Source of the DNA: Patescibacteria group bacterium
GTDB lineage: Bacteria > Patescibacteriota > Gracilibacteria > UBA1369 > PNNO01
DNA length: 64,000 bases
Assembly: GCA_042568575.1 (NCBI GenBank)
Contig: JBHPIO010000003.1
Span: forward strand, 63,387 to 127,386
Direction: 5' to 3'
In this document: positions 1 to 64,000 of the stretch, one piece after another
Layout: each line of letters begins with the position of its first letter
How positions within the stretch are numbered: position 1 is the stretch's first letter
Program-made: the position numbers and the translations under genes
Notes under the pieces: model-generated
What the model was told of the DNA's origin: nothing
The model's database searches: none
Seen by the model: the letters and a program-made list of their open reading frames with translations, nothing else

Positions 1-2491
1 GACAAAGCATGCAACCTTCTGCAATTTGGAGCTGAGTTTTGCATTCAGGGCAAGCTTTGCTGTCCATAATTTCGTGCTTTGTGAGTACAGCTGTTTTAGT
101 CCGTGTCTTCATTTCAGGTTGCATAGCAGCCTCTGTAGCAACACTTACGCCACCACCAACATGTTTATGTTCTCTTTGTGGTTGAATCGGAGGAAGTGTG
201 AACTCTTCAGCTGGTGTACTAGCTGCCTCCATCCTTATAGATTGTTCATTTGTTGTTTTAGGTTCGTTATCATCAAGCGGGATCTGGTGTTGTCTTTCTG
301 CTGTCTGTGGCATTTCTGGTAGAGCAACCTCCTGCGCTTGAACTTTTGGAGTTTCCGGTGTTGGTTCAGGGGTTGGAGCTGCAGGTTTTTCTGCTGCAGG
401 AGCAGGAGCAGGAGCAGGCGTAGGAGCTCTTTCAGTTTTCGCTTTCTTATTAACCTTTCCGATGTTTAAAACTTGTCCTTCACGACTCTTATCTCTGTAA
501 ATTGTCACACCTTTACATTTTAATTTGTAAGCAAGCATGTACGAGTCCTCAATATCTTTCATTGTAGCTTCTGTAGGGAAGTTGATAGTTTTTGATACTG
601 ATGAATCAACATGTTTCTGGAACGCACCTTGCATTTTTAGATGCCATTCAGGCGCAATATCTTGCGCAGTTACAAATACGTCTCTTATTTCCTGTGGAAT
701 TTCATCGAAGTCTTGAATTGATCCAACTTTTGCGATTTCTCTCATAAGATCTTTTGAGTAGAAACCTACGTCTATTGCAAGTTCTTCAAAATATTTATTA
801 GTGTAAACAAGCTCTGTCCCGTCCATTACGTTCTTAATGAATGAGATTGCGAAGTTTGGCTCAAGTCCTCCAGAAGCTTCAGCAAGCATTCCAATTGTTC
901 CAGTTGGAGCAACAGTTGTAACGCATGTATTTCTCATCCTAACGCCATTTTTTTCGTGGGTTGAACCCTCATAAGCTGGGAACACACCTCTGTCTTCAGC
1001 AAGCATTTTTGATTTATTGCATGCTTCTTCATTAATGAATCCCATAACTTTTTCACCAAAGGCAATTCCTGCGTCGCTATCGTATTTAATACCAAGTTGA
1101 TATAAAACATCCGCAAATCCCATCAAGCCAAGTCCAATTTTTCTTGTTGATCTTGTTTTTTCAGCGATTTTTTCAATAGGATAATGGTTTGCATCGATAA
1201 CGTTGTCCAGGAATTGAGTTGCTAAGTGAACAACTTCCTTTAAAGCTTCCCAATCAAGGTCTGATTTATCTTCTATTACGAATTTGTTTAGGTTTATTGA
1301 TCCAAGATTACAGCTCTCATGAGCTAGAAGTGGTTGTTCTCCACATGGGTTTGTAGCCTCAATTTCTCCAAGTTCTGGTGTTTTATTGCACCTATTAATT
1401 TCGTCAATAAAGATAAGTCCCGGGTCACCGTTTTTCCAAGCATTTGAAACGATAATATCGAATACCATGCGAGCTTTTAACTTTTGTAGTGGTTCTCCGT
1501 CACGTGGATTGATAAGGTCATATTCTCCATTATTTTCAAGCGCTTCCATGAATTTATCTGTAACTGCAACAGAGATATTGAAGTTTTGAAGTGTTTTCAT
1601 GTCAGACTTCATGCTAATAAAGTCTAAAATATCCGGATGATCAATTCTTAGAATTCCCATATTGGCCCCACGTCTCTTTCCTCCTTGTTTAATTACATCA
1701 GTAGCTGCATCAAATACCTTCATGAATGAGATAGGTCCTGAAGAAACGCCTGTTGTTGAGTGAACTATATCGTTAGCTGGTCTTAGTTTGCTGAATGAAA
1801 AACCTGTTCCTCCTCCGCTTTTATGAATTAAAGCGGCGTCTTTTAATGAGTCAAAGATGCCTTCCATAGAATCTTGAACTGGAAGAACGAAACATGCAGA
1901 TAATTGTCCAAGTTCTGTTCCTGCGTTCATTAAAGTTGGAGAATTTGGCATGAATTTAAGATCTTTCATCATTTCATAGAATTTTTCTTCCATCTCTTTT
2001 ACGTCTCCTCCGTAATTTTCTTCTGCTGCTGCTATTCCTCTTGCTACTCTGTGTAGAAGATCTTCGGGTGTTTCAACTATGTCTCCTGAATCGTCTTTTA
2101 ATAGGTACCTTCTTTCTAGTACCTTTAGTGCATTTGTTGAGAAGTTAAGTGATGCATCTCCTTTTCCTTTTCCCAGAATTGCTTCCTTTTCTGCTCTTTC
2201 TTCTGCTCTTTTTTGTCTGTATATAATGTATGCCTTTGCTGTTTTTGCGTGTCCTCCTTCAATAAGAATCTTTTCTACTAAATCCTGAATTTGCTCAACA
2301 GTTGGAACTTCGCTGTCGTCTTTAAAGAATACTTCCAAAACTGCGGCAACTTGATTAGAAATCTTTTCAGCTTCGCTTCTATCGTTACCACCAACAGATT
2401 GTGCGGCTTTCCATATTGCTTCTGCTATTCGTTCTTGGTCGAAATCTACTACTCGACCATCTCTTTTTTGAATTTTCTTGATAGAGGACAT
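1..2491 (-). CDS. nrdJ: Class II (adenosylcobalamin-dependent) ribonucleotide reductase with N-terminal ATP cone; 3' end runs off the window
   Basis: Missing from the ORF track because there is no stop inside the window. Manual translation from ATG 2491: MSSIKKIQKRDGRVVDFDQERI (ATP cone), FMPNSPTLMNAG, QLSACFVL, GGGTG, QGGKRRGANM, ATNPCGEQPL...ESCNLGSINL, TVAPTGT, and C-terminal CPEC...EGCMLC. Confidence 0.95.
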   Translation of the reverse strand, partial: MSSIKKIQKRDGRVVDFDQERIAEAIWKAAQSVGGNDRSEAEKISNQVAAVLEVFFKDDSEVPTVEQIQDLVEKILIEGGHAKTAKAYIIYRQKRAEERAEKEAILGKGKGDASLNFSTNALKVLERRYLLKDDSGDIVETPEDLLHRVARGIAAAEENYGGDVKEMEEKFYEMMKDLKFMPNSPTLMNAGTELGQLSACFVLPVQDSMEGIFDSLKDAALIHKSGGGTGFSFSKLRPANDIVHSTTGVSSGPISFMKVFDAATDVIKQGGKRRGANMGILRIDHPDILDFISMKSDMKTLQNFNISVAVTDKFMEALENNGEYDLINPRDGEPLQKLKARMVFDIIVSNAWKNGDPGLIFIDEINRCNKTPELGEIEATNPCGEQPLLAHESCNLGSINLNKFVIEDKSDLDWEALKEVVHLATQFLDNVIDANHYPIEKIAEKTRSTRKIGLGLMGFADVLYQLGIKYDSDAGIAFGEKVMGFINEEACNKSKMLAEDRGVFPAYEGSTHEKNGVRMRNTCVTTVAPTGTIGMLAEASGGLEPNFAISFIKNVMDGTELVYTNKYFEELAIDVGFYSKDLMREIAKVGSIQDFDEIPQEIRDVFVTAQDIAPEWHLKMQGAFQKHVDSSVSKTINFPTEATMKDIEDSYMLAYKLKCKGVTIYRDKSREGQVLNIGKVNKKAKTERAPTPAPAPAPAAEKPAAPTPEPTPETPKVQAQEVALPEMPQTAERQHQIPLDDNEPKTTNEQSIRMEAASTPAEEFTLPPIQPQREHKHVGGGVSVATEAAMQPEMKTRTKTAVLTKHEIMDSKACPECKTQLQIAEGCMLC

Positions 2492-2679
2492 GATAATAAA
2501 TAAAGTTAGGAAACAGAGAGGGGGGCAAAAACAAAGATACCAACAAGGATCTTTAATTTTTATCCTGTCCTAGAAAGCCTAAAATCTAGGTATGAGCGCT
2601 GATTGAATGTTGCAATCCGACTATAGTCCCATCGTGGTATGGAGTGCAATATAAAAAAAGAAACTTTAGTTGCGGAGTT

Positions 2680-2788
2680 TAGGTATATGTAGTGTATTTA
2701 TTTTAAGGGCATACCATATGTAGTAAGCAATTGTTAAAAATTGATGAAGAAAACAGGATAAATCGAGGTCGAAAAGTACATATAGTGA
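2680..2788. promoter_or_regulatory. Three NrdR-box-like sites upstream of nrdJ
   Basis: TAGGTATATGTAGTGT (2680), ATACCATATGTAGTAA (2711) and AAAGTACATATAGTGA (2773) resemble the NrdR consensus acaCwAtATaTwGtgt; offsets are 31 and 62 bp. Confidence 0.65.
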
Positions 2789-2933
2789 ATAGGTGATTTT
2801 TGAACAAAAAAGTTGTACAAAAAGAGGGTAAAAAGTGGATTTGGTGGCTGGGGCTAAAAGAATTTCAATATTTGTATTTGACGGGAGTGGGAAATGATGT
2901 ATTATATGAGTAGATGTATTATAATTTTTTAAT

Positions 2934-3667
2934 ATGACTGATGAAAAAAAGGTGAAATACTAAGAAATTTAGGAGCAATTGATTTTGGAGAAGGAAGTGT
3001 TGAAGAGGTTCCGGAATCGGAAGAAGTTACACCAGATGAAGGAGAAGGTGGGGAAGTTAAAGAAATTAGACACGGAGACGAAAGTGTTAAACCTAAAGTT
3101 GATGCATTAATTGTAGGTACACTAGAAGATCTTGATAATAAACCGGCAGTGCTGGAAAAGGAGGAGCATGTTGTTGAAGCTGCTGTAGATGAAGAAGGGT
3201 GTACTTTATATTTTGAGCCGGGTCATTATCAAATACCTGCTGCAGATTTTCCTGAATTGAATCAACGTATAAAAGAGCAGGTTGTTAAGGGGTTTGAAGA
3301 TGTGAGTTTTGTAAAAAAGAATATAACGGCTCCTTTTGCAGGGTATTCTGTTGCATCCGAATCAGATTATGATTGTGAAACTGCTTCTTACAGCACAAGA
3401 ACAACTCTAATTGAAGTAAATGGAAATAGATATTTTGTAGTTTATAATTATCCTGGTAGTTCAGGGCATAGAAAAGCTGATACTGGATGTAGAACAGCCT
3501 GGGGAGAAAAAGCTTTTAAAGCAACAGAAGAAGATTGGCGAGAAACATTTTTGAAGCGTTCGCTTATTCCTGCTACAAAATTACAGGACAATGAAAGAGT
3601 TGTTGAGTGTCATAAAAAGGCAATGGAACTTAATGGAAGGTCGCAGAGGGTAGACGTTAGGATGTAA
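2934..3667 (+). pseudogene. Acidic hypothetical protein apparently frameshifted in an A7 run (or sequencing error)
   Basis: ATG 2934 frame stops after 9 codons. One extra A in the run 2944-2950 joins it to the frame open 2945-3667, giving MTDEKKGEILRNLGAIDFGEGSVEEVPESEE...PAVLEKEEH. Confidence 0.55.
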
Positions 3668-3707
3668 AAGTGGTATAATAGTATAATGAAAACTAAAACA
3701 AAACAAA

Positions 3708-4889
3708 ATGCCTCCAGAGAAACCACAAAAAAGGGTTGAATCTAAAGAAGCAAAGGAAGCTTTGAAGCAAGAAGCAATGAAGGCTTGCGGAAAGCTTTGC
3801 CTGAAATATCATCAGGATCATGCAAGTGGGTATAACATGGATAGTTTGCCAAAGGATAAAGCTTTATATACGCTCTTTCGCAAGTTTTTTAAGTCTAAGT
3901 ACTGGCCTGTTTTACCACAACATTTCAAAAATGTATTAGTTCATAGATATTTGTATGTCCGAATGATGGTTGAACTTGGATCAAAGCCAAAAATTCGAAA
4001 ATTTGTTAAGGAATTTCAGCCTGGAGTTAAAGGACAGATGCTTGCTGATAGCAATTTTGATGTTCTTCACGCAAAGCTTAAAAACAGTTCTTCATTTGCA
4101 GTATTAGAAGAATCAGATCTTCAATTTGCATTAGAAACTGTTTCTAATGTTGCTGATGTACTAGGTAGAATTCCTAGTGGTGGTAAATGGGGTGCAATGG
4201 CGCAACGAGATATGGGTGCTATGAAAATTGCAGATAAAATCGACGATCAAGTTGCTGCTCCAAGACTTCGAAAAGGGCTTCGTAAGGTTGCAAGGAATAT
4301 TATTAGAATAATGCAATTAAGAGCAGCGAAAACAGCAGAAAGAAAAGAAAAACAAAAATCTTTCGATAAACATGAGGAATCGTATAAAAAACAACTTGAA
4401 AGTGTAGATAAAACACCAGAAGGAAAGCAAGTTAGAGCAGGTGTTTGGAAGCTAATTAAAAGTAAGGTTTCAGCTGGGGAATTTTCACGTATAAAATATA
4501 GAATTGATTTTACTCAACCATTTAGCAAACTGTTATATGAATTGCGTTTAATACTTTTAACAGAAAACAATGGACGTGTTAAAAAACAAATGGATGCAAT
4601 AGCACGTCAAAGTGGATTAGGTGGGAAAAAACGTGAAGAATATGGAAGAATGAATAAGAAACTAAGTTTAGATATCTGGAAAGCTATAGAAAAAAATACT
4701 TCGAAAACTCCAAAAACGCAGAAGTTTTTTAAACAAATGTTCCAGAATCTTAAAAACAGAGATTACAGAATCAATGTCTATACACGACCTTTATTTGACT
4801 CACAACCAAGACAGACTAAACAGAAAAAACGAATCGAGTTCGAAAATGATATGTATGAACATGACAAATTAGATCGCGATAAAGTTTAA
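3708..4889 (+). CDS. Hypothetical Lys/Arg-rich protein
   Basis: 393-aa ORF, TATAAT boxes just upstream, no recognisable motif. Confidence 0.75.
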   Translation: MPPEKPQKRVESKEAKEALKQEAMKACGKLCLKYHQDHASGYNMDSLPKDKALYTLFRKFFKSKYWPVLPQHFKNVLVHRYLYVRMMVELGSKPKIRKFVKEFQPGVKGQMLADSNFDVLHAKLKNSSSFAVLEESDLQFALETVSNVADVLGRIPSGGKWGAMAQRDMGAMKIADKIDDQVAAPRLRKGLRKVARNIIRIMQLRAAKTAERKEKQKSFDKHEESYKKQLESVDKTPEGKQVRAGVWKLIKSKVSAGEFSRIKYRIDFTQPFSKLLYELRLILLTENNGRVKKQMDAIARQSGLGGKKREEYGRMNKKLSLDIWKAIEKNTSKTPKTQKFFKQMFQNLKNRDYRINVYTRPLFDSQPRQTKQKKRIEFENDMYEHDKLDRDKV

Positions 4890-5386
4890 AGCGCTTTCGC
4901 TATTTTCTTTCCAAATTTGTATGAAGCACGCGGTCCACTGGCTGTGATGACTTTTCCGTCAATGCAGACATCTTTCCCGGTATAATCTGCTCCTAGTCCA
5001 AGTAGTTCTTCACGTGCACCTTCCCATGAAGTAACTTTTTTGTCTTGAAGGATTCCAGCATGTCCTAAAATTAACGGTGCGATGCAGATTGCGGCAACAA
5101 TCTTTCCTTCTTCATAAAATGCTTGAGCGAGGTTAAGTGCTTTTTCGTTATTGAAGTAGACCTTTGCACCGCTTCCTCCAACAAAAACTATTCCATCGTA
5201 ATCGGTAGTTGCATCGGCTACTAGAACATCAATATGAACCGTTGTTTTATCGATACCGCTTACGGCTTCTGTTTGAGTGCTTGCAACCGTAACTTCCACG
5301 CCTTTCTTTTCAAGACTTTCTCGTGTTTGGAAATATTCTTCATCGCGAAAATTCTCTGGTGCGATGATCATTATTACTTTTTTCAT
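4886..5386 (-). CDS. DJ-1/PfpI family protein
   Basis: FRDEEY, YDGIVFVGGSGA, VAAICIAP nucleophile elbow, VITASGP. Confidence 0.92.
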   Translation of the reverse strand: MKKVIMIIAPENFRDEEYFQTRESLEKKGVEVTVASTQTEAVSGIDKTTVHIDVLVADATTDYDGIVFVGGSGAKVYFNNEKALNLAQAFYEEGKIVAAICIAPLILGHAGILQDKKVTSWEGAREELLGLGADYTGKDVCIDGKVITASGPRASYKFGKKIAKAL

Positions 5387-5487
5387 TTTAGTGAGTTTTA
5401 ATGAAGTATTTATATTTTAAATGAATGCAGAGCTATCCTCAATAAGTAAATTTTGGTATAATGGTATGTAGTGTTTAAACAAAAAAC

Positions 5488-6849
5488 ATGGCTACAAAAA
5501 AATCAAAAAAGGAGCATAAAGAAAAAATCGAAATAGTTTTTCCAAAAGATTTTATGTGGGGGACTGCGATGTCTTCGCATCAGGTTGAAGGTGGAAATAT
5601 GTATAACGATTGGTGGGCTTGGGAGCAGGAAGGTAAGGTGCTGAATAGGCAGGTTTCTGGTGATGCTTGTGATCATTATCATCTGTATAAAAAAGACTTT
5701 GATATGATGCAAAAGATGCATCATAATACGCACCGTCTTTCTATTGAATGGAGCCGTATTGAGCAAAAAGAAGGGGAATTTAATAAGTATGAGATTCAAC
5801 ATTATCGAAAGGTTCTGGAGGATTTACGATCAAAAGGAATCCAGCCTGTTGTTACTTTGTTTCATTTCACTTTACCTCACTGGTTTGCAAAAAATGGAGG
5901 GTTTTTACAGAAGGATGCGCGCAAGATTTTTAATAGATTTGTTAAGAGAGTAGTTAATGAGCTTGGTGATCTTGTTGATTATTGGATAACTGTTAACGAG
6001 CCTTATGTTTACGCGAATTTTGGTTATTGGGAGGGCGTTTGGCCTCCAGGGAAAAAGAGTATTTTTAAGACCTTAAAGGTGTTGAAGCAACTTATCTATG
6101 TTCATATTGATTCATACAAGTCGATCAAGGAACTCTATAAAAAACAACATTGGAAAAATCCTCAGGTTGGATTTGCAAAGAACTTTATCTGGTTTGCTCC
6201 ATATAAGAAAGAGACTTTTCTAAGCAAGCTTCTTACCAGGTTTTATCATTACAATTATAATAAAGTTTATTTTAGGCCGTTTTACAGTGGTCGTTTCCCG
6301 CTTATTTTAGGTTTTGGGAAGATTCCTGAAGCAAAAGAAAGTCTGGATTTTGTGGGGATGAATTATTACTTTCAGTGCAGCTGTACATACACTTCCATTA
6401 AATCGCCGTTTCATTTAAGGGAGCATTTTTCTCCTGATCAAGAGAGGACGCTTTTTAACTGGGAGGTTAACGCGGAAGGCTTGTATCACGTTTTGAAGCT
6501 TATTTATCTAAAGATTAAAAAGCCTATTTTGATTACAGAGAATGGAATTTCGACGTTAGATGATAATCAACGAACTTCATATATTATTCGTCATCTTGAT
6601 GCAATTAACAGAGCAATACGAGATGGTGTTGATGTTAAAGGATATTTGTATTGGTCGTTTATTGATAATTTTGAATGGGCAGAGGGATATAGTCAGTTTT
6701 TTGGATTGAATGCTATGAATCAACGTACTTTTGAACGTACACCTAAACCGAGTGCACAGGTTTATGCGGAAATTTGCAAGACTGGCAAAATCACGGACAA
6801 CATGCTTAAAAAGTATGCCAAAGATCTTCACGATAGGGATATAAAGTAA
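5488..6849 (+). CDS. Glycoside hydrolase family 1 (beta-glucosidase-like)
   Basis: FPKDFMWGTAMSSHQVEG, RLSIEWSRI, TVNEP (acid/base), ITENG (nucleophile), WSFIDNFEWAEG. Confidence 0.95.
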   Translation: MATKKSKKEHKEKIEIVFPKDFMWGTAMSSHQVEGGNMYNDWWAWEQEGKVLNRQVSGDACDHYHLYKKDFDMMQKMHHNTHRLSIEWSRIEQKEGEFNKYEIQHYRKVLEDLRSKGIQPVVTLFHFTLPHWFAKNGGFLQKDARKIFNRFVKRVVNELGDLVDYWITVNEPYVYANFGYWEGVWPPGKKSIFKTLKVLKQLIYVHIDSYKSIKELYKKQHWKNPQVGFAKNFIWFAPYKKETFLSKLLTRFYHYNYNKVYFRPFYSGRFPLILGFGKIPEAKESLDFVGMNYYFQCSCTYTSIKSPFHLREHFSPDQERTLFNWEVNAEGLYHVLKLIYLKIKKPILITENGISTLDDNQRTSYIIRHLDAINRAIRDGVDVKGYLYWSFIDNFEWAEGYSQFFGLNAMNQRTFERTPKPSAQVYAEICKTGKITDNMLKKYAKDLHDRDIK

Positions 6850-8511
6850 TTATTTCATAATCGCTCCGGTGTGCGCGCTAGTTACTAGTCTAGCGTACCT
6901 ATTTAGATATCCCTTGGTTATTTTAGGTTCGAATTCCGGGAGTCCGTTAAGTCGCTCTGCAAGTTCTTCGTCAGACAATTTAACTTCGATAATGTGATTC
7001 GGAATATCGAGATGAATGATGTCCCCGTCTCGAAGTGCTGCAATTGGGCCGTTCTCTGCTGCTTCCGGGCTTATATGTCCAATACAGGCTCCACGAGTAC
7101 CTCCAGAGAAGCGCCCGTCAGTTATTAAGGCTACTTTCTTGCCAAGTCCCATTCCTACTATATTTGCTGTTGGAGATAGCATTTCCGGCATTCCAGGTCC
7201 GCCTTTTGGCCCTTCGTATCTAATAACAACAACCGCACCTTCTTTAACTTCTCCGTTTAGAATTCCTTGGCATGCTTCTTCCTGAGAGCCGAATATAATC
7301 GCAGGGCCTTCAAATTCCATCATTTCAGGATCTACTCCTCCGCTTTTAACAACAGATCCGAGAGGGGCAAGGTTTCCAAACAGGAATGCTAACCCTCCTG
7401 TTTCGCTATATGCATTATCTAGTGTGTGAATAATTTCTGGGTTTGTTATCTCAGCGTCTTGAATATTTTCACCAAGTGTTTTTAAAGTGACTGTTTTTCT
7501 ATCAAGCTTTAAAAGGTCTTTTTTGGAAAGTTCTTTCAGGATAGCCGAGATTCCACCAGCATTTAGTACATCTTCAACGTGAATATCAGGCGCTGAGGGG
7601 CTTACTTTACAAATATATGGAGTTTTATCAGCAAGTTCGTTTACACGTTTGATGTCGTAATCTATGCCAGCCTCGTTCGCGATTGCGAGTGTGTGTAGAA
7701 CTGTATTTGTTGAACCACCCATTGCCATGTCGAGGATGAATGCGTTGTCGATTGCATCGTGAGTTACGATGTCGCGTGGTTTTAAATCTTCTTTAACAAG
7801 TTGCACGATTTGTTTTCCTGTTTTTGTAGCAAGTTCTTTACGTTCTTCGCTTACAGCAAGGTATGTCCCGTTTCCAGGAAGACCTATCCCAAGCGCTTCT
7901 GAGAGGCAGTTCATTGAATTTGCTGTGAACATTCCTGCGCAAGAACCACACCCGGGACATGCACTTACCTCGAGTTCCTTTAATTCTTCCTCCGACATTT
8001 TGTTTGCTTTAAATTTGCCCACGCCTTCAAATGCTGTAACAAGATCTACAGATTTTCCGTTAACTTTACCGGCTTTCATAGGGCCGCCAGAAAGCATGAT
8101 TGTTGGGATATTTGTGCGGACTGCAGCCATCATCATTCCTGGAACGATTTTGTCGCAACTTGCTATGCAAACCATTCCATCCAGTCTGTGCGCTTCAACT
8201 ACAGTTTCAACTGAATCGCAGATAAGCTCGCGCGAAGGGAGAGAGTAATGCATCCCAAGATGCCCCATCGCAATTCCATCATCAACACCAATTGTATTGA
8301 ATTCAAAAGGAACACCACCTGCATCTCGAATGGCTTTCTTTACTATTGCACCGATTCTGTTTAGATGGATGTGGCCAGGAACAATATCGATATAAGAGTT
8401 AGCAATGCCAATAAACGGTTTATCGAAATCGTCGTCCTTTAAACCGCATGCACGTAAAAGACTTCTATGAGGAGTTCGTTCGAATCCTTTTTTAACTTCA
8501 TCAGAACGCAT
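6850..8511 (-). CDS. ilvD: Dihydroxy-acid dehydratase
   Basis: [69 protein letters not shown]. Confidence 0.95.
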
Positions 8512-8554
8512 ATTTAAAAATGATCAATAATAAGTTGATCAAATAATCTCACAT

Positions 8555-10435
8555 TTAAACGTTTGCGTAAATCCGTCTTCCTTGAGCGTCGCGATAATTA
8601 TTGTGATGCCATCCTTCGCGGTAGTATGTTTTTCCTAAGAAGAAACTGGCTTGTAGTTTTTCATCGAGATATCGCCTGTTTCTGATTGCGAGTTTATCGT
8701 TTTGGCTTAAGTTGTCTACTGCGATTATGTAGTAGGATTTCATTACTCTTAAGTATTCTTTGAGTTTTGCCTCTCTTAATTCTGGGCTTAACCTTGCTAT
8801 TTTGCGGACATGACTTGCACGTAGCCATGCACTTTCTTTTGAGTTCCATATTCTTCTTTTTATAGATCGAGAACTTAGTTTTTTTTCTGCAGCTTGTTTA
8901 ATTAAATCTGTAAAAAATCGGAATTGATAGTTTTCCATTTGTTCTGATTTTGTTTTTCGTTTGTCTTCATCGAGTAAAGCTAAATTATATACTGTTCGTG
9001 GTTTTATATAGCACATAACTTTGTCATACCTTGTCCATCTGCCGTTGAATCTGAATCTATTACTTGTAAGGCGTTTTCCATTTTCTGTTATAGCGACATC
9101 TTGTGCGCCTCCTGTGTTGTGAGGAGATCCGCCTCCTGGTGCAACCCACTTTCTGTTTTCTGCATGTGCAGCTTTAAGGAGTCTTGCTTCTGACCATTTT
9201 GGATGCTTTTTTTTGAGTTTCGCATACCTCCTGTCTAAACCAATCTTATACCATCTTGCTTGTTTGGCGGCTGGTCTATGGCCAGATCCAATATGAAATT
9301 CGTATCTGTTCCCAGTTTTTGCAGATAAAAGTTGTAAATATCGTTTATACATCCCATGGCACAAAGCAACAGGAGCTCTTAGTTTTTGACCTCCGCTTCC
9401 TGGAAATTCAACCATTGAATCACGTGGATGGCGTTTTAGTCTTTTTCTCATTGCTATGAGTTCTGCCATGCTGTTTACTTTTTTGATTTCCCTCCATTGC
9501 CTGAGGAATTCTGCTCTTCGCATAGGCTTGTCAGCATATTCGCCTGTAGAAGGGAGTCGTAGTTTTTTTGATGGTGCATCATCTAATGCTAATTTTTTTC
9601 GTGGGGCTTTAGTACGTTTTCTTGGGCCAACTCTACCAGCTTCCCTTTTTTGAGTAGGTATCCTCCCAGTTTCTGCTTTCTGGCTTCTTGTAAACCCTGT
9701 TCGAGATGTGTTTATCAAATTATCCCAATCTGTTTCTATTGGGAGACCTTTTTTCTTAAGTTCTGCTTTTGTTAGAATTTTGGTTGGAGTAAGGACTGCC
9801 CAATAAACTGCGGCATATCCTTTTGAATCTTCCCAATAGAAATGTCCGTCTGCGCCACGTACTGCGTATCCGCTTTTACCTTTGCCTTTTTCTAGGTTTT
9901 TTACGTACAATTTTGTGATCCCTGGTTGTCTTGCTGTTAAAGCTTTAAGTCCGATGCTTCTATATGCTGCTCCACATAAATTTAGATTGATTTCGGTTGG
10001 TTCTCCAAGTTTATACTTACTTCCAAACTTCATGTCTCTGTAAATGTCCAGTTTGTCGTGTCTTGATATTGATCTGCCAAATAATCTTCTTAATGCTCCA
10101 GGTTGTTTTTTGAGTCCTTCAATTAGCTGTTCGGCAGATAATCCACTTACTGTTCTTTTGATGGATTTGCCTGTGGCATTCTTTTTTATTGCTACACCAA
10201 ATGCTTTTTTGAATTTTTCTTTTTCCGGGGCGGTAAACTGATATTCCCAATTACTTCTTTTAGTTCCTTCTGGATGCTGGATTGTACCTTTTAATCTTTG
10301 ACGATGAAGTTTTATTCGCGCTTTCACAACAGCTTCACTACCTTTTTTTCGGGTAGCTTGAGTTGTTTCATCCACATTCTTTAATAGAGATGAAACCTTT
10401 TTTACCAAATCGACAATGCCTTTACGGATATCCAT
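8555..10435 (-). CDS. Very basic protein with an M15-type (VanX/VanY-like) D-Ala-D-Ala metallopeptidase domain
   Basis: SGHRP...Q, SPHNTGGAQDV (SxHxxGxAxD) and distal EGWHH (ExWH). Start probably ATG 10435; the ORF track begins at 10486. Confidence 0.7.
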   Translation of the reverse strand: MDIRKGIVDLVKKVSSLLKNVDETTQATRKKGSEAVVKARIKLHRQRLKGTIQHPEGTKRSNWEYQFTAPEKEKFKKAFGVAIKKNATGKSIKRTVSGLSAEQLIEGLKKQPGALRRLFGRSISRHDKLDIYRDMKFGSKYKLGEPTEINLNLCGAAYRSIGLKALTARQPGITKLYVKNLEKGKGKSGYAVRGADGHFYWEDSKGYAAVYWAVLTPTKILTKAELKKKGLPIETDWDNLINTSRTGFTRSQKAETGRIPTQKREAGRVGPRKRTKAPRKKLALDDAPSKKLRLPSTGEYADKPMRRAEFLRQWREIKKVNSMAELIAMRKRLKRHPRDSMVEFPGSGGQKLRAPVALCHGMYKRYLQLLSAKTGNRYEFHIGSGHRPAAKQARWYKIGLDRRYAKLKKKHPKWSEARLLKAAHAENRKWVAPGGGSPHNTGGAQDVAITENGKRLTSNRFRFNGRWTRYDKVMCYIKPRTVYNLALLDEDKRKTKSEQMENYQFRFFTDLIKQAAEKKLSSRSIKRRIWNSKESAWLRASHVRKIARLSPELREAKLKEYLRVMKSYYIIAVDNLSQNDKLAIRNRRYLDEKLQASFFLGKTYYREGWHHNNYRDAQGRRIYANV

Positions 10436-10564
10436 TTTTTTGTTTTTATATCCCAATATTATACCAGAAAATGGACGAAAATGCACTTTGTTTTACTGCT
10501 TTGTTCGTAAGTCTTCCATAAACAGCATTCTTATGCTATAATTATAGGAAAATAATTAAAAAAA

Positions 10565-11902
10565 ATGACTAAAGTAAAAGGAGCACTTTACAGTTCATTT
10601 ATAATTGCAATTATCGCAATTATGACAGTGGGGCAAGTTGCAACTGTTTATGCTCAAGAAATCATAGTAAATACAGATATAGATTTTCAGGAAAATAATC
10701 TAATTCTTGATGCAGATGACTCAGGATCTGATATTACTTTGCAATTTGGTACAACTTTGAATAAGTATCTAAAGTGGGATAACACAAATTCCTATTTTTC
10801 TTTTAATGCGGATATAAATTTGGAAGGAAATGAGATCCAAAATTTTAATATTGAGAATTTAGCTGTAGCTCCAACTTGTGATGCTGCTGCAAGTGGACGA
10901 ATGTATCACGATACAGCAGATACAAACTCGTATATTTGTGACGGAAGTAGTTGGCAGCAAATAGATAGTAGTGGAGCGGCTGGAACTTCTCTTGCAGCGG
11001 TACAAGCGCGCAGAGATACAGATTTTACATTAACTTCAGCAAGTACTTGGTATGATATCCCTCTTACACTTACAGATTTGGAAAGCGATACTTCTGTTCT
11101 TCAACACAACGATACAAATAATGATCGGATTGATGTTAAGGAAGATGGTTTATATAGAATTACATATCAAATTAACTCAAATGATGCCTCTGTAACTCAT
11201 CAGCTTGAAACTAGAGTTCGCATAAATGATACAACCGTTTTAGATGGATCACTTCTGGTTAATCGTAACTATTCGGATGAATATAGTCCTTCGACAGGAA
11301 CATTCCTGGCCGACTTAACTAGTGGTGATTACATTTCATTGCAGGCGCAAAGAACAACAGCAAATCTAGTTATAGAGGAAACATCAGTAACAATTGTTAA
11401 ATTGGAAGGAATAAAAGGGGATCAAGGTGATCCCGGAGCTCCTGGAACATTAACTTATACAATTGGTCAGTTCTATGACGGGACTGGCGGGCAGAATGTT
11501 AATGTAACTACCCCTGTTGCAATTCAATTAGATAATGAAACTCGAAAAGATTCAGGAATTACTCATAGTACAGTTATTAATGATTCACGTGTAGTTTTAG
11601 ATGCTGCTGGTTGGTATCAAATTACATATAATGTTTCCACAGAAAGCCAAACTACAAACAGAAAAAATGTTAGGTGCAGAGTGCGCATGAATGGATCAAC
11701 TTATGTCACTCCTTCTGATTCGTATATGTATTCCAGAAATATAACTGATGAGTGGGGAACAAATACAGCCGAGTTAATTGTTGAGACTACAGGTACGAAT
11801 GAATATTACGAAGTGATGTGTAATGGTGAAGGTTCTGGGGTAGGAAGTGAGGCTGCAAATACAGTTGCAGGACAATCTTGGACCTTGGTTGAAAAGAAAT
11901 AG
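10565..11902 (+). CDS. Secreted surface protein with two C1q/TNF-like beta-sandwich repeats and a short collagen-like linker
   Basis: Signal peptide ending VYA; repeated R(I/V)xxxxxGxYxITY motif; GIKGDQGDPGAPG. Confidence 0.65.
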   Translation: MTKVKGALYSSFIIAIIAIMTVGQVATVYAQEIIVNTDIDFQENNLILDADDSGSDITLQFGTTLNKYLKWDNTNSYFSFNADINLEGNEIQNFNIENLAVAPTCDAAASGRMYHDTADTNSYICDGSSWQQIDSSGAAGTSLAAVQARRDTDFTLTSASTWYDIPLTLTDLESDTSVLQHNDTNNDRIDVKEDGLYRITYQINSNDASVTHQLETRVRINDTTVLDGSLLVNRNYSDEYSPSTGTFLADLTSGDYISLQAQRTTANLVIEETSVTIVKLEGIKGDQGDPGAPGTLTYTIGQFYDGTGGQNVNVTTPVAIQLDNETRKDSGITHSTVINDSRVVLDAAGWYQITYNVSTESQTTNRKNVRCRVRMNGSTYVTPSDSYMYSRNITDEWGTNTAELIVETTGTNEYYEVMCNGEGSGVGSEAANTVAGQSWTLVEKK

Positions 11903-11950
11903 GCTTATAGTGTATATTTCCCATGGCTTTTCACTTTAGGATTTTTCAAC

Positions 11951-13591
11951 ATGGAACAAAAGCAGTGCAAGAATTGTAATATAGAATTTAAAGTTACTGA
12001 TTCAGATCAGGAATTTTATAAAAAGTTGGAAGTTCCGGAGCCAACTCACTGCCCTGATTGTCGTCAACAAAGGCGATTGGCTTTTAGAAACGAACGAAAA
12101 TTGTTTAAGCGAAAATGTGATTTGTGCGATGAAGATATTATTTCGTTTTTTCAGGAAAACGAGCCTTTTCCGGTTTATTGTTCGGAGTGTTGGTGGAGTG
12201 ACAAATGGGATCCAGTAGATCATGGTCAGGATTTCGATTTTGATCGACCATTCTTTGATCAATTTAAAGAACTTATGATGAAGGTTCCTAAAATGGGAAT
12301 GCTTCTCTATTTTGTTGAAAACTCTCCATATAACAGCTTGCTCGCGTATTCCAAAAATACATACATGAGTCCGGGAAGTTACTATTGCGATGATTGTTTG
12401 TATGTTCGCAAAAGTCAGTATTCAACAAATTGTATGAATAGTAATTTGTTAGATCACTGTGAGCTTGTTGCAGATAGTACAAATTGCAAAAGTTGCTACA
12501 ATAGTCATCATCTAATTAATTGTAGAAATTGTACGGACTGCGGGTATATGGCGGATTCATTTAGTTGTGAAAATTGCTTTATGTGCAGCGGAATTTCTCG
12601 AAAGAAATTTCATTTTAAGAATCAATCTTATCCGGAAGAGGATTATCATCGTCTGGTTGAAGAGCATATGAAGAGAGATCCAAAAGAACTTGAGTTGGAA
12701 TTTAATGATTTCAATAAGGAAATTCCGAAAAAATATCAAAATCAGATTCAATGTGAGAATTCTTCGGGTGATTTTCTTCAGAATTGCAGCAATGCACATG
12801 AGGCTTACGACTGTTTTGAAGTAGAGGATTGCAAATACATGTACGATTGCGTGGGAGTTACAGATTCAATGGATTTGTCGTTTCATGATAAAGATATCGA
12901 GCTTTGTTATGAGCTTTGTAGTGGTGGAGATGCGAATAAAAATCTTAAATTCACTTTTTGCAGTTGTCTGAATAGTGATTCGATGTATCTTTTTGTGACA
13001 ATGGGTGGGCATGATTGTTTTGGTTGTGATGGACTTCATTCAAAACAGAAATATTGTATTCTGAACAAACAATATTCGAAGGAAGAATATTTTGAAATGC
13101 GTGACAAAGTCATCGAACATATGAAAAAAACAGGAGAATTTGGTGAGTTTTTCCCGATTAGTTTGTCTTTGTATCCTTACAATCATACAAGTGCGCAGGA
13201 TTATTATCCTTTAACGAAAGAGGAGGCGCTTGCAAAGGGATATAAATGGCTTGATGAAGATCCGAAAGATTATAGTAAAGCTGCAACTGAAATCCCTAAT
13301 GATATTAATGAAGTTCCGGATAGTATTGTGAAAGAGGTTTTGGTATGTAAGGAGTGCAGCAAAAATTACAAGATTATTGAACAAGAGTTGCGGCTTTCAA
13401 AGAGAATGAAAGTTCCGATTTCTCATTTGTGTGCTGATTGCAGGCAGCTTAAGCTGAACAAGTTAAAGAATCCGCGAAAACTGTGGGATCGAAAGTGTGA
13501 TAAATGTGATGATCCGATTCAGACTACTTACGCACCGAAAAAGCCCGAGAAGGTTTATTGTGAGAAGTGCTATTTGAAGGAGATTGTTTAG
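11951..13591 (+). CDS. Cys-rich Zn-ribbon/solenoid protein, paralog 1
   Basis: CxxC..CPDCRQQRR..RNER..CDLC-x17-CSEC, DFDFDRPFF, YCILNKQYS, HMKKTGEFGEFFP, C-terminal Zn module; 40 Cys in 546 aa by hand count. Confidence 0.9.
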   Translation: MEQKQCKNCNIEFKVTDSDQEFYKKLEVPEPTHCPDCRQQRRLAFRNERKLFKRKCDLCDEDIISFFQENEPFPVYCSECWWSDKWDPVDHGQDFDFDRPFFDQFKELMMKVPKMGMLLYFVENSPYNSLLAYSKNTYMSPGSYYCDDCLYVRKSQYSTNCMNSNLLDHCELVADSTNCKSCYNSHHLINCRNCTDCGYMADSFSCENCFMCSGISRKKFHFKNQSYPEEDYHRLVEEHMKRDPKELELEFNDFNKEIPKKYQNQIQCENSSGDFLQNCSNAHEAYDCFEVEDCKYMYDCVGVTDSMDLSFHDKDIELCYELCSGGDANKNLKFTFCSCLNSDSMYLFVTMGGHDCFGCDGLHSKQKYCILNKQYSKEEYFEMRDKVIEHMKKTGEFGEFFPISLSLYPYNHTSAQDYYPLTKEEALAKGYKWLDEDPKDYSKAATEIPNDINEVPDSIVKEVLVCKECSKNYKIIEQELRLSKRMKVPISHLCADCRQLKLNKLKNPRKLWDRKCDKCDDPIQTTYAPKKPEKVYCEKCYLKEIV

Positions 13592-13645
13592 TTGACAGTA
13601 TTTTGTTTTAGTGCTTGAATATACGTGGCTTGTATCACTCAACCC

Positions 13646-14416
13646 ATGCGCAAAAAACTAACTAATTTGTTGCGGCTTGCACAGCTAAAAGATGAAGAAA
13701 TAACACTTTATCTGTTTTTGCTTAAGTTCAAACAGGTAACAATTTCCGAGCTGGTTGAAAAGAGCCAGTTAAATTTTATGATGGTTTATCGCACAATTAA
13801 ACGTCTTCGTGAAAGAGGGATGGTTGAAGCAGTGCCGGTAAATAATAAACAGGACATTTATAAACCACTTTCACTACAATCGATTATTAACAAAATACAA
13901 TCGCAGCAGCGAAAGCTTAAAAGATTAGAGTGCGGATTAAAGGGGCTTGATGATTTTCTTCCGTATGTGGATATTGATAATACTGAAGAGGATTTGATTC
14001 AAGTGAGAGAAGGAATAGATGCATTTAAAGAAGAATATCTAAAATTACCAGAACTAAATTGTGAAGAAATGCTGCCATTAGGAGATATAACGCATTTATG
14101 GAGAACATCTAAATTGTCTTATGATTGTCCTGAAGAAAGAAATTTTATTCACAAACGGCTCAAAAAAGGCCTTTCTGTTCGTATGTTAACAACCCCATGT
14201 GAAAATGGAAGAGCCCTGCTTGCTAGAGATGGTCTTGAGAAAAGAACAACACGTTTAAAGTCTAAACTTCCAATTACAGAAAACATGTTGATAATTACTA
14301 AAAACCAATCATCGCTATTTATTTGTGATGAAGATGATCCACGGGTCATTACAATTAAACAACCGGATATGCTTGAAATGCAGAAAAATCAATTTCACGG
14401 TTTGTGGTCGGCGTAA
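13646..14416 (+). CDS. TrmB-like winged-helix transcriptional regulator
   Basis: LKDEEITLYLFLL...ELVEKSQLNFMMVYRTIKRLRERGMV wHTH, coiled linker, EGIDAFKEEY, C-terminal effector domain ending QFHGLW. Confidence 0.75.
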   Translation: MRKKLTNLLRLAQLKDEEITLYLFLLKFKQVTISELVEKSQLNFMMVYRTIKRLRERGMVEAVPVNNKQDIYKPLSLQSIINKIQSQQRKLKRLECGLKGLDDFLPYVDIDNTEEDLIQVREGIDAFKEEYLKLPELNCEEMLPLGDITHLWRTSKLSYDCPEERNFIHKRLKKGLSVRMLTTPCENGRALLARDGLEKRTTRLKSKLPITENMLIITKNQSSLFICDEDDPRVITIKQPDMLEMQKNQFHGLWSA

Positions 14417-14542
14417 TATTAACAATCCATTGAAAATAAATAGTGAAGTTTTGCCTTTATTAAAGCCAAATTTGTTTTTTTATGGAAAAATTTTGCAATT
14501 TTCCTATGTTCGTCTACTATTGTGGTGGATTAACAATTTTTT

Positions 14543-16186
14543 ATGGAACAAAAGCGGTGCACAGATTGTGGAAACAGTTTTACAATCGATGACGATGAGC
14601 TAGAGTTGTATGAAAAGTACGATATGCCGCCTGAAGATATTTGCTTTAGATGTTCTCAAATGCATCGACTTAGTTTTAGAAACGAAAGGGTTTTGTATCA
14701 AAGGAAGTGTGATTTTTCGGGAGAGTCTATTCTTTCGATTTATTCGCCAGATAGTCCATATAAAGTTTATAAAAACACTCATTGGTATGGCGATAAGTGG
14801 GACGCATTAGAGTATGGTCGTGATTTTGATTTTAATCGGTCTTTTTTTGAACAATTTAAAGAATTACAATTGGAGGTTCCTCGTCTTGCTTTAATTAATG
14901 CTAGAGCCGAAAACAGCGATTACTGTAATATGACGTGGGGGAATAAAAATTGCTATTTGGTTTTTGGCGGAGATTTCAATGAAGATGTTCAGTGTGGGAC
15001 TTTATGTATGTACAACAAAGACTGTGTTGATGTGGATTTAAGTGATAAAAATGAGGTTTGTTATTTTATGGGTGATTCTTATAACTGTTATGGATGTCAG
15101 TATACGTTTGATTCTAAGAATTGTACTGACTGCTTCTTTATAAGTGATTGTATTGGGTGTTCGGATTGTATTTTGTGTACGAATTTAGTTAAAAAGTCGT
15201 ACTGTATTTTAAATAAACAGTATTCAAAAGAAGAATATTTTGAGAAAAAAGCCGAACTTTTGGATGGAAGTTATAGCAAAATGAAAGAAAATTTCAAAAA
15301 ATTGCTCGAATTACGAAATGAAAGAATTGTTAAGTATTTTCACGGAGTTAATTGTGAGAATTGTACTGGAGATTACATAAATAATTCGAAAAATTGTATA
15401 AATTGTTACAACATTGGTGATAGTGAGGATCTCCGAAATTGCATTTTAGTAATAAATGGGAAAGATATTTTTAATGCTTCATATATAGGACATAAAACAG
15501 AAGCATCTTATGGGTCTGTTGCAACAGTAACAGCTAATTTTGTGAATAATACTTATTTTTCTTTTGATTGTAACAATATTGATTATTCTGAGCAGATGCA
15601 AAATAGTGAAAACTGTTTTGGGTGTAATGGTTTGAATCATAAAAAGAATTGTATTTTGAATAAACAATATTCTGAGGATGAATATAAAGAGATGCGGAAA
15701 AAAATTATTGAACATATGAAAAAAACAGGGGAATGGGGGAAGTTTTTCCCTAAAAACTTGGGATGTTTTGCATATAATGAAGGTACAGCTCATCAATATT
15801 TTCCTTTAAAGAAAGAGCAAGCGTTAAAGTTCGGTTATAGGTGGAAAGAGGAGGATAAACGTGAATATAAGCCGGCAACATTTACTCTGCCGGATAGTAT
15901 TAAAGAAGTTCCAGATTCTGTTGTGGATGAGATTTTTGCTTGTAGTGATTGTGGAAAAAACTACAAAATAAACGCGGCTGAATTGAAGTTTTATAGAAGG
16001 TTCAATATACCTGTTCCGCACGAATGTTTTGAGTGCAGGCATAGAGCAAGATTGAATTTAAGGACACCTTTGCATCTTTGGGATAGAAGTTGCGGAAAAT
16101 GCGGTGCTGAGTTTAAAACGACGTATTCAGAAGATCGTCCTGAGCAAGTTTATTGCGAAAAATGTTACCTTGAAGAAGTCGTTTGA
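14543..16186 (+). CDS. Cys-rich Zn-ribbon/solenoid protein, paralog 2
   Basis: Same scaffold motifs as paralog 1; second N-terminal Zn site degenerate (CDFSG...VYKNTH). Confidence 0.9.
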   Translation: MEQKRCTDCGNSFTIDDDELELYEKYDMPPEDICFRCSQMHRLSFRNERVLYQRKCDFSGESILSIYSPDSPYKVYKNTHWYGDKWDALEYGRDFDFNRSFFEQFKELQLEVPRLALINARAENSDYCNMTWGNKNCYLVFGGDFNEDVQCGTLCMYNKDCVDVDLSDKNEVCYFMGDSYNCYGCQYTFDSKNCTDCFFISDCIGCSDCILCTNLVKKSYCILNKQYSKEEYFEKKAELLDGSYSKMKENFKKLLELRNERIVKYFHGVNCENCTGDYINNSKNCINCYNIGDSEDLRNCILVINGKDIFNASYIGHKTEASYGSVATVTANFVNNTYFSFDCNNIDYSEQMQNSENCFGCNGLNHKKNCILNKQYSEDEYKEMRKKIIEHMKKTGEWGKFFPKNLGCFAYNEGTAHQYFPLKKEQALKFGYRWKEEDKREYKPATFTLPDSIKEVPDSVVDEIFACSDCGKNYKINAAELKFYRRFNIPVPHECFECRHRARLNLRTPLHLWDRSCGKCGAEFKTTYSEDRPEQVYCEKCYLEEVV

Positions 16187-16238
16187 GTACTAGGTACTCT
16201 CATGCGATTAGCTTTAACAAGCCATTTCATAGCGAGTA

Positions 16239-16697
16239 CTAAGTACTACTTAAATTTGGCGTAACCATAAACCGCACGCTCCAGTTTCCGTCTTTGTCTT
16301 TTTTCAGACAAACAATTCCGCCTTGCTGGAATGTGATAACTGGTTTTTCTGCGTTTCCGGTAAGAAGAAGTGAAGAAAGCTTTTGCATGAATGGGAGATG
16401 ACCAACAAGCATTAATCCATCTTGTAATTGGTCGACCCAAATAGTCACATCATCCATTGGCTTTAGGCCTTCTTTTTCTTCAAGTTGGCCTTCTGGGAGG
16501 AGATGTTTTGCAAAGATCTCAGCGGTTTGTTTTGCGCGCAGTTTAACGCTGTGGAACATTGCATCAACTTTTATTCCTTCTTTTGCGGCGTATGAAGCGA
16601 CTTTTTCACAGTCAGAACGTCCTTTGTCAGACAAACCTTCTTGCGGATCAACATCTTCCGTAAGTTGATTACCGTGTTGTACTAAATAGATTTTCAT
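16239..16697 (-). CDS. sixA: Phosphohistidine phosphatase SixA-like
   Basis: MKIYLVQHG, LSDKG, HSVKLRAKQTAE, LMLVGHLP; start ATG 16697. Confidence 0.85.
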   Translation of the reverse strand: MKIYLVQHGNQLTEDVDPQEGLSDKGRSDCEKVASYAAKEGIKVDAMFHSVKLRAKQTAEIFAKHLLPEGQLEEKEGLKPMDDVTIWVDQLQDGLMLVGHLPFMQKLSSLLLTGNAEKPVITFQQGGIVCLKKDKDGNWSVRFMVTPNLSST

Positions 16698-16829
16698 AGT
16701 ATGATTATACCCTTCTTTTTTTAACTTGTAAAAAAGAGTATAATTCGCCCAGACACGAAGCAAAGCTGAGTGTCCTGCTGAGCTAAGGCGAAGCGTAAAC
16801 GTGAGCGAAGCGAACACCTTATTGAAATT

Positions 16830-18479
16830 ATGGAAAAACATTCGTGCAAAAATTGTAGTAGCAGTTTTGAAATCACAAAAGATGATGTGGAGTTTTATGA
16901 TAAGTTGGCGATTCCTTCGCCGACCTTTTGTCCTGATTGTCGTTTGCAGCGGCTTTTATCGTGGCGAAATGAGAATACTTACTACAGTCGCACATGCAAT
17001 AAGTGTGAATGCAAAGTGATTTCTGTGCATTCGCCTGATCAACCTTATCCGATTTATTGTAATAAGTGTTGGTGGAGTGATGACTTGTATGCGATTGATT
17101 ACGGACGGGATTTTGACTTTGATCGTCCTTTCTTTGATCAGTTCATCGAACTTCAAAAAGATGTTCCACAAATTGCAATGATGAATGATAACGGAGTAGC
17201 GAGCGAGAATTGTGAGTATTGTCAGGATTTTGCGTTTGGGAAAAATTGCTATCTAGTGACTGGAAGTTGGAAAATTCGTGATTCTTTTTATAGCAATAAT
17301 ACAAATCATGTTCAGGACGTTGTTGACTGTTCGTCTGTGAATCTTGAGTCGGAACTTGTTTATGAATCTGTGCATTCGCAGAAGTTATACAATTGTTCTT
17401 TTATGAATGTTTCGACAAATTGTACTGACTGTCATTTTGGATACGATCTAAAGGGCTGCAAGGATTGTTTTGGTTGTATAGGGCTGCGGCAAAAGCAGTA
17501 TTTCATTTTTAATGAAGCGCACACGGAAGAGGAGTATCGTGAAAAAATGTCGAAAATTGATTTAGGATCTTACGAAGGTCTCGAAAAAGTGAAAAAAGAT
17601 TTTGCAGATTTCATTTTGAATTTTCCGCGAAAGCATATTAATCAGATTAACTGTGAAAATTGTATTGGTGATAATTTATATAATTGCAAAAACACAGTTG
17701 GTTTTGATTGTTTTCATGCAGAGGGTTGTAAATATTTCTATAAAGGAGATCATCCGCAGTTTTGCTACGATATTTATCAAAGTGGGAACCCACAGTGGTG
17801 CTGCGAGTCTATAACTCCTGATGATTCTTTTATGACTGCGTACAGTTTATGGTGTTGGAAGGATAAGCATGTTTTTTATAGTGATAACTGTCATTCGTCT
17901 GAACATTTGTTTGGGTGTATCGGTTTGCGTCGTCAAAAACATTGTATTTTGAATAAAAAATATTCAGAGGAAGAGTATGAAGATTTGAAAGCGCGCATTA
18001 TTGAACATATGAAAAAGACTGGAGAATGGGGGCAGTTCTTCCCAGTTGAGAAATCTCCGTTTGGATACAATGAAACGGTTGCTCAGGATTATTTTCCTTT
18101 AACTAAAGAGCAAGCAGTAGAAAAAGGTTACAAATGGAAAGACATCGATCCAAAAAATTATCAAGAATCAACATACAAAATACCAGATGGTATTCACGAT
18201 GCGCCAGATTCAATTGTTGATGAGGTTCTTGCGTGCAGTGATTGTAAGAAAAATTATAAAATTATTCGTGGCGAGCTTGCGTTTTACAGGAAAATGGATT
18301 TGCCGATACCTGAAAAATGCCCTGACTGCCGTCGTTTAGATAGAATGAAACTTCAAACACCGAAAAAGTTGTGGAAAAGGACGTGTCACAAGTGTGGAAT
18401 TGAAATTCAAACTGCTTTTGCGCCTGATAGGCCTGAAAATGTGTACTGCGAGCAATGTTATTTAAAGGAAGTTGCTTAA
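16830..18479 (+). CDS. Cys-rich Zn-ribbon/solenoid protein, paralog 3
   Basis: Same scaffold; all N-terminal CxxC pairs intact. Confidence 0.9.
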   Translation: MEKHSCKNCSSSFEITKDDVEFYDKLAIPSPTFCPDCRLQRLLSWRNENTYYSRTCNKCECKVISVHSPDQPYPIYCNKCWWSDDLYAIDYGRDFDFDRPFFDQFIELQKDVPQIAMMNDNGVASENCEYCQDFAFGKNCYLVTGSWKIRDSFYSNNTNHVQDVVDCSSVNLESELVYESVHSQKLYNCSFMNVSTNCTDCHFGYDLKGCKDCFGCIGLRQKQYFIFNEAHTEEEYREKMSKIDLGSYEGLEKVKKDFADFILNFPRKHINQINCENCIGDNLYNCKNTVGFDCFHAEGCKYFYKGDHPQFCYDIYQSGNPQWCCESITPDDSFMTAYSLWCWKDKHVFYSDNCHSSEHLFGCIGLRRQKHCILNKKYSEEEYEDLKARIIEHMKKTGEWGQFFPVEKSPFGYNETVAQDYFPLTKEQAVEKGYKWKDIDPKNYQESTYKIPDGIHDAPDSIVDEVLACSDCKKNYKIIRGELAFYRKMDLPIPEKCPDCRRLDRMKLQTPKKLWKRTCHKCGIEIQTAFAPDRPENVYCEQCYLKEVA

Positions 18480-18481
18480 GA

Positions 18482-18757
18482 TTATCCCATTTCTTTCCAA
18501 AAACATTCTTGGCAGTAGACAGTATATTTGCTGTCTTGAGAATATGTGGAGATGATGTTTTTTTTGCATTTATCACAAGTTCTTCGGTGTAACTTTCGTT
18601 CGTTTCTTTGCAAGAGTCTTCTCTTTTGCCTGCATTCGGGACAATTTGAAGGGACCGGGAGTTTTTTCTTTGTATAAAACATCTTTTCTTGAGGGATAAT
18701 CAAGAATTGCCTTTTGCATTCTGCGCAGGTTATTTTGTCTGATGTTGTTGTATTCAT
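18482..18757 (-). CDS. Stand-alone Zn-ribbon module (zf-trcl-like plus CxxC-x17-CxxC)
   Basis: CAEC..FY..CPECRQKRR..RNER..CDKC-17 aa-CQEC; ATG 18757 overlaps the upstream TGA (ATGA). Confidence 0.85.
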   Translation of the reverse strand: MNTTTSDKITCAECKRQFLIIPQEKMFYTKKKLPVPSNCPECRQKRRLLQRNERKLHRRTCDKCKKNIISTYSQDSKYTVYCQECFWKEMG

Positions 18758-19692
18758 AGTCCGTAGGTTATTACTTCTGGATAAGTTGATTTGTACCATT
18801 TGCACCATGTTCCGTCAGCCTTCATTTCTTCAATAATCTCTTTAACTTTTTTGTGATAGTCTTCTTCGCTATATTGTTCGTTTAAAATTTGATATTTAGC
18901 ATGATTTATTCCTACGCATCCGAAACAATCTTTGCTGTTATAAACAAGATCGCAATAAGTTAGGTCGTTTGAATACCAGCATCCGTAACAGAACATGCAA
19001 TTAGTTAAATTACCCCCGCTCATAATTTCATAGCATTGCTCTGACCATCCAAGATGGCTGCAATCAACTAGATCTTTTGAGTCATCGCAGTGGTAAACGT
19101 GCATGCAATCGTGTAATCCTTTTGAGTCATATCCTCCAAAAACCTCTTTTGAGTTATGAAGATTTTCGCCATATGCTTCTTCATTATTTCTTCCGTACAT
19201 TGCTGTTCGTGGAACGCTTGTAAGTAAAGGCTCGAGTTTTTCATAAACTTCTTTGTGGGGCATTTTTTTGAGTTCAGCGAGACGTTTTTCGTATTCCTCT
19301 TTTGTATATTGCTCATTGAAAATGCAGAATGATTTTTTTCGTAGCCCAACGCATCCGAAGCAGTTTTGTATTCCAATAGAGTGATAGCAGAAGTCGCAGT
19401 CGATAGCTTGTTCGCATTGAACGCAGTAATTACAGTTGTATGATCCAATGCAATCAACGCACTCGTAGCAGAGTTCACATTTTTCGCAGAGTGTGCAATC
19501 GACGCAATCCGTACAATAAAAAACACGGTGATTATATAAGCAGTCCTCAGATTGATAACTCGCAAAAGTCATGTAGCAGTTGTTGCTTTTTTCTGTGTAC
19601 TGGCAATATGGGCTGTTTTCGTTTTGTACACATTGAAGCCCGATGCGTGGTACTTTCTGTCGTAATTGTTCGAATTGTTCTAAGAAGCTCAT
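18754..19692 (-). CDS. Cys-rich solenoid-only protein (central part of the paralog family)
   Basis: Starts at the family FxEQFxxLxxxVP motif, has two CFGCVG..IxNEQYxxEEY-capped Cys repeat blocks, no terminal Zn modules. Confidence 0.88.
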   Translation of the reverse strand: MSFLEQFEQLRQKVPRIGLQCVQNENSPYCQYTEKSNNCYMTFASYQSEDCLYNHRVFYCTDCVDCTLCEKCELCYECVDCIGSYNCNYCVQCEQAIDCDFCYHSIGIQNCFGCVGLRKKSFCIFNEQYTKEEYEKRLAELKKMPHKEVYEKLEPLLTSVPRTAMYGRNNEEAYGENLHNSKEVFGGYDSKGLHDCMHVYHCDDSKDLVDCSHLGWSEQCYEIMSGGNLTNCMFCYGCWYSNDLTYCDLVYNSKDCFGCVGINHAKYQILNEQYSEEDYHKKVKEIIEEMKADGTWCKWYKSTYPEVITYGL

Positions 19693-19815
19693 TTGAGTAA
19701 TTATGGTGATAGTTTCATCGATTTGATTATAGCTGCTGCCTCATCGTCTGGCTAGCAGTTGTGAACGCAGCAAAATGATGTAAAATTGAATTGAAATAAT
19801 AATTAAATCTGATTA

Positions 19816-21498
19816 ATGCAGAAAAATTGCAAAAACTGTGGTAGCCAGTTTACGATTGAAGATGAAGATTTAAAGTTCTACGACAAAATTTCACCGACTT
19901 TTGATGGAAAGAAGTTTCAAATTCCACCACCTACTCATTGTTCTGATTGCAGGCAACAAAGGAGGCTCGCTTGGCGTAACGAGAGAACTCTTTATAGACG
20001 TAAGTGTGATGCAACTGGGAAGAATGTTGTCTCGGTTTTTTCATCTGACAAACCTCTGAAAGTTTATAATAACGACTATTGGTATTCTGATAAGTGGGAT
20101 CCACTTGAATACGGCATGGATTTTGATTTTAATCGGCCATTTTTTGAGCAGTTTCATGAGCTTATTGAGCAAGTTCCACAAGTTGCTCGTTCAGCGGTAC
20201 GTAATCAGAATTCCGATTACGTGAATCAATGTGGATGGTGCAAAAATTGCTATCTCATTTTTGAAGCGGACTATAATGAAAACTGCATGTACGGAAATAA
20301 CGTTTATGACTCCAGAAGCTCCATGGATTTTTTACATATTTTTGGTTGTGAACTTTGTTATGAGTGTGTGAATTGTACAAACTGTTATAATTTGAAATTT
20401 AGTCAGAATTGTCAGAACTGTTCCGATTCATATTTCTTAAAAAATTGTATAGGTTGCAAAAATTGTTTTGGATCAATTAATTTACGAAACAAAGAATTTT
20501 ATTTCTTAAATGAAAAATGTACAAAAGAGGAATATGAACAGCGATTAAAATCGATTTCATTAGGGGAATTTTCGACTTTAAATAAATTAAAGGAAAAATT
20601 TACCGAACATACATCGGCATTTCCAAATAAATATATGGAAGGAACACAGAATGAAGATTCAACAGGTGATTATTTGAACAATACGCAGCGATGTAAAGAT
20701 TGTTATGATCTTGTTAACTGTCAAGACTGCAAATATGTTTTCAACTCACGAAATGTGAAAAATGTTTATGATATGACTGTTTTTGGATCTAAACATGGCG
20801 TTGAATTTTGTTATGAAAACCATGAGATAGGTGATGGGGTGCGTAATGTGTGTTTTTCTGATCAAGCTTGGAGCGGTATATACGATATTTACTATTCCAA
20901 ATTGTGCATGAACAATAGCCATGATTTATTTGGATGCGTAGGTCTTAAACATGCGAAGTATTGTATCCTTAATAAGCAGTATTCTGAGGAGGAATATGAA
21001 AAACTTGCCTCAAAAATAGTTGAACACATGATTAAAACAGGTGAGTGGGGAGAATTTTTACCTGCTTCAATGTCTCCATTTGCATATAATGAAACAATTG
21101 CGCAGGATTATTATCCGCTTAAAAAAGAAGAGGCTTTGCAGAAAGGATACAGGTGGAAGGAGCCTGATCAAAAAGAATATCAGCCTAAAACATATGTAAT
21201 TCCAGATGATATTAAAGAAGTTCCGGATTCAATAATGAATGAAATTTTGGCGTGCAGTGATTGTGGAAAAAATTACAAAATTATTCAACAGGAGTATGAT
21301 TTTTATCAAAAATTCAATCTCCCAATCTCAAGAAAATGTCCAGATTGCAGACACAAAGATAGAATGAAATTAAGAAATCTACGAAAGTTGCATAATGGAA
21401 ATTGCGATAAATGTAATGCGGATATTCAAACTACCTATTCACCAGATCATTCGGAAAAGGTATACTGTGAACGTTGCTACCTCGAATCGGTAGTTTAA
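19816..21498 (+). CDS. Cys-rich Zn-ribbon/solenoid protein, paralog 4
   Basis: Same scaffold; small insertion SPTFDGKKFQI; CDATG variant. Confidence 0.9.
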   Translation: MQKNCKNCGSQFTIEDEDLKFYDKISPTFDGKKFQIPPPTHCSDCRQQRRLAWRNERTLYRRKCDATGKNVVSVFSSDKPLKVYNNDYWYSDKWDPLEYGMDFDFNRPFFEQFHELIEQVPQVARSAVRNQNSDYVNQCGWCKNCYLIFEADYNENCMYGNNVYDSRSSMDFLHIFGCELCYECVNCTNCYNLKFSQNCQNCSDSYFLKNCIGCKNCFGSINLRNKEFYFLNEKCTKEEYEQRLKSISLGEFSTLNKLKEKFTEHTSAFPNKYMEGTQNEDSTGDYLNNTQRCKDCYDLVNCQDCKYVFNSRNVKNVYDMTVFGSKHGVEFCYENHEIGDGVRNVCFSDQAWSGIYDIYYSKLCMNNSHDLFGCVGLKHAKYCILNKQYSEEEYEKLASKIVEHMIKTGEWGEFLPASMSPFAYNETIAQDYYPLKKEEALQKGYRWKEPDQKEYQPKTYVIPDDIKEVPDSIMNEILACSDCGKNYKIIQQEYDFYQKFNLPISRKCPDCRHKDRMKLRNLRKLHNGNCDKCNADIQTTYSPDHSEKVYCERCYLESVV

Positions 21499-21508
21499 GG
21501 CTTTTTAT

Positions 21509-23173
21509 ATGGAAAAAATCGTTTCCACAAAAAATTGTAAAAATTGTACGAAAGAATTTTCCGTTACCGATAGAGATCAAAACTTTTACAAAAAAATGGC
21601 TGTGCCTGAGCCTACGTTTTGCCCTGCATGCAGAATGCAGCGGCGGATGGCTTTTCGAAATGAAAGAAATTTGTATAAACGAAAATGTGATTTTTCCGGG
21701 AGAGACATAATTTCAGTCTATCCACCAACAAGTAAATACAAAATATACGATCAAAAAATTTGGTGGAAAGACGATTGGGATCCAATGGAGTATGGTCGCG
21801 AGTTTGATTTCGATAGACCGTTTTTTGAGCAGTTTAATGATCTTTTGTTGGAAGTTCCACGACAAAGTCTGCAGCTTGTGAATTGTGAAAATAGTGATTA
21901 TGGAAATGATTGTGATGGATCTAAGAATTGCTACTTATGTTTTAACTCAGGAACAGTTGAAGATAGTTATTATTGTACGACTTATGGAAGGAACAGTAAG
22001 AATTGTATGGATATGTTTTGGAGTATTACGTGCGAGCTTTGTTATGAATGTTCAAAAGTTACACAAGGTTATCATTCATTTTGGTGTTTTAATTGTACAA
22101 ATGTAACCGATTGTTATTTTTGCGATGATTGTAGAAGTTGTGAGTATTGTTTTGGATGCGTTGGACTTCGTCATAAGAAATATCATATTTATAATAAAAA
22201 AGTTTCAAAAGAAGAGTACGAAAATTTTATCAAAAACTTTCACTTCACTTATGATGAAATTGAAAAAGCAAAAGTAAAATTAAAAGAATTGCGCTTAACT
22301 GTCCCTTATAAAAACTTACAAATTGTAAGTAGTGAAGACTCGGAAGGGGATTTTCTCGAAGGATGTAAAAACTGCACTGAATGTTTTGATGTAATCATGT
22401 CGGCTGATTCAAAATATGTTTGGGATGGATTAATAGATGGTGGGTATGATTGTTTTAATACAGGTGTAGATACGAAATTCGTTTATGAATGTTTAGTAGC
22501 TTATTACGCAAACAATATTAAATTCGCCAATATTTCTTTTTATTGTTCAGACGTACAGTATTCTGATTCTGTCTATAATAGTGAGCATTTGTTTGGTTGC
22601 GTTGGTTTGAGACATAAAAAATACTGCATTTTAAATAAACAATACACAAAGGAAGAGTATGAAAAATTGCTTCCAAAAATTATTGAACACATGAAAGAAA
22701 CTGGTGAGTATGGGGAGTTTTTTCCAGCTTCATTAAGTTCATTTGGATACAATGACACAATGGCCCAAGAATATTTTCCACTAACAAAAAAAGAAACTGA
22801 TAAGCAGGGATTCAATTGGAATGATTATGTGCAACCAAAGCCAGAAGGTATTAAAACAATTAAAGCGAAGGATTTGCCGGAAAGTATTAGCGATATTACG
22901 GACGATGTTTTGAATTGGGTAATTGAATGCGAAAAAGACGGAAAACCATTTAAAATTATTCCGCAGGAGCTTAAGTTTTATAAAAAAGAAGGATTGTCGT
23001 TGCCGCATTTGTGCCCTGATTGTAGGCACTATGAAAGAAAGTGGAAAGTTAATCCTCGAAAATTGTATGACAGAACATGTGGCAAATGTGGAGAGGATAT
23101 GAAAACTACTTTTGCACCGGATAGGCCGGAGAAGGTATACTGTGAATCCTGTTATCTTAAAGAAATCGTTTAA
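21509..23173 (+). CDS. Cys-rich Zn-ribbon/solenoid protein, paralog 5
   Basis: Same scaffold; CDFSG variant and C-terminal CEKDG variant. Confidence 0.9.
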   Translation: MEKIVSTKNCKNCTKEFSVTDRDQNFYKKMAVPEPTFCPACRMQRRMAFRNERNLYKRKCDFSGRDIISVYPPTSKYKIYDQKIWWKDDWDPMEYGREFDFDRPFFEQFNDLLLEVPRQSLQLVNCENSDYGNDCDGSKNCYLCFNSGTVEDSYYCTTYGRNSKNCMDMFWSITCELCYECSKVTQGYHSFWCFNCTNVTDCYFCDDCRSCEYCFGCVGLRHKKYHIYNKKVSKEEYENFIKNFHFTYDEIEKAKVKLKELRLTVPYKNLQIVSSEDSEGDFLEGCKNCTECFDVIMSADSKYVWDGLIDGGYDCFNTGVDTKFVYECLVAYYANNIKFANISFYCSDVQYSDSVYNSEHLFGCVGLRHKKYCILNKQYTKEEYEKLLPKIIEHMKETGEYGEFFPASLSSFGYNDTMAQEYFPLTKKETDKQGFNWNDYVQPKPEGIKTIKAKDLPESISDITDDVLNWVIECEKDGKPFKIIPQELKFYKKEGLSLPHLCPDCRHYERKWKVNPRKLYDRTCGKCGEDMKTTFAPDRPEKVYCESCYLKEIV

Positions 23174-24832
23174 ATGAGTGAAAAAGTCATTGGGACAAAG
23201 CCATGTTCAAAGTGCGGGGATGAATTTACGATTACGAATCAAGATCGAACGTTTTATGCAAAACTGGATGTTCCGGATCCAACTCATTGTCCGGTTTGTC
23301 GAAATAAACGCAGAATGATGTGGCGGAACGATCGGACTTTTTATAAACGGAAATGTGATATGACGGGAAAGTCGATGATTTCAATTTATCCTAAAGATGC
23401 GCCTTTTCCGGTTTATCATCCGGAGCAGTGGTATAGCGATAAGTGGGATCCGATGGATTACGGTCAGGATTTTGATTTTGATCGACCTTTTTTCGAACAA
23501 TTCAAAGAGCTGCTTTTAAAAGTTCCGCATTTGGGGATTGATATCGTTAATTGTGAGAATAGTTTTTATTGTAATTATTGCGGTGATGACAAGAATTGCT
23601 ATCTTGATATTGCAGGTGAGGGAAATGAAGACTGCTACTTTAATCTTTTTACAAAATTTTCGAAAGATACAGCTGACTGCACTTTTGTTTATAACTGCGA
23701 GCTCTGTTATGAGTCGATAAATTGCTACAATTGCCACAATGTTCGCTATTCAATGTATTTGGACAACTGTAACGATTGTGCGTTTTGTTATGACATGAAA
23801 GGCTGCAGCGATTGTCTATTTTCGTATAATTTGAGGCACAAAAAATATCATATTTTCAATCAGGAATATTCAAAAGAGGATTATGAAAAGAAATTGGCCG
23901 AGCTTCAGTTTGGTTCGTTTCAGGCGCTTCAGGTGGAGATAAAAATGTGGCAAGATATGATGAAGCAGGCGATTCATCGTGATATGTACAATTTGAATTC
24001 GGAAAATTGTACCGGAAATAATATTAAAAATTCGAAAAACTGCCACGATGCTTATAACGTCGTAAATTGTGAAGATTCTAAGTTTTTGTATGATGTTTTG
24101 GATGCGAAAGACTGCTACGATATGAATTATTCTTTGTATAAACCTGAGGTTGCCTATGACATTATTAGTACCTTAAGCATGCGGTTTTCTGCGTTTTGTA
24201 TGGCGAGTCATTATTGCAATAATTCTTTTTATTGTGACACATGTAATAACTCATCTAATCTTTTTGGATGCACAGCTTTGAATCAGAAAAAATACTGCAT
24301 TTTGAATAAACAATATACAAAAGAGGAGTACGAAAAAATGGTTGAGAAGATAAAAGAGCATATGAAAAAAACAGGAGAGTGGGGAGAGTTTTTCCCGGTT
24401 GAGATTTCGCCTTATGGATATAATGAAACAGTTGCAAATGAGTATTGTCCGCTAACAAAAGAGGAAGCAGGGAAGAAGGGATATCCTTGGAAAAACCTTG
24501 AAATGGCTGGATATAAACTGCAAAAATACGAAATTCCAGATTATATTGATGATGTTTCTGATGGAATTACAGATGAAGTTCTTGCATGCTCAAGTTGTAT
24601 GAAAAATTTTAAAATAATTACTCAGGAGCTTGGATTTTATAGAAAAATGAAGCTTCCTATTTCGCGAAAATGTCCCGATTGCAGACATCGAGATAGGATG
24701 GAAAGGCGTCATCCGCGTAATTTATGGATGCGTCAGTGTGTGCGGTGTAATAAAGAAATTCAAACTCCTTATACTCCGAAAAGATCGGAAAAGATTTATT
24801 GTGAGGAGTGTTATTTGAAGACAGTTTATTAA
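23174..24832 (+). CDS. Cys-rich Zn-ribbon/solenoid protein, paralog 6
   Basis: Same scaffold; directly abuts paralog 5 (TAA ATG). Confidence 0.9.
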   Translation: MSEKVIGTKPCSKCGDEFTITNQDRTFYAKLDVPDPTHCPVCRNKRRMMWRNDRTFYKRKCDMTGKSMISIYPKDAPFPVYHPEQWYSDKWDPMDYGQDFDFDRPFFEQFKELLLKVPHLGIDIVNCENSFYCNYCGDDKNCYLDIAGEGNEDCYFNLFTKFSKDTADCTFVYNCELCYESINCYNCHNVRYSMYLDNCNDCAFCYDMKGCSDCLFSYNLRHKKYHIFNQEYSKEDYEKKLAELQFGSFQALQVEIKMWQDMMKQAIHRDMYNLNSENCTGNNIKNSKNCHDAYNVVNCEDSKFLYDVLDAKDCYDMNYSLYKPEVAYDIISTLSMRFSAFCMASHYCNNSFYCDTCNNSSNLFGCTALNQKKYCILNKQYTKEEYEKMVEKIKEHMKKTGEWGEFFPVEISPYGYNETVANEYCPLTKEEAGKKGYPWKNLEMAGYKLQKYEIPDYIDDVSDGITDEVLACSSCMKNFKIITQELGFYRKMKLPISRKCPDCRHRDRMERRHPRNLWMRQCVRCNKEIQTPYTPKRSEKIYCEECYLKTVY

Positions 24833-24893
24833 AAAGCAAACTTGACTTTTGTCTCAAAATATAGTTAAATTAAACATCCCGTATCAATTTTTT

Positions 24894-25664
24894 ATGGCTA
24901 TCTATTCAAAATTAAGAAAACTACTAACGGATGCCGGCTTAACAGAAGCCGAGATCACTGTGTACTCTGAACTTTTGAAAAATCCTGCGCAAACAAAGTG
25001 GGAGATTGTTGAGCGTACAGGCTTAAATAGAAATGCAGTTTATAGAGCCTTTGAAACTCTTGAGACACACATGATGGTTGAGTCGACTGATGAGGGATTT
25101 AAAGCATTGTCGTTGAAGGTTTTGGTTAGTAAGCTTCATAATTCGGGGCGAAAACTTGGAAAACTTGCTAATAAAATTAAGCATGTTGCGCCATTTTTAA
25201 ACTCATCGCATGAAACTATTGAAGAATTTGAAACTTTTTATACTCCAGAGCAAATAGCAGAGCCATATATTTTTATGGCGGAGCATAAATACGGAACGAA
25301 TTTGGATTTTGGTGATTTTGAAAACTTTATTCCGACAATTGGAGGCATTCCGATTGCTTGTAAATTTAGAAAAGAGAGAGCGAGGAAGTCTGGTCACCAT
25401 GCAATTTGTACAACAAATGGAAAATATACAGGATATTTTTGTACTAATGATGCAAAGCAACGTTTTAAAACTCAAATCGATCGATTGAATATAGATTTTG
25501 GAGGAACTTTTGTGATTTTTTCGGATTCGAGTGATTATGTTTTGTTTAATCATTTTGCAGACCCGAACAATCAGTGTTCTGTTCTTGTAAAATCAAAGCC
25601 AGTTGCAGATATTCAGCGTGCTCAGTTTGATATGTTTTCTCAAAAACTTGAGAACTTGCAGTAG
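24894..25664 (+). CDS. TrmB-like winged-helix transcriptional regulator
   Basis: AGLTEAEITVYSELL...EIVERTGLNRNAVYRAFETL, C-terminus IQRAQFDMF; homologous to 13646-14416. Confidence 0.75.
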   Translation: MAIYSKLRKLLTDAGLTEAEITVYSELLKNPAQTKWEIVERTGLNRNAVYRAFETLETHMMVESTDEGFKALSLKVLVSKLHNSGRKLGKLANKIKHVAPFLNSSHETIEEFETFYTPEQIAEPYIFMAEHKYGTNLDFGDFENFIPTIGGIPIACKFRKERARKSGHHAICTTNGKYTGYFCTNDAKQRFKTQIDRLNIDFGGTFVIFSDSSDYVLFNHFADPNNQCSVLVKSKPVADIQRAQFDMFSQKLENLQ

Positions 25665-25700
25665 GTTTTTTGGCTTTTAAGAGCGGTTTTGAAATTTTAT

Positions 25701-25717
25701 GCGTCAAATTTTGACGC
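25701..25717. promoter_or_regulatory. Perfect inverted repeat, candidate operator
   Basis: GCGTCAAA-T-TTTGACGC between the TrmB-like gene and paralog 7. Confidence 0.45.
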
Positions 25718-25769
25718 TTTTTTTGTTCCGTTTTATTTTGTGATCTGTCTAATTAAATAATCAAAAGTT

Positions 25770-27410
25770 ATGCTTAATAAATCATGCAAAAATTGTGGAA
25801 ACAATTTTGAAATCACAGATAATGATCTTCAATTTTATAAAAAAATAGATGTAACGGAACCAACTTTCTGTCCGACGTGTCGTTTGCAAAGAAGGCTAAC
25901 ATTTAGGAATGAGAGAAATCTCTTTAAGAGAAAATGTGACATGTGCAGCAGAGAAATTTTTACTTTCTACGATCAAAATGTTGTGTTTCCGGTTTACTGT
26001 ACTGAGTGCTGGTGGGGCGATAAATGGGATTCACTTGAGTATGGAAGAGAGTTTGATTTTAAACGCCCCTTCTTTCCTCAATTTCAGGAATTAATGAATG
26101 AAGTTCCAAAAATAGGAATGCTTTCATTTCAAAATGAGAATTCTCCGTACAATTCGCTACTAGCTTTTAGCAAAAATACTTATATGAGTCCGGGAAGTTA
26201 CTGTATGGAGGATTCATATTATGTTCGAAAGAGTCAGTATAGTAAGGATTGTTTGAACAGCCTTTTTCTTGATCATTGCGAGCTAGTTTCTAACAGTGTG
26301 AATTCGCAAAATTGTTACAATTGTGATCATATTTTGAATTGTAGAAACTGTTTTGATTGTATGTATCTTGCAGATTCCTTCTCGTGCAAGAATTGCTTTA
26401 TGTGTAGCGGAATTTCGAATAAAGAATTCTATTATAAAAACCAAAGATATTCGGAAGGTGATTATCGAGCTATCGTAAAAGACCAATTGGAAAGAGATCC
26501 AAAAGATTTAATGGATGAGTTTTTAGAATTTAATACGACTGTTCCAAAAAGATTTCAAAATCAGATTAATTGCGAGAATTCTTCAGGAGATTATATTCAG
26601 AATTCTAGTAATGCGCGTGAATGTTATGACTGTTTTGATGTCGAAGATTCAAAGTATTTATTTGAATGTGTGAATGTGAAGGATTCGATGGATGTGAGTG
26701 ATCATGATAAAGAAGTTGAGCTTTGTTATGAACTTTGTACGGGAGGTGAAAAGAGTTACAAGCATATTCTTTCGGTGGCTTCTATTGCATGTCCAAACAC
26801 GAGCTATCTTTATTCTTGTTATTATCTTTCTGACAGCTTTGGGTGTGACGGGTTTCACTCAAAACAAAAGAACTGTATTTTGAACAGAAAGTATTCGGAG
26901 ACTGATTACAATTTGCTAAAAGGTAAGATAATTGAACATATGAAGGCATTAGGGGAGTATGGGGAGTTTTTTCCTAGTTCAATTTCGCCTTTTCCGTACA
27001 ATCACACAATTGCACAGGATTATTTTCCTCTTACAAAAGAGTTTGCTTTAGAAAAGGGATATAAATGGAAAGATGAAGATGAGTCTCTTTATAAGCCGGC
27101 TACTTTTCAGCTTCCCGATGATATTAATACAGTTCCAAATTCAGTTACTAAGGAAATTCTTGAATGTGAAGATTGTTCAAAAAATTACAAAATAATTTCT
27201 CAGGAGTTGAATTTATGTAAAAGGACGCACAGATCTCTTTCAAAGAAATGCCCTGATTGTAGGCATAGGCTGCTTTTGTCTTTAAAGAATCCAAGGAAGC
27301 TTAACGATCGTGAGTGTGATAGATGCGGAGATCCAATTCAAACAACTTACACTGAAAATAGGCCAGAAAAGGCTTATTGTGAGAAGTGTTATCTCCAGCA
27401 AATAGCATAA
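25770..27410 (+). CDS. Cys-rich Zn-ribbon/solenoid protein, paralog 7 (closest to paralog 1)
   Basis: Shares ENSPYNSLLAxSKNTYMSPGSY, YVRKSQYS and CDGxHSKQK with paralog 1. Confidence 0.9.
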   Translation: MLNKSCKNCGNNFEITDNDLQFYKKIDVTEPTFCPTCRLQRRLTFRNERNLFKRKCDMCSREIFTFYDQNVVFPVYCTECWWGDKWDSLEYGREFDFKRPFFPQFQELMNEVPKIGMLSFQNENSPYNSLLAFSKNTYMSPGSYCMEDSYYVRKSQYSKDCLNSLFLDHCELVSNSVNSQNCYNCDHILNCRNCFDCMYLADSFSCKNCFMCSGISNKEFYYKNQRYSEGDYRAIVKDQLERDPKDLMDEFLEFNTTVPKRFQNQINCENSSGDYIQNSSNARECYDCFDVEDSKYLFECVNVKDSMDVSDHDKEVELCYELCTGGEKSYKHILSVASIACPNTSYLYSCYYLSDSFGCDGFHSKQKNCILNRKYSETDYNLLKGKIIEHMKALGEYGEFFPSSISPFPYNHTIAQDYFPLTKEFALEKGYKWKDEDESLYKPATFQLPDDINTVPNSVTKEILECEDCSKNYKIISQELNLCKRTHRSLSKKCPDCRHRLLLSLKNPRKLNDRECDRCGDPIQTTYTENRPEKAYCEKCYLQQIA

Positions 27411-27414
27411 CTGT

Positions 27415-27505
27415 TTGACAAAGTGGCGAATTTAACTCTAAAATCGAGCTGTTGATTTGTTCGATTGCAATTTTTGGAATACGGACAAATTACGATCATT
27501 GATAA
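27415..27505 (+). promoter_or_regulatory. Sigma70-type promoter followed by a hairpin and boxA-like motif
   Basis: TTGACA 27415, 18 bp, TAAAAT 27439; hairpin ATTTGTTCG/CGGACAAAT 27456-27490; CGATCATTGATAA 27493-27505. Confidence 0.55.
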
Positions 27506-28080
27506 CCCGCTTATGCCTAATTAATTTCAGTTGATGGGTTCTGTTTGTGCAAAATGTTTTTATTTTGTTTAGGCAAAGCCCATCTACTAAATAGATGGAA
27601 ACAGGATCGAAGGGTTCGCCTGTGTGAATGACCAGAAAGCCGTTGTAAAGTAGACATTTATTGGCTTCTCCATTCGTTTACGTAGGGAACCCTTCTACTT
27701 TTTTTCGAAAGGTGGCTTTGCACTCCGCCGTTTGGCTTCCTCCTGAGTGCTAAGTTGCCAGGTTGCAGGCGTGAGTATTGCGTGGTTTACCCTCCATTAA
27801 TTGCAATGGAAAACCGCTCACGCCTGCGACCGCTATTTTTTTGTTTCCAGGATTAGAGATGTCACTTGTTATACGATGGCTACCCAACCCATCACGCCCA
27901 TCTTTGCCCTGTCTTCGCCTAGTCCCAAACTGCTAAGCGTTTAAGATAGATTACTTTATCCACGCATTGACCCAAGGGCAGATAACAGTCACATCTCAGC
28001 GCAGGCACGGCTAAGACCGTGCCTGCGCAACTTTTCTTCTTAGACATAAGCGGGCCTTTCTTATTCTCCAGAGAGGCCAG
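27450..28080 (+). ncRNA. Candidate large structured ncRNA A (family unknown)
   Basis: No ORF of 60 aa or more; closing helix 27506-27520/28040-28054; nested helices 27596-27603/27842-27849, 27609-27617/27687-27695, 27761-27775/27817-27831, 27856-27872/27982-27997, 27999-28010/28017-28028. Confidence 0.7.
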
Positions 28081-28155
28081 TGTTATTTGGATGATGTTGT
28101 GTAGGCACCAATGGTGCTGTAAAATTCATTACTGATCTATTAGTAACGATTTTTT

Positions 28156-28575
28156 ATGAAAAAATTTCTTATAATCCTGTTGGTTTTAGTTATTGGTGCG
28201 GGTTTGGCGTATTTTTTGTTAATGAATAATAGCCCTCAGGAACCTGCGATAGAGGATCCTCAGTATCTTTCTTACTCGGAATCGCTTTATTCCGATCTTA
28301 TTGGAAATAATAAGCCTTTTACACTTTTCTTTTATGACAGTAACGACGAGGCTTTGAAAACATTGAGGCAAAGTTTAAAAGATGACATAGAGAATTATCC
28401 GATTGGTTCAAAAATAATTGAAGTTGATTTTGGTGTGGATACAGAAATTCAAAATCAATATGAGGTTACTGAGGCGGGTGTGTTTATTTCAATTAATTCT
28501 AAAGGTAAGGTTATTGAGACTTTTAGTTCTGTAGATGTTGAGGAGATAAAAACGGCTGTATCTTCGTCTTTATAA
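28156..28575 (+). CDS. Membrane-anchored thioredoxin-like protein lacking CxxC
   Basis: N-terminal TM helix; KPFTLFFYDSNDEALKTL where WCxxC is expected; IIEVDF..QYEV..FISINSKGKVI fits the Trx fold pattern. Confidence 0.6.
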   Translation: MKKFLIILLVLVIGAGLAYFLLMNNSPQEPAIEDPQYLSYSESLYSDLIGNNKPFTLFFYDSNDEALKTLRQSLKDDIENYPIGSKIIEVDFGVDTEIQNQYEVTEAGVFISINSKGKVIETFSSVDVEEIKTAVSSSL

Positions 28576-28646
28576 GTTATCTTTAGTTGACGTAATGTGC
28601 CTTAAGTGTTAGCATACGCTCCAATTTAAAATTAACCAGTTTAAAC

Positions 28647-28979
28647 ATGTTTGATAGAACTGAAAGAGATCCTGATACAGGTGTTGAAGTTGAAGCCGAA
28701 ACTGAAACTGAAACTGAAGTATCTGGAGAAGAAGGAGAACCTACGGGAGTAGATGCAATAAAAGCAAGATTTGCTAAATCCGCGGCAGCTGCAGAACCTG
28801 AAGTGGTTGCAGAACCTGAACAGGATCCACTTACTCGAAAAGAAGCTTTAGCAAATGCAGGTGCAAAAACTTCTCTTGGGGAGCCTTGGGCGCAAAAAGT
28901 AAGAAAAGGAATGCAACAAGCAGTTCAAGATCCACGATCAAGTAGAAAGGGAAAACCTGAAGATGGAGAAGAGGGATAG
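28647..28979 (+). CDS. Acidic low-complexity hypothetical protein
   Basis: 110-aa ORF with ETETETE; TTGACG upstream. Confidence 0.65.
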   Translation: MFDRTERDPDTGVEVEAETETETEVSGEEGEPTGVDAIKARFAKSAAAAEPEVVAEPEQDPLTRKEALANAGAKTSLGEPWAQKVRKGMQQAVQDPRSSRKGKPEDGEEG

Positions 28980-29012
28980 TCTAAAAAAAACCACGCAGAA
29001 GCGTGATTTCAA

Positions 29013-29087
29013 TGGTAGTCCCAAGGGGAATCGAACCCCTGTTTCATGGATGAAAACCATGTGTCCTAACCACTAGACGATGGGACC
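29013..29087 (-). tRNA. tRNA-Glu (anticodon TTC)
   Basis: GGTCCCA/TGGGACT acceptor stem, CATGG-TTTTCAT-CCATG anticodon arm, GGTTCGATTCC T-loop, encoded CCA. Confidence 0.97.
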
Positions 29088-29159
29088 AAATTTGCGAAAC
29101 TTATTTTCAAACTTGCAAAAAAGATTATATAGAAACCAATTCTAAAGTCAAACAAATCA

Positions 29160-29495
29160 CTAAGGCGAGATATATTTTGAGCCTTCTGGTTTTTCCATAT
29201 CATACATCTTATCGCTTTCTTCAAGCATAAACATCGATTTTGCCTTTAATACCTTAATACGCAGTTCTTTATTAATGTTTTCCAGTTCTTCATTTTGAAG
29301 TATTAGTTGCGAATGAACGTATCCTTTTTGCGCGGAGTTACTAGTATTCAACAAAAATACGATACTCAACACGACAGTTATTAAAACCAGGCCAAATAAT
29401 AAAGCGACGATCGTCTTACGTACTTCCTGTGAAAGGGGAGTACGCTTGCGTATGAGTTTGCTCCCGAACCTCTTATTAAATGTTTCATCAACCAT
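29160..29495 (-). CDS. Single-TM coiled-coil protein (FtsL-like topology)
   Basis: Short basic N-tail, one TM helix, SAQKGY followed by a heptad coiled coil. Confidence 0.6.
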   Translation of the reverse strand: MVDETFNKRFGSKLIRKRTPLSQEVRKTIVALLFGLVLITVVLSIVFLLNTSNSAQKGYVHSQLILQNEELENINKELRIKVLKAKSMFMLEESDKMYDMEKPEGSKYISP

Positions 29496-29497
29496 TT

Positions 29498-30493
29498 TTA
29501 AACTTCATTTATAATTTCATATTCCACCCAGATAACTCCAGTTCCAGGATGTGCAATCGTCTCAAAAGCGCTGCGTGATAAATCAATAACGCGACCAGTA
29601 ATAAACGGTCCACGGTCATTTATCCTCACAGTAACTTCTGCACCATTTGCAAGATTAGTTACTTTCACCACAGTGTTAAAAGGTAGAGTCCTGTGTGCTG
29701 CGGTTAGTTCCGCTGCCCTGTAAGGCTCGCCGGAAGATGTTCCATTTCCTTCAAGTGAATCGTGATAGTACGATCCTTTTCCAAACATTGCTCCTTCTTT
29801 GCTCTTCATGTATCTGTAAACAAGTTCTGCAAACTTGCTTCGAGTCATTTCTCGGCCTGGATTAACGGTTCCATTCATCATCACATATATAATCTGTCGT
29901 AATTTTGCTTCTTGAATATATGGAGCGAACCATTCATTCATATTTACATCAACATACGGATTTTCTGTTACTTCTGGAAGAACAACGTCGTCGTCTTCCA
30001 TAACCATTTTAAAACTTTCTACCCTGTTTACAGTAATAATAGGCCTGAAGGTTCCATCTTCATATCCTTGAACAACACCTTCTTCAACTCCCTTTTTAAG
30101 ATAAGGGAAATACCATTGGCTTTTATATATGTCGGAAAAGCTAACAAGATCTAAATTTGTTGAATAATTACTCCCTCCTAGTCTATTTTGTTCAACATAA
30201 TCGTCAGTAATTGTTCCATTTGCCTCTAAAATTATTTTTAGCGCCTCAATTCTATTAATTAGATTTCCTGGCTTAAAACTTCCGTCGTTATAACCTTCCA
30301 AAATTCCTTTTTCTTTTAGATATTTGAGTGCAACGTACTCGGGATGGCCAACATCAACATCCGAAAAAACATGAGTATCAACCGGTTCTTCTACTGCTTC
30401 TTCAGATTGCGCGCTAGCAATAAAAGGAACACTAAAGATAAGGAATGCTCCCAGTGTTGTTATTAAAAGTTTGTGACTGCTTCGCATCTTCAT
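29498..30493 (-). CDS. rlpA: SLH-domain protein with C-terminal RlpA lytic transglycosylase domain
   Basis: Signal peptide; three SLH repeats (FSDV..GILEGYNDGSFKP..INR); GKGSYY..TAAHRTLPF..VRINDRGPF..RVIDLS. Confidence 0.88.
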   Translation of the reverse strand: MKMRSSHKLLITTLGAFLIFSVPFIASAQSEEAVEEPVDTHVFSDVDVGHPEYVALKYLKEKGILEGYNDGSFKPGNLINRIEALKIILEANGTITDDYVEQNRLGGSNYSTNLDLVSFSDIYKSQWYFPYLKKGVEEGVVQGYEDGTFRPIITVNRVESFKMVMEDDDVVLPEVTENPYVDVNMNEWFAPYIQEAKLRQIIYVMMNGTVNPGREMTRSKFAELVYRYMKSKEGAMFGKGSYYHDSLEGNGTSSGEPYRAAELTAAHRTLPFNTVVKVTNLANGAEVTVRINDRGPFITGRVIDLSRSAFETIAHPGTGVIWVEYEIINEV

Positions 30494-30496
30494 AGT

Positions 30497-30973
30497 TTAT
30501 GAAGGGTTTTGAAGAATTATAGTTACTTGTCTGTGATCACCATCTCCAATACTTTCAGTTACAATGTCTTTAAAGTCTTGTTCAGTTAAATACATATGAA
30601 CAACACGTCTAAAATAAGGTGACATTGGTGGCAGAACTTGAGTTTTCTTAGTCTTGCGAGCCATATCAACTTTTCGCTGTGCGAGATTAATTACGTTATC
30701 TTCCTGTCTCTTTCTGTAATTATCAACATCAAGAAGAATATTGAAATCTTCTTTTGTCTGCTTCCATGCGATAACTTTAAGCAGATGCTGAAGAGCTTGT
30801 ATATTTTCACCGTGAAATCCAATTAACATGCTTGGGTCTTCAGTTTCGATATTGATCCGATACAAGTCGTTATCACCACTTTTTTCTTTGTCGATATGTA
30901 TCTTATCAAACGGAGCCTCGATTTTAATAAGAAGAGTTTCGAGGATTTCCTTGAGGGATTTATCTATCTCCAT
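30497..30973 (-). CDS. jag: Jag/KhpB (KH plus R3H) RNA-binding protein
   Basis: LIGFHGENIQALQHL, DVDNYRKRQ, LPPMSPYFRRVVH; follows yidC. Confidence 0.9.
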   Translation of the reverse strand: MEIDKSLKEILETLLIKIEAPFDKIHIDKEKSGDNDLYRINIETEDPSMLIGFHGENIQALQHLLKVIAWKQTKEDFNILLDVDNYRKRQEDNVINLAQRKVDMARKTKKTQVLPPMSPYFRRVVHMYLTEQDFKDIVTESIGDGDHRQVTIILQNPS

Positions 30974-31034
30974 TTTAGAGGGTATATTTAAGGATATTAT
31001 TAACGTAAATAGTGCGCTTTGTAATTATAGCAAA

Positions 31035-32303
31035 TTATGAATCTTTTTCTATGACTCTAACTGTGCTTTTGTTCTTATTGCCTGGACTCACACGTTTGTT
31101 TACATAAAGTTGTTGTCCTATACCGAAGATTGTTGAAGTTCCCCAATATAGACCCACACCTGAAGGTACTGATGCGGTGAAAAGCGCTATCATAATTGGC
31201 ATTATATATACCATCATTTGAGTTGCCATTTCCATTTCTGCTCCCTTTTTTGGCTTTCCATCTTTCTTTTTCTCGATTTGCTTCTTATTCTGCTGTTGCT
31301 GTTGGTTCTTTTTACGTGCTGTAGCAAGCTTCATTTGGAAGAATTGTAGTCCTGCTACGATTAGTGGCAATACGATGATATTTCGCTCCGTTAGATTAAG
31401 TAATCCGAAGAAGTTTGTATTAATTAGAGATAAATCAAATCCTTGTTGGAACGAGTAAAGCAAGTGAACGTTATCCGGATTTAATCCTGTTTGAATTACG
31501 TAGAAGAGCGCGATAAGTATTGGCAGCTGAATAACAAGTGGCAAACAACTTCCAAAAGGATTTACCTTGTACTCTTTATATAATGCAAATGTCTCTTGAG
31601 CTATTTTTTGTTGATTGTTCTTATATTTTTCCTGCAATTTTTTAATTCGTGGTTGAAGATCCTGTAACTTTCTTTGCGATTCAAGACCACGCTGCGCAGG
31701 GATGAATAATAAAAGTCTTAAAAGAATAGTAAGCAGGATAATAGCTAAACCAAGATTATAACCCGGCATTATACTTACTATATATATAAGTGCGTTATAG
31801 ATAGGTTGATAGAAGAATGTTCCCCATGTGTATCCCCACCATGATTGACCTGAAACTGTGAATTCGTTACTTTCAAAAGTAGCCATTTCACCTTCGATTT
31901 CTGTTGTAATACCTATTTTATATCTACCTATCGTATTAAAGAGAGCATGGTTCCAAGAGCGATATTCAATTACTGATTCTTCTAGCGGAGGAATTTCGGT
32001 GTCTATTACTGTTGAGCAGTCAATATTTGGAGTTGCTGTAAGTTGGTTGAAATTACCATTTTGATATAAGAAGACATCAAGTGGTTCTTCTGGACATTCA
32101 CTTGGAAGAATAATTGGTGAATTTGTGTTGTTTTTGATCTTAACAGAAACAAGTTGATTTTGTTTGTATTCATTATTTAAAGTTGCTATTCCAATATCTC
32201 CTCCAGCGAGATTGGCATCTATTTCTGTGTTTCCGCTACATCCTCTGAAAATAACGAGAAGTGCAACAAAGAATATTGCGAATGTGATTAATTGTCGTTT
32301 CAT
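31035..32303 (-). CDS. yidC: Membrane protein insertase YidC
   Basis: GLAIILLTILLR, LQPRIKKLQEKY, NPFGSCLPLVIQLPIL, PSGVGLYW. Confidence 0.93.
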   Translation of the reverse strand: MKRQLITFAIFFVALLVIFRGCSGNTEIDANLAGGDIGIATLNNEYKQNQLVSVKIKNNTNSPIILPSECPEEPLDVFLYQNGNFNQLTATPNIDCSTVIDTEIPPLEESVIEYRSWNHALFNTIGRYKIGITTEIEGEMATFESNEFTVSGQSWWGYTWGTFFYQPIYNALIYIVSIMPGYNLGLAIILLTILLRLLLFIPAQRGLESQRKLQDLQPRIKKLQEKYKNNQQKIAQETFALYKEYKVNPFGSCLPLVIQLPILIALFYVIQTGLNPDNVHLLYSFQQGFDLSLINTNFFGLLNLTERNIIVLPLIVAGLQFFQMKLATARKKNQQQQQNKKQIEKKKDGKPKKGAEMEMATQMMVYIMPIMIALFTASVPSGVGLYWGTSTIFGIGQQLYVNKRVSPGNKNKSTVRVIEKDS

Positions 32304-32307
32304 TGAT

Positions 32308-32649
32308 TTAAGGTGCTAAAGAAGTGAAAATATCGTTAGTATTCTGAACGATTCTATCATAATTGCAAGATAAGATTTGCTTATGCGGGATGAGCACTAT
32401 GTCGTAAAATTGCTCTGTCTCCGGCTGACTTGGTAAGTTGTTTCTGATTGCCTCGTAAATTTGTCTGCGTTTTTTATTGCGAACTGTGGCGAGTTTTTCG
32501 AATTTCCTACTAAGCACTAGCGACCATCTGTGATACTTACACTTATTTGGAAGGTATTTCACAATAAACAACCCAACCTTCTTATTTTCTCCTTTATTAA
32601 GAACTTTTTGGACACGCCATCTTCGTAATCTGTAGAGTTTAGAAATCAT
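32308..32649 (-). CDS. rnpA: Ribonuclease P protein component
   Basis: LSRKFEKLATVRNKKRRQIYEAIR (RNR motif); lies between rpmH and yidC. Confidence 0.88.
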   Translation of the reverse strand: MISKLYRLRRWRVQKVLNKGENKKVGLFIVKYLPNKCKYHRWSLVLSRKFEKLATVRNKKRRQIYEAIRNNLPSQPETEQFYDIVLIPHKQILSCNYDRIVQNTNDIFTSLAP

Positions 32650-32682
32650 GCTAAAGCTTAGCTACTTAAGCCCTTTCAACTG

Positions 32683-32829
32683 TTAATTCTTCAGTTTTTT
32701 CTCAACTGTTAATTCTTTTCTACCCTTTTTTCTTCGCGCATTAATAACTTTCCTACCGTTTTTAGTACTCATTCGCGTAAGGAATCCATGTTTTCGTAGC
32801 CGTTTTTTCTTTTTTAGCTTTGCGAGCAT
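32683..32829 (-). CDS. rpmH: 50S ribosomal protein L34
   Basis: Manual translation [48 protein letters not shown]. Confidence 0.93.
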
Positions 32830-32988
32830 ATATAAAAGTCAAAAATTATTAACTAGTGAACTAGCGGAGAGATGATACTGCAATACCGTAAGAGGTGTCA
32901 ACGTGTATCTTATTTGGATAATCTTTTCACTTGACAAGATTAGGGAAATATAGAAAAATACATATCCAGCTCGCTAAATTATTAAGGT

Positions 32989-33606
32989 ATGGCACAAGAG
33001 GCATTAAATTATGAATCGGACAATAATCCGCAAAATATTGGACAGGTTTTATATACAGAAGGTGCTGAACTTTTTCCACTTAGAGAATTTTCTAGATATA
33101 GAGATGTGCGAAATAATGATGAAATTATTGCCTTAGGGCTGCAGGATCAAATAAAAAGGTTAGAAAATTTCTTTTGGCCAATACTTAGGGCTTCTTTTAA
33201 GATAGCCGCTAACGATTATGAACAAACGGAATTTTTAAGAGAAAGGTTGATTCAGGCTGAAGTAGTTTTAGATGATTTTAATAGACTTATTTGTTCTAGT
33301 GGATGTTCTCAAGAACTATTAGACCTTTTTGAGTTAGCTTATATGAAGAGTTTTAGAAGAATACGTAGAAAACTTTTTCCAGATTCAGAACTGTTTGATC
33401 AAGAAGAAAAAGTTGTGTCAGCTACTCCAATAGAAAAAGTAGATGTTTCTGAACCAAAAGAGAGTTTTATTAAACGAAATAGACTCGCTATTGCATTATG
33501 CGCAGCATTAGTTGTTGCAGGTGGATCATTTGCGGCCTTACACTCAATGAATGACTCTAATGATACTCAGAGATTAGGCAATGCAATTTCATTCAAAAAC
33601 GAGTAA
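32989..33606 (+). CDS. Hypothetical protein with C-terminal TM helix
   Basis: 205-aa ORF; TTGACA at 32931; hydrophobic LAIALCAALVVAGGSFAAL. Confidence 0.7.
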   Translation: MAQEALNYESDNNPQNIGQVLYTEGAELFPLREFSRYRDVRNNDEIIALGLQDQIKRLENFFWPILRASFKIAANDYEQTEFLRERLIQAEVVLDDFNRLICSSGCSQELLDLFELAYMKSFRRIRRKLFPDSELFDQEEKVVSATPIEKVDVSEPKESFIKRNRLAIALCAALVVAGGSFAALHSMNDSNDTQRLGNAISFKNE

Positions 33607-33728
33607 TGCGCTAAGCATAAGTCGCGCTGCTTCCATTGAACCAAAAAATTATTCTTATACCTTGAACTGGAAAACGTTTTAGGTTATCTTTGACAGGAAT
33701 ATTAAAAAGCAGAATAAACCACCAAAAT

Positions 33729-35660
33729 ATGGAACTGCGAAACCAATTTGAATTTTTATTTGTTGGTAAAGAAGAAGGGAGCTTTCTTGAGAATTATGCA
33801 TACGATTTAGGCGAAGGAGAAGAGGCTGCCGGGCAATTATTTGTAACTGTAGAAATTCAGAATAATCCAGCAGATGCTGAAGTTATCGCTGAAACAATTT
33901 TTGATTCAGCGCGAAAAATGTTTTTCTCGGATCTAGAAAAAGATCCATATACGCGTTTTGAAGATGCTCTTAAAGAGGTAAACAACGCTATTGCAAGCTT
34001 TAAGGCTGAAACAGTTTCAAAGTTTATTGGGAATCTCCATGCAATTGTAGGTGTAGTTGTAGGTAACGAGCTTCATTTATCTCAAACAGGAGATGCCGAA
34101 GCGTATTTAATAAGGAAACGTTATAGCAGTGTTATTAGTGAAGGATTAAGTGATCCAACTGCTCAAAGTGATGAGACTTTTAGTAATATCGCAAGTGGAT
34201 CAATTGAACCGGGAGATTTTGTATTATTTAGTACAACACGATTACTTAGATATATTTCAAAGAGTGATTTTATTCAAATAATGAAGTCACAGGATCTTAT
34301 GGGGTCGCTTGCTGATCTTAAAGATACTCTTGCACCAGAAATCTTAAGCAAAATTGGAATTGTTGGAATGGCTTTCCACGAAGGTTTAAGTGAACTTTCT
34401 ACCACAGAAAGAAAGGGTGTTCGTGAATATTTGGAAGATGAGAACCCTGCTCAGGCAAGAAGAGAAAGAACAAAGCCAAACAAGGTTCAAACAGCAGTAA
34501 AAGGTGTTGGAGCCAAGGCTGTTCATTATTTCAACGAGATATTAAAAGGAATGACATCCAGAAGAATGACGAAAGATAAGATTCTTGCTCTTTTGATAAT
34601 TATTATTCTGCTTCTGACTACAGTTATTTGGTTTGTGAAGAATAATGGGGCAAATAAAAGAGAACTCGAACGTTTGGATGAAGTACTAGTTCAAGTTAGA
34701 GAAGATGTGAATACCGCCAGTTTGCGTGGTTTGAGCAATAAAGATGCTGCTGCGCAAATACTTGCTCAGGCTCAGGAGCAGGCTCTAGAAGTACTTAATT
34801 CAGGAAATCACAGAAGCAAGGCTAATGAAATTTTAGGACTAATTCAGGAAGAAAAAACTAAACTTGATAACATTACTTATGTTAGCGAGCCAAGAGTTAT
34901 TGCAAACCTAGCTGAAAAAAGAGAAAACATAAGCGCGCTTGGTCTTATTCCATTTGAAGATCATGTATATGCGTATGAATACAATGCCTTATACGAGGTG
35001 CTTCTTGATCGTATAGAGGATCCGTTAACAATTGATGACAACGAAACAGTTATTTCAGGCGTGTACGATGATGATAACGATGCGTTATTGTTCTTAACAA
35101 AGAGTGGTAAAGTTGTTCAATATGCAAACGGACAGTTCCAATTCATGGATACAGACGATGGAGCATTCCACAAAGGTGTTTCTATTCAATCGTATAACGG
35201 AAAAATGTATATCCTTGATAACGAAGGAAAACAGATTTGGAAATACACAAAACTAAGAGATAAATATGGAAATGCAGAAGGCTATGTAACAAGTGGCGAA
35301 CTTGCAGATCCTATTGATTTAGCAATTGATGGATTTATATATGTAATTCAGGGTGATGGATCACTTGTGAAATTTGATCGAGGAGATCAAACAGAATTCT
35401 CTGTTTCAAAATCACCACTTGATCCAATTGAAAAGCCAACAAGCCTTTATACAGAACTTGATCTAAATAGAATCTTTATTCTTGAATCTTCAAAGAACAG
35501 AGTTATCGTTCTTGATAAAGATGCAACAACAGGAAATGCCGTGTATAGCGGACAATATGTATTTGATGGCTTGAGCGATGTGCGTGACATGTACTTCGAC
35601 AAAGGAAGCAACAGGCTGTACTTGTTAGATGCTCAACACATTTATGAAGTTACAATTTAA
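33729..35660 (+). CDS. Bitopic protein: degenerate PP2C-like N-domain, TM helix, helical stalk, beta-propeller
   Basis: LHLSQTGDAEAYLIR and GDFVLFST (PP2C-like); propeller repeats MYILD..QIWKY and DLAIDGFIYVI. Confidence 0.7.
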   Translation: MELRNQFEFLFVGKEEGSFLENYAYDLGEGEEAAGQLFVTVEIQNNPADAEVIAETIFDSARKMFFSDLEKDPYTRFEDALKEVNNAIASFKAETVSKFIGNLHAIVGVVVGNELHLSQTGDAEAYLIRKRYSSVISEGLSDPTAQSDETFSNIASGSIEPGDFVLFSTTRLLRYISKSDFIQIMKSQDLMGSLADLKDTLAPEILSKIGIVGMAFHEGLSELSTTERKGVREYLEDENPAQARRERTKPNKVQTAVKGVGAKAVHYFNEILKGMTSRRMTKDKILALLIIIILLLTTVIWFVKNNGANKRELERLDEVLVQVREDVNTASLRGLSNKDAAAQILAQAQEQALEVLNSGNHRSKANEILGLIQEEKTKLDNITYVSEPRVIANLAEKRENISALGLIPFEDHVYAYEYNALYEVLLDRIEDPLTIDDNETVISGVYDDDNDALLFLTKSGKVVQYANGQFQFMDTDDGAFHKGVSIQSYNGKMYILDNEGKQIWKYTKLRDKYGNAEGYVTSGELADPIDLAIDGFIYVIQGDGSLVKFDRGDQTEFSVSKSPLDPIEKPTSLYTELDLNRIFILESSKNRVIVLDKDATTGNAVYSGQYVFDGLSDVRDMYFDKGSNRLYLLDAQHIYEVTI

Positions 35661-36784
35661 TCGAGAAGTTTAGCGACAAACTTAGCAATGTTAATAGCGG
35701 CGTCCGGCTTGCTATGTTCTTTTAGACCTTTCAAATACTTACTATAATCTTTTCGCATATCAGAAATTATTGAAGGGAGTCTTTCAATATCTTTATTTCC
35801 TTTCTTAAGAATCACACCAAGGTTATGTTTTCTTATTAATTCTGCGTTTCCTTCTTCCTGCCCAGGTATAACTTGTGTGATGATCATTGGTTTTTCCACA
35901 GAAATACATTCCATGACTGTTGCGCCGCCTGCTTTTGTAATAATAAGATCACTTGCCTTAATTAGGTCAGGAACATTTGGTGTCCAACCCATAATCGCAA
36001 CGTTTTTCTCCTCTCTTAAATGCTCGATTTTTGGCATTATGGTCTCGTTTCTTCCAGTAACGCAAATCACATTGTAATCACGTTTTTCATATATGATTTT
36101 TTCGAATATTTTTAGATTTCGACGGTTATTCCCGACAGTCGCAAACAGAAGAATGGTGAAAAGTTTAGGATTTAAATCGAGCTTTTTTAAAGTTTCATCT
36201 TTATTGCTAGGTTTCGTGAATTCCATATTTACCGGAAATCCAAGAATTTTGATTTTCTCTGAATCAACCCCCTTATCCATTAAAACTTTGGCAGTATCTT
36301 CGTTTGGAACTATACGATAATCAGCGTCGGCAACCAGCCATGCATGATGTATATAAATTGAATCCGTAATTATATTTAAGAATTTTGCTTTTGGATGTTT
36401 CTTTTTCCATACTTGTGCAATTCCATAATCCCAAATTGGGTAAGTAGAAATAATTAGATCTGGATCTGTTTCTTTAAGCACCTTTTTCATTGCTGTGTTG
36501 AGCATTGGGTAGTTCATTGTATTTAAGAATTTCACTGGCCATGGTGCATCTGTGAGGTCAAAGAACGTTTTATAAAAAGCCGGCAAGTATTTTACCGATC
36601 CATCATAAGCTGCTTCAACAGTTCTACTGAATATCCCGGAAACTAAACTAAAAAAATCCACAATTTCGATGTTGATTTTATCTCCATACAAATGTTCCAA
36701 CGCTTCTTTAGTAGCATTGGTTGCGCTTATATGGCCTTTTCCCATGTTCGCATACAAAATCAAAACAGTTTTCTTCATCCGCAT
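35657..36784 (-). CDS. GT28 glycosyltransferase (MGDG synthase / UgtP-like)
   Basis: GKGHISAT, PDLIISTYP, IITD..HHAW, DLIITKAGGATVME, IPGQEEGN. Confidence 0.9.
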   Translation of the reverse strand: MRMKKTVLILYANMGKGHISATNATKEALEHLYGDKINIEIVDFFSLVSGIFSRTVEAAYDGSVKYLPAFYKTFFDLTDAPWPVKFLNTMNYPMLNTAMKKVLKETDPDLIISTYPIWDYGIAQVWKKKHPKAKFLNIITDSIYIHHAWLVADADYRIVPNEDTAKVLMDKGVDSEKIKILGFPVNMEFTKPSNKDETLKKLDLNPKLFTILLFATVGNNRRNLKIFEKIIYEKRDYNVICVTGRNETIMPKIEHLREEKNVAIMGWTPNVPDLIKASDLIITKAGGATVMECISVEKPMIITQVIPGQEEGNAELIRKHNLGVILKKGNKDIERLPSIISDMRKDYSKYLKGLKEHSKPDAAINIAKFVAKLLD

Positions 36785-36814
36785 CTACTTAAAAAATTTT
36801 GGGAGATATCGAAA

Positions 36815-37675
36815 CTATTTTAACATCCAAGGGTACTCTTCTTCAACCGCATGAATCAAAGTCTCGGATTTATAGATTCCGAGCTCTGTAATAACACCTG
36901 AAAAGATGTCGGGAGCCACTATTTCGAAAGCAGGATTATGTATTTCAACTCCTTTTGGAGGATTTTCCCATACTTCATTTGGATCACGTTCTTCAATTTC
37001 TTCATCGAATCCATAAACTGTTTGTGGGGCAAACTTCCATGAGTTAGTACATGAATAAGAGGGGATACGTGAGTCCTTCGCGCATTCCGCAAGCATTTCG
37101 GTTCCAATTTTATTAATAACTTTTCCTTCTGAAGTCACAGCATCGCATCCAAACAAAAACAAATCAGCTTTTCGCATCATTGTTCTTCCGGCGCTATCAA
37201 CAAAATGCACAACTTTAATACCTGCTTCTGCTAATTCTTTTGATGTGATACGTCCTTGGAATTTTGGTCTTGTTTCAGTGCTATAAACTGTAAATTTCTT
37301 ACCTTGTTTATGTGCCTCAAGCAATACTTTCTCAACAGTCGACGAATGGCAGTGAGTAAACACAATCATTCCGTCGTGAATTTTTTTTGCTCCGTATTCT
37401 GCAATTTTTTGTTTTCCTTCTTTAAAATGATTAATCACATGCTGCGTAACATTCGGATCTTTTTCATAGTTTTCAAGGCAATAGCGAAGTGCATTTCTTA
37501 GGGCTGGTTCTGTTGGTCTTGTAGCCTTAAGTTCTTCATAAGCTTTACGTATTTCTTTAGGATCTGACGTTTCTTTAAGTTTAAGTGCTAATGCTTCTAC
37601 TGCAGCAACTGCAATTCTTTCCGCACCTTGAATTTCAAGATTCTTAATTTTTTGAATTATTTCTTCGTACTTCAT
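36815..37675 (-). CDS. Ribose-1,5-bisphosphate isomerase (eIF-2B family)
   Basis: EIQGA, TRPTEP, FTHCHSS (catalytic Cys), ETRPKFQG, GCDAV, NKIGT, NPAFE; adjacent to AMP phosphorylase. Confidence 0.9.
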   Translation of the reverse strand: MKYEEIIQKIKNLEIQGAERIAVAAVEALALKLKETSDPKEIRKAYEELKATRPTEPALRNALRYCLENYEKDPNVTQHVINHFKEGKQKIAEYGAKKIHDGMIVFTHCHSSTVEKVLLEAHKQGKKFTVYSTETRPKFQGRITSKELAEAGIKVVHFVDSAGRTMMRKADLFLFGCDAVTSEGKVINKIGTEMLAECAKDSRIPSYSCTNSWKFAPQTVYGFDEEIEERDPNEVWENPPKGVEIHNPAFEIVAPDIFSGVITELGIYKSETLIHAVEEEYPWMLK

Positions 37676-39165
37676 TTTTTATGATTATTAATATGATACG
37701 CCTCGTTTAATGGAAGCTTATTTACATATTTAATACGTATCTTGTTTTCTGTGTAAACTGTGAATAGCTTATCGCCTTTCTTAACTTTCTCACCAAGTTT
37801 TTTGTGAACGTAAACACCGCCGCCAGTATTTGAAGGCGCTCCAGCAGCTCTTGAGATTGTTGCTAGAAGTTTGTTCTTAATACTTGTGATTGTTCCTGCT
37901 TTTTCAGCAAAAACATCTAATTTGAACTCTCCGACTTTTTTCATTTTCTTTTTTCCCTGCGCTTTAATAATTCTATTAAACTGTTTGTACGCTTTTCCTG
38001 AATCAAGAACTTCACATACTAATTTTTCAGCAGCTTTTTTAGATTTATACTTACCTGTTAAGTAAAGAAGTTCAGTACAAAGCATAATTGCTTTCTCTTT
38101 TAGATCTTGGGGCGCATCCTCTTCGTTTTTTAGGACTTTAATTACGTCCAGGCATTCAAGAACAGGCCCGATTCCGTTTCCTATTGGTTGATCGGCACTT
38201 GTAACAACAACTGTCATTTTCATCTTTAGCTTTTTCGCGATTGCCAAGAATCTTTTCTTAAGCTGTGTTGCATCCTTCATTGTTTTTAGCTTTCCTTGTC
38301 TTCCAATTGGGATATCAATAATTACATTATTTGCCGACACAGAATGTTTTTTGGCCATAATCGAAGCTAGTAGCATTCCTTGAGGATCCAGTTTTAACGG
38401 GTAACGTACACGAATCAGTTTGTCGTCAGCAGCAGCAAGATCAACACCACCGCCCCATGTAATAAATCCGCCTACTTCGTCTGCAATTTCTTTAAGTCTT
38501 TTTGCATCATTTACAACATTTGCAAGGACTTCCATAGTGTCTGCAGTTCCTGCAGGACTTGTGATTGCTCTTGAAGATGTTTTTGGCATTTTGTATCCAA
38601 GTGCAGTGATAATCGGTACTACAAGCATAGTTGTACGATTACCCGGAACACCACCAATACAATGCTTATCCATTACAATTCGATCTTTAAATTCAAGTCT
38701 TTCGCCATATTTAACAATCGACTTTGTAAGATTAGCAGTTTCTTCATCAGAAAGACCTCTTGCATAACATCCTGATACAAAATAAGTCATTTCAATATCA
38801 GAAAGATCATCTGCAACGATGTCACGAACAATTGTATCGATTTTTTCTGCTCCTAAATGTTTACCGAGAAGTTTTTCCTTAATATACGCATCAGATTCTG
38901 GTTTTGGAGCAACGTTTACTCTAATAAGGTCTCCTTTTTTAATCTTTAGCTTGTCCCAAGTTTCGGAAAAAAGTCCAATTTGGTTGTCGCGCAGTTCTTT
39001 GTTCTCTGTTATATCAAGAATTGCAGTAAGTTTTTTGCTCCCAACTTTTAAAAGAACACGGTCAGCACAACGCATGTCCAGCTCCTGGGCTGTTCTTTCG
39101 TTAACAATTGCTATGTACTTATTTCCAACTTTAATTGGGATTCTTTTCGGAATTAATTTCATCAT
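37672..39165 (-). CDS. deoA: AMP phosphorylase (archaeal-type thymidine phosphorylase family)
   Basis: N-terminal extra domain; DKHCIGGVPGNRTT, PKTSSRAITSPAGTADTMEVL, QPIGNGIGPVLE. Confidence 0.92.
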   Translation of the reverse strand: MMKLIPKRIPIKVGNKYIAIVNERTAQELDMRCADRVLLKVGSKKLTAILDITENKELRDNQIGLFSETWDKLKIKKGDLIRVNVAPKPESDAYIKEKLLGKHLGAEKIDTIVRDIVADDLSDIEMTYFVSGCYARGLSDEETANLTKSIVKYGERLEFKDRIVMDKHCIGGVPGNRTTMLVVPIITALGYKMPKTSSRAITSPAGTADTMEVLANVVNDAKRLKEIADEVGGFITWGGGVDLAAADDKLIRVRYPLKLDPQGMLLASIMAKKHSVSANNVIIDIPIGRQGKLKTMKDATQLKKRFLAIAKKLKMKMTVVVTSADQPIGNGIGPVLECLDVIKVLKNEEDAPQDLKEKAIMLCTELLYLTGKYKSKKAAEKLVCEVLDSGKAYKQFNRIIKAQGKKKMKKVGEFKLDVFAEKAGTITSIKNKLLATISRAAGAPSNTGGGVYVHKKLGEKVKKGDKLFTVYTENKIRIKYVNKLPLNEAYHINNHKK

Positions 39166-39219
39166 GACAGAGTAAGTTATTTAGATATTAGTATATAATA
39201 CAGGAAAAATGGCTTAAAC

Positions 39220-40401
39220 TCAAGCCTTCCGTAGTGTTTTTGATGTCTCTTTTGCAATTTGCATACCCTCATTTGTTTTGATTACAAAAACTTTCACTTT
39301 GCTACCAGCTTTATGAATCTTCTCTTTATTAGATTTGTTCTTTGCAATGTCTAGTTTTACGCCAAGATAACCTAAATACTTACAAATATCTCGTCTTAGA
39401 TACCAGGCATTTTGACCTATCCCTGCAGTAAAAGTTATCACATCAACGCCGTCCATAGATGCCGCAAAAGCACCAATTTGCATTGCGATTTTGTATGCCA
39501 GAAGCTCAAGAGTAAGGATCGCTTTCTTGTTTTTAAGTTTTGCTTTTTTAACAATGTCGCGGACGTCAGAACTAATTTGAGAAACTCCCAAAATCCCGGA
39601 TTTTTTATTCAAAAGTTCATCAACTTCGTCTGCAGTTAAGTTCTCCTTTTCCATTAGGAATAAAGGAATAGCCGGATCTATGCTTCCTGATCTTGTCCCC
39701 ATTGGAACGCCTTCAAGAGGAGTAAATCCCATACTTGTATCAACACATTTTCCGTTAACAATTGCGCTTAAACTCGAACCGTTTCCAAGATGACACGTAA
39801 TAATTTTGCCTTTTTTCTTTTTTAATAGTTTGTAGGTTTCCCCGGAAACATATTTGTGACTTGTTCCATGAAAACCGTATCGTCTAATCTTATGTTTTCT
39901 ATATAAATACCCTGGAATTGGATAATGATATGCTTTTTCGGGGATAGTTTGATGAAATGCTGTGTCGAAAACGGCAACATTTGGCACTTTAGGAAGCAGT
40001 TTTTCGCATGCCACAATCCCTTCAAGATTTGGTGGATTATGAAGAGGTGCAAGATCGAAAAGTTCCTTAATTGTGCTCTTAACCTTCGAATTTATGCGAA
40101 TTGCGTTCACATAAATTTCTCCTCCATGCACAACTCGATGTCCGATTGCCTTAATTTCATCCAGTGATTCAATTATTTTCTCGCTTACTAAAACTCTGAG
40201 CGCCTCCTTGAGTGCTTGCTCATGATTTTTAAAAACTATTTTCTGAAATATGTTCTTTTTTCCTGCGGTTGCTCTAAAAAAACAGCTCTTTTTTCCTATT
40301 CCGTCGGCAATTCCTCTATAAAGAGTATCGAATTCTTTTTTTGCATCAATCAATTGGAATTTTAATGATGATGACCCGGCATTAACGACAAGAATTTTCA
40401 T
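39220..40401 (-). CDS. ackA: Acetate kinase
   Basis: NAGSSSLK, GHRVVHGG, APLHNP, YGFHGTSH, HLGNGSS, FTAGIG. Confidence 0.97.
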   Translation of the reverse strand: MKILVVNAGSSSLKFQLIDAKKEFDTLYRGIADGIGKKSCFFRATAGKKNIFQKIVFKNHEQALKEALRVLVSEKIIESLDEIKAIGHRVVHGGEIYVNAIRINSKVKSTIKELFDLAPLHNPPNLEGIVACEKLLPKVPNVAVFDTAFHQTIPEKAYHYPIPGYLYRKHKIRRYGFHGTSHKYVSGETYKLLKKKKGKIITCHLGNGSSLSAIVNGKCVDTSMGFTPLEGVPMGTRSGSIDPAIPLFLMEKENLTADEVDELLNKKSGILGVSQISSDVRDIVKKAKLKNKKAILTLELLAYKIAMQIGAFAASMDGVDVITFTAGIGQNAWYLRRDICKYLGYLGVKLDIAKNKSNKEKIHKAGSKVKVFVIKTNEGMQIAKETSKTLRKA

Positions 40402-40403
40402 TT

Positions 40404-41423
40404 TTAACGCAGTTTAAATTTTTTAGAAGTTGAATAGTCAACTTCCTGTGCTTCGCAAGAAGTAAAGGCTGCTAAATTTACGATATCTTGATACGAACAT
40501 CCTCTCGAAAGATCATTCACAGGTTTTTTAAGTCCCTGAAGAATCGGACCAATGGCTTTTGCCTTCGCTAGTCGTTCTACAAGTTTATATGCAATGTTTC
40601 CCGCATTTAGATCGGGGAAAATCAGTATGTTTGCATCTCCAACGAGTTTAGATTTTGGGAATTTCCGCTTTGCCACATCTGGCACAAGCGCTGCATCTAC
40701 CTGCATTTCTCCCTCAACAATCAAATTTGGATCACGACTTTTAATTATCGCAGTCGCTTCTTTAATTTTGTCGACTTTTGGATGTCTTGCAGAGCCTGCA
40801 GTCGAGAATGAAAGCATTGCCACGCGAGGTTCCAATCGAAATCTGCGTGCCGTTTCTGCTGTATCTAGAGCGATGTCAGCGAGATCATGCGAATTAGGAT
40901 TGATTGTTACCGCAGTATCTGCGAAAAGCAGAAGTCTGTTTTCTAGAACCAGGAAGAATAATCCTGAAACTTTATGAAATTTTTTCTTAGTTTTAATGAT
41001 TTGCAGTGCAGGACGAATAGTTTCCGCGGTTGGATATGTTGTCCCGGAAACCATTCCATCGGCTTCACCAAGATGAACCATCATTGTTCCAAAATAGTTG
41101 AATTTCTTCATTGTTTCGAGTGCTTGTTCTTCCGTGATGCCTTTATGTTTCCTGAGTTTATAATATTCTTTTGCATATTCCTTTGTTTTTTTCGATGTCA
41201 AAGGATCAATGATTTCAACTTTGTCGAAGTTGATTTTTAGCTTTAGTTTGCGAGCTTTTTCTTTAATCTCATCAGGATTTCCAATCAAAATTGGTATCGC
41301 AGTTTGCTCTTTAAGGATCTTTGCAGTCGCTTTTAAAATACGTTCCTCAAAGCCTTCAGGAAAAACAACACGTTTTGGGTTTTGTTTCGCTATATCTTTT
41401 ACAAATCGTACGAATTTTTTCAT
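40404..41423 (-). CDS. pta: Phosphate acetyltransferase
   Basis: VFPEG, FADTAV, AMLSFST, GEMQVDAA, FPDLNAGNIAYK, PVNDLSRG. Confidence 0.96.
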   Translation of the reverse strand: MKKFVRFVKDIAKQNPKRVVFPEGFEERILKATAKILKEQTAIPILIGNPDEIKEKARKLKLKINFDKVEIIDPLTSKKTKEYAKEYYKLRKHKGITEEQALETMKKFNYFGTMMVHLGEADGMVSGTTYPTAETIRPALQIIKTKKKFHKVSGLFFLVLENRLLLFADTAVTINPNSHDLADIALDTAETARRFRLEPRVAMLSFSTAGSARHPKVDKIKEATAIIKSRDPNLIVEGEMQVDAALVPDVAKRKFPKSKLVGDANILIFPDLNAGNIAYKLVERLAKAKAIGPILQGLKKPVNDLSRGCSYQDIVNLAAFTSCEAQEVDYSTSKKFKLR

Positions 41424-41502
41424 AAAAATATTTGGTTTTTATACATTAATATATTATACCATCAAACCCCGTTTCTTACTACCTAAAGGCCATTGAAAGA
41501 AT

Positions 41503-41556
41503 TTGACGTATCGTAGGATTTGATGTTTCAATTATCCTCCAAGATGCTCTTTAACA
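41503..41556 (+). promoter_or_regulatory. Promoter with a perfect boxA antitermination motif
   Basis: TTGACG 41503, TGnTTCAAT 41524-41532, TGCTCTTTAACA 41545-41556 (identical to E. coli rrn boxA). Confidence 0.6.
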
Positions 41557-41663
41557 ATTTGGTATGCATGAAGCATAGAGTAATTTGTCGTATTGGTGTC
41601 CATTTATGATCCCGTTTTTGTGGAGCAAAGTGGACTGCTAAACGGCAGACCCCTCTTTGTTTC

Positions 41664-42221
41664 ATGCACATTTATCCAGAAAGAGAAGGTGACAGAATGA
41701 CTCAGCAAGCCAAAGAAACCCCGGAAGCACGGCCCAAGAAAAATTTGATACACGTGATTATGCTGGGGATTAGATTTTTGCGTATCATACCAAAAAGAGA
41801 ACACGGACTAATGAGTTCGACGAGTGAAGAAAAAACCTTCGAACCGATCCGAGAGTTCACGGGTTCAGACGCGGTACGTGAGGATCTTTTACGTTTTGCT
41901 AGGCTTCATGTGGTCAATGAGAAAGAAGGGCGGTTCTTTGATCTTGAAGACTTTGGTTGGGGGATGGGAGTGCCGCCCAACCCACAAATTCGCACGCGAT
42001 CATTTTTAGGATTTGTCCTCTGTGATGGGCGTCGTGGCGTTGTATCATGGGCTAATCAAGAGGTTATGTTGCTCGAGTATTCCAACTATCTTCCTACGGA
42101 TGCTCCTATTCATGACGGCTACTACGAGAAAACACCTGTTTTCGGAAAACGCGTTGAGTGGTTGAGCGAGTTTCTCGTTCAGTTGAGCGAGCTCGAGCCA
42201 GAGTCTCCCAACCCAGGTTGA
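41664..42221 (+). CDS. Hypothetical protein, paralog A (start uncertain: 41697 or 41811 also possible)
   Basis: Shares FFxxxDxGxGxxxP..FLxFVLxxGRxGVxxW..PxDxxIxD and terminal NPG with the next ORF. Confidence 0.7.
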   Translation: MHIYPEREGDRMTQQAKETPEARPKKNLIHVIMLGIRFLRIIPKREHGLMSSTSEEKTFEPIREFTGSDAVREDLLRFARLHVVNEKEGRFFDLEDFGWGMGVPPNPQIRTRSFLGFVLCDGRRGVVSWANQEVMLLEYSNYLPTDAPIHDGYYEKTPVFGKRVEWLSEFLVQLSELEPESPNPG

Positions 42222-42225
42222 AAAG

Positions 42226-42714
42226 ATGGGGAGGTTTGAAACAGATCGTGAAAAACGCGCAAGAATCGTAAATGGCAGATTGTTACAGGCGATTATGCTA
42301 ACGATTCGAGATCTGAGGCGAGTAAAGCACGAAAGGAGAAATAAGGAGCCAATCAAGAAATTCGCTGGTTCCAGAGAAAAAAAAGATCCACTCCTCGACC
42401 TTCTTTGGCTTAGTGGCATTCGACATGCTGAAGTAGTCAAATTTTTCAGCTTTTGTGATTATGGCTATGGAGTGGCAATACCGTTTCAAAAATTCTTGGC
42501 ATTTGTTCTCATTAACGGACGATGCGGAGTAATTCGGTGGTTATCCAAAGAGGAATGTTTGGTTGTTCACGAGATCAAGCGTGAAGCTATCCAGCCGGAT
42601 AGCACAATCGACGACTTTGCCCATGAAGCAATCAGTGCGTCGCGTACTGAGACTATTAAACTCCTTATGGAAGAGATTAATTCTTTTAATGGAGAGCTAG
42701 TCAATCCAGGATAA
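42226..42714 (+). CDS. Hypothetical protein, paralog B
   Basis: FFSFCDYGYGVAIP..FLAFVLINGRCGVIRW..PDSTIDD..NPG. Confidence 0.7.
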   Translation: MGRFETDREKRARIVNGRLLQAIMLTIRDLRRVKHERRNKEPIKKFAGSREKKDPLLDLLWLSGIRHAEVVKFFSFCDYGYGVAIPFQKFLAFVLINGRCGVIRWLSKEECLVVHEIKREAIQPDSTIDDFAHEAISASRTETIKLLMEEINSFNGELVNPG

Positions 42715-42803
42715 TATTTGTCGGAACAAATAAAGAGGGGTCCTGTGGCGGGTGGACATTCGTGCTTTCAAAAGTTCGTTTGATCTTCCCGCCCCCTCGC
42801 AAA

Positions 42804-43520
42804 TTATTTGCGAAGGAGTTTTCGGTATATCCTTCTAAATAGTTTTCTAAAGAATTCCGAGACAGCAAAGCGGATTGTCATTATGGAAAGCCTCACCATA
42901 TGCATTGGTTTTGTTTGTATTTCGAGTTTTTCTTGTTTTATTGAGTCGATAATCGCATCGGTAGTTTTTTCGTCTGCAAAAACGTACGAATATGTGTAAT
43001 CGAGAAATTTCAAAACATGATTGTCGCTAGTTCCAAGTAAAGGTAGATCCAATTCAGCTGCTTTTTGCACTGCTTTCTCATTAAACTTATAATTTTTTGT
43101 GTGAAAACTACTCCATTCGATCGCATCATAAAGATGTTGCGCTTTTTCGAAGTGCTCTCTTAGCGCGTATGGCATTGGGTGGAATGGATGAGGTGCAACA
43201 ATCAAACATTCCGGATGCGCTTTTTTGTATTCTTCAAGTTCAGCGAAGGATTCGATTTTTTCCGCTTCTTTTGCAGCATTCACAATCAAAATATGACGTC
43301 CAATTATTGTTTTTTCAATTCCAGGAATTAGAAGGATATTTTTTGAAGCTGCGTAATTCTCCAGTTCATCAGAAAAAACGAGTTTGTTGTGGCATGTGAT
43401 CGCCAAAACATCGTAATTATGATGAGCCGCTTTATCTATTAGTGCTTTTTCACTATGAACAATGCAATCATCTGGATCGCTTCTTGTGTGTGTATGTAGT
43501 TGTACCTTAAACTTGTGCAT
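42804..43520 (-). CDS. PHP-domain phosphoesterase
   Basis: LHTHT, LAITCHN, PGIE, HIL, APHPF, GTSDNH. Confidence 0.88.
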   Translation of the reverse strand: MHKFKVQLHTHTRSDPDDCIVHSEKALIDKAAHHNYDVLAITCHNKLVFSDELENYAASKNILLIPGIEKTIIGRHILIVNAAKEAEKIESFAELEEYKKAHPECLIVAPHPFHPMPYALREHFEKAQHLYDAIEWSSFHTKNYKFNEKAVQKAAELDLPLLGTSDNHVLKFLDYTYSYVFADEKTTDAIIDSIKQEKLEIQTKPMHMVRLSIMTIRFAVSEFFRKLFRRIYRKLLRK

Positions 43521-43523
43521 TGT

Positions 43524-43799
43524 TTATTGGAGCATTTCAGAGACACCGTCAGCTGCGTCTTTCATCTGTCCCGCAGTTTCAGAAATGTTATCTACTGTGT
43601 CTTTAACGTTATCAACAGTGTCTTGAACACCTTGAACCGTATTTTCAACATTTTCTTTGGCCTCAGTTACTCCATTTTTCAAATTATCGTACGAATTTAC
43701 CGCATCATTTGAAAGATCTTCAGCTTCTTTGCACCCCGAGAGTGAAATCAACATCACAAATGAGCACACAATAAGAAAAATACCTGCAAATTTTTTCAT
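43524..43799 (-). CDS. Small lipoprotein
   Basis: MKKFAG...LSGC lipobox followed by amphipathic repeats. Confidence 0.7.
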   Translation of the reverse strand: MKKFAGIFLIVCSFVMLISLSGCKEAEDLSNDAVNSYDNLKNGVTEAKENVENTVQGVQDTVDNVKDTVDNISETAGQMKDAADGVSEMLQ

Positions 43800-43806
43800 A
43801 ATGAGA

Positions 43807-44124
43807 TTATTTAGATTTTGAAGGTTTAAAAAGTTGTTTAAAGTCTCCATTAAATTCCGAAAGGAAGTCTCGCATGCTGTTAATATCTTCGTCGCTTATG
43901 CTGGAACCAATCTTATCTTGATTATCCATTCCGATATTTACCAAAATTGTATTGTGACAACTATGACAATCCAGTTGAAATACAGCTTCAGCAGGAAGTG
44001 TTGCAAGAATGCTCACATCGCGTTCAACAAAACGTTTTTTACAATGTGGACACTTTGTAACTTCTTTTAAATACTTAACCAGTTCTTTTAGGTCTTTATA
44101 ATTCATATCGTATTCGTTAGGCAA
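43807..44124 (-). CDS. Small Zn-ribbon hypothetical protein
   Basis: CPHC...CHSC; C-terminal FLSEFNGDFKQLF. Confidence 0.7.
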   Translation of the reverse strand: MPNEYDMNYKDLKELVKYLKEVTKCPHCKKRFVERDVSILATLPAEAVFQLDCHSCHNTILVNIGMDNQDKIGSSISDEDINSMRDFLSEFNGDFKQLFKPSKSK

Positions 44125-44140
44125 TTAGATAGTACCCTTA

Positions 44141-45727
44141 CTATTTAGCATTTTCAAGCTTATCTAGTGCCAATTTTGTGCGCTCCAGAAAGCTCTCTTT
44201 TCCAAGTACCCATGCAACTTCAAACACTCCCGGCGAGAATTTCTCTCCTGTTAAGGCGGCCCTGAGTGGCCAGAAAACTTGTCCGTTTTTTAATCCAAGT
44301 TTTTCTACAATTCCCATAAGAGTATCTTTAATTGCATTCATATCATTAAACGAATCAAAGTTTGAAAACGTTTCATGAATTTCCTTGAGAGATTTCGTAG
44401 CTGTTTCGTAATCAACCTTCATTTTTTCATGCGTGAGAAGTTCGAGTTCGTAATCAATCTCTTCGAAATAGAATTTTATGTGATTTTGTACTGTTTTTGG
44501 ATCGCGAAGAATTTTTTCTTCAATCGAAACTAATGCTTTTCGTAATTTTTCGTCATCACTTTTATATTTTTCGTCGATATACTCGCCGCAAATTTCTAAT
44601 AACATGTCGGTTCGTTCTTTTAAGAATTTTTCAGTGTTTTCTGAGGCGTCAAATTTATAAACGAACTCTCCTTTTTTAGGATTTTCGATAGTGACGTTTG
44701 CGTCTATTCCATGCGCTTTTTCGTCTAACGTAGTGTGGTGTTTTCGACGGTTCCATTGCCAGTTCACCCAATCCAGTTTTTCTATGTCAAAAATTGCTCC
44801 AGCTTTGTGAACTTTCTCCAAACTAAAGTGCTCAACAAGTTCTTCGAGAGTAAAAATTTCATTTTCTTCGCTGCCACCCGGATGCCATCCAAGAAACGCA
44901 ATAAAATTAGTGATCGCTTCTTTGCTGTATCCCTTTTTAATATATTCCTCAACAGAAACATCGCCCTGACGCTTACTCAACTTCGTTCTGTCTTTATTTA
45001 GAAGTAGGGGAATATGAGCAAATTCAGGTGGAGTCCACCCAAGCGCTTGGTATAGAAGTATATGTTTAGGTGTACTCGGCAGCCATTCCTCGCCGCGAAT
45101 AACGTGAGAAATTTCCATAAGATGATCATCCACAACATTTGCGAGGTGGTATGTCGGGAATCCGTCAGATTTTAGAAGAACCTGATCGTCGAGTGTCTTA
45201 GCGGCAAAACTAACTGTCCCGCGAATCAAATCTGTATATTTAACAACTTCCGCTGATGGCATTTTTTGCCTGACAACATATGGTGTGCCGGCGTCGAGAT
45301 TCCTTTGGATTTCGTCATCGGATAAGTAGAGGCAATGACGATCGTACATCGGTGCTTTCTTGCTTTTTTCTTGATGCTCGCGCATTTCGGTAAGTCTTTC
45401 CGCCGTGCAAAAACACCTGTATGCGTGTTTTTTTTCTAAAAGTTCGTCAGCGTACTTTGTATAAAGTTCATTTCGCTCCGATTGGACGTATGGCGCGTGC
45501 GGTCCCTCTTTATTTGGACCTTCATCGTAGTCGAGTCCAACCCATTCAAGCATTTCGATTAGGTGCTCTTTTGCTCCTTCAACGAATCGTTTTTGGTCGG
45601 TGTCTTCTATTCGGAGTAGAAATTGGCCGCCGTGTTTTCGGGCGTATAAATAGTTGTATAGGGCAGTTCGTAGTCCTCCTACATGCAAATATCCTGTTGG
45701 TGATGGGGCGAATCTGGTTCGTATCAT
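44141..45727 (-). CDS. gltX: Glutamate--tRNA ligase
   Basis: RFAPSPTGYLHVGG, LRIEDTD, YRCFC, IRGEEW, KLSKR. Confidence 0.97.
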   Translation of the reverse strand: MIRTRFAPSPTGYLHVGGLRTALYNYLYARKHGGQFLLRIEDTDQKRFVEGAKEHLIEMLEWVGLDYDEGPNKEGPHAPYVQSERNELYTKYADELLEKKHAYRCFCTAERLTEMREHQEKSKKAPMYDRHCLYLSDDEIQRNLDAGTPYVVRQKMPSAEVVKYTDLIRGTVSFAAKTLDDQVLLKSDGFPTYHLANVVDDHLMEISHVIRGEEWLPSTPKHILLYQALGWTPPEFAHIPLLLNKDRTKLSKRQGDVSVEEYIKKGYSKEAITNFIAFLGWHPGGSEENEIFTLEELVEHFSLEKVHKAGAIFDIEKLDWVNWQWNRRKHHTTLDEKAHGIDANVTIENPKKGEFVYKFDASENTEKFLKERTDMLLEICGEYIDEKYKSDDEKLRKALVSIEEKILRDPKTVQNHIKFYFEEIDYELELLTHEKMKVDYETATKSLKEIHETFSNFDSFNDMNAIKDTLMGIVEKLGLKNGQVFWPLRAALTGEKFSPGVFEVAWVLGKESFLERTKLALDKLENAK

Positions 45728-45805
45728 TGTTATTCGTTAGTGGTTTTCGCGGTTAATAATAGCAGGGTAGGGGTTGCGTGGGCAATAGGAGGTGGAAATT
45801 GTTGC

Positions 45806-45819
45806 TCCACCCAGGTGGA
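45806..45819. repeat. 14-bp palindrome TCCACCCAGGTGGA
   Basis: Identical copy at 59259-59272; variant at 56607-56620. Confidence 0.65.
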
Positions 45820-45854
45820 ATCTAAAAAGTTCATAAAACGTCCACAAAAAAAAC

Positions 45855-45952
45855 TTGACAAAACCGAAATAATAGTGCAATATGTTGTCCTCAAGCATGA
45901 AATGTGCTTTTTTGTTTAAAGGTATTGTTTCTCTTGAGTTTGATCTTTGACG
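45855..45952 (+). promoter_or_regulatory. Sigma70-type promoter followed by a hairpin and boxA-like motif
   Basis: TTGACA 45855, 17 bp, CAATAT; CTCAAG/CTTGAG stem 45890-45938; TGATCTTTGACG 45941-45952. Confidence 0.5.
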
Positions 45953-46587
45953 TTTTGCCAACACACTTTATTCATTCGTCTGGCTAAGTACCTGTTCTTT
46001 TATTCAAAATGATAGGTGCCTGGCCAGACGGATGATTTGCTATCCCGCGCATGCGGTCATGCCGTGTCAGGTTGCGCACGTATTATGTGCGCTTGCTCTT
46101 TGAAGCAGTAGGGGTTCGCAACCCCGCATAGCGCTTGGATTTTTTACCGGCTTAAACAACAACTCAAGCTGCCGGTCGAATTGTTAACCTAGCCCTATGT
46201 GTTACTTCTTTTCGGATTTTGCGAGATCCGACCGCTTATAATGCGGATTTGTTCCGGAAACACCGGACGTTGAGTTTGCCCCTTTTGAGGGGTGTGGATC
46301 AGGATTAGCCCTGGTCGCTGTAGAGTCCTTCTGTCGATTTTCGCGGGTGGAGCAGGGGGAGAGCAATTGTGTGTTGGGCGTCGTGGTCCCCCGGGGTCGT
46401 ATATCTAGAGATATTGCGGCTCGCGGGGGACATTATTTCCCCCCTTTCATCGGAGCACCCTGGCAATTAAGCCTCTGGGTAGTTACAAACCGATGATCCT
46501 CGCTAGTTGCCCTTTCCTGGGCACAATCGCCCCCCTTCGGGGCACTAAACCCCTCTCGTTGCTGCGGCACGAGGGGGGAATCTTTTT
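45890..46587 (+). ncRNA. Candidate large structured ncRNA B (family unknown)
   Basis: GC-rich, no credible ORF; run of more than a dozen stem-loops, e.g. 45972-45986/46021-46035, GGGGTT-CGC-AACCCC, ACCGGC/GCCGGT, TCGGATTT/AGATCCGA, TCATCGG/CCGATGA; ends in a hairpin plus U-tract. Confidence 0.7.
46550..46587 (+). terminator. Intrinsic terminator-like hairpin
   Basis: CCCCTCTCGT/ACGAGGGGGG followed by AATCTTTTT. Confidence 0.55.
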
Positions 46588-46651
46588 ATATGTTGATGTA
46601 TAAGTTGGAATTCTCTGTACAAAAAACCTTATAAAATAGCGAAATGTATTT

Positions 46652-46999
46652 TTAAGCAATCGTTTTTGCCAACTCACGTAATCTTCCGACCAATTCATTT
46701 AATTCAAGTCTAAGTTTTCCGTCTCTAGCAGTATCCTTCAGAGGGATACCATCCATTTTTCTCCAAATTCCTAAAAATTGCATTCCTTGTGGTGTTCTGT
46801 TTTCAAGATGTCTAATGATGTCGTCTGCGAAAATATCACCATCGGAACCAAGTAAAAGTGGAATACTATTGTTTTCTTCTCTTCTTAAAAATTCAACTAT
46901 TACTTCAATTGCCTCTTTATCATACATGTGTGCAACAGAAGCAACACCTTCTTCGGCTTTAAATTTCTGGTCGCCAGTTGGCTCCTCTTTAATAGCCAT
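46652..46999 (-). CDS. Hypothetical protein
   Basis: 115-aa ORF with AT-rich upstream region. Confidence 0.65.
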   Translation of the reverse strand: MAIKEEPTGDQKFKAEEGVASVAHMYDKEAIEVIVEFLRREENNSIPLLLGSDGDIFADDIIRHLENRTPQGMQFLGIWRKMDGIPLKDTARDGKLRLELNELVGRLRELAKTIA

Positions 47000-47147
47000 A
47001 ATTAGTTTTATTAAAAACTTGGATTTCAGTTTATCATATTTGAAATATTTGACGCAATCCCGAAATGTTTTTTCTTGTAAAAAGTTTGCATTTTTGTCTA
47101 TTTTATGGCTAAATTAAACCCGTAGACCTTAATAAATTCAACATATT

Positions 47148-49412
47148 ATGCCACGAACAAGAAAAGTTAAACGTCGCACTGCGGTTCGTAAAACTACTCC
47201 AAAAAGAAAAACAACATCCAGGAGAAAGAAAACCACTAATCTTAAGTTTGAGGTTAAATCATCGATAATGCGAGAAATTTGGGCGATTGTTTATTTTGCG
47301 ATTGCAGCTGTTACTTTTTTGAGTATTCAGGGAGCTTTTGGAATTGTTGGCGACCTCTGGGTTGACCTTCTAAAGCCGGTACTTGGATGGGGACATTATC
47401 TTATCCCTCCGATTTTCCTTTTGATTTCGGTGATGCTTTTCTTTGCGAGGAAGGTGAATTTTGGTTTGGCAAAAGTTGTTGGAATTATTCTTATGGTAAT
47501 TTCGATTTTGAGTATTATCCATCTTTCTGTTCCGCTTGAGAGTCTTCATGATGTTGCGAAGGCTGGTACATACGGAGGTTATGTTGGTTTTGTGACGAAT
47601 TTCTTTATGCGAACGCAACTTAATATAGGTGGATTTGGTGCGTCGGTTGTATTTATTGCTACGGCTTTAATTGCGATCCTTCTTACATTTGAAGTTTCAC
47701 TTGTTGAAATTGCACGCTTCATGAAGCCGGAATTTAAGATTGAAACAAAGCCAGAACCTACAAGGAGAGAGCAGAAAATGATTGATGAGGAGATCACAGC
47801 TGCAAATATGCAAATGGCACCGGATGAAGTTTTGCAGGCTATTTATGGAAATAAAGAATCAAATATTCGAATCAAAAGAGCACGTCCTTTGAGTGAGGCG
47901 GCAGAGTCGGAAGCGCAGGCAGCTGCGGTTGAGGCTGAAAAGAAACCGGAACCAGTTAAGGAGGAAGAAGTTATGCCGGAAAATGCTATTCCTAAAAAGC
48001 AGCAGGATTATTCGCAATGGGAATTTCCATCGCTTGATCTATTAAATAACAATGTTTCTGAAATCGAATCGGACGATGATGTGCTTACAAAAAATGCAGA
48101 GATAATTCGTTCAAAATTGGAACAGTTTGGAATTCAGGTTACTATGAATGATATTAACGTTGGTCCGACTGTTGTTCAGTACACATTAAAACCGCACGAA
48201 GGCGTTAAATTATCTAAAATTACTACTTTAAAGAGTGACCTGGCACTTGCTTTGGCTGCTTCTGCAGTTCGTATAGAAGCACCAATTCCCGGAAAGGCAT
48301 TAGTTGGAATAGAGGTGCCAAACGAAGATCGTTCAATGGTTCTTCTTCGCGAAATTTTGGAAAGTCCAGAGTTTAAAAAAGGAGATTCACTTCTTAAATT
48401 TCCTCTTGGACGTGATGTTGCGGGAACTCCGATTATCGCGGACTTAAAAGGTATGCCTCATTTATTAATTGCGGGTGCTACCGGCAGCGGTAAGTCGGTT
48501 GGAATGAATACATTCTTGGTTTCGCTTTTGTATCAGAACTCTCCAAAAGATTTGAAACTTATTTTAATTGATCCAAAACAAGTTGAGCTTAAAGATTACA
48601 ATGGAATCCCACATCTATTAACTCCTGTAATTACAGACCCTGAGAAAGCGAATATTGCGCTTAGGTGGTGTGTTGCGGAAATGAACAGACGTTACCAGGA
48701 ATGCGCGGATAAAGGAAAACGGAACATTACAGATTACAATGCAGACAAAGCTATAGAAGAAAAGATGAGCACGATAATTGTAGTGATTGATGAGCTTGCT
48801 GACTTGATGATGGCTTCCGGAAAAGAAGTTGAAGCTTCAATTTGTAGAATTGCACAGATGGCACGTGCAGTTGGAATTCATTTGGTAATTGCTACTCAAA
48901 GGCCTTCTGTTGATGTAATCACAGGTCTAATCAAGGCAAATATCCCTTCGAGGATTTCGTTCTCCGTAAGTTCTTCTATTGATTCCAGGACGATTTTGGA
49001 TGGAGTTGGTGCGGAAGATCTTCTTGGAAAAGGGGATATGCTTTACCTCCCAAGTGGAATGAACAAGCCAGTTCGTATCCAGGGAATTTACATTTCAACT
49101 GAGGAAATCCAGAAAGTTGCAAACAGAATTAAGTTAACTGTTGAGCCGGATTACGATGACGAAATCGTTTCAACAAGAGTTGTCGGACAAAAGGTTCAGG
49201 GAATTCCTGATTCAAATGGCGGCGACGTTGACGCACTTTGCGGTCAGGCAATCGAAGTTATCAAACAGAACAGAAAGGCTTCTGCTTCACTTCTGCAACG
49301 ACGATTGAAAGTTGGTTACGCACGTGCAGCAAGAATCCTGGACGATCTTGAAGAACAGGGGATGATTGGTCCTTCTAATGGTGCGAAGCCAAGGGAACTT
49401 TTTGTGGAATGA
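47148..49412 (+). CDS. ftsK: DNA translocase FtsK
   Basis: N-terminal TM domain, RIEAPIPGK, GATGSGKS, VIDELADLM, ATQRPS, gamma domain LQRRLKVGYARAARI. Confidence 0.96.
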   Translation: MPRTRKVKRRTAVRKTTPKRKTTSRRKKTTNLKFEVKSSIMREIWAIVYFAIAAVTFLSIQGAFGIVGDLWVDLLKPVLGWGHYLIPPIFLLISVMLFFARKVNFGLAKVVGIILMVISILSIIHLSVPLESLHDVAKAGTYGGYVGFVTNFFMRTQLNIGGFGASVVFIATALIAILLTFEVSLVEIARFMKPEFKIETKPEPTRREQKMIDEEITAANMQMAPDEVLQAIYGNKESNIRIKRARPLSEAAESEAQAAAVEAEKKPEPVKEEEVMPENAIPKKQQDYSQWEFPSLDLLNNNVSEIESDDDVLTKNAEIIRSKLEQFGIQVTMNDINVGPTVVQYTLKPHEGVKLSKITTLKSDLALALAASAVRIEAPIPGKALVGIEVPNEDRSMVLLREILESPEFKKGDSLLKFPLGRDVAGTPIIADLKGMPHLLIAGATGSGKSVGMNTFLVSLLYQNSPKDLKLILIDPKQVELKDYNGIPHLLTPVITDPEKANIALRWCVAEMNRRYQECADKGKRNITDYNADKAIEEKMSTIIVVIDELADLMMASGKEVEASICRIAQMARAVGIHLVIATQRPSVDVITGLIKANIPSRISFSVSSSIDSRTILDGVGAEDLLGKGDMLYLPSGMNKPVRIQGIYISTEEIQKVANRIKLTVEPDYDDEIVSTRVVGQKVQGIPDSNGGDVDALCGQAIEVIKQNRKASASLLQRRLKVGYARAARILDDLEEQGMIGPSNGAKPRELFVE

Positions 49413-49494
49413 TCTTTCCGGATTAATCCAGATTCACAAAAATTTCATTAAAAATGTTGCATACCTATATTCCTCCCGGGAGGAGCTTGACTGT

Positions 49495-49839
49495 TTATGC
49501 AGTTTCTATTGTGCCTTGATGAAAGATCATCTGCCAATTTCCATCTATATTTTTCCAAATGGAACTTCGCAATGATTTCCTTTGAATTTTTTCGTTGAAG
49601 GCGCGATAAGTAGCTAGTATTGTATCAGGGGCCAATTCAATCGTTTCGAAATCACTTAACGATAAATTTGATTCAGGTAGTGTAGGTAAAATCTCAATTA
49701 TCTCCTTTTTACTATATCTTTTTCCTGATGCGCCAAATTCAAAAAAATCATCAGCAAGTAGTTCACCCATCCTTTCTGGAGATTTGCGAACATCAGGCTT
49801 TAATAATTCTTCCTCTAGCTCTTTAATTAGATCATTCAT
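49495..49839 (-). CDS. DUF4440 / NTF2-like protein
   Basis: ELEEELL..VRKS..LLADDFFEFGASG..SLRSSIW..WQMIFHQGT. Confidence 0.85.
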   Translation of the reverse strand: MNDLIKELEEELLKPDVRKSPERMGELLADDFFEFGASGKRYSKKEIIEILPTLPESNLSLSDFETIELAPDTILATYRAFNEKIQRKSLRSSIWKNIDGNWQMIFHQGTIETA

Positions 49840-49850
49840 AAGGATACTAT

Positions 49851-52553
49851 TTAAGCTCCGTGGCACTTCTTAAATTTCTTTCCACTACCGCAAGGGCAAG
49901 TATCGTTTCGGCCAACGCCTGCGTAGGTTGAATCTGGCTGTCCGGTTGGTAGGACTGTTGCTGTCATATTTCTTCCCATTTTCACTGTTTGACCGCCTCC
50001 ACCACTCTTTTGCTTCTCGTAGTTTGCCATCATAGTTCTCATAATGTTTGAGTTGCCTTTCTCGTGGCCGGAAAGCACTTCCTTAATCTGATCTTGATTT
50101 GTCATAACTTGAGCAGGTCGATCCGCTTCAAGGATTTTTACCGGCGCTTGCCTCTCGATATCAAGTTTGAAAATCGTATTAACAGTGTTGCTTTGGATAT
50201 TTGCCATCAATTTATTGAACGTCAAGAATGCTTCCTGCTTGTATTCGATAAGCGGATCTCTTTGACCATATCCTTTAAGCGCAACATTTTCGCGGATCTT
50301 GTTTAGGTTATCAATATGCGCCATCCAGAGCGTATCAATAATATGAAGATAAATATTTCGCTCTACACGTCTTAATATTTCAGGATCGGGAATTATTTTT
50401 TCACGCTCGTCATATTCATGAAAGAAATATCTCTTAATTATTTCGATTAAACGTTCCTTGTCTGTGATGTTTTCGATATCATCAAGTTCGAAAGGCTTTG
50501 CGGGATTTCGGTGAATTGTCTGCGTTGTTTCTGCGATTTCTTTGTAGTCCCAATCACGTGGCTCTTTAGATGTAGTGTGAGCGAGTACGTAGTTTTCAAC
50601 CTCTTGCTCGATAAGAACAATAATGTCGTTTTTAACATTATCGCTTTCAAGTACCTCGCGTCTCTTCTTGTAAACAATAGTACGATGGTAATTAATCACA
50701 TCATCATATTCAACAAGATGTTTTCTGACATCAAAGTTTCGTCCTTCAACTTTCTTTTGCGCACCTTCGATAGAGCCGGAAATCATTTTATTTTCAATTG
50801 GCATGTCATCGGGAATCTTAAGAAGATTCATCATGCCCTGCACACGTTCTCCTCCAAAAAGACGCATTAGCTCATCTTCCATGGATACGAAGAATTGGCT
50901 TGAACCTGCGTCTCCCTGACGTCCACTTCGTCCTCTAAGCTGATTGTCGATACGTCTACTTTCGTGCCTTTCCGTACCTATTACGCAAAGTCCGCCAAGA
51001 TCTTTAACACCTTTTCCCAGTTTAATATCCGTTCCACGACCCGCCATGTTGGTAGCGATCGTAACTGCTTTTGGCTGACCTGCATTTGCAACTATCTCGG
51101 CTTCCTGTTCGTGGAATTTTGCGTTCAAAACGTTGTGAGGAACGCCTTCCATCTTCAAAAGTTTGCTCATCACTTCCGACTTGTCGATTGTAATTGTACC
51201 GATCAAAACCGGCTGCCCTTTTTCGTAAAGTTCTTTGGTTTTCTTGGCTACTGCAACGTACTTTGCCTGTTGAGTTTTATAAATTGCATCCGTAAGATCC
51301 TTTCTTGTAACTGATTCGTTAGTTGGAATCACAAGTGTTTCAAGTCCGTAAATCTTTAAGAATTCTTCTGCTTCCGTTGCTGCCGTACCGGTCATTCCGG
51401 CAAGCTTATTAAATAGGCGGAAATAGTTTTGGAAAGTGATTGTCGCGAGTGTTTTGCTCTCTTTTTTGATCTCTACATTCTCTTTTGCTTCAATTGCCTG
51501 ATGAAGTCCTTCCGAATATCTTCGACCCGGCATCAAACGTCCTGTAAATTCATCGACGATAACAACTTCACCATTATTAACTACATAATCCGTGTCTTTT
51601 TTGAAAATCGCTTTGGCTTTTAAAGCCTGTTCGATGTGATGTACTTCAAGAAATCCGGCTTCGGTATAAATATTTTTTACGCCAAGCAAATCTTCCATTT
51701 TTTTAATACCTTTTTCAGAAAGAGTAGCTGACCTCGTTTTTTCATCTATATTAAAGTCCTCATTTTCTGTTAAACGTTCCACGAGTTGCATGTAACTTTG
51801 ATATTTTGAAGTTGAGTCACCTGCCGGCGCAGAAATAATTAGCGGAGTCCTCGCTTCATCAATCAAAATCGAATCTACTTCATCCACAATCGCGTAATGA
51901 AGGTTCTTTTGGACAACATTTTCGAAGGTTGTTGTCATGTTGTCGCGAAGATAATCAAAACCAAACTCGTTATTTGTTCCGTACGTAATGTCGCATGCAT
52001 AAGCCTGTTTTTTGTCTTCAGGAGACTGACCATGCGAGATTATACCAACCGAAAGTCCAAGAAATTCATAAAGTCCGCTCATCCATTCCGCATCACGATG
52101 AGCCAGGTAATCATTAACAGTTACAACGAACACACCTTTCCCGGTGAGCGCGTTTAGATACACCGGCATTGTACAAACAAGCGTTTTACCTTCACCGGTT
52201 TTCATTTCGGCAATTTTTCCTTTATGCAGAACAATTCCACCAACCAACTGAACGTCATATGGAATCATTTCCCATTCTTTTTCGTTGTCGCGAACTTTCC
52301 ACGACCTTCCCATAAGGCGACGGCAAGCCGCTTTCACAAGCGCAAAAGCTTCCGGCAAAATATCATCAACAGTCTCATCTCCTTCGAGACGTTTTCTAAA
52401 TTCCTCAGTTTTCGCAGTAAAATCTTCGTCTTTAGTAAATTTTGCAGAGTATTCTTTTTCAATTTGATTAATTTTTTCTACAGTCGGCTCAAGTTTTTTG
52501 ATTACTTTCAGGTTTTGATCACCTAATATCTTTGAGATTATCTTTTGGAGCAT
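49851..52553 (-). CDS. secA: Preprotein translocase SecA
   Basis: EMKTGEGKT, VDEVDSILIDEARTPL, ATNMAGRGTDI, QLRGRSGRQGD, SEC-C motif CPCGSGKKFKKCH. Confidence 0.98.
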   Translation of the reverse strand: MLQKIISKILGDQNLKVIKKLEPTVEKINQIEKEYSAKFTKDEDFTAKTEEFRKRLEGDETVDDILPEAFALVKAACRRLMGRSWKVRDNEKEWEMIPYDVQLVGGIVLHKGKIAEMKTGEGKTLVCTMPVYLNALTGKGVFVVTVNDYLAHRDAEWMSGLYEFLGLSVGIISHGQSPEDKKQAYACDITYGTNNEFGFDYLRDNMTTTFENVVQKNLHYAIVDEVDSILIDEARTPLIISAPAGDSTSKYQSYMQLVERLTENEDFNIDEKTRSATLSEKGIKKMEDLLGVKNIYTEAGFLEVHHIEQALKAKAIFKKDTDYVVNNGEVVIVDEFTGRLMPGRRYSEGLHQAIEAKENVEIKKESKTLATITFQNYFRLFNKLAGMTGTAATEAEEFLKIYGLETLVIPTNESVTRKDLTDAIYKTQQAKYVAVAKKTKELYEKGQPVLIGTITIDKSEVMSKLLKMEGVPHNVLNAKFHEQEAEIVANAGQPKAVTIATNMAGRGTDIKLGKGVKDLGGLCVIGTERHESRRIDNQLRGRSGRQGDAGSSQFFVSMEDELMRLFGGERVQGMMNLLKIPDDMPIENKMISGSIEGAQKKVEGRNFDVRKHLVEYDDVINYHRTIVYKKRREVLESDNVKNDIIVLIEQEVENYVLAHTTSKEPRDWDYKEIAETTQTIHRNPAKPFELDDIENITDKERLIEIIKRYFFHEYDEREKIIPDPEILRRVERNIYLHIIDTLWMAHIDNLNKIRENVALKGYGQRDPLIEYKQEAFLTFNKLMANIQSNTVNTIFKLDIERQAPVKILEADRPAQVMTNQDQIKEVLSGHEKGNSNIMRTMMANYEKQKSGGGGQTVKMGRNMTATVLPTGQPDSTYAGVGRNDTCPCGSGKKFKKCHGA

Positions 52554-52656
52554 GTTTCTTCGTTAATTCGGTTAAAAAGCGTCTTAATTCATTCTAAAGG
52601 AAAGGAGGATTTTTGCAATAGGAGTGGGGGGAGGGGATTTTGTGAGCATAGACACA

Positions 52657-53625
52657 TTATTCAACATCTTTTAATGTTTGGATATCAATCTCTCTTTCTC
52701 CAACAACTAGACTTTTTTTGTTGACCCATGTAAAACCTTTTTCAGGGGTTATGATTGCCACATCAACAGGGCCACCTACTCCTGGCATATCGCCAGGGTC
52801 ACCAACAATACCATCAGAGAACCGTTGAATTGCTGTTGTTGTTTCTATTGCAAGTACGCTAAAATCTATCCCATCTTGAAGTGTCATAGTCCCCCATTGA
52901 ATGTTATATTCAAGATTTCTGAGCTGCTGTTGTACTCCTTGAGGAGTGAATTTTGAGGTTACATCCTGTAGCATGGGTAGGTTTCCAAGTCTTGGATCAT
53001 ATCCTAACACAATGCGTGCAAGAACATCAGTTTGACCAATCCAGCTCGCTCCATACTCTTTCCCTTTTTCTTTGCTATCACGTTTTATCTCTACGTCTCC
53101 AGGTATACAGACTCGATATACTTGATGGGAATCATCATTGTTGAAGCCAGCAACAATAAATTGAAGTTGCTCTACTCCCATAATTCCGTCTTTCTCAACT
53201 TTTTGAGGGTCTCTAAATTTGAATCTCACTATTCCTTTTTCTTCCTTGATTTCGATTATTTCACAGCCTTGCCTTTCTAAATCGGCTTTGATTTGATTTG
53301 GAAGCTTTTTGAGTTCTTCCTTATATTTATATTTACTTTCAAAGAATTTTTGTAGTTCCTCACTAATTTGTTTTATTGAAAGTTTTCTTATGTCGGTTTG
53401 TTTTTGAAATTCGTCAATAAATCGACTGATGTTTTTAAAAACGCCATTTTCTGGAAGGAAAGCTAGTCCCGCAATGACTACGCCTACTTTTTTGCCAAGC
53501 TGAAACACTTTAGATGCAGAATCAGATCCAATTCTGCTCATACCTTTCATGTTTCTGTAAGACTGGCGACTATCTGCAGCCAAAACCATTCCTTCTGGTG
53601 TTGTTGTATTTATACAAAGACTCAT
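52657..53625 (-). CDS. Proteasome-subunit-like (Ntn fold) protein with N-terminal Ser
   Basis: ATG 53625: (M)SLCINTTTPEGMVLAADSRQ...SASKVF..VGVVIAG, FIVAGF, GVGGPVDVAIITPEKG. Confidence 0.7.
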   Translation of the reverse strand: MSLCINTTTPEGMVLAADSRQSYRNMKGMSRIGSDSASKVFQLGKKVGVVIAGLAFLPENGVFKNISRFIDEFQKQTDIRKLSIKQISEELQKFFESKYKYKEELKKLPNQIKADLERQGCEIIEIKEEKGIVRFKFRDPQKVEKDGIMGVEQLQFIVAGFNNDDSHQVYRVCIPGDVEIKRDSKEKGKEYGASWIGQTDVLARIVLGYDPRLGNLPMLQDVTSKFTPQGVQQQLRNLEYNIQWGTMTLQDGIDFSVLAIETTTAIQRFSDGIVGDPGDMPGVGGPVDVAIITPEKGFTWVNKKSLVVGEREIDIQTLKDVE

Positions 53626-53626
53626 A

Positions 53627-54247
53627 TTATTTAGATAGGTTAGAAATAATGAATACCGTAAACAATATTCCACACGTGGCAATTATGGCAAGAATATCTG
53701 CCCCAATAAAGAAGACTGAAAAGCCAAGCAACAATATTGCAAGGATGGTCCATTCAGATTGAGTTGTTATAGGGATATTTTTAAGAATACCAAAGATAGA
53801 GGATTTTTCGGTTAAACTGTTCGAAAATGCAAGATTCACCGCGTTTTGTACAATTTTTTTGAGTTGGTTACTGTCGAATTGTGTTCCATCGCTTTTAATA
53901 TCAGCACCCAGTGGAGGAATAAATCCGGATTCTAAAGTTGTTGTCACTGTATCTTGTGCGAGATCTCTAGGTTGTTCTATTTTTGTATTGTCGCCAACAA
54001 GGGTGTAAGGTTTTAGTGGATGGAGATCTAATTCTTTCAAAGCTTTATACGTTGGAATTACTGCGCTTGTCTTTGCCCCTATTTGAGCAAGGTAGCCCTT
54101 TTTTATTAACGATTCAATTGCTCTGAGTACAGATTTGTTGTCAGAGACATTTATTCCTGCTACCATTTCTCCAAGTGATGGGATGATCTCGTTCTCTGAT
54201 TGATATTTGTAGATGAAGATGATGAGATTTTTCTGGTTTTCGGTCAT
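53627..54247 (-). CDS. LexA-like N-terminal DNA-binding domain fused to C-terminal TM helices
   Basis: MTENQKNLIIFI...PSLGEM...SVLRAIESLIKKGYL resembles the LexA wHTH; two hydrophobic helices at the C-terminus; no S24 peptidase domain seen. Confidence 0.7.
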   Translation of the reverse strand: MTENQKNLIIFIYKYQSENEIIPSLGEMVAGINVSDNKSVLRAIESLIKKGYLAQIGAKTSAVIPTYKALKELDLHPLKPYTLVGDNTKIEQPRDLAQDTVTTTLESGFIPPLGADIKSDGTQFDSNQLKKIVQNAVNLAFSNSLTEKSSIFGILKNIPITTQSEWTILAILLLGFSVFFIGADILAIIATCGILFTVFIISNLSK

Positions 54248-54274
54248 AAGATTATTTATTTAGCTTCGTATATA

Positions 54275-54304
54275 ATTATACACCGTCACTTTAGTGGCGG
54301 TCAA
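54275..54304 (-). promoter_or_regulatory. Promoter with a palindromic operator between -35 and -10
   Basis: Minus-strand TTGACC (54299-54304), 18 bp, TATAAT (54275-54280); ACCGTCACT-TT-AGTGGCGGT at 54282-54301. Confidence 0.6.
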
Positions 54305-54377
54305 GTGTTTTTATATGAATAAGGCAAAAAAACGGTTTTAAGCAATTATAAGAACAAGAAAAAGCTTTAATACATCC

Positions 54378-55826
54378 CTAAACCCCATCCGCAGCACTCC
54401 CCTTAAACACAACCACAAACGTCTTCAAGATTATCTTGATGTCCATCCATAGCGACCAGTTCTCTATATAATAGGTGTCGAGTTTAATTTCTTTTTCGAA
54501 GTTTAAATCGCTCCTGCCACTGATTTGCGGCAATCCGGTAGCTCCAGGTTTTATTGTTAACGCGAATTTGTGGTGTCTCTCGTATTTATCTACTTCCTCT
54601 GGCAGATGTGGCCGTGGTCCTACTAAACTCATGTCTCCTTTTAATACGTTCCATAATTGTGGGAGTTCGTCGATGCTGGTTTTTCTTATGAATTTGCCGA
54701 CGCGGGTTACGCGGGGGTCGTCCTTGATTTTTACCATTGGAGTTCCGGCACGCGTGTTTTGTTCGGCGAGCTCGGTGTATCTTAAGTTGTGAGTGTTTGG
54801 ATGCATTGAGCGGAATTTGTAGAAGTTGAATAGCCTTCCGTATTGCCCAACTCGTTTTACGCGGCTTTTGTCGTCCAGATATTTGAATAAAACTGTTCCT
54901 TTTGAATCGATCTTGATTGCGATTGCCGTAATTAAAAGAATAGGGGAGAACAAGATGAGTCCGACTAATGACCCTACGATGTCAAAAAGCCTTTTAACGA
55001 CCTTGCCCCATCCGTCTAGTGCAGTTGGTTTAAGCGAAATTAGAGGGATTCCATTTGGCGAAGCTATATCAATATTTGTTCGTTGAACCTGAACGAGATC
55101 CGGCACGAAGTGATACAAAACATGCTGCGCCCTGCAGAATTCAAGAACATTTTGATTATCGGTTTTAGTTACATCCGACTTTGTTTGAATGAGTTCTTCC
55201 ACTTTCTTCCTCTTTATAATCTTTTCGAGCTCTTTAATTGATCCAAGATATTTAAGCTTTGATTCTTTCTCGTGCTCATCAACTACTCCAAGCAATTTAA
55301 AATGACGATCGTTTTTGAAATACTTATATAGTTCTTCCGACACTCTGTTCATTCCAAGGAAGATTACTCTTCTTTGCCCAATTCCCACTGTTAATAAGAG
55401 TCGTTGAACATAATGGATAATTACTCTTCCGCCTGCCACTAAAATGATTGTTAACAACCAACTGTATCCAAGTGCGAGACGTGAGAACGGGAATTCCCTT
55501 ATTACAAAGAAGTACGCAATGATGAGTAGTACCCATGTTGCTGTTAGAATAATGACTTTTCCGACCTCTTTACTTATTTTTACTGACGACTTGAGCGAGT
55601 ACATTCCGTTTATCACAAAAAGTAGTAATAGGAAGATGGCTGCGCCGGTACTAAAATTTATATATTGATCAAGCGGTGTGAATTGAGTGAGATCTAGCTC
55701 GAGTTTTACGCCCGGAATTAGATTTGGGAATGTTCGGAGATAGTATCCAATAATAAAAGCCAGGAGCGTCATTAAGAAGTCTACTGGTATTTTTACTATT
55801 CCGAATGCGATCTCTGAACGTTTCAT
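54378..55826 (-). CDS. Polyprenyl-phosphate sugar phosphotransferase (WcaJ/WbaP family)
   Basis: N-terminal TM helices, KRLFDI, KFRSM, DPRVTRVGKFIRKTSIDELPQLWNVLKGDMSLVGPRP. Confidence 0.93.
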   Translation of the reverse strand: MKRSEIAFGIVKIPVDFLMTLLAFIIGYYLRTFPNLIPGVKLELDLTQFTPLDQYINFSTGAAIFLLLLFVINGMYSLKSSVKISKEVGKVIILTATWVLLIIAYFFVIREFPFSRLALGYSWLLTIILVAGGRVIIHYVQRLLLTVGIGQRRVIFLGMNRVSEELYKYFKNDRHFKLLGVVDEHEKESKLKYLGSIKELEKIIKRKKVEELIQTKSDVTKTDNQNVLEFCRAQHVLYHFVPDLVQVQRTNIDIASPNGIPLISLKPTALDGWGKVVKRLFDIVGSLVGLILFSPILLITAIAIKIDSKGTVLFKYLDDKSRVKRVGQYGRLFNFYKFRSMHPNTHNLRYTELAEQNTRAGTPMVKIKDDPRVTRVGKFIRKTSIDELPQLWNVLKGDMSLVGPRPHLPEEVDKYERHHKFALTIKPGATGLPQISGRSDLNFEKEIKLDTYYIENWSLWMDIKIILKTFVVVFKGSAADGV

Positions 55827-55852
55827 AAGAGGGCGAAACTTTTATAATAGCT

Positions 55853-56242
55853 GCTGATTTAAGACTTTGGTTATAAGCCGAATTCTGTTACCCGTAAGGG
55901 CTGTGATCATCTATCTGGCCTAATGCTTGCGCATTAGATCATAGCAGTGGGTAGATGTGGGTCCTTAGGAATGAGGATAATTCCCGATCTACCATCCCAC
56001 TTTGCACCTAGTAGGGTTTACCACGGTCATCCGATCTCTCGGAGCCTCCCCGCTTAACGGGGCTTTTCACCTTTCTCGCTGACCTTGCGGCCCGCGATAG
56101 TATAGTCTCTGTGGCACTCTCCCTGCGTCCTCTATTGCTAGAGGAGCGGCTGGCGTTACCAGCTACATTATTCCTGTGGTGTTCGGACTTTCCTCCTTCA
56201 CCTCGAGGGTGACGGCGATCACTTTTAAAGCCCTAAATCAGC
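55853..56242 (-). ncRNA. rnpB: RNase P RNA
   Basis: Minus-strand GAGGAAAGTCCGAACACC and AACAGAATTCGGCTTAT (P4 halves); P1 GCTGATTTAGGGCTTT/AAAGTCTTAAATCAGC. Confidence 0.95.
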
Positions 56243-56281
56243 TTAACTATTATACTGTTATCTTGCTTGCTTGCAAGGTAA

Positions 56282-56551
56282 TCAACGCTTTTCTTTTGCA
56301 TCATCTATTATATCTGTTTCGCAGTTTTCTCGTGCATAGTTTCCATCTCTACCTCGCGGTAAGTGACTGCATGCATTTCTTGCCCTAATATAGGTGTCTG
56401 GAGTTGTATATCTTCCGTGCGCTGCAACAATCGGTTCGCATCCTGTAGATACTCCTCCTGTAATAGCTCCAATTCCAGCTAGAACTGCGGCAAGCATTCG
56501 CTCTTTTCTTCCTGGTTTTCTACGTACTCTTGGTTGTTCGTTTAATCTCAT
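56282..56551 (-). CDS. Small hypothetical protein, possible lipoprotein
   Basis: Basic N-terminus, hydrophobic stretch, STGC. Confidence 0.5.
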   Translation of the reverse strand: MRLNEQPRVRRKPGRKERMLAAVLAGIGAITGGVSTGCEPIVAAHGRYTTPDTYIRARNACSHLPRGRDGNYARENCETDIIDDAKEKR

Positions 56552-56606
56552 TGTGGATTGTTAAAAACAGGGTGTTATTATAGCTTATATCGCCGAGAAG
56601 TCAAAC

Positions 56607-56620
56607 TCAACCTGGGTTGA
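56607..56620. repeat. Palindrome TCAACCTGGGTTGA
   Basis: Compensatory variant of the palindrome at 45806 and 59259. Confidence 0.55.
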
Positions 56621-56790
56621 ACTTAGTGTTCGCTGAACCGTATCAATTTTGCTGTCTTTTTGCTGTATATTTTGATAGCCCTCCAATGTCCCCAACAGAA
56701 ACGCTTTCTTTACGATCTCGCGAAAAATTTGACAAAATACACCAACTAGATAATAATTGCGTCTCTCAAAATAATAATACACTTACTTAT

Positions 56791-56991
56791 ATGGAAAAAA
56801 AGACTTTAACTGTTGCGCCTCCAGAAGGATGTACCATGCATCATGGTGCGAGCGATGTTGTAATGCAAAGGATCAAAGGGGCACATGCAGAACAAACTCC
56901 AAAGCAAATGACAGTTCAGCTTCCGGAATGGGAGGTTCCTGAACTTAGGGATAGACTTGAGAAAATTGGTTTTACAATTTTGGATCAATAA
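56791..56991 (+). CDS. Small hypothetical protein (possible HMA-like fold)
   Basis: ATG 56791: MEKKTLTVAPPEGCTMHHG...LEKIGFTI. Confidence 0.55.
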   Translation: MEKKTLTVAPPEGCTMHHGASDVVMQRIKGAHAEQTPKQMTVQLPEWEVPELRDRLEKIGFTILDQ

Positions 56992-56994
56992 ATC

Positions 56995-58342
56995 CTATTC
57001 AATACCATACGAAAGCCTGCGTCCCATTTCACCTAATTTATGCATTGGGAGTATTCGATGAATAGGGGATATAAGTTTGCCGAATTTTCGATAAAAGAAG
57101 TTGAACATTAAAAACGGCATAATGAGTTTTTTGGATTTTGGCCTTCGTTTCCAAATATTTTTGAACGAATAGAGTTTTCTATAGAATCTGAAATAGCCTT
57201 TTCTTAAGGCTTTTTTGCTTATATTTTTTGGTTCAAAAAACTACATGTGCAGTATTGTAGTGATTCCAGTTAAAATCAAAAATCCTGTTTTCTTTAATCA
57301 TATTTTTTTGGAGAAGTGTTCCGGGATAAGGCGTTAAAATATGTGTAGTCACTGTTTCAATTTTATTGTCGACAATCCAGTTAAGCGTTTCATCAAACGT
57401 TTTTTCCGTATCATGATCGAAACCAAAAACAAGACTCGCATTAATCATAATATTATTGTCATGAAGTTTTTTTACTAATTCTTCGTATGCGCCAACACGA
57501 TTTTGATATTTAGAATTTTCTTTAAGATTGTTTTGATTGATTGTTTCAAAACCGATAAAAAGGCTTTTGCACCCACTTTTAACCATTAAATCCAGCAGCT
57601 CGTCATCTTGAGTGACATTTGCGGAAACAGCAGCACTCCATCTGAGCTTCAGTGGTATCATTTTTTTAAGAAGTTTCTTTGTTTTTGGAATATCTCCGAT
57701 GAAGTTATCATCAATAAACAGAACATGTGGAACATTTAATGCCTTAATTTCTTCAATTGTTTGATCAATTTCCTTTGTTCGATAAATATTATGAACGTAT
57801 TTACAACTATTATAACAAAACTCACATTTCCACGGACATCCACGACTAAAAACCATCACATTATGATACAAATATTTATTTCGTTTAATAATTTCCCACC
57901 GTGGGATAGGCGATTTTGAAAGATCCGCAGGTTTAGGCGCAAAATACATTTGTTTAAGTTGCTTTTTTTCAACATCTTTGAGAATTTCCGACCAGATTTC
58001 TTCAGCCTCACCAATTAAAATGGAGTCGGCAAAATGCTTTGCTTCTTTTGGATTAGAACTCGGATGAATCCCTCCAAGAATAACAGGCACACCTTTTGAT
58101 TGATACATTTTTGCTATTTGATATGCTCGAATCGCAGTATCAACATTTACTGTAATGCCAACAAAATCAGGTTGATCGTTAAAATTAATTGATTCCACAT
58201 TCTCATCGTCCAAATAGACTTCATGTTTTTTTGGCGTTAATGCAGCGATTGTAAGAAGCCCAAGAGGAGGAGACATCTTTCTTTTGAAATTTGAATCCAT
58301 TGGACGCAGGCTTTGGCGTGGTGATATTAGTTTAATTTTCAT
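56995..58342 (-). pseudogene. B12-binding radical SAM protein interrupted by a +1 frameshift at GTT TTT TGA (57233-57241)
   Basis: PPLGLLTIAALTP, GGIHPS, SRGCPWKCEFC, IGFET, TPYPGT. Dropping one T gives HVVF-EPKNISKKALRKGYFRFYRKLYSFKNIWKRRP...RRLSYGIE ending at TAG 56995. Confidence 0.8.
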
Positions 58343-58353
58343 ATTTGAGTGGG

Positions 58354-58656
58354 TTAATTTGATCCACGACGTAATCTCGGACGAGTTTGAATTTTTTCAA
58401 TAATTAACCCGATGCCGGCACCAATCGCAAACCAAAAAGTGATAATGAAAAGAAGGTTAAGGATTTCGTTGTCTGCAATTAATGCACAGCATCTCTCGAA
58501 TATTTCTTCATAGATGACAGACGGAACGATTGCTCCGACAAATAGCACGTTGTCACCACCTGCGATGCGCAGGATTATTCCGATTATTGTGATGACAGGG
58601 AAAATTAGAAATCCCGTTTTGATCCAACACGGAAGTTTTTTAGATGTTTTTTCCAT
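58354..58656 (-). CDS. Small membrane protein
   Basis: MEKTSKK start; 2-3 hydrophobic segments. Confidence 0.6.
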   Translation of the reverse strand: MEKTSKKLPCWIKTGFLIFPVITIIGIILRIAGGDNVLFVGAIVPSVIYEEIFERCCALIADNEILNLLFIITFWFAIGAGIGLIIEKIQTRPRLRRGSN

Positions 58657-58997
58657 AGTTTTGAGATGAAAGTAATTAGTAAAAGAAGAGCACCAAAAGA
58701 TAAGTACCAAAACCAAAGGAGACCGATTATTAATGCAGGAACTACGAATTCAAGCATATTAATAAAAAGTTCTGGTAGGCTGCAATAATACTCAGTCGTG
58801 CCTTCTCCCATTCCCCAAAATTGTATGCAAATAAAAGGTCTTAAAAAGGATCGTTCCATTTGAAAGGTTCCTTTCCCACCTAAGTACAGATTTGGATCAG
58901 GATCTAATTGTTTCGGAATGGTGAGCAAGAAGAAACAGACAAATACAATTATTGGTATAACTAGAAAGCCAATGAGGTAAAGTAAGAATTTTTTCAT
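58605..58997 (-). CDS. Small membrane protein
   Basis: MKKFLLY start; 2-3 hydrophobic segments. Confidence 0.6.
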   Translation of the reverse strand: MKKFLLYLIGFLVIPIIVFVCFFLLTIPKQLDPDPNLYLGGKGTFQMERSFLRPFICIQFWGMGEGTTEYYCSLPELFINMLEFVVPALIIGLLWFWYLSFGALLLLITFISKLWKKHLKNFRVGSKRDF

Positions 58998-59015
58998 GAA
59001 GGTTTTATTAAGTTT

Positions 59016-59234
59016 TTATCTGCGCAGAACTTGATCAGGCAAAACATGATGTAACATTATCCCGGTTTGTAATTCTCCAAATGCAGCTATGAATCTTTTT
59101 CGTGTTTCTTCCCAAAGTGGACTTATACCTTCGAGATCTACTTCCAACACACCATTACGTAGTAATTCAACGGTCCCTTCTGGATTTGGAAGGCGCCTCG
59201 TTGCTTCTACAAGTTTTTCTAAATTTTTATTCAT
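59016..59234 (-). CDS. Small hypothetical protein
   Basis: 72-aa ORF; translation-initiation region nearly identical to that of the next gene. Confidence 0.55.
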   Translation of the reverse strand: MNKNLEKLVEATRRLPNPEGTVELLRNGVLEVDLEGISPLWEETRKRFIAAFGELQTGIMLHHVLPDQVLRR

Positions 59235-59258
59235 GAGGATTTTATTAAGTTTTTAGAT

Positions 59259-59272
59259 TCCACCCAGGTGGA
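59259..59272. repeat. 14-bp palindrome TCCACCCAGGTGGA
   Basis: Identical to 45806-45819; flank TTTTTAGAT is the reverse complement of the flank at 45820-45828. Confidence 0.65.
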
Positions 59273-59293
59273 GATTGACATCGCTTCATCTCT

Positions 59294-59384
59294 ACTCTGA
59301 AACACAGAGTACTCTGAAGAATGTTAAAGTCAACGAAATCAAATTGACGAATCCTGGAAATTGAAGTACTCTGCATTACAGAGT
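59294..59384. promoter_or_regulatory. Two ACTCTG-N5-CAGAGT operators over divergent promoters
   Basis: ACTCTGAAACACAGAGT 59294-59310 and ACTCTGCATTACAGAGT 59368-59384; each overlaps a TACTCT -10 paired with TTGACG (59344, + strand) or TTGACT (59328-59333, - strand). Confidence 0.75.
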
Positions 59385-59403
59385 TAATCTAAACATTCTC
59401 CAT

Positions 59404-59973
59404 ATGGATCATCTAAAAGAGCAAATTAAAAACATTGATGCAATAATGAAGCGTCATGGTCGGTATACTCATTTTTCAGGAATAGCTTGTATTTTTGCCG
59501 GCGTTCTTTGGCTGACTAATACAGTCGCACATGATTATTTAAGTCTTACTGAAAACTATCGCGTTGTTTCATGGATAGTGGTGGCACTTGTATCGGTAAT
59601 TGCTGCAACATTCCTTACTGTTATTGAGGCTCACAAGCGGGGGAAAGAACCTGTGACACTTTCTCTTATTGCAATTATAGATAAGTTGCTTGTTGTTGCT
59701 TTGGCCACGCTTGTATTAATGTGGATTTTTTATAAAAACGAATTGATTATTGAGATTCCATCTTTATTAATGCTTATGTATGGAATTCTCATGCTCGCAT
59801 CTAAACAAATCGTGACGCAAGCAATTAAATATTTTGGATATATAACGTTAATTGCCGGAGTTGTAGGTCTTCTTTTCATAGAATACTCAGTTTTACTCGC
59901 TGCAATTGTTCTTGGCGGGGGACACATCGTATTAGGAATTATACTTATTATAAATGGACGAAAATCTTCATAA
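59404..59973 (+). CDS. Multi-pass membrane protein co-transcribed with a winged-helix regulator
   Basis: About six hydrophobic segments; FSGIACIFAG, GGGHIVLG. Confidence 0.8.
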   Translation: MDHLKEQIKNIDAIMKRHGRYTHFSGIACIFAGVLWLTNTVAHDYLSLTENYRVVSWIVVALVSVIAATFLTVIEAHKRGKEPVTLSLIAIIDKLLVVALATLVLMWIFYKNELIIEIPSLLMLMYGILMLASKQIVTQAIKYFGYITLIAGVVGLLFIEYSVLLAAIVLGGGHIVLGIILIINGRKSS

Positions 59974-60247
59974 ACAAATCAATCCGACCATTCATCAGCC
60001 TGTTCGGCTCCAGATAATGACGTTTCTGCATCTGGCTAAACACGCAAAATTCAGCGAACTTAAAAGAGAGCTTGGAATAACTGACGGCAATCTTGGTTCG
60101 CATCTTCAAAAACTGGAGGATGAAAAATTAATTACTATTAAAAAGAAATTTGTTGCGAAAAAACCAACGTCACAAATTTCAATTACTTCAAAAGGGGAGA
60201 GTGAGCTCTTGAATTATATGGAGATACTAAAATCTCTTATTGTTTAG
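59954..60247 (+). CDS. Winged-helix transcriptional regulator (HTH_34-type, ArsR/MarR-like)
   Basis: IHQPVRLQIMTFL..FSELKRELGITDGNLGSHLQKLE..KKFVAKKP..ITSKG. Confidence 0.9.
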   Translation: MDENLHKQINPTIHQPVRLQIMTFLHLAKHAKFSELKRELGITDGNLGSHLQKLEDEKLITIKKKFVAKKPTSQISITSKGESELLNYMEILKSLIV

Positions 60248-60846
60248 TCCTTCTTCTCATCCTTTAGCTTCTTGTATTCGTGTTGAAAGAACTTAACAGC
60301 GTTTAAACATTCTTTCGCTTTTGCGTTTTCCGGCTCGATTTCAAGGATTTTCTTGAATAATTGAGCTGATTTATCGAAGTTCTTATTATTTAAGTAGCAA
60401 ACTCCAAGATCACTTAGGATTAACGGATCTTCGGGGCTTAATGTAACTGCTCTTTCAAGTAGAACCATCCCTCTTTGCTTTTGTCCTTCATGATAAATAG
60501 ACCAACCTAAGCATCGTAGGATTTCTGGATGGTTTGATTCGTAATTGTCTGCAAGTTCCAGGTATTTGATTGATTTACCAAAATCTCCGATTGCTGAATA
60601 TAAAAACCCAAGTAGGTAATTAGCGTTTGCGCTTCTTGCGTTAACTTTTACTGCCTTTTCGAGTGCTTTCTTTGCTTTTTCGTATTCTCTTAAACTTAAG
60701 TAGTTGTCTCCAATCTCCTCATATGCCTCGGTACATTCAAGATCATCCATAAGGATTTTTTCGCATAGAGCAATGGCGTCATCATGACTTCCTGCCATTT
60801 TTAATTCTTCAGCTTCTTTAAAAAGAAAGTTTTTATCTTCAGACAT
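60244..60846 (-). CDS. Tetratricopeptide repeat protein
   Basis: Repeated AYEEIG / ANYLLG / ILSDLGVCY..IEPEN TPR patterns. Confidence 0.88.
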   Translation of the reverse strand: MSEDKNFLFKEAEELKMAGSHDDAIALCEKILMDDLECTEAYEEIGDNYLSLREYEKAKKALEKAVKVNARSANANYLLGFLYSAIGDFGKSIKYLELADNYESNHPEILRCLGWSIYHEGQKQRGMVLLERAVTLSPEDPLILSDLGVCYLNNKNFDKSAQLFKKILEIEPENAKAKECLNAVKFFQHEYKKLKDEKKD

Positions 60847-60893
60847 ATTTTTTTGTTTTTATTTTTTGATATCAGAGTATTATACTCGATTTC

Positions 60894-61766
60894 CTAGCCT
60901 AAATCAAGAGTCTTTAAGTACTCTTTTAATGGGCCCTGCAGATCCTTCCTTTTTAAAGCAAAATCAATTGTTGCTTCGATGAATCCGAGTTTATGGCCGG
61001 TATCATACCTTTTCCCCTCAATTACCTCACCATAAATCGATTGCGTCTTGATAAGCTCCCTAAATCCGTCAATTAATCGCATTTCTCCGTCTTTTGAAGG
61101 TTTTGCGTTCTCAATTGCATCAAAGATTTCAGGAGTAACGACGTATTTTCCTGTTATAGCTAAGTCGGAAGGAGCATCTTCCGGGGTTGGTTTCTCAACA
61201 AGATCTTCAACTTGATGTGTATTTCCATCAGAACTAGATGGTTTAATTACTCCATAATTTTGGATTTCCGATTTTGGAACCTGACTTAAACCAATCACGC
61301 TACTTTCAGTTTTTTCATATACATTTATTAGTTGTCTTAGAGCCGGAACCTCTCCATCAACAATCTCATCACCGAAAAGGATGGCAAATGGCTCATTACC
61401 GATAACTTCACGTGCACACAGAATTGCATGACCGTCTCCAAGAGGCATTGGCTGCCTTACATATATAAACTTCGCTAAATTTGAAACTTTGCGTACCGCC
61501 TCAAGGAAATCAAGTTTATTCTTTTGTTCCAACATGTGTTCAAGCTCAAAAGAATGATCAAAATGATCTTCGATCGCACGTTTGCTTCTTCCTGTTACTA
61601 TTACAATTTCCTCAATTCCGGAAGCGACAGCTTCTTCAACCAAATACTGAATAACAGGCTTATCCACTATTGGAAGCATTTCTTTTGGTTGCGCTTTTGT
61701 TGCAGGTAGAAATCGAGTTCCGTATCCTGCTGCCGGAAAAACTGCTTTACGAATTTTTTGACTCAT
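60894..61766 (-). CDS. galU: UTP--glucose-1-phosphate uridylyltransferase
   Basis: KAVFPAAGYGTRFLPATKAQPKEMLPIVDKP, VEKP, RYDTG. Confidence 0.96.
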   Translation of the reverse strand: MSQKIRKAVFPAAGYGTRFLPATKAQPKEMLPIVDKPVIQYLVEEAVASGIEEIVIVTGRSKRAIEDHFDHSFELEHMLEQKNKLDFLEAVRKVSNLAKFIYVRQPMPLGDGHAILCAREVIGNEPFAILFGDEIVDGEVPALRQLINVYEKTESSVIGLSQVPKSEIQNYGVIKPSSSDGNTHQVEDLVEKPTPEDAPSDLAITGKYVVTPEIFDAIENAKPSKDGEMRLIDGFRELIKTQSIYGEVIEGKRYDTGHKLGFIEATIDFALKRKDLQGPLKEYLKTLDLG

Positions 61767-61778
61767 ACTTTAAATTTA

Positions 61779-62174
61779 TTACTTCTTTTTAGGAGTTTTA
61801 ATGCGAATTACTTTCGAACGTACTTTCTCAATCTTTGGAATCTTAATTGTAAGCACGCCGTCTTTAAATGATGCTCCTATTTTATCTGTATCGACTGATG
61901 CTGGTAGAACTATTGATCTCGAAAAATCTCCCCAAAAACATTCCTGCGTAAAATAATCTTCATCGGAAACTGTTGTGCAAAGGCTTCTTTTACCTTTAAT
62001 TGTGAGAACGTCATCACTAACACTTACAGACATATCATCCAGAGTTACGCCTGCAATTGGCGCAAGTATCACGATGTTATCTTTTGTTTGATATACGTCG
62101 AGTGCCAATTGTCCTTCAACATCATCTGCATCGTATTGGTCCTGTGAGATAACTTTTGGAGTTTTTTTCTTCAT
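61779..62174 (-). CDS. Hsp20 / alpha-crystallin small heat-shock protein
   Basis: LDVYQT, LTIKGKR, ECFWGDFSRSIVLP, FKDGVLTIKIPK. Confidence 0.93.
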   Translation of the reverse strand: MKKKTPKVISQDQYDADDVEGQLALDVYQTKDNIVILAPIAGVTLDDMSVSVSDDVLTIKGKRSLCTTVSDEDYFTQECFWGDFSRSIVLPASVDTDKIGASFKDGVLTIKIPKIEKVRSKVIRIKTPKKK

Positions 62175-62185
62175 ATAAATGATGG

Positions 62186-64000
62186 CTATTTTTTAGAGAA
62201 GGCAGCAAAGGAGAGTTTCTTTGGAACTTTCATTCCTTTAAAGAATGCAGAAAACTCTTTGCCTGAGAGAGTTTCTTTCCTGATAAGTTCCGCAGCTATT
62301 TCATCAATTAATTTGCGGTTCTTGGAAACGATTTCTTTAGCAGCTTCGTATCCAACATTTACAATTCTCTTAATTTCTTCATCGATTTTTGCTGCGATTT
62401 CTTCAGAGTAGTTTTTCACATGTCCAAAATCACGGCCAAGGAATACTTCTTGGTTTTGATCACCATAAATAATTGGACCAAGGTTACTCATTCCAAATCT
62501 TGTTACCATAAGCCTTGCTATCTCAGTTGCTTTTCTAAGATCGCTTGAAGCTCCGTTTGTCATTTCTCCGAACACGAGTTCTTCAGTTACATAACCACCA
62601 AGAGCCATTGCAAGCTGTTGCTCAAGTTTGCTTCTTGAATCAAGCTTGTTGTCATGTTCTGGCAGTGACCAAGTTACTCCAAGTGCGTGTCCTCTAGAAA
62701 TCACAGTTACTTTATGCACTGGATCACAATAAGGAAGCATGTGCCCAACGAGCGCATGACCTGTCTCATGATAAGCAACGATTTGTTTTTCTTGTTTTGA
62801 AAGCACCATGGATCTTCTTGCCGGCCCAAGCGCAACTTTCTCGATTGATTCCTGAAGATCGCTCATCGAAACGGTCTTTTTATTTTGACGAGCCGCTAGA
62901 ATCGCAGCTTCATTAATAAGATTTTCAAGATCAGCTCCGGAGAATCCCGGTGTATGTCTTGCAATTAAAGTGAAATCAACAGTTTTAGCCATCGGTTTTC
63001 CTCTAGCGTGAACTTTCAAAATTCCTTCACGATCTTTAATGTCCGGCATGTCCACAACGATTCTTCTATCAAAACGACCTGGTCTTAGAAGGGCTGGATC
63101 AAGTACATCCGGCCTGTTTGTTGCAGCCATTACGATTACATTTGTATCTTTTTCAAATCCATCCATTTCGGTAAGGATCTGGTTTAGTGTTTGTTCACGT
63201 TCATCATGTCCTCCTCCAAGTCCCGCACCTCTTTGTCGTCCAACTGCATCGATCTCATCTATAAAGACGATACAAGGAGCGTTTCTTTTCGCTTTCTTAA
63301 ATAGGTCTCTTACACGACTTGCACCTACACCCACGAACATTTCCACGAATTCTGAACCTGAAATGTTAAAGAAAGGTACATTTGCTTCTCCTGATACTGC
63401 ACGAGCAAGCAAAGTTTTACCTGTTCCTGGCGCACCTACAAGTATTACACCTTTTGGGATTTTCGCTCCCATTTTTGTATACTTTGTTGGATCTTTTAAG
63501 AAATCAACTATTTCGATAAGCTCTTCTTTTGCTTCTTTTGCACCTGCAACATCTTTAAAGGTTGTTTTATTCTTCTGCTTATCACTTAATCGCGCTTTAC
63601 TTTTTCCAAATGACATTGCTTGATTGTTGCTGCTTTGCGCCTGCCTCATCATGAATACAAAGAATCCTATAATAAGGAGGAACGGCACAATACTAAATAG
63701 AAGGTTCATCCAGAAAGCTTCTCCTTCTGTAGAAATTACTTCTGTTTCGATGCTATTTCTGATGTCTTCAGGAACTTCAGCTAGGATTTCGCGAAGAGTT
63801 TCTTCCTTTTCTTTAAAGGCATATTTTTTACTGTCATCAATAAGTGTTATATCTATTCGATCGTTTTTTACTTCGATCAATTTAACTTCCTCATTTTTCA
63901 CTTGTTCTATAAAGGTGTTTATACTGATTTTCTCAGATGAAGTACTACTAGGATTTAATATTAAAACCCCCGCAGTGATTACGAGTGCAACAATAACGAG
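62186..64000 (-). CDS. ftsH: ATP-dependent zinc metalloprotease FtsH; 5' end is outside the window
   Basis: [32 protein letters not shown]; frame stays open to the window edge through TM1. Confidence 0.97.

What the first reader, a model, noticed from the sequence alone, without database searches (positions are those of the whole stretch)
27415..28080. Candidate undescribed ~600-nt multi-domain ncRNA directly after the Cys-rich array
Seen in sequence: a 745-bp intergenic gap with no ORF of 60 aa or more and a TTGACA-18-TAAAAT promoter whose -35 begins 5 bp past the last paralog's stop. A hairpin and boxA-like motif follow. A 15-bp long-range helix (CCCGCTTATGCCTAA 27506 with TTAGACATAAGCGGG 28040, one mismatch) encloses about 520 nt of nested domains: 27596/27842, 27609/27687, 27761/27817, 27856/27982 and a perfect 12-bp hairpin at 27999-28028. 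The mismatch in the 27761 helix is a U-G pair on the + strand, which fits the promoter direction. Established: rnpB is elsewhere in the window (55853-56242) and tmRNA/tRNA ends are absent. Inference: a large structured RNA on the scale of OLE/ROOL/GOLLD that I cannot assign to a family.
Basis: partly seen in the sequence, partly recalled or inferred. Interest (0 to 1): 0.85.

Follow-up and report, generated by a model that had tools for sequence, protein, structure and literature searches.

The report
Orphan structured RNA-like intergenic element
A 745-base gene-free gap holds an unusually stable, multi-hairpin fold with its own promoter and terminator, but nothing like it was found in any other genome searched, so it is a one-genome curiosity and not a demonstrated new RNA class.

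Summary
Window 27411-28155 has no ORF over 52 aa, also with TGA read as sense. It carries an 11-of-12 sigma-70-type promoter 5 bp after the upstream stop. It folds far better than shuffles (z -12.9 on +, -9.7 on -). G+C is 46% against 38% for the genome. No Rfam family matches.

The claim of a new large RNA class like OLE, ROOL or GOLLD is not supported. The element is single-copy. BLAST found nothing in 60 relatives or 400 genomes of the phylum. Two covariance models found nothing in 100 and 40 relatives. Phage, plasmid, viral and genome-contig searches found nothing real. The one same-genus genome held lacks the element and the adjacent gene at the syntenic site. Covariation therefore cannot be tested.

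The strand is not settled. Promoter, terminator, folding energy and G-U count favour +. A-rich loops and the P1 mismatch favour -. The boxA-like motif is weak.

My best reading (0.4) is a lineage-specific + strand transcript of about 590 nt, ended at the 12-bp GC hairpin. Rivals are a cis leader or insulator, and a palindromic DNA relic.

The parts
27415..27444 (+). Sigma-70-type promoter-like site, TTGACA-18-TAAAAT. The inferred start is about 27451.
   Evidence: It matches 11 of 12 positions and is the only promoter-like site on either strand of 27300-28300. It is one of 7 sites of at least 11 of 12 in the whole window, both strands. By my reading of the coordinates, several of the others lie upstream of annotated features.
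27453..27492 (+). 5' leader hairpin, A+U-rich.
   Evidence: MFE -13.3 kcal/mol, z -5.6, 0 of 200 shuffles as good.
27506..27520 (+). 5' arm of the long-range helix P1.
   Evidence: Inverted repeat I3 with 28040-28054, 15 nt, 93% complementary. The mismatch is C27516.A28044 on +.
27524..27592 (+). Domain A, a rod-like hairpin of about 29 pairs with single-base mismatches.
   Evidence: MFE -26.7 kcal/mol, z -5.9. Helices are listed.
27596..27849 (+). Domain B. An 11-bp closing helix (27596-27606 with 27839-27849) encloses three hairpins: B1 27609-27695, B2 27711-27759 and B3 27761-27831.
   Evidence: (I2, I4). z is -6.9 for B1, -3.2 for B2 and -7.6 for B3.
27856..27997 (+). Domain C, a branched domain closed by 27856-27872 with 27982-27997. 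Its predicted loops hold three CCCAA motifs.
   Evidence: (I6). z -4.35. CCCAA occurs at 27883, 27924 and 27971.
27999..28041 (+). Perfect 12-bp G+C-rich hairpin D followed by a U-rich tract. It looks like an intrinsic terminator.
   Evidence: Terminator-like site: 12 pairs, 10 of them G-C, loop of 6, tail AACTTTTCTT. z -6.3.
28040..28054 (+). 3' arm of P1.
   Evidence: I3. It lies after the U-rich tract of hairpin D.
28053..28078 (+). Second, weaker hairpin with a U-rich tail.
   Evidence: Terminator-like site with 9 pairs. z -4.0.
28156..28575 (+). Downstream gene for a 139-aa membrane-anchored thioredoxin-fold protein. No Cys-x-x-Cys motif is visible in the sequence. It is context only and is absent from the same-genus genome together with the element.
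   Evidence: Relatives match Pfam Thioredoxin and sit beside DsbD/CcdA-type genes. tblastn to the L038 thioredoxin-like gene gives E 1e-12. It was not found in G001.

Best explanation
This is a lineage-restricted (so far single-genome) transcription unit on the + strand that makes a highly structured non-coding RNA.

The proposed sequence of events is:
1. RNA polymerase starts about 7 nt after the consensus-like promoter at 27415-27444.
2. It transcribes a leader hairpin and then four stacked hairpin domains (A, B, C, D).
3. Most transcripts stop at the 12-bp G+C-rich hairpin D and its U-rich tract. This gives an RNA of about 590 nt (about 27451 to about 28036-28041).
4. Only read-through transcripts contain 28040-28054. 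Only these can close the 15-bp helix P1. P1 would then be a double-stranded site suited to RNase III-type cutting, separating the RNA from the downstream mRNA.

The same hairpins would also end transcription coming from the Cys-rich gene array.

Shown: the fold, its statistics, the signals, the lack of coding capacity, and the absence of relatives. Inferred: transcription, the two ends, processing, and any function. I think an accessory, local role (ending and insulating transcription, and yielding a stable structured RNA) is more likely than a conserved catalytic or scaffold role.
For: - The gap is ORF-free under tables 11 and 25. No Pfam match for 6 of 6 small frames.
- z is -12.85 on +. Each of the eight stretches folded alone is significant: z -3.2 to -7.6, with 0 of 200 shuffles as good in seven and 3 of 200 in B2.
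- The centroid lies close to the MFE (-246.5 against -250.9 kcal/mol).
- The gap ranks 5th of 110 gaps of at least 250 nt in excess folding energy per nt.
- G+C is 46.1% inside P1 against 38.3% for the genome. Known RNA genes are 43-52%.
- The only promoter-like site and both terminator-like sites in 27300-28300 are on +. Promoter matches of this quality are rare: 7 on both strands of the window.
- The + fold is 17 kcal/mol more stable and has 21 G-U pairs against 12 on the minus strand.
- A relative's locus (L038) has a shorter, unrelated structured stretch at the same position between a Cys-rich gene and a thioredoxin-like gene. It folds only on the sense strand (z -4.5 against -0.95) and ends in a hairpin plus U tract.
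Against: - There is no expression evidence. No sequencing run could be listed.
- No homologue was found anywhere, so there is no covariation evidence.
- The element is absent from the same-genus genome at the syntenic site.
- Predicted unpaired bases on + are U/C-rich and A-poor (A 0.26). On the minus strand they are A-rich (A 0.47), like the genome's RNase P RNA (0.51) and 16S rRNA (0.42).
- The P1 mismatch is a G.U pair only on the minus strand.
- The minus strand also folds far better than chance (z -9.7). A property of the DNA palindromes is therefore not excluded.
- The helices are long and nearly perfect, and no predicted hairpin loop is a GNRA tetraloop (my reading). From recalled knowledge, this is unlike the known large ornate RNAs.
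- The 21 against 12 G-U count is only a modest asymmetry.
Confidence: 0.4

Rival explanations
1. The structured stretch is mainly a cis element: a long 3' end for the Cys-rich gene array and a 5' leader for the thioredoxin-like gene. It ends or attenuates transcription at hairpin D and protects or processes the flanking mRNAs, and has no trans role.
For: - It sits exactly between two + strand genes, with a terminator-like hairpin 128 nt before the downstream ATG.
- Relatives L038 and G010 have a homologous pair of shorter structured elements with a hairpin plus U tract directly after Cys-rich paralogues.
- The element and the downstream gene are absent together in G001.
Against: - Thioredoxin-like homologues in 8 other genomes sit in tight operons without a long upstream gap.
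- About 700 nt is far longer than termination needs.
- Upstream regions in this genome show no Shine-Dalgarno signal and a -10-like signal close to the ATG, which suggests short or no leaders.
- A consensus-like promoter immediately before the structure suggests a dedicated transcript.
Confidence: 0.2
2. It is a DNA-level feature without RNA function: a relic of a non-autonomous mobile element or of nested inverted duplications, possibly acquired from a G+C-richer donor. The fold is then a by-product of palindromes.
For: - It has 15-bp terminal inverted repeats with one mismatch.
- It has long, near-perfect hairpins.
- Both strands fold far better than chance.
- Its G+C content is foreign to the genome.
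- It is present in one genome only and absent at the syntenic site of the same-genus genome.
Against: - It is single-copy in its genome.
- No direct repeat flanks the inverted repeats (my reading).
- The same termini at the same spacing gave one hit in genome contigs, in coding DNA of a 63% G+C genome with no internal likeness, and none in viral contigs.
- blastn found nothing in phages or plasmids.
- No transposase, integrase or reverse transcriptase gene lies nearby. I did not test this directly; it rests on the ORF list and the Pfam rows.
- The interior is a branched set of independent hairpins and not one palindrome.
- The locus order Cys-rich gene, gap, thioredoxin-like gene is shared with L038, so G001 more likely lost the segment than G000 gained it.
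Confidence: 0.2
3. The functional RNA is on the minus strand.
For: - Minus-strand unpaired bases are A 0.47, G 0.16, U 0.20 and C 0.17. This closely matches RNase P RNA and 16S rRNA of the same genome.
- The P1 mismatch is a G.U pair on the minus strand.
- z is -9.7 on the minus strand.
Against: - No promoter-like or terminator-like site lies on the minus strand in 27300-28300.
- The fold is 17 to 32 kcal/mol weaker than on +.
- It has fewer G-U pairs, 12 against 21.
- The flanking genes are both on +.
Confidence: 0.08
4. It is the first sighted member of a conserved large structured RNA class. Its relatives simply have not been sampled.
For: - Its size and multi-domain fold are on the scale of OLE RNA. 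The start of the abstract of PMC9723947, seen in the listing, gives about 600 nt for OLE.
- No known family matches.
- Sampling near this genome is thin: one other genome in the genus and 12 in the family.
Against: - Found in 0 of 60 relatives and 0 of 400 genomes of the phylum by BLAST.
- Found in 0 of 100 and 0 of 40 relatives with covariance models R1 and R2.
- Absent in the 97%-complete same-genus genome.
- The helix style differs from known ornate RNAs.
Confidence: 0.06

Closest known systems
Large ornate bacterial RNAs (OLE, ROOL, GOLLD)
   Same: It is a bacterial, intergenic, non-coding, multi-domain fold of about 550-600 nt. It is richer in G+C than its genome.
   Different: No covariance-model match even at E up to 10. 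No homologues, so no conserved nucleotides or covariation. Rod-like, near-perfect helices and no GNRA hairpin loops in the predicted fold. Of the papers on these RNAs I saw only search listings and starts of abstracts (PMC9723947, PMC12286853).
Staphylococcus aureus RNAIII-type large regulatory RNA (recalled, not from a call)
   Same: It is about 500-600 nt and made of many hairpins. Long-range helices close its domains. It has C-rich hairpin loops and is restricted to a narrow lineage.
   Different: RNAIII's C-rich loops pair with Shine-Dalgarno sequences. This genome shows no such signal: GGAG or GAGG lies upstream of 3.3% of 700 long ORFs against 8.3% in an in-gene control. No small coding frame with a family match. 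The duplex scan gave unreliable output; in it, the neighbouring genes ranked 169 to 965 of 1169.
Miniature inverted-repeat elements and similar structured repeats (Correia-, BOX- and REP-like; names recalled)
   Same: It has terminal inverted repeats of 15 bp. It is a few hundred bases long with no ORF. It is strongly folded on both strands and patchy among relatives.
   Different: It is single-copy, has no target-site duplication, and no family member was found in the genome, phage, plasmid or viral collections searched.
rRNA-operon-style unit: promoter, leader hairpin, boxA, long processing stem cut by RNase III (recalled)
   Same: A promoter and a leader hairpin are followed by a long-range helix that encloses the whole structured body.
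   Different: The boxA-like motif matches the genome's own 16S leader boxA at only 7 of 12 positions (my count). A terminator-like hairpin lies inside the stem. The body is not rRNA.
Structured element after Cys-rich paralogues in relatives (L038 10171-10471 minus strand; G010 = L066 1501-1700)
   Same: It occupies the same genomic slot directly after a Cys-rich paralogue. It is G+C-rich and folds on the sense strand. It ends in a G+C-rich hairpin plus U tract.
   Different: Those two align to each other with 75% mean column identity. They show no significant likeness to the window's element. Their covariance model R3 gives no hit in 27400-28160 among the 19 rows at E up to 10. They are 130-200 nt, not about 590 nt.

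Membership tests
Any Rfam 15 family (including OLE, ROOL, GOLLD, HEARO, raiA, group I and II introns, 6S, tmRNA, RNase P, SRP) | Match to the family's covariance model at or above its gathering score. | tested here: not met
   Whole window at gathering threshold: only RNase P RNA (55857-56234, minus strand) and one tRNA. Region 27300-28250 at E up to 10: 6 rows, all far below gathering score. The best is GcvB at 20.8 bits against 42, at 28035-28157.
Conserved structured ncRNA class (generic) | Homologues in other genomes whose helices are kept by compensatory changes. | tested here: not met
   BLAST in 60 relatives gave no alignable homologue; all non-self hits were 14-44 nt with best E 0.0027. 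BLAST in 400 genomes of the phylum gave 0 of 400 at E up to 0.001. Model R1 gave 0 of 100 relatives. Model R2 gave 0 of 40. Both models were built from this one sequence, so their reach is limited. Covariation could not be counted.
Miniature inverted-repeat transposable element | Terminal inverted repeats. | tested here: met
   27506-27520 with 28040-28054, 15 nt with one mismatch.
Miniature inverted-repeat transposable element | Target-site duplication flanking the repeats. | tested here: not met
   The flanks read TCATTGATAA on the left and CCTTTCTTAT on the right. No direct repeat is visible (my reading).
Miniature inverted-repeat transposable element | Several copies in the genome, or family members elsewhere. 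| tested here: not met
   Own genome: only the element itself plus hits of 14-40 nt with E at or above 0.008. No likeness to the other 109 gaps. The termini pattern gave one chance hit in genome contigs and 0 in viral contigs.
rRNA-type antitermination leader | A boxA sequence like the genome's own rRNA leader boxA. | tested here: not met
   The 16S leader has GTTCTTTAACA after a hairpin. The candidate GATCATTGATAA at 27494-27505 matches at 7 of 12 positions by my count.
Intrinsic terminator (hairpin D) | G+C-rich stem followed closely by a U-rich tract. | tested here: met
   12 pairs, 10 of them G-C, a loop of 6 and the tail AACTTTTCTT. The U tract starts 2-3 nt after the stem and is interrupted by C, so the site is borderline.
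Post-paralogue structured element of L038 and G010 | Match to covariance model R3, built from those two sequences. | tested here: not met
   With filters off over the whole window, none of the 19 rows at E up to 10 lies in 27400-28160. G000 has no match at E up to 0.1.
RNAIII-like regulator acting through C-rich loops on Shine-Dalgarno sites | Target mRNAs carry G-rich ribosome-binding sites. | tested here: not met
   GGAG or GAGG lies in -20 to -4 of 3.3% of 700 ORFs of at least 200 aa, against 8.3% in an in-gene control. G is only 8-18% at every upstream position.
Replication origin (considered because rnpA, yidC and jag are nearby) | A cluster of DnaA boxes. | tested here: not met
   One near-match (27956-27964) lies in the gap. 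There is no cluster among the 27 near-matches in the window. The box consensus was typed from recall.

The most novel reading that the evidence does not exclude
The element is the founding example of a fast-evolving, lineage-specific family of large structured RNAs in these small-genome bacteria. It would be made from a dedicated promoter and released by cutting of a long-range stem, as rRNAs are. The other unassigned, G+C-rich, structured gaps of this genome (for example window 45760-46650) would then be further such RNAs.
Probability: 0.1. Interest if true: 0.7.

Novelty: new member of a known kind. Interest (0 to 1): 0.35.

Why it matters
If it is transcribed and maintained, a 1.2-Mb streamlined genome is spending about 0.75 kb on a species-restricted RNA more tightly folded than most of its other non-coding stretches. 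That would suggest that small-genome, uncultured bacteria carry private large RNAs that family-based annotation cannot see. As it stands, it is one sequence with no relatives and no expression data. It cannot yet carry that weight. Its practical value is as a target for transcript mapping, and as a reminder that fold statistics alone do not define an RNA class.

Tried and rejected
Coding capacity was rejected.
- There are no long frames under table 11 or table 25.
- tblastn of nine neighbouring proteins against the gap gave a best E of 0.32.
- 6 of 6 small frames had no Pfam match.
- No remnant of the CcdA or SixA-like genes seen in L038 was found.

Known RNA families were rejected. There are no tandem repeats. 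No tRNA or tmRNA lies in the gap.

The homologue searches came back empty.
- Own genome.
- 60 relatives by BLAST, noise only.
- 400 genomes of the phylum.
- Covariance models R1 in 100 relatives and R2 in 40 relatives.
- R1 with filters off on five syntenic or array loci, best E 1.4.
- Phages and plasmids by blastn.
- Hairpin D pattern and termini pattern in viral contigs.
- Termini pattern in genome contigs gave one hit (L036). I judged it chance, because it is coding-looking DNA of 63% G+C with no internal likeness.

Protein-anchored locus searches gave little.
- With the 139-aa protein they found nothing in metagenome contigs or genome contigs.
- With the 331-aa neighbour they gave three loci. 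L038 carried the syntenic slot.

Association with the neighbouring genes was rejected.
- Thioredoxin-like gene family: homologues in relatives have no long upstream gap.
- Cys-rich arrays in general: arrays in G001 and G004 have no comparable gap.

Homology with the L038 and G010 element was rejected at the sensitivity available. A shared 9-mer after the terminator is within chance.

The idea of an anti-Shine-Dalgarno mimic (two CCTCC and three CCCAA motifs) was rejected, because the genome shows no Shine-Dalgarno signal.

The duplex scan against 1169 translation start regions gave implausibly large energies and loops. I do not trust it. In it, the neighbouring genes ranked 169 to 965 of 1169.

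An origin of replication was rejected.

Sequencing runs: none was listed and no RNA holder was listed.

I did not use the look-up of encoding contigs, which was stated to be closed.

Literature was searched twice.
- The terms 'Candidate Phyla Radiation', 'structured RNA' and 'large noncoding RNA' gave 50 papers holding at least 2 of 3 terms. In the 15 listed, the count for the first term was 0.
- 'Peregrinibacteria' with 'ncRNA' gave 0 papers.
- I read only listings and starts of abstracts. I looked at no supplements.

The genome-wide ranking has limits.
- It used only 6 shuffles per gap.
- Gaps were truncated at 800 nt.
- Two different shuffle routines were used, for 86 and then 24 gaps.
- The 705-nt gap that outranks the candidate (C1:178072-178776) was not identified.
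Full report
WHAT IS THERE

The last of six Cys-rich paralogues of about 550 aa ends at 27410. The next gene, for a 139-aa protein, starts at 28156. The 745 bases between them hold no ORF above 52 aa under table 11. With TGA read as sense, no stop-to-stop frame lying inside the gap exceeds 79 aa. Six of six small frames have no Pfam match. The neighbouring proteins leave no tblastn trace in the gap.

A promoter-like site, TTGACA-18-TAAAAT, lies at 27415-27444, beginning 5 bp after the stop codon. A match of 11 of 12 or better occurs at only 7 places on both strands of the 64-kb window. By my reading of the coordinates, several of the others lie upstream of annotated features. Examples are the site at 29151-29124 before tRNA-Glu, and the site at 16732-16704, which lies 7 nt before an ATG.

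THE FOLD

Region 27440-28090 folds to -250.9 kcal/mol on the + strand, against -168.9 +/- 6.4 for dinucleotide shuffles (z -12.85). The minus strand gives -218.6 kcal/mol (z -9.69).

- a 15-bp long-range helix P1 (27506-27520 with 28040-28054, one mismatch)
- a rod-like hairpin A (27524-27592)
- a domain B closed by 27596-27606 with 27839-27849, holding three hairpins (27609-27695, 27711-27759, 27761-27831)
- a branched domain C (27856-27997)
- a perfect 12-bp hairpin D (27999-28028)

All eight stretches folded alone (the seven sub-domains and the 3' hairpin 28053-28078) beat their shuffles, with z from -3.2 to -7.6. In seven of them 0 of 200 shuffles fold as well; in B2 (27711-27759) 3 of 200 do.

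G+C is 46.1% inside P1, against 38.3% for the genome. RNase P RNA, 16S rRNA, tRNA-Glu and tmRNA are 43-52%.

I scanned the 110 stretches of the genome that are at least 250 nt long and free of ORFs of 90 aa or more. This gap ranks 5th in excess folding energy per nt. That scan used few shuffles and truncated gaps at 800 nt.

WHICH STRAND

The evidence is mixed.

For the + strand:
- The only promoter-like site and both terminator-like sites in 27300-28300 are on +.
- The + fold is 17 kcal/mol lower for 27500-28060 and has 21 G-U pairs against 12 on the minus strand.
- The mismatch in the 27761 helix is U.G on +.
- Both flanking genes are on +.

For the minus strand:
- The P1 mismatch (C27516.A28044) is a G.U pair only on the minus strand.
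- Predicted unpaired bases are A-rich on the minus strand (A 0.47). This resembles RNase P RNA (0.51) and 16S rRNA (0.42) of the same genome. On + they are U/C-rich with A at 0.26.

I weigh the transcription signals most and favour +. The question is open.

WHAT IT IS NOT

No Rfam 15 family reaches gathering score in the window, apart from RNase P RNA (55857-56234, minus strand) and one tRNA. At E up to 10 the region gives six weak rows, none meaningful. ARAGORN and Tandem Repeats Finder find nothing in the gap.

The boxA-like motif is weak. The genome's own 16S leader has a hairpin followed by GTTCTTTAACA. The candidate motif agrees at 7 of 12 positions by my count. There is no cluster of DnaA boxes.

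IS THERE A FAMILY

I found none.
- The element is single-copy in its genome and unlike the other 109 gaps.
- BLAST gave only noise-level hits of 14-44 nt in 60 relatives, with best E 0.0027.
- BLAST gave nothing at E up to 0.001 in 400 genomes of the phylum.
- Single-sequence covariance models of 27707-27835 (R1) and 27854-28030 (R2) hit only their source, among 100 and 40 relatives.
- Phage and plasmid blastn found nothing.
- Exact patterns for hairpin D and for the P1 termini found nothing in viral contigs.
- The termini pattern gave one match in 185,579 species genomes (L036). It lies in coding-looking DNA of 63% G+C, shows no internal likeness, and I regard it as chance.
- No sequencing run could be listed.

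SYNTENY

The one other genome of the genus held here is G001, which is 97% complete. Its YidC is 85% identical to that of G000. G001 has the order Cys-rich paralogue, about 150 bp, acidic-protein gene, tRNA, and so on to jag and yidC.

Window 28574-28649 aligns to the G001 promoter region of the acidic-protein gene. About 27411-28575, which holds the element plus the 139-aa gene, has no counterpart.

A family-level metagenome locus (L038) has Cys-rich paralogue, a 300-nt gap, thioredoxin-like gene, CcdA-like gene. Its thioredoxin-like protein matches the window's 139-aa protein at E 1e-12. The layout 'paralogue, gap, thioredoxin-like gene' is therefore older than G000, and G001 more likely lost the segment.

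The L038 gap folds only on the sense strand (z -4.5 against -0.95) and ends in a hairpin plus U tract. It is homologous to an element between two paralogues in G010, with 75% mean column identity. Neither resembles the window's element. Their joint model R3 does not hit 27400-28160.

Thioredoxin-like homologues in other relatives lack a long upstream gap. Arrays in G001 and G004 lack such a gap too.

HOW IT MOST LIKELY WORKS

My best reading (0.4) is a dedicated + strand transcript that starts near 27451. It forms the leader hairpin and domains A to D as it is made. It mostly ends at hairpin D and its U-rich tract, giving an RNA of about 590 nt.

In that product the 3' arm of P1 is missing. 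P1 can therefore form only in read-through RNA. There it would be a double-stranded processing site of the kind that flanks rRNAs (recalled knowledge). The same hairpins would stop transcription arriving from the paralogue array. All of this is inference from sequence signals.

I considered a regulatory role through the C-rich loops (CCTCC twice, CCCAA three times). I set it aside because this genome shows no Shine-Dalgarno signal (3.3% of 700 ORFs against 8.3% in the control).

The rivals are:
- a purely cis leader or insulator (0.2)
- a palindromic or mobile DNA relic (0.2)
- a minus-strand RNA (0.08)
- an unsampled conserved class (0.06)

COMPARISON WITH KNOWN THINGS

In size and domain count the element resembles OLE, ROOL and GOLLD RNAs. 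Of the papers on these I saw only search listings and starts of abstracts. In hairpin style and narrow distribution it resembles RNAIII (recalled). Its 15-bp termini recall a miniature inverted-repeat element.

It fails the testable membership criteria of each:
- no model match
- no Shine-Dalgarno targets
- no target-site duplication and no further copies

VERDICT

This is a real, very stable, unassigned, probably transcribed structured element. It is known from one genome only, has no covariation or expression evidence, and is missing in the sister species. I rate interest at 0.35.

Noticed in passing
window 45760-46650: A second ORF-poor, G+C-rich (about 0.47-0.49) stretch folds well on + (z -7.8 for 45740-46670). 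It has a TTGACA motif near its start. It has no Rfam match at gathering score, no likeness to the finding, and no BLAST hit in 40 relatives.
   Followed up: partly
own genome, e.g. G000:C30:36479-36997, C19:3135-3604, C24:1562-1994, C12:65481-66125: I took 20 other gaps, mostly the best-folding ones plus three long G+C-rich ones. Seven hold a tRNA or tmRNA. Thirteen have no Rfam match at gathering score. The genome may hold several unassigned structured stretches.
   Followed up: partly
window 14543-27410: An array of six paralogous Cys-rich proteins of about 550 aa on the + strand. Their only Pfam hint is a weak treble-clef zinc-finger match at the N terminus. A TrmB-like regulator gene is embedded at 24849-25664, and a split copy lies on the minus strand (18482-19692). 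Best matches in the same-genus genome are only about 40% identical, while YidC is 85% identical.
   Followed up: partly
L038 10171-10471 (minus strand); L066 1501-1700 (G010:C4); L072 (G010:C4:19136-19320): A structured element of 130-200 nt with a G+C-rich hairpin plus U tract directly follows Cys-rich paralogues in two relatives. The two align with 75% mean column identity. By my reading, the closing helix differs at two pairs in a compensatory way. Model R3 finds a weaker second copy in G010 (E 6e-4).
   Followed up: partly
whole genome (upstream regions of 700 ORFs of at least 200 aa): There is no Shine-Dalgarno signal: GGAG or GAGG in 3.3% against 8.3% for an in-gene control. Yet the 16S rRNA 3' end carries CCTCC. 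T peaks at -15 and A at -11 and -10, which looks like a -10 box close to the ATG and hints at leaderless or short-leader mRNAs.
   Followed up: partly
window 28156-28575: The 139-aa thioredoxin-fold protein shows no Cys-x-x-Cys motif where its L038 relative has one, and it has no CcdA/DsbD-type partner gene beside it.
   Followed up: partly
window, whole: Near-matches to the DnaA-box consensus number 27, against 17.2 +/- 3.9 in shuffles (1 of 100 shuffles reach 27). They are scattered and not clustered.
   Followed up: no

Follow-up and report, generated by a model that had tools for sequence, protein, structure and literature searches.

The intergenic region between gltX and ftsK on contig JBHPIO010000003.1 (GCA_042568575.1) contains a locus that is best explained, with a probability of roughly 0.55, as a lineage-specific structured non-coding RNA of about 700 nt, transcribed with antitermination of the NusB/boxA type and probably excised at its closing helix. 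The locus, here called B, occupies ca. 45855–46590 on the + strand of the window, that is, the whole 64,000-nt stretch that was analysed, and in this reading the RNA gene itself spans ca. 45890–46590 (+). It is carried by a small genome of the candidate phyla radiation (CPR), G000, which is 82% complete. As a new RNA gene, locus B is credible yet unproven.

Locus B is non-coding

The GC content at 46001–46400 was 0.527, against 0.33–0.44 in the flanks and 0.383 genome-wide, in line with the initial annotation, which had seen it to be GC-richer than the flanks. Of the 62 gaps in the genome that lack ORFs and measure 350 nt or more, locus B had the fifth-highest GC. Start-codon ORFs inside it did not exceed 54 aa and stop-to-stop frames reached at most 84 aa. 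The ORFs linked to a Shine-Dalgarno sequence measured just 13–53 aa and were rich in R, G and P; none combined a convincing Shine-Dalgarno sequence with a plausible product, and in Pfam searches of 8 frames of the locus no family reached the cut-off. Period-3 power was 0.92 for locus B (maximum within it, 1.66) and 0.78 for a second locus, A, described below. Known RNAs gave 0.75 (RNase P), 1.09 (23S) and 1.32 (16S), and coding sequences 2.8 (gltX), 3.7 (ftsK) and 2.7–7.5 (five GC-rich CDS). Locus B had no ORF that combined a ribosome-binding site with codon periodicity, as a small-protein mRNA or a type I toxin-like locus would. A pseudogene or recently decayed gene was ruled out by the period-3 power and by the Pfam searches of the 8 frames, and a small-ORF reading by the lack of an ORF with both a good Shine-Dalgarno sequence and a plausible product. 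The short ORF that the initial annotation had entertained as a different explanation was likewise not found in convincing form by Shine-Dalgarno scan, period-3 analysis or Pfam. Locus B is non-coding: GC-rich, ORF-free and without codon periodicity.

Elements and predicted fold

The elements of the locus are, from 5' to 3':

45855..45883, +, promoter-like site read from the sequence: TTGACA at 45855–45860, a 17-nt spacer ending in TG, CAATAT at 45878–45883
45890..45938, +, 5'-terminal leader hairpin, CUCAAG...CUUGAG with inner stems; pair probability 0.83–0.99
45940..45952, +, boxA-like element UUGAUCUUUGACG, 2 nt after the leader hairpin; resembles the 23S-leader element TTGATCCTTGAA of G000
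45949..45966, +, 5' strand of the predicted long-range (leader-trailer-like) helix, overlapping the 3' end of the boxA-like element
45972..46035, +, near-perfect 28-bp hairpin with 30-nt arms, a possible RNase III substrate; folded alone, z −9.3, 0/200 shuffles as good
46042..46140, +, multibranch domain (local fold), containing hairpin 46074–46092 and then boxA-like UUGCUCUUUGAAG
46146..46316, +, series of short GC-rich hairpins (46146–46176, 46212–46231, 46232–46246, 46253–46267, 46278–46293, 46297–46316); MFE helices, P 0.92–0.99
46357..46382, +, 3' strands of nested long-range helices closing a 434-nt core (predicted fold)
46386..46543, +, 3' domain outside the closing helix: 20-bp hairpin 46386–46431, then 46447–46496, 46508–46523 and 46529–46543
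46550..46587, +, terminator-like hairpin: 10-bp stem 46550–46559/46569–46578, 9-nt loop, AAUC, UUUUU at 46583–46587; P 0.86

The −35 of the promoter-like site is perfect and its −10, CAATAT, is weak, matching the consensus at 3 of 6 positions. The promoter proposed in the initial annotation therefore stands as far as its TTGACA is concerned, but a consensus scan for promoters did not call the TTGACA/CAATAT site. The proposed terminator fared similarly: its stem and UUUUU tract are present, but the terminator scan, which has a loop limit of 8 nt, passed over a hairpin whose loop is 9 nt. The CTCAAG/CTTGAG arms of the leader hairpin lie at 45890–45895 and 45933–45938; folded alone, this hairpin with the boxA-like stretch (45889–45956) gave −14.7 kcal/mol and a z of −2.2, with 5/200 shuffles as good. 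The boxA-like string had originally been delimited as TGATCTTTGACG at 45941–45952. The longer UUGAUCUUUGACG agrees at 10 of 13 positions with the consensus of B. subtilis rrn leaders, AUGAUCUUUGAAA, as given in passages of PMC13753749, and so does the second boxA-like element UUGCUCUUUGAAG at 46093–46105; a direct repeat, D5, connects the two stretches. Matches of this kind (≤3 mismatches) occur in the window at chance frequency, 65 being observed against 68.6 expected.

Folding of the whole locus on the + strand yielded −292.7 kcal/mol, compared to a shuffle mean of −230.4 (z −6.7, 0/20 shuffles as good), and an independent run gave a z of −6.9; the locus thus beat its shuffles in the folding check proposed at the outset. 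The − strand reached −240.8 kcal/mol (z −5.9). In the MFE structures 30 G-U pairs were counted on the + strand and 6 on the −, which bears out the earlier remark that U-G wobbles favour the + strand, and most MFE helices had a pair probability above 0.9. Folding z alone is no proof of an RNA, because coding stretches that are GC-rich have z values of −2.4 to −8.5 in this genome, a range overlapping the value of locus B. Perfect stems of at least 6 bp formed 14 hairpins where 11.9 were expected, a crude count not above chance, and the total of bases paired in such stems was reached by 14/100 shuffles; since these counts do not separate B from shuffles, they were not used as evidence. Overall, the models predict a strongly structured RNA on the + strand.

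Every stem listed in the initial annotation was found in the sequence of locus B. ACCGGC/GCCGGT, TCGGATTT/AGATCCGA, TCCGG/CCGGA, GATCAGG/CCTGGTC, GTCCCCCG/CGGGGGAC and TCATCGG/CCGATGA all belong to the MFE, with mean pair probabilities of 0.92–0.99. The multibranch structure described as closed by GCGC-ATGCGG/CCGCAT-A-GCGC also exists: GCGCATGCGG and CCGCAT-A-GCGC (46047–46056 and 46124–46134) close a four-hairpin junction when 46040–46140 is folded alone (z −2.3, 5/200 shuffles as good), although in the whole-molecule MFE these bases are paired otherwise. Among the sites that the scan reported as terminator-like was hairpin 46074–46092, which has a T-rich tail. In the 3' domain, 46383–46435 and 46444–46592 folded alone gave z values of −5.2 and −4.7, with 0/200 shuffles as good for each.

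The hairpins are tied by predicted nested long-range helices (P 0.88–1.00) into one closed 434-nt domain, in which 46357–46360 would pair with 46043–46046, 46362–46366 with 46037–46041, and 46369–46382 with 45949–45966. The outermost of these consists of GACGU/GCGUC (45949–45953 with 46378–46382, P 0.99) and CCAACACAC/GUGUGUUGG (45958–45966 with 46369–46377, P 1.00). This helix is absent from the initial annotation. By our own estimate, not computed, a long-range complement of 9–10 bp is not rare by chance within 700 nt.

The layout resembles that of rRNA leaders

Judged from sequence, the 5' layout of locus B copies that of the 16S leader of its own genome: promoter, 5' hairpin, boxA-like element and strand of a long-range helix. 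The 16S leader has a hairpin and then GTTCTTTAAC, and the bases immediately 3' of this element form a helix of about 24 bp with the trailer. In locus B the leader hairpin (45890–45938) is followed by the boxA-like element from 45940, a post-hairpin position less than about 100 nt from the promoter that is shared with the 16S leader and with loci A and C, and a leader-trailer-type helix between the post-boxA sequence and the 3' sequence is predicted with P 0.99–1.00. A TTGAC[AT] start is common to A, C and both rRNA leaders of the genome. In B. subtilis rrn leaders, as passages of PMC13753749 describe them, a 5' hairpin is directly followed by the NusB-binding element AUGAUCUUUGAAA, and roles for leader-trailer helices and boxA in rRNA biogenesis are set out in PMC10250234. 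The promoter-hairpin-boxA layout recognized at the outset is thus real, and equals that of the G000 16S and B. subtilis rrn leaders. The full order, with a U-rich boxA-like element 2 nt after a hairpin and distal pairing hundreds of nucleotides downstream, is shared by rRNA operon leaders of G000 (16S), B. subtilis and E. coli (the latter two according to passages of PMC13753749 and PMC10250234, respectively). Locus B differs from them in that the enclosed RNA is not rRNA (no Rfam rRNA match at E up to 10), its core of 434 nt occurs in one genome only, and NusB binding is putative.

Promoter plus boxA-like motif occurs at 20 sites genome-wide, and the next 500 nt had at least 45% GC in 11 of them, against 5.8% of background windows; once the loci behind the motif itself (A, B and 16S) were set aside, the figure was 8/17. 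The genome encodes nusB (C3:29299–29688), which adjoins rnc, the gene for RNase III. The Rho_RNA_bind domain was found in 0/13 family genomes, and the classic anti-Rho role of boxA is therefore not the reason for the element here. Rho is the classic target of antitermination in rRNA operons, but was not found in the family of locus B. BoxA-type elements also stand at the start of long un- or poorly translated transcripts outside rRNA operons, namely CRISPR arrays and suhB in gammaproteobacteria (passages of PMC13753749). In this they resemble locus B, but those units act against Rho, apparently missing here, and B contains no repeats or spacers.

Locus B matches no known family or repeat

Rfam 15 at gathering scores detected just RNase P (55857–56234) and one tRNA in the whole window, and nothing at locus B. 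With E up to 10, the region 45600–46800 gave 10 matches, every one of them to a miRNA or lncRNA model of eukaryotes. Nine lay on or around hairpin 45972–46035, TTC28-AS1_2 lay at 45847–45990 (−), and the best on locus B, mir-471, reached 37.3 bits where the gathering score is 80. GOLLD, ROOL, OLE, HEARO, group I/II introns, SRP, 6S, tmRNA and rRNA all remained below gathering thresholds, and a tRNA/tmRNA search of the locus found none. The Rfam check suggested initially thus assigned B to no family. Neither did Rfam, by gathering score or E-value, assign a family to locus A, locus C (L010), the GC-rich gaps L002, L006, L009 and L011, or the sister-genus loci L021, L023 (both gltX–ftsK) and L020 (a third sister-genus RNA). 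A divergent 6S RNA was rejected, 6S being located elsewhere, on C26, as was a divergent SRP RNA, locus B having no SRP match even at E up to 10; the 82%-complete genome yielded no small SRP RNA.

In BLASTN against its own genome, locus B matched only itself over more than 64 nt, so that no second copy exists there. Repeats within it are two-copy families only (12–27 nt, irregularly spaced). With no set of three or more regularly spaced direct repeats, a CRISPR or guide-RNA array was discarded; an IS/MITE-derived repeat, raised earlier as another possible origin, was discarded for want of further genome copies and of terminal repeats exceeding chance. The matches seen in the search for the latter (D1, D3, D6) were collinear and weak. 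BLASTN also revealed no match between B and window 27416–28146, taken to be the ncRNA A with which the initial annotation saw no primary-sequence identity.

GOLLD, ROOL, OLE, HEARO and raiA are large ornate non-coding RNAs and the nearest known likeness to locus B. Like B, they are independent genes of the 400–800-nt class with many helices (size and nature in part from PMC12286853), and are GC-rich relative to an AT-rich genome. These families are defined by conservation over many genomes, whereas B has neither a homologue nor a covariance-model match. The locus fits exactly the selection criterion of the Breaker laboratory pipeline for GC-rich long-intergenic ncRNAs (PMC11109978). Searches of the literature on the non-coding RNAs of CPR bacteria found nothing relevant.

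The locus is an orphan within a lineage-specific insert

BLASTN of locus B returned only the locus itself among 41 genomes (its own and 40 relatives) and only its own genome among 401 of the phylum (own plus 400); among 401 of the class (own plus 400), five others matched over 21–33 nt (E 0.002–0.007), treated as chance level. Phage and plasmid collections gave no match, nor did one exact 20-mer in viral contigs. With nhmmer, neither locus B against the gltX loci of the family nor a profile of the sister-genus RNA (see below) against the B-carrying genome found anything (best E 3–7). The homologue search beside gltX and ftsK in relatives that had been proposed thus found no counterpart in sequence, and covariation for B itself is absent because no homologue was found in any search. 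Metagenome contigs anchored by gltX were too distant for synteny to help (≤62% protein identity); gltX-anchored genome contigs, also at ≤62% identity, place the lineage in Peregrinibacteria/Peribacteria.

A same-genus genome, G001, lacks locus B. In BLASTN with its gltX–ftsK spacer, query positions 17–58 matched window 45744–45785 and 95–300 matched 47063–47268, delimiting the insert:

45786..47062, no strand, 1277-nt segment replacing 36 nt of G001 (BLASTN), made of the RNA and an orphan 115-aa ORF
46652..46999, −, the orphan 115-aa ORF (ORF115), convergent with the RNA in the same lineage-specific insert

ORF115 had no Pfam match; a 5.8-billion-protein library gave 19 candidates, among which ORF115 alone passed E 0.01, and a protein atlas offered no lead scoring 0.9 or more. 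Its single-sequence AlphaFold model was poor (pLDDT 51).

Similar units recur in the genome and in a sister genus

Two further loci of the same genome, A and C, have the layout of locus B. Locus A (27416–28146) has a hairpin, CGAUCAUUGAUAAC and a long-range helix CGCUUAUG/CAUAAGCG predicted at P 1.00, together with hairpins of 22 and 27 bp. Locus C (on contig C30) has the promoter, hairpin and boxA layout. Inside its long-range helix of 12 bp lie an AAGGAGG site and a hydrophobic ORF of 65 aa. Period-3 power at C is 3.25, and the features of a small-protein mRNA are found at C, not at B.

At the same gltX–ftsK site, three genomes of sister genus g3 (G006, G010 and G012) carry a different RNA of ca. 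520 nt with the same layout, in which 90% of cells are paired. In its alignment 30 pairs were changed on both sides, against 13.5 in shuffles (0/500 reached this number) and 3–6 in slid controls, figures that come from three sequences, with a structure derived from the same alignment, and that concern an RNA different from B. A covariance model of its 3' part (R1), searched against 101 genomes, matched only its three source genomes, so that no homology between the g3 RNA and B is detectable. G010 holds two RNA units at this site. G006 also has species-specific GC-rich ORF-free units that match nothing in the other 12 family genomes. The family shows a rapid turnover of such units, and G000 contains many other GC-rich, foreign-looking islands.

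Alternative explanations

There is a minor but real chance that locus B has no function. It would then be a GC-rich insert, either newly acquired or decaying, in which the palindromes and the strings resembling a promoter and boxA play no role, whether the insert is transcribed or not. Its orphan status in every search, its absence from the same-genus genome, the other foreign-looking islands of G000, the species-specific units of G006, the chance frequency of the boxA motif and the weak −10 would all fit such an insert. Against it stand the lack of residual codon periodicity, which excludes a recently decayed gene, and the G-U bias confined to one strand. The order of promoter, 5' hairpin, boxA-like element, long-range helix and terminator, moreover, recurs at A, C, the 16S leader and the sister-genus RNA, and the positional counterpart in g3 is conserved with compensatory changes.

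The initial annotation had offered, besides an independent large ncRNA, a precursor cut into many small hairpin RNAs. Cleavage by RNase III and other nucleases would yield 45972–46035 (28 bp) and 46386–46431 (20 bp) as main products, and these long near-perfect hairpins are the strongest local signals (z −9.3 and −5.2, 0/200 shuffles each); comparable hairpins exist at locus A, and RNase III is encoded in the genome. Such a precursor is nevertheless improbable, as the nested long-range helices would unite the hairpins in a closed domain, no repeated units or spacers mark a processing array, and the miRNA-model matches fall far under threshold. In the predicted fold, the helix between 45949–45966 and 46369–46382 favours one excised core over a series of separate hairpins.

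Still less probable is that the locus is a component, as RNA or as DNA, of a mobile or defence element and arrived with the orphan ORF; it might for example be a guide or scaffold RNA, the template of a retroelement, or a DNA hairpin that a recombinase recognises. The joint insert of RNA and convergent ORF115, the other RNA units at the same site in g3, two of them in G010, and the fast turnover in the family are in its favour. Transposase, reverse transcriptase, Cas and recombinase genes are absent next to the locus, however, as are a second genome copy, terminal repeats above chance, Rfam matches to HEARO, group II intron, retron-type or CRISPR families, and matches in phage and plasmid collections. 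Finally, locus C, with the same layout, sets a precedent for a structured small-protein mRNA or leader. Such a reading is very unlikely at B, where maximum period-3 power is 1.66, Pfam traces are lacking and no ORF has both a good Shine-Dalgarno sequence and a plausible product.

Proposed mechanism and implications

The independent large ncRNA of the initial annotation is thus partly supported, in that the locus is non-coding, structured, bounded by promoter- and terminator-like elements, and free of Rfam families and repeats, although no homologue was found. We infer that the nascent boxA would recruit NusB–S10, and that RNA polymerase would then read past the many internal hairpins, two of them terminator-like. 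The antitermination complex might help 45949–45966 to meet 46369–46382, as in rRNA leader-trailer helices. RNase III could then cut the closing helix, and perhaps also the 28-bp hairpin, which would free a stable core of ca. 400 nt. What the mature RNA does is a matter of guesswork; it might be a protein-binding scaffold or decoy in a fast-turnover accessory genome.

A wider proposal, put forward tentatively and with more doubt than belief, is that locus B belongs to an undescribed class defined by architecture rather than sequence: rRNA-styled stable RNAs of Peregrinibacteria-type CPR bacteria, species-specific and turning over fast. Their members would have a 5' hairpin, a boxA-like element, a leader-trailer helix and an ornate core of 400–550 nt, would sit at permissive intergenic sites such as gltX–ftsK, would be made by ribosomal antitermination and RNase III, and would serve conflict or host interaction, not housekeeping.

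Bacteria rarely have large structured RNAs, and nearly all of those known were discovered through conservation. If the reading of locus B as a structured RNA gene is true, an orphan built on the transcription and processing design of rRNA would mean that such genes can arise or move fast and that they escape conservation-based searches. The locus also bears on the role of boxA and NusB in bacteria apparently without Rho. In CPR bacteria, whose ncRNA content is nearly unstudied, loci A, B and C of G000, and one conserved RNA and three orphan units of G006, offer testable cases.

Genome setting of B

A 31-contig assembly of 1.20 Mb, with 82% completeness and a GC content of 38.3%, holds the window (C23:63387-127386). 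Its closest named public gltX loci are those of Candidatus Peregrinibacteria/Peribacteria MAGs (57-62% identity), indicating that the organism is a CPR bacterium. B, the GC-rich hairpin-chain stretch, lies between gltX and ftsK. Its main features and neighbours are, in window coordinates:

44141-45727, - strand, gltX, on one side of B
45855-46590, + strand, B
45890-45938, + strand, 5' hairpin of the predicted transcript, after the promoter
45940-45952, + strand, boxA-like element UUGAUCUUUGACG, 2 bases after the hairpin, matching 10/13 positions of the B. subtilis consensus
46652-46999, - strand, orphan 115-aa ORF, on the other side of B
47148-49412, + strand, ftsK, beyond the orphan ORF

The GC-rich body of B is flanked by three weak direct matches in collinear order (D1, D6 and D3; 45844-45971 versus 46619-46682), with TTTTGCCAAC present in both copies; these may be accidental or a remnant of how B arose.

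Architecture and folding of B

The architecture of B, overlooked in the initial annotation, is that of an rRNA operon. The end of UUGAUCUUUGACG and the following 14 nt pair with 46369-46382 (predicted pair probability 0.99-1.00), and two more nested helices (46037-46046 with 46357-46366) appear in the predicted fold, where these long-range helices jointly close a 434-nt multi-hairpin core. Four further hairpins and the terminator follow the closing helix. Inside B, a second boxA-like string, UUGCUCUUUGAAG, stands after hairpin 46074-46092, reminiscent of the second boxA carried by rRNA spacers. The 16S leader of this genome is laid out as in B, with a hairpin followed by GTTCTTTAAC and then by CATTTAGAGTGTAATAGAGAAACC, which pairs with the trailer. 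The 16S and 23S-5S genes are not linked to each other, and a separate promoter and boxA leader precedes each. According to PMC13753749, B. subtilis rrn operons carry a small 5' hairpin "immediately" before AUGAUCUUUGAAA, which binds NusB.

The stems, TTGACA, TGATCTTTGACG string and terminal hairpin listed in the initial annotation were all found where it had placed them. Neither the promoter nor the terminator was called by consensus scan, the former matching 3/6 positions at its -10 and the latter having a 9-nt loop. B was correctly described as richer in GC than its flanks (0.527 in 46001-46400 versus 0.33-0.44 alongside), and the proposed wobble bias towards the + strand was borne out by 30 G-U pairs in the minimum free energy fold, versus 6 on the - strand. 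In shuffled-sequence folding, the + strand reached -292.7 kcal/mol (z -6.7, 0/20 shuffles as good) and the - strand -240.8 kcal/mol (z -5.9). Locally, hairpins 45972-46035 (28 bp, z -9.3) and 46386-46431 (20 bp, z -5.2) gave the strongest signals, together with the 3' domain at z -4.7; for all three, 0/200 shuffles folded as well. Counting against these observations, GC-rich coding stretches of the genome also reach z -2.4 to -8.5. Perfect stems in B were not in excess, their paired-base total being reached by 14/100 shuffles.

Coding potential and similarity to known RNAs

The longest start-codon ORF inside B has at most 54 aa and stop-to-stop frames at most 84 aa; ORFs with any Shine-Dalgarno-like string are of 13-53 aa and R/G/P-rich, and no Pfam family scored above cut-off in eight frames. 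Period-3 power was 0.92 in B (maximum 1.66) and 0.78 in A, a second GC-rich locus of the window; known RNAs gave 0.75 (RNase P), 1.32 (16S) and 1.09 (23S), and coding controls 2.7-7.5 (five GC-rich CDS), 2.8 (gltX) and 3.7 (ftsK), setting B cleanly apart from coding sequence. Combined, these results rule out that B is a protein gene or a recently decayed one.

No Rfam family matched B at gathering score, and at E up to 10 only sub-threshold eukaryotic miRNA/lncRNA models appeared, nearly all over the long hairpin. Searches for tRNA/tmRNA or a repeat array in B, and for a second copy in the genome, found none. Elsewhere, an ORF-free gap (L016 222-412; C3:1219-1409) matched a group I intron at 64.7 bits, and the small SRP RNA (RF00169) was not found in the 82%-complete assembly.

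Sister loci in the same genome

The genome has 62 ORF-free gaps of 350 nt or more; ten GC-rich ones, B included, were folded together with an RNase P control. Three stood out, B (z -6.9), A (z -8.9) and C (z -8.3), the latter two being:

Window 27416-28146, + strand, A, taken to be the ncRNA A of the initial annotation: TTGACA-17-TAAAAT, 5' hairpin 27453-27492, then CGAUCAUUGAUAAC
L010 211-725 (contig C30:36489-37003; folded as C30 36479-36997), C: promoter, hairpin, TGTTCTTTGA

A shares the element order of B, has several hairpins of 12-27 bp and includes among its predicted long-range helices CGCUUAUG/CAUAAGCG (27508-27515 with 28045-28052, P 1.00). A second shuffle procedure gave z -13.0 (0/20 as good). 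Rfam gave nothing for A, nor did BLASTN against 40 relatives. In C, a predicted 12-bp long-range helix (L010 346-357 with 640-651, P 0.99) encloses AAGGAGG as ribosome-binding site together with a hydrophobic ORF of 65 aa (L010 441-638), with a 15-bp terminator hairpin downstream. C has the look of a compactly folded mRNA for a small membrane protein and may resemble type I toxin mRNAs. Since C combines the same leader with an ORF, the leader design is not confined to non-coding units.

The boxA-like element

BoxA-like matches (up to 3 mismatches) occur across the window at chance frequency (65 observed versus 68.6 expected), and on the motif alone the boxA reading is weak. It is better in context: a TTGAC promoter within 130 nt accompanies the motif at only 20 sites in the genome, and the following 500 nt have at least 45% GC at 11 of these, versus 5.8% of background windows. 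When the three loci used to shape the motif (A, B and 16S) are set aside, 8/17 sites are GC-rich (about 2e-6 by a hand binomial, the motif having been refined after some sites were seen). RNase P and 6S have no boxA-like motif upstream. Immediately upstream of the tmRNA 5' end stands TTGATCTTTAAAA (C26; L013 about 1230-1245, - strand).

The gene nusB lies next to rnc, the RNase III gene (C3:28826-29688). PMC10250234 supports a role of leader-trailer helices and boxA in RNA biogenesis. If working in B, boxA would serve hairpin read-through and long-range folding rather than Rho protection, because the search for the Rho RNA-binding domain was negative in all 13 family genomes (7 of them at least 90% complete).

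Several GC-rich islands of the genome are also preceded by a promoter and boxA-like motif. These islands (C31:24219-29300, C26:82883-85765, C12:17240-19536, C4:19037-21613, C2:36499-39116 and others) span 2-5 kb with a GC content of 53-60%, against 38% for the genome. Each is packed with long ORFs, whose products include G/T/D/S-rich proteins with starts resembling signal peptides as well as beta-oxidation-like enzymes; the islands may have been acquired horizontally or reflect chimeric binning. Within the window, segment 41467-43524 lacks a counterpart in the same-genus genome G001. It holds a promoter-like site, the string ATGCTCTTTAACA (41544-41556; near the boxA consensus of E. coli), a tandem pair of paralogous GC-rich ORFs with no Pfam match (41664-42221 and 42226-42714; 29% identity, E 2e-17), a hairpin rich in GC and a gene with a PHP domain.

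The gltX-ftsK spacer in relatives

gltX is present in 13/13 family genomes. The locus is intact in 10 relatives, and in 7 of these, G001 included, ftsK begins 75-223 nt from gltX. G001, whose gltX is 86% identical, has 36 nt in place of 45786-47062 (1277 nt). That B is a non-functional insert is improbable, yet a serious rival. In three genomes of the sister genus g3 (G006, G010 and G012) the spacer holds a different predicted GC-rich RNA of ~520 nt, unannotated and conserved between gltX and ftsK:

L020:841-1359, - strand
L021:3236-3755, + strand
L023:3184-3689, + strand

It comprises a promoter, 5' hairpin, boxA-like UUUGAAA, invariant long-range helix CCCUGUU/AACAGGG and terminator. In an alignment of the three sequences, from which the structure itself was derived, 90% of cells are paired and 30 pairs are changed on both sides, versus 13.5 in shuffles (0/500 as high) and 3-6 in slid-alignment controls. 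It had no Rfam match. A model of its 3' part matched only its 3 source genomes among 101, and nhmmer found nothing in the genome of B; judged by these searches, the g3 RNA is a positional analogue of B and not a detectable homologue. In G010, another small GC-rich unit comes after it, with a promoter and a terminator of its own (about L021:3768-3980). G006 has further GC-rich, ORF-poor, promoter/terminator-bounded units:

C1:1328660-1329410 (L295 180-930), a pair in tandem
C1:1094294-1094714 (L291 230-650), a further unit

These fold with z -7 to -9, and no match to them was found among the remaining 12 family genomes. A terminator-like palindrome of 35 nt from the L295 unit recurs at five other G006 places, two of them overlapping. 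Since spacer contents differ between relatives and the G006 units are species-specific, gain and loss of such units appear to be rapid in this family.

Nature of B

By kind, B is a candidate large structured bacterial ncRNA. Its best reading is an independent large ncRNA (probability about 0.55), as suggested by its architecture and by analogy. The other proposal of the initial annotation, a precursor cut into many small hairpin RNAs, is possible and less likely than a single large ncRNA, given the nested closing helices. Among the matches listed for noncoding RNA in Peregrinibacteria, the candidate phyla radiation or Patescibacteria, no B-like RNA was described. What is new in B is an rRNA-operon-style leader and closure on what would be an orphan accessory RNA of a CPR genome.
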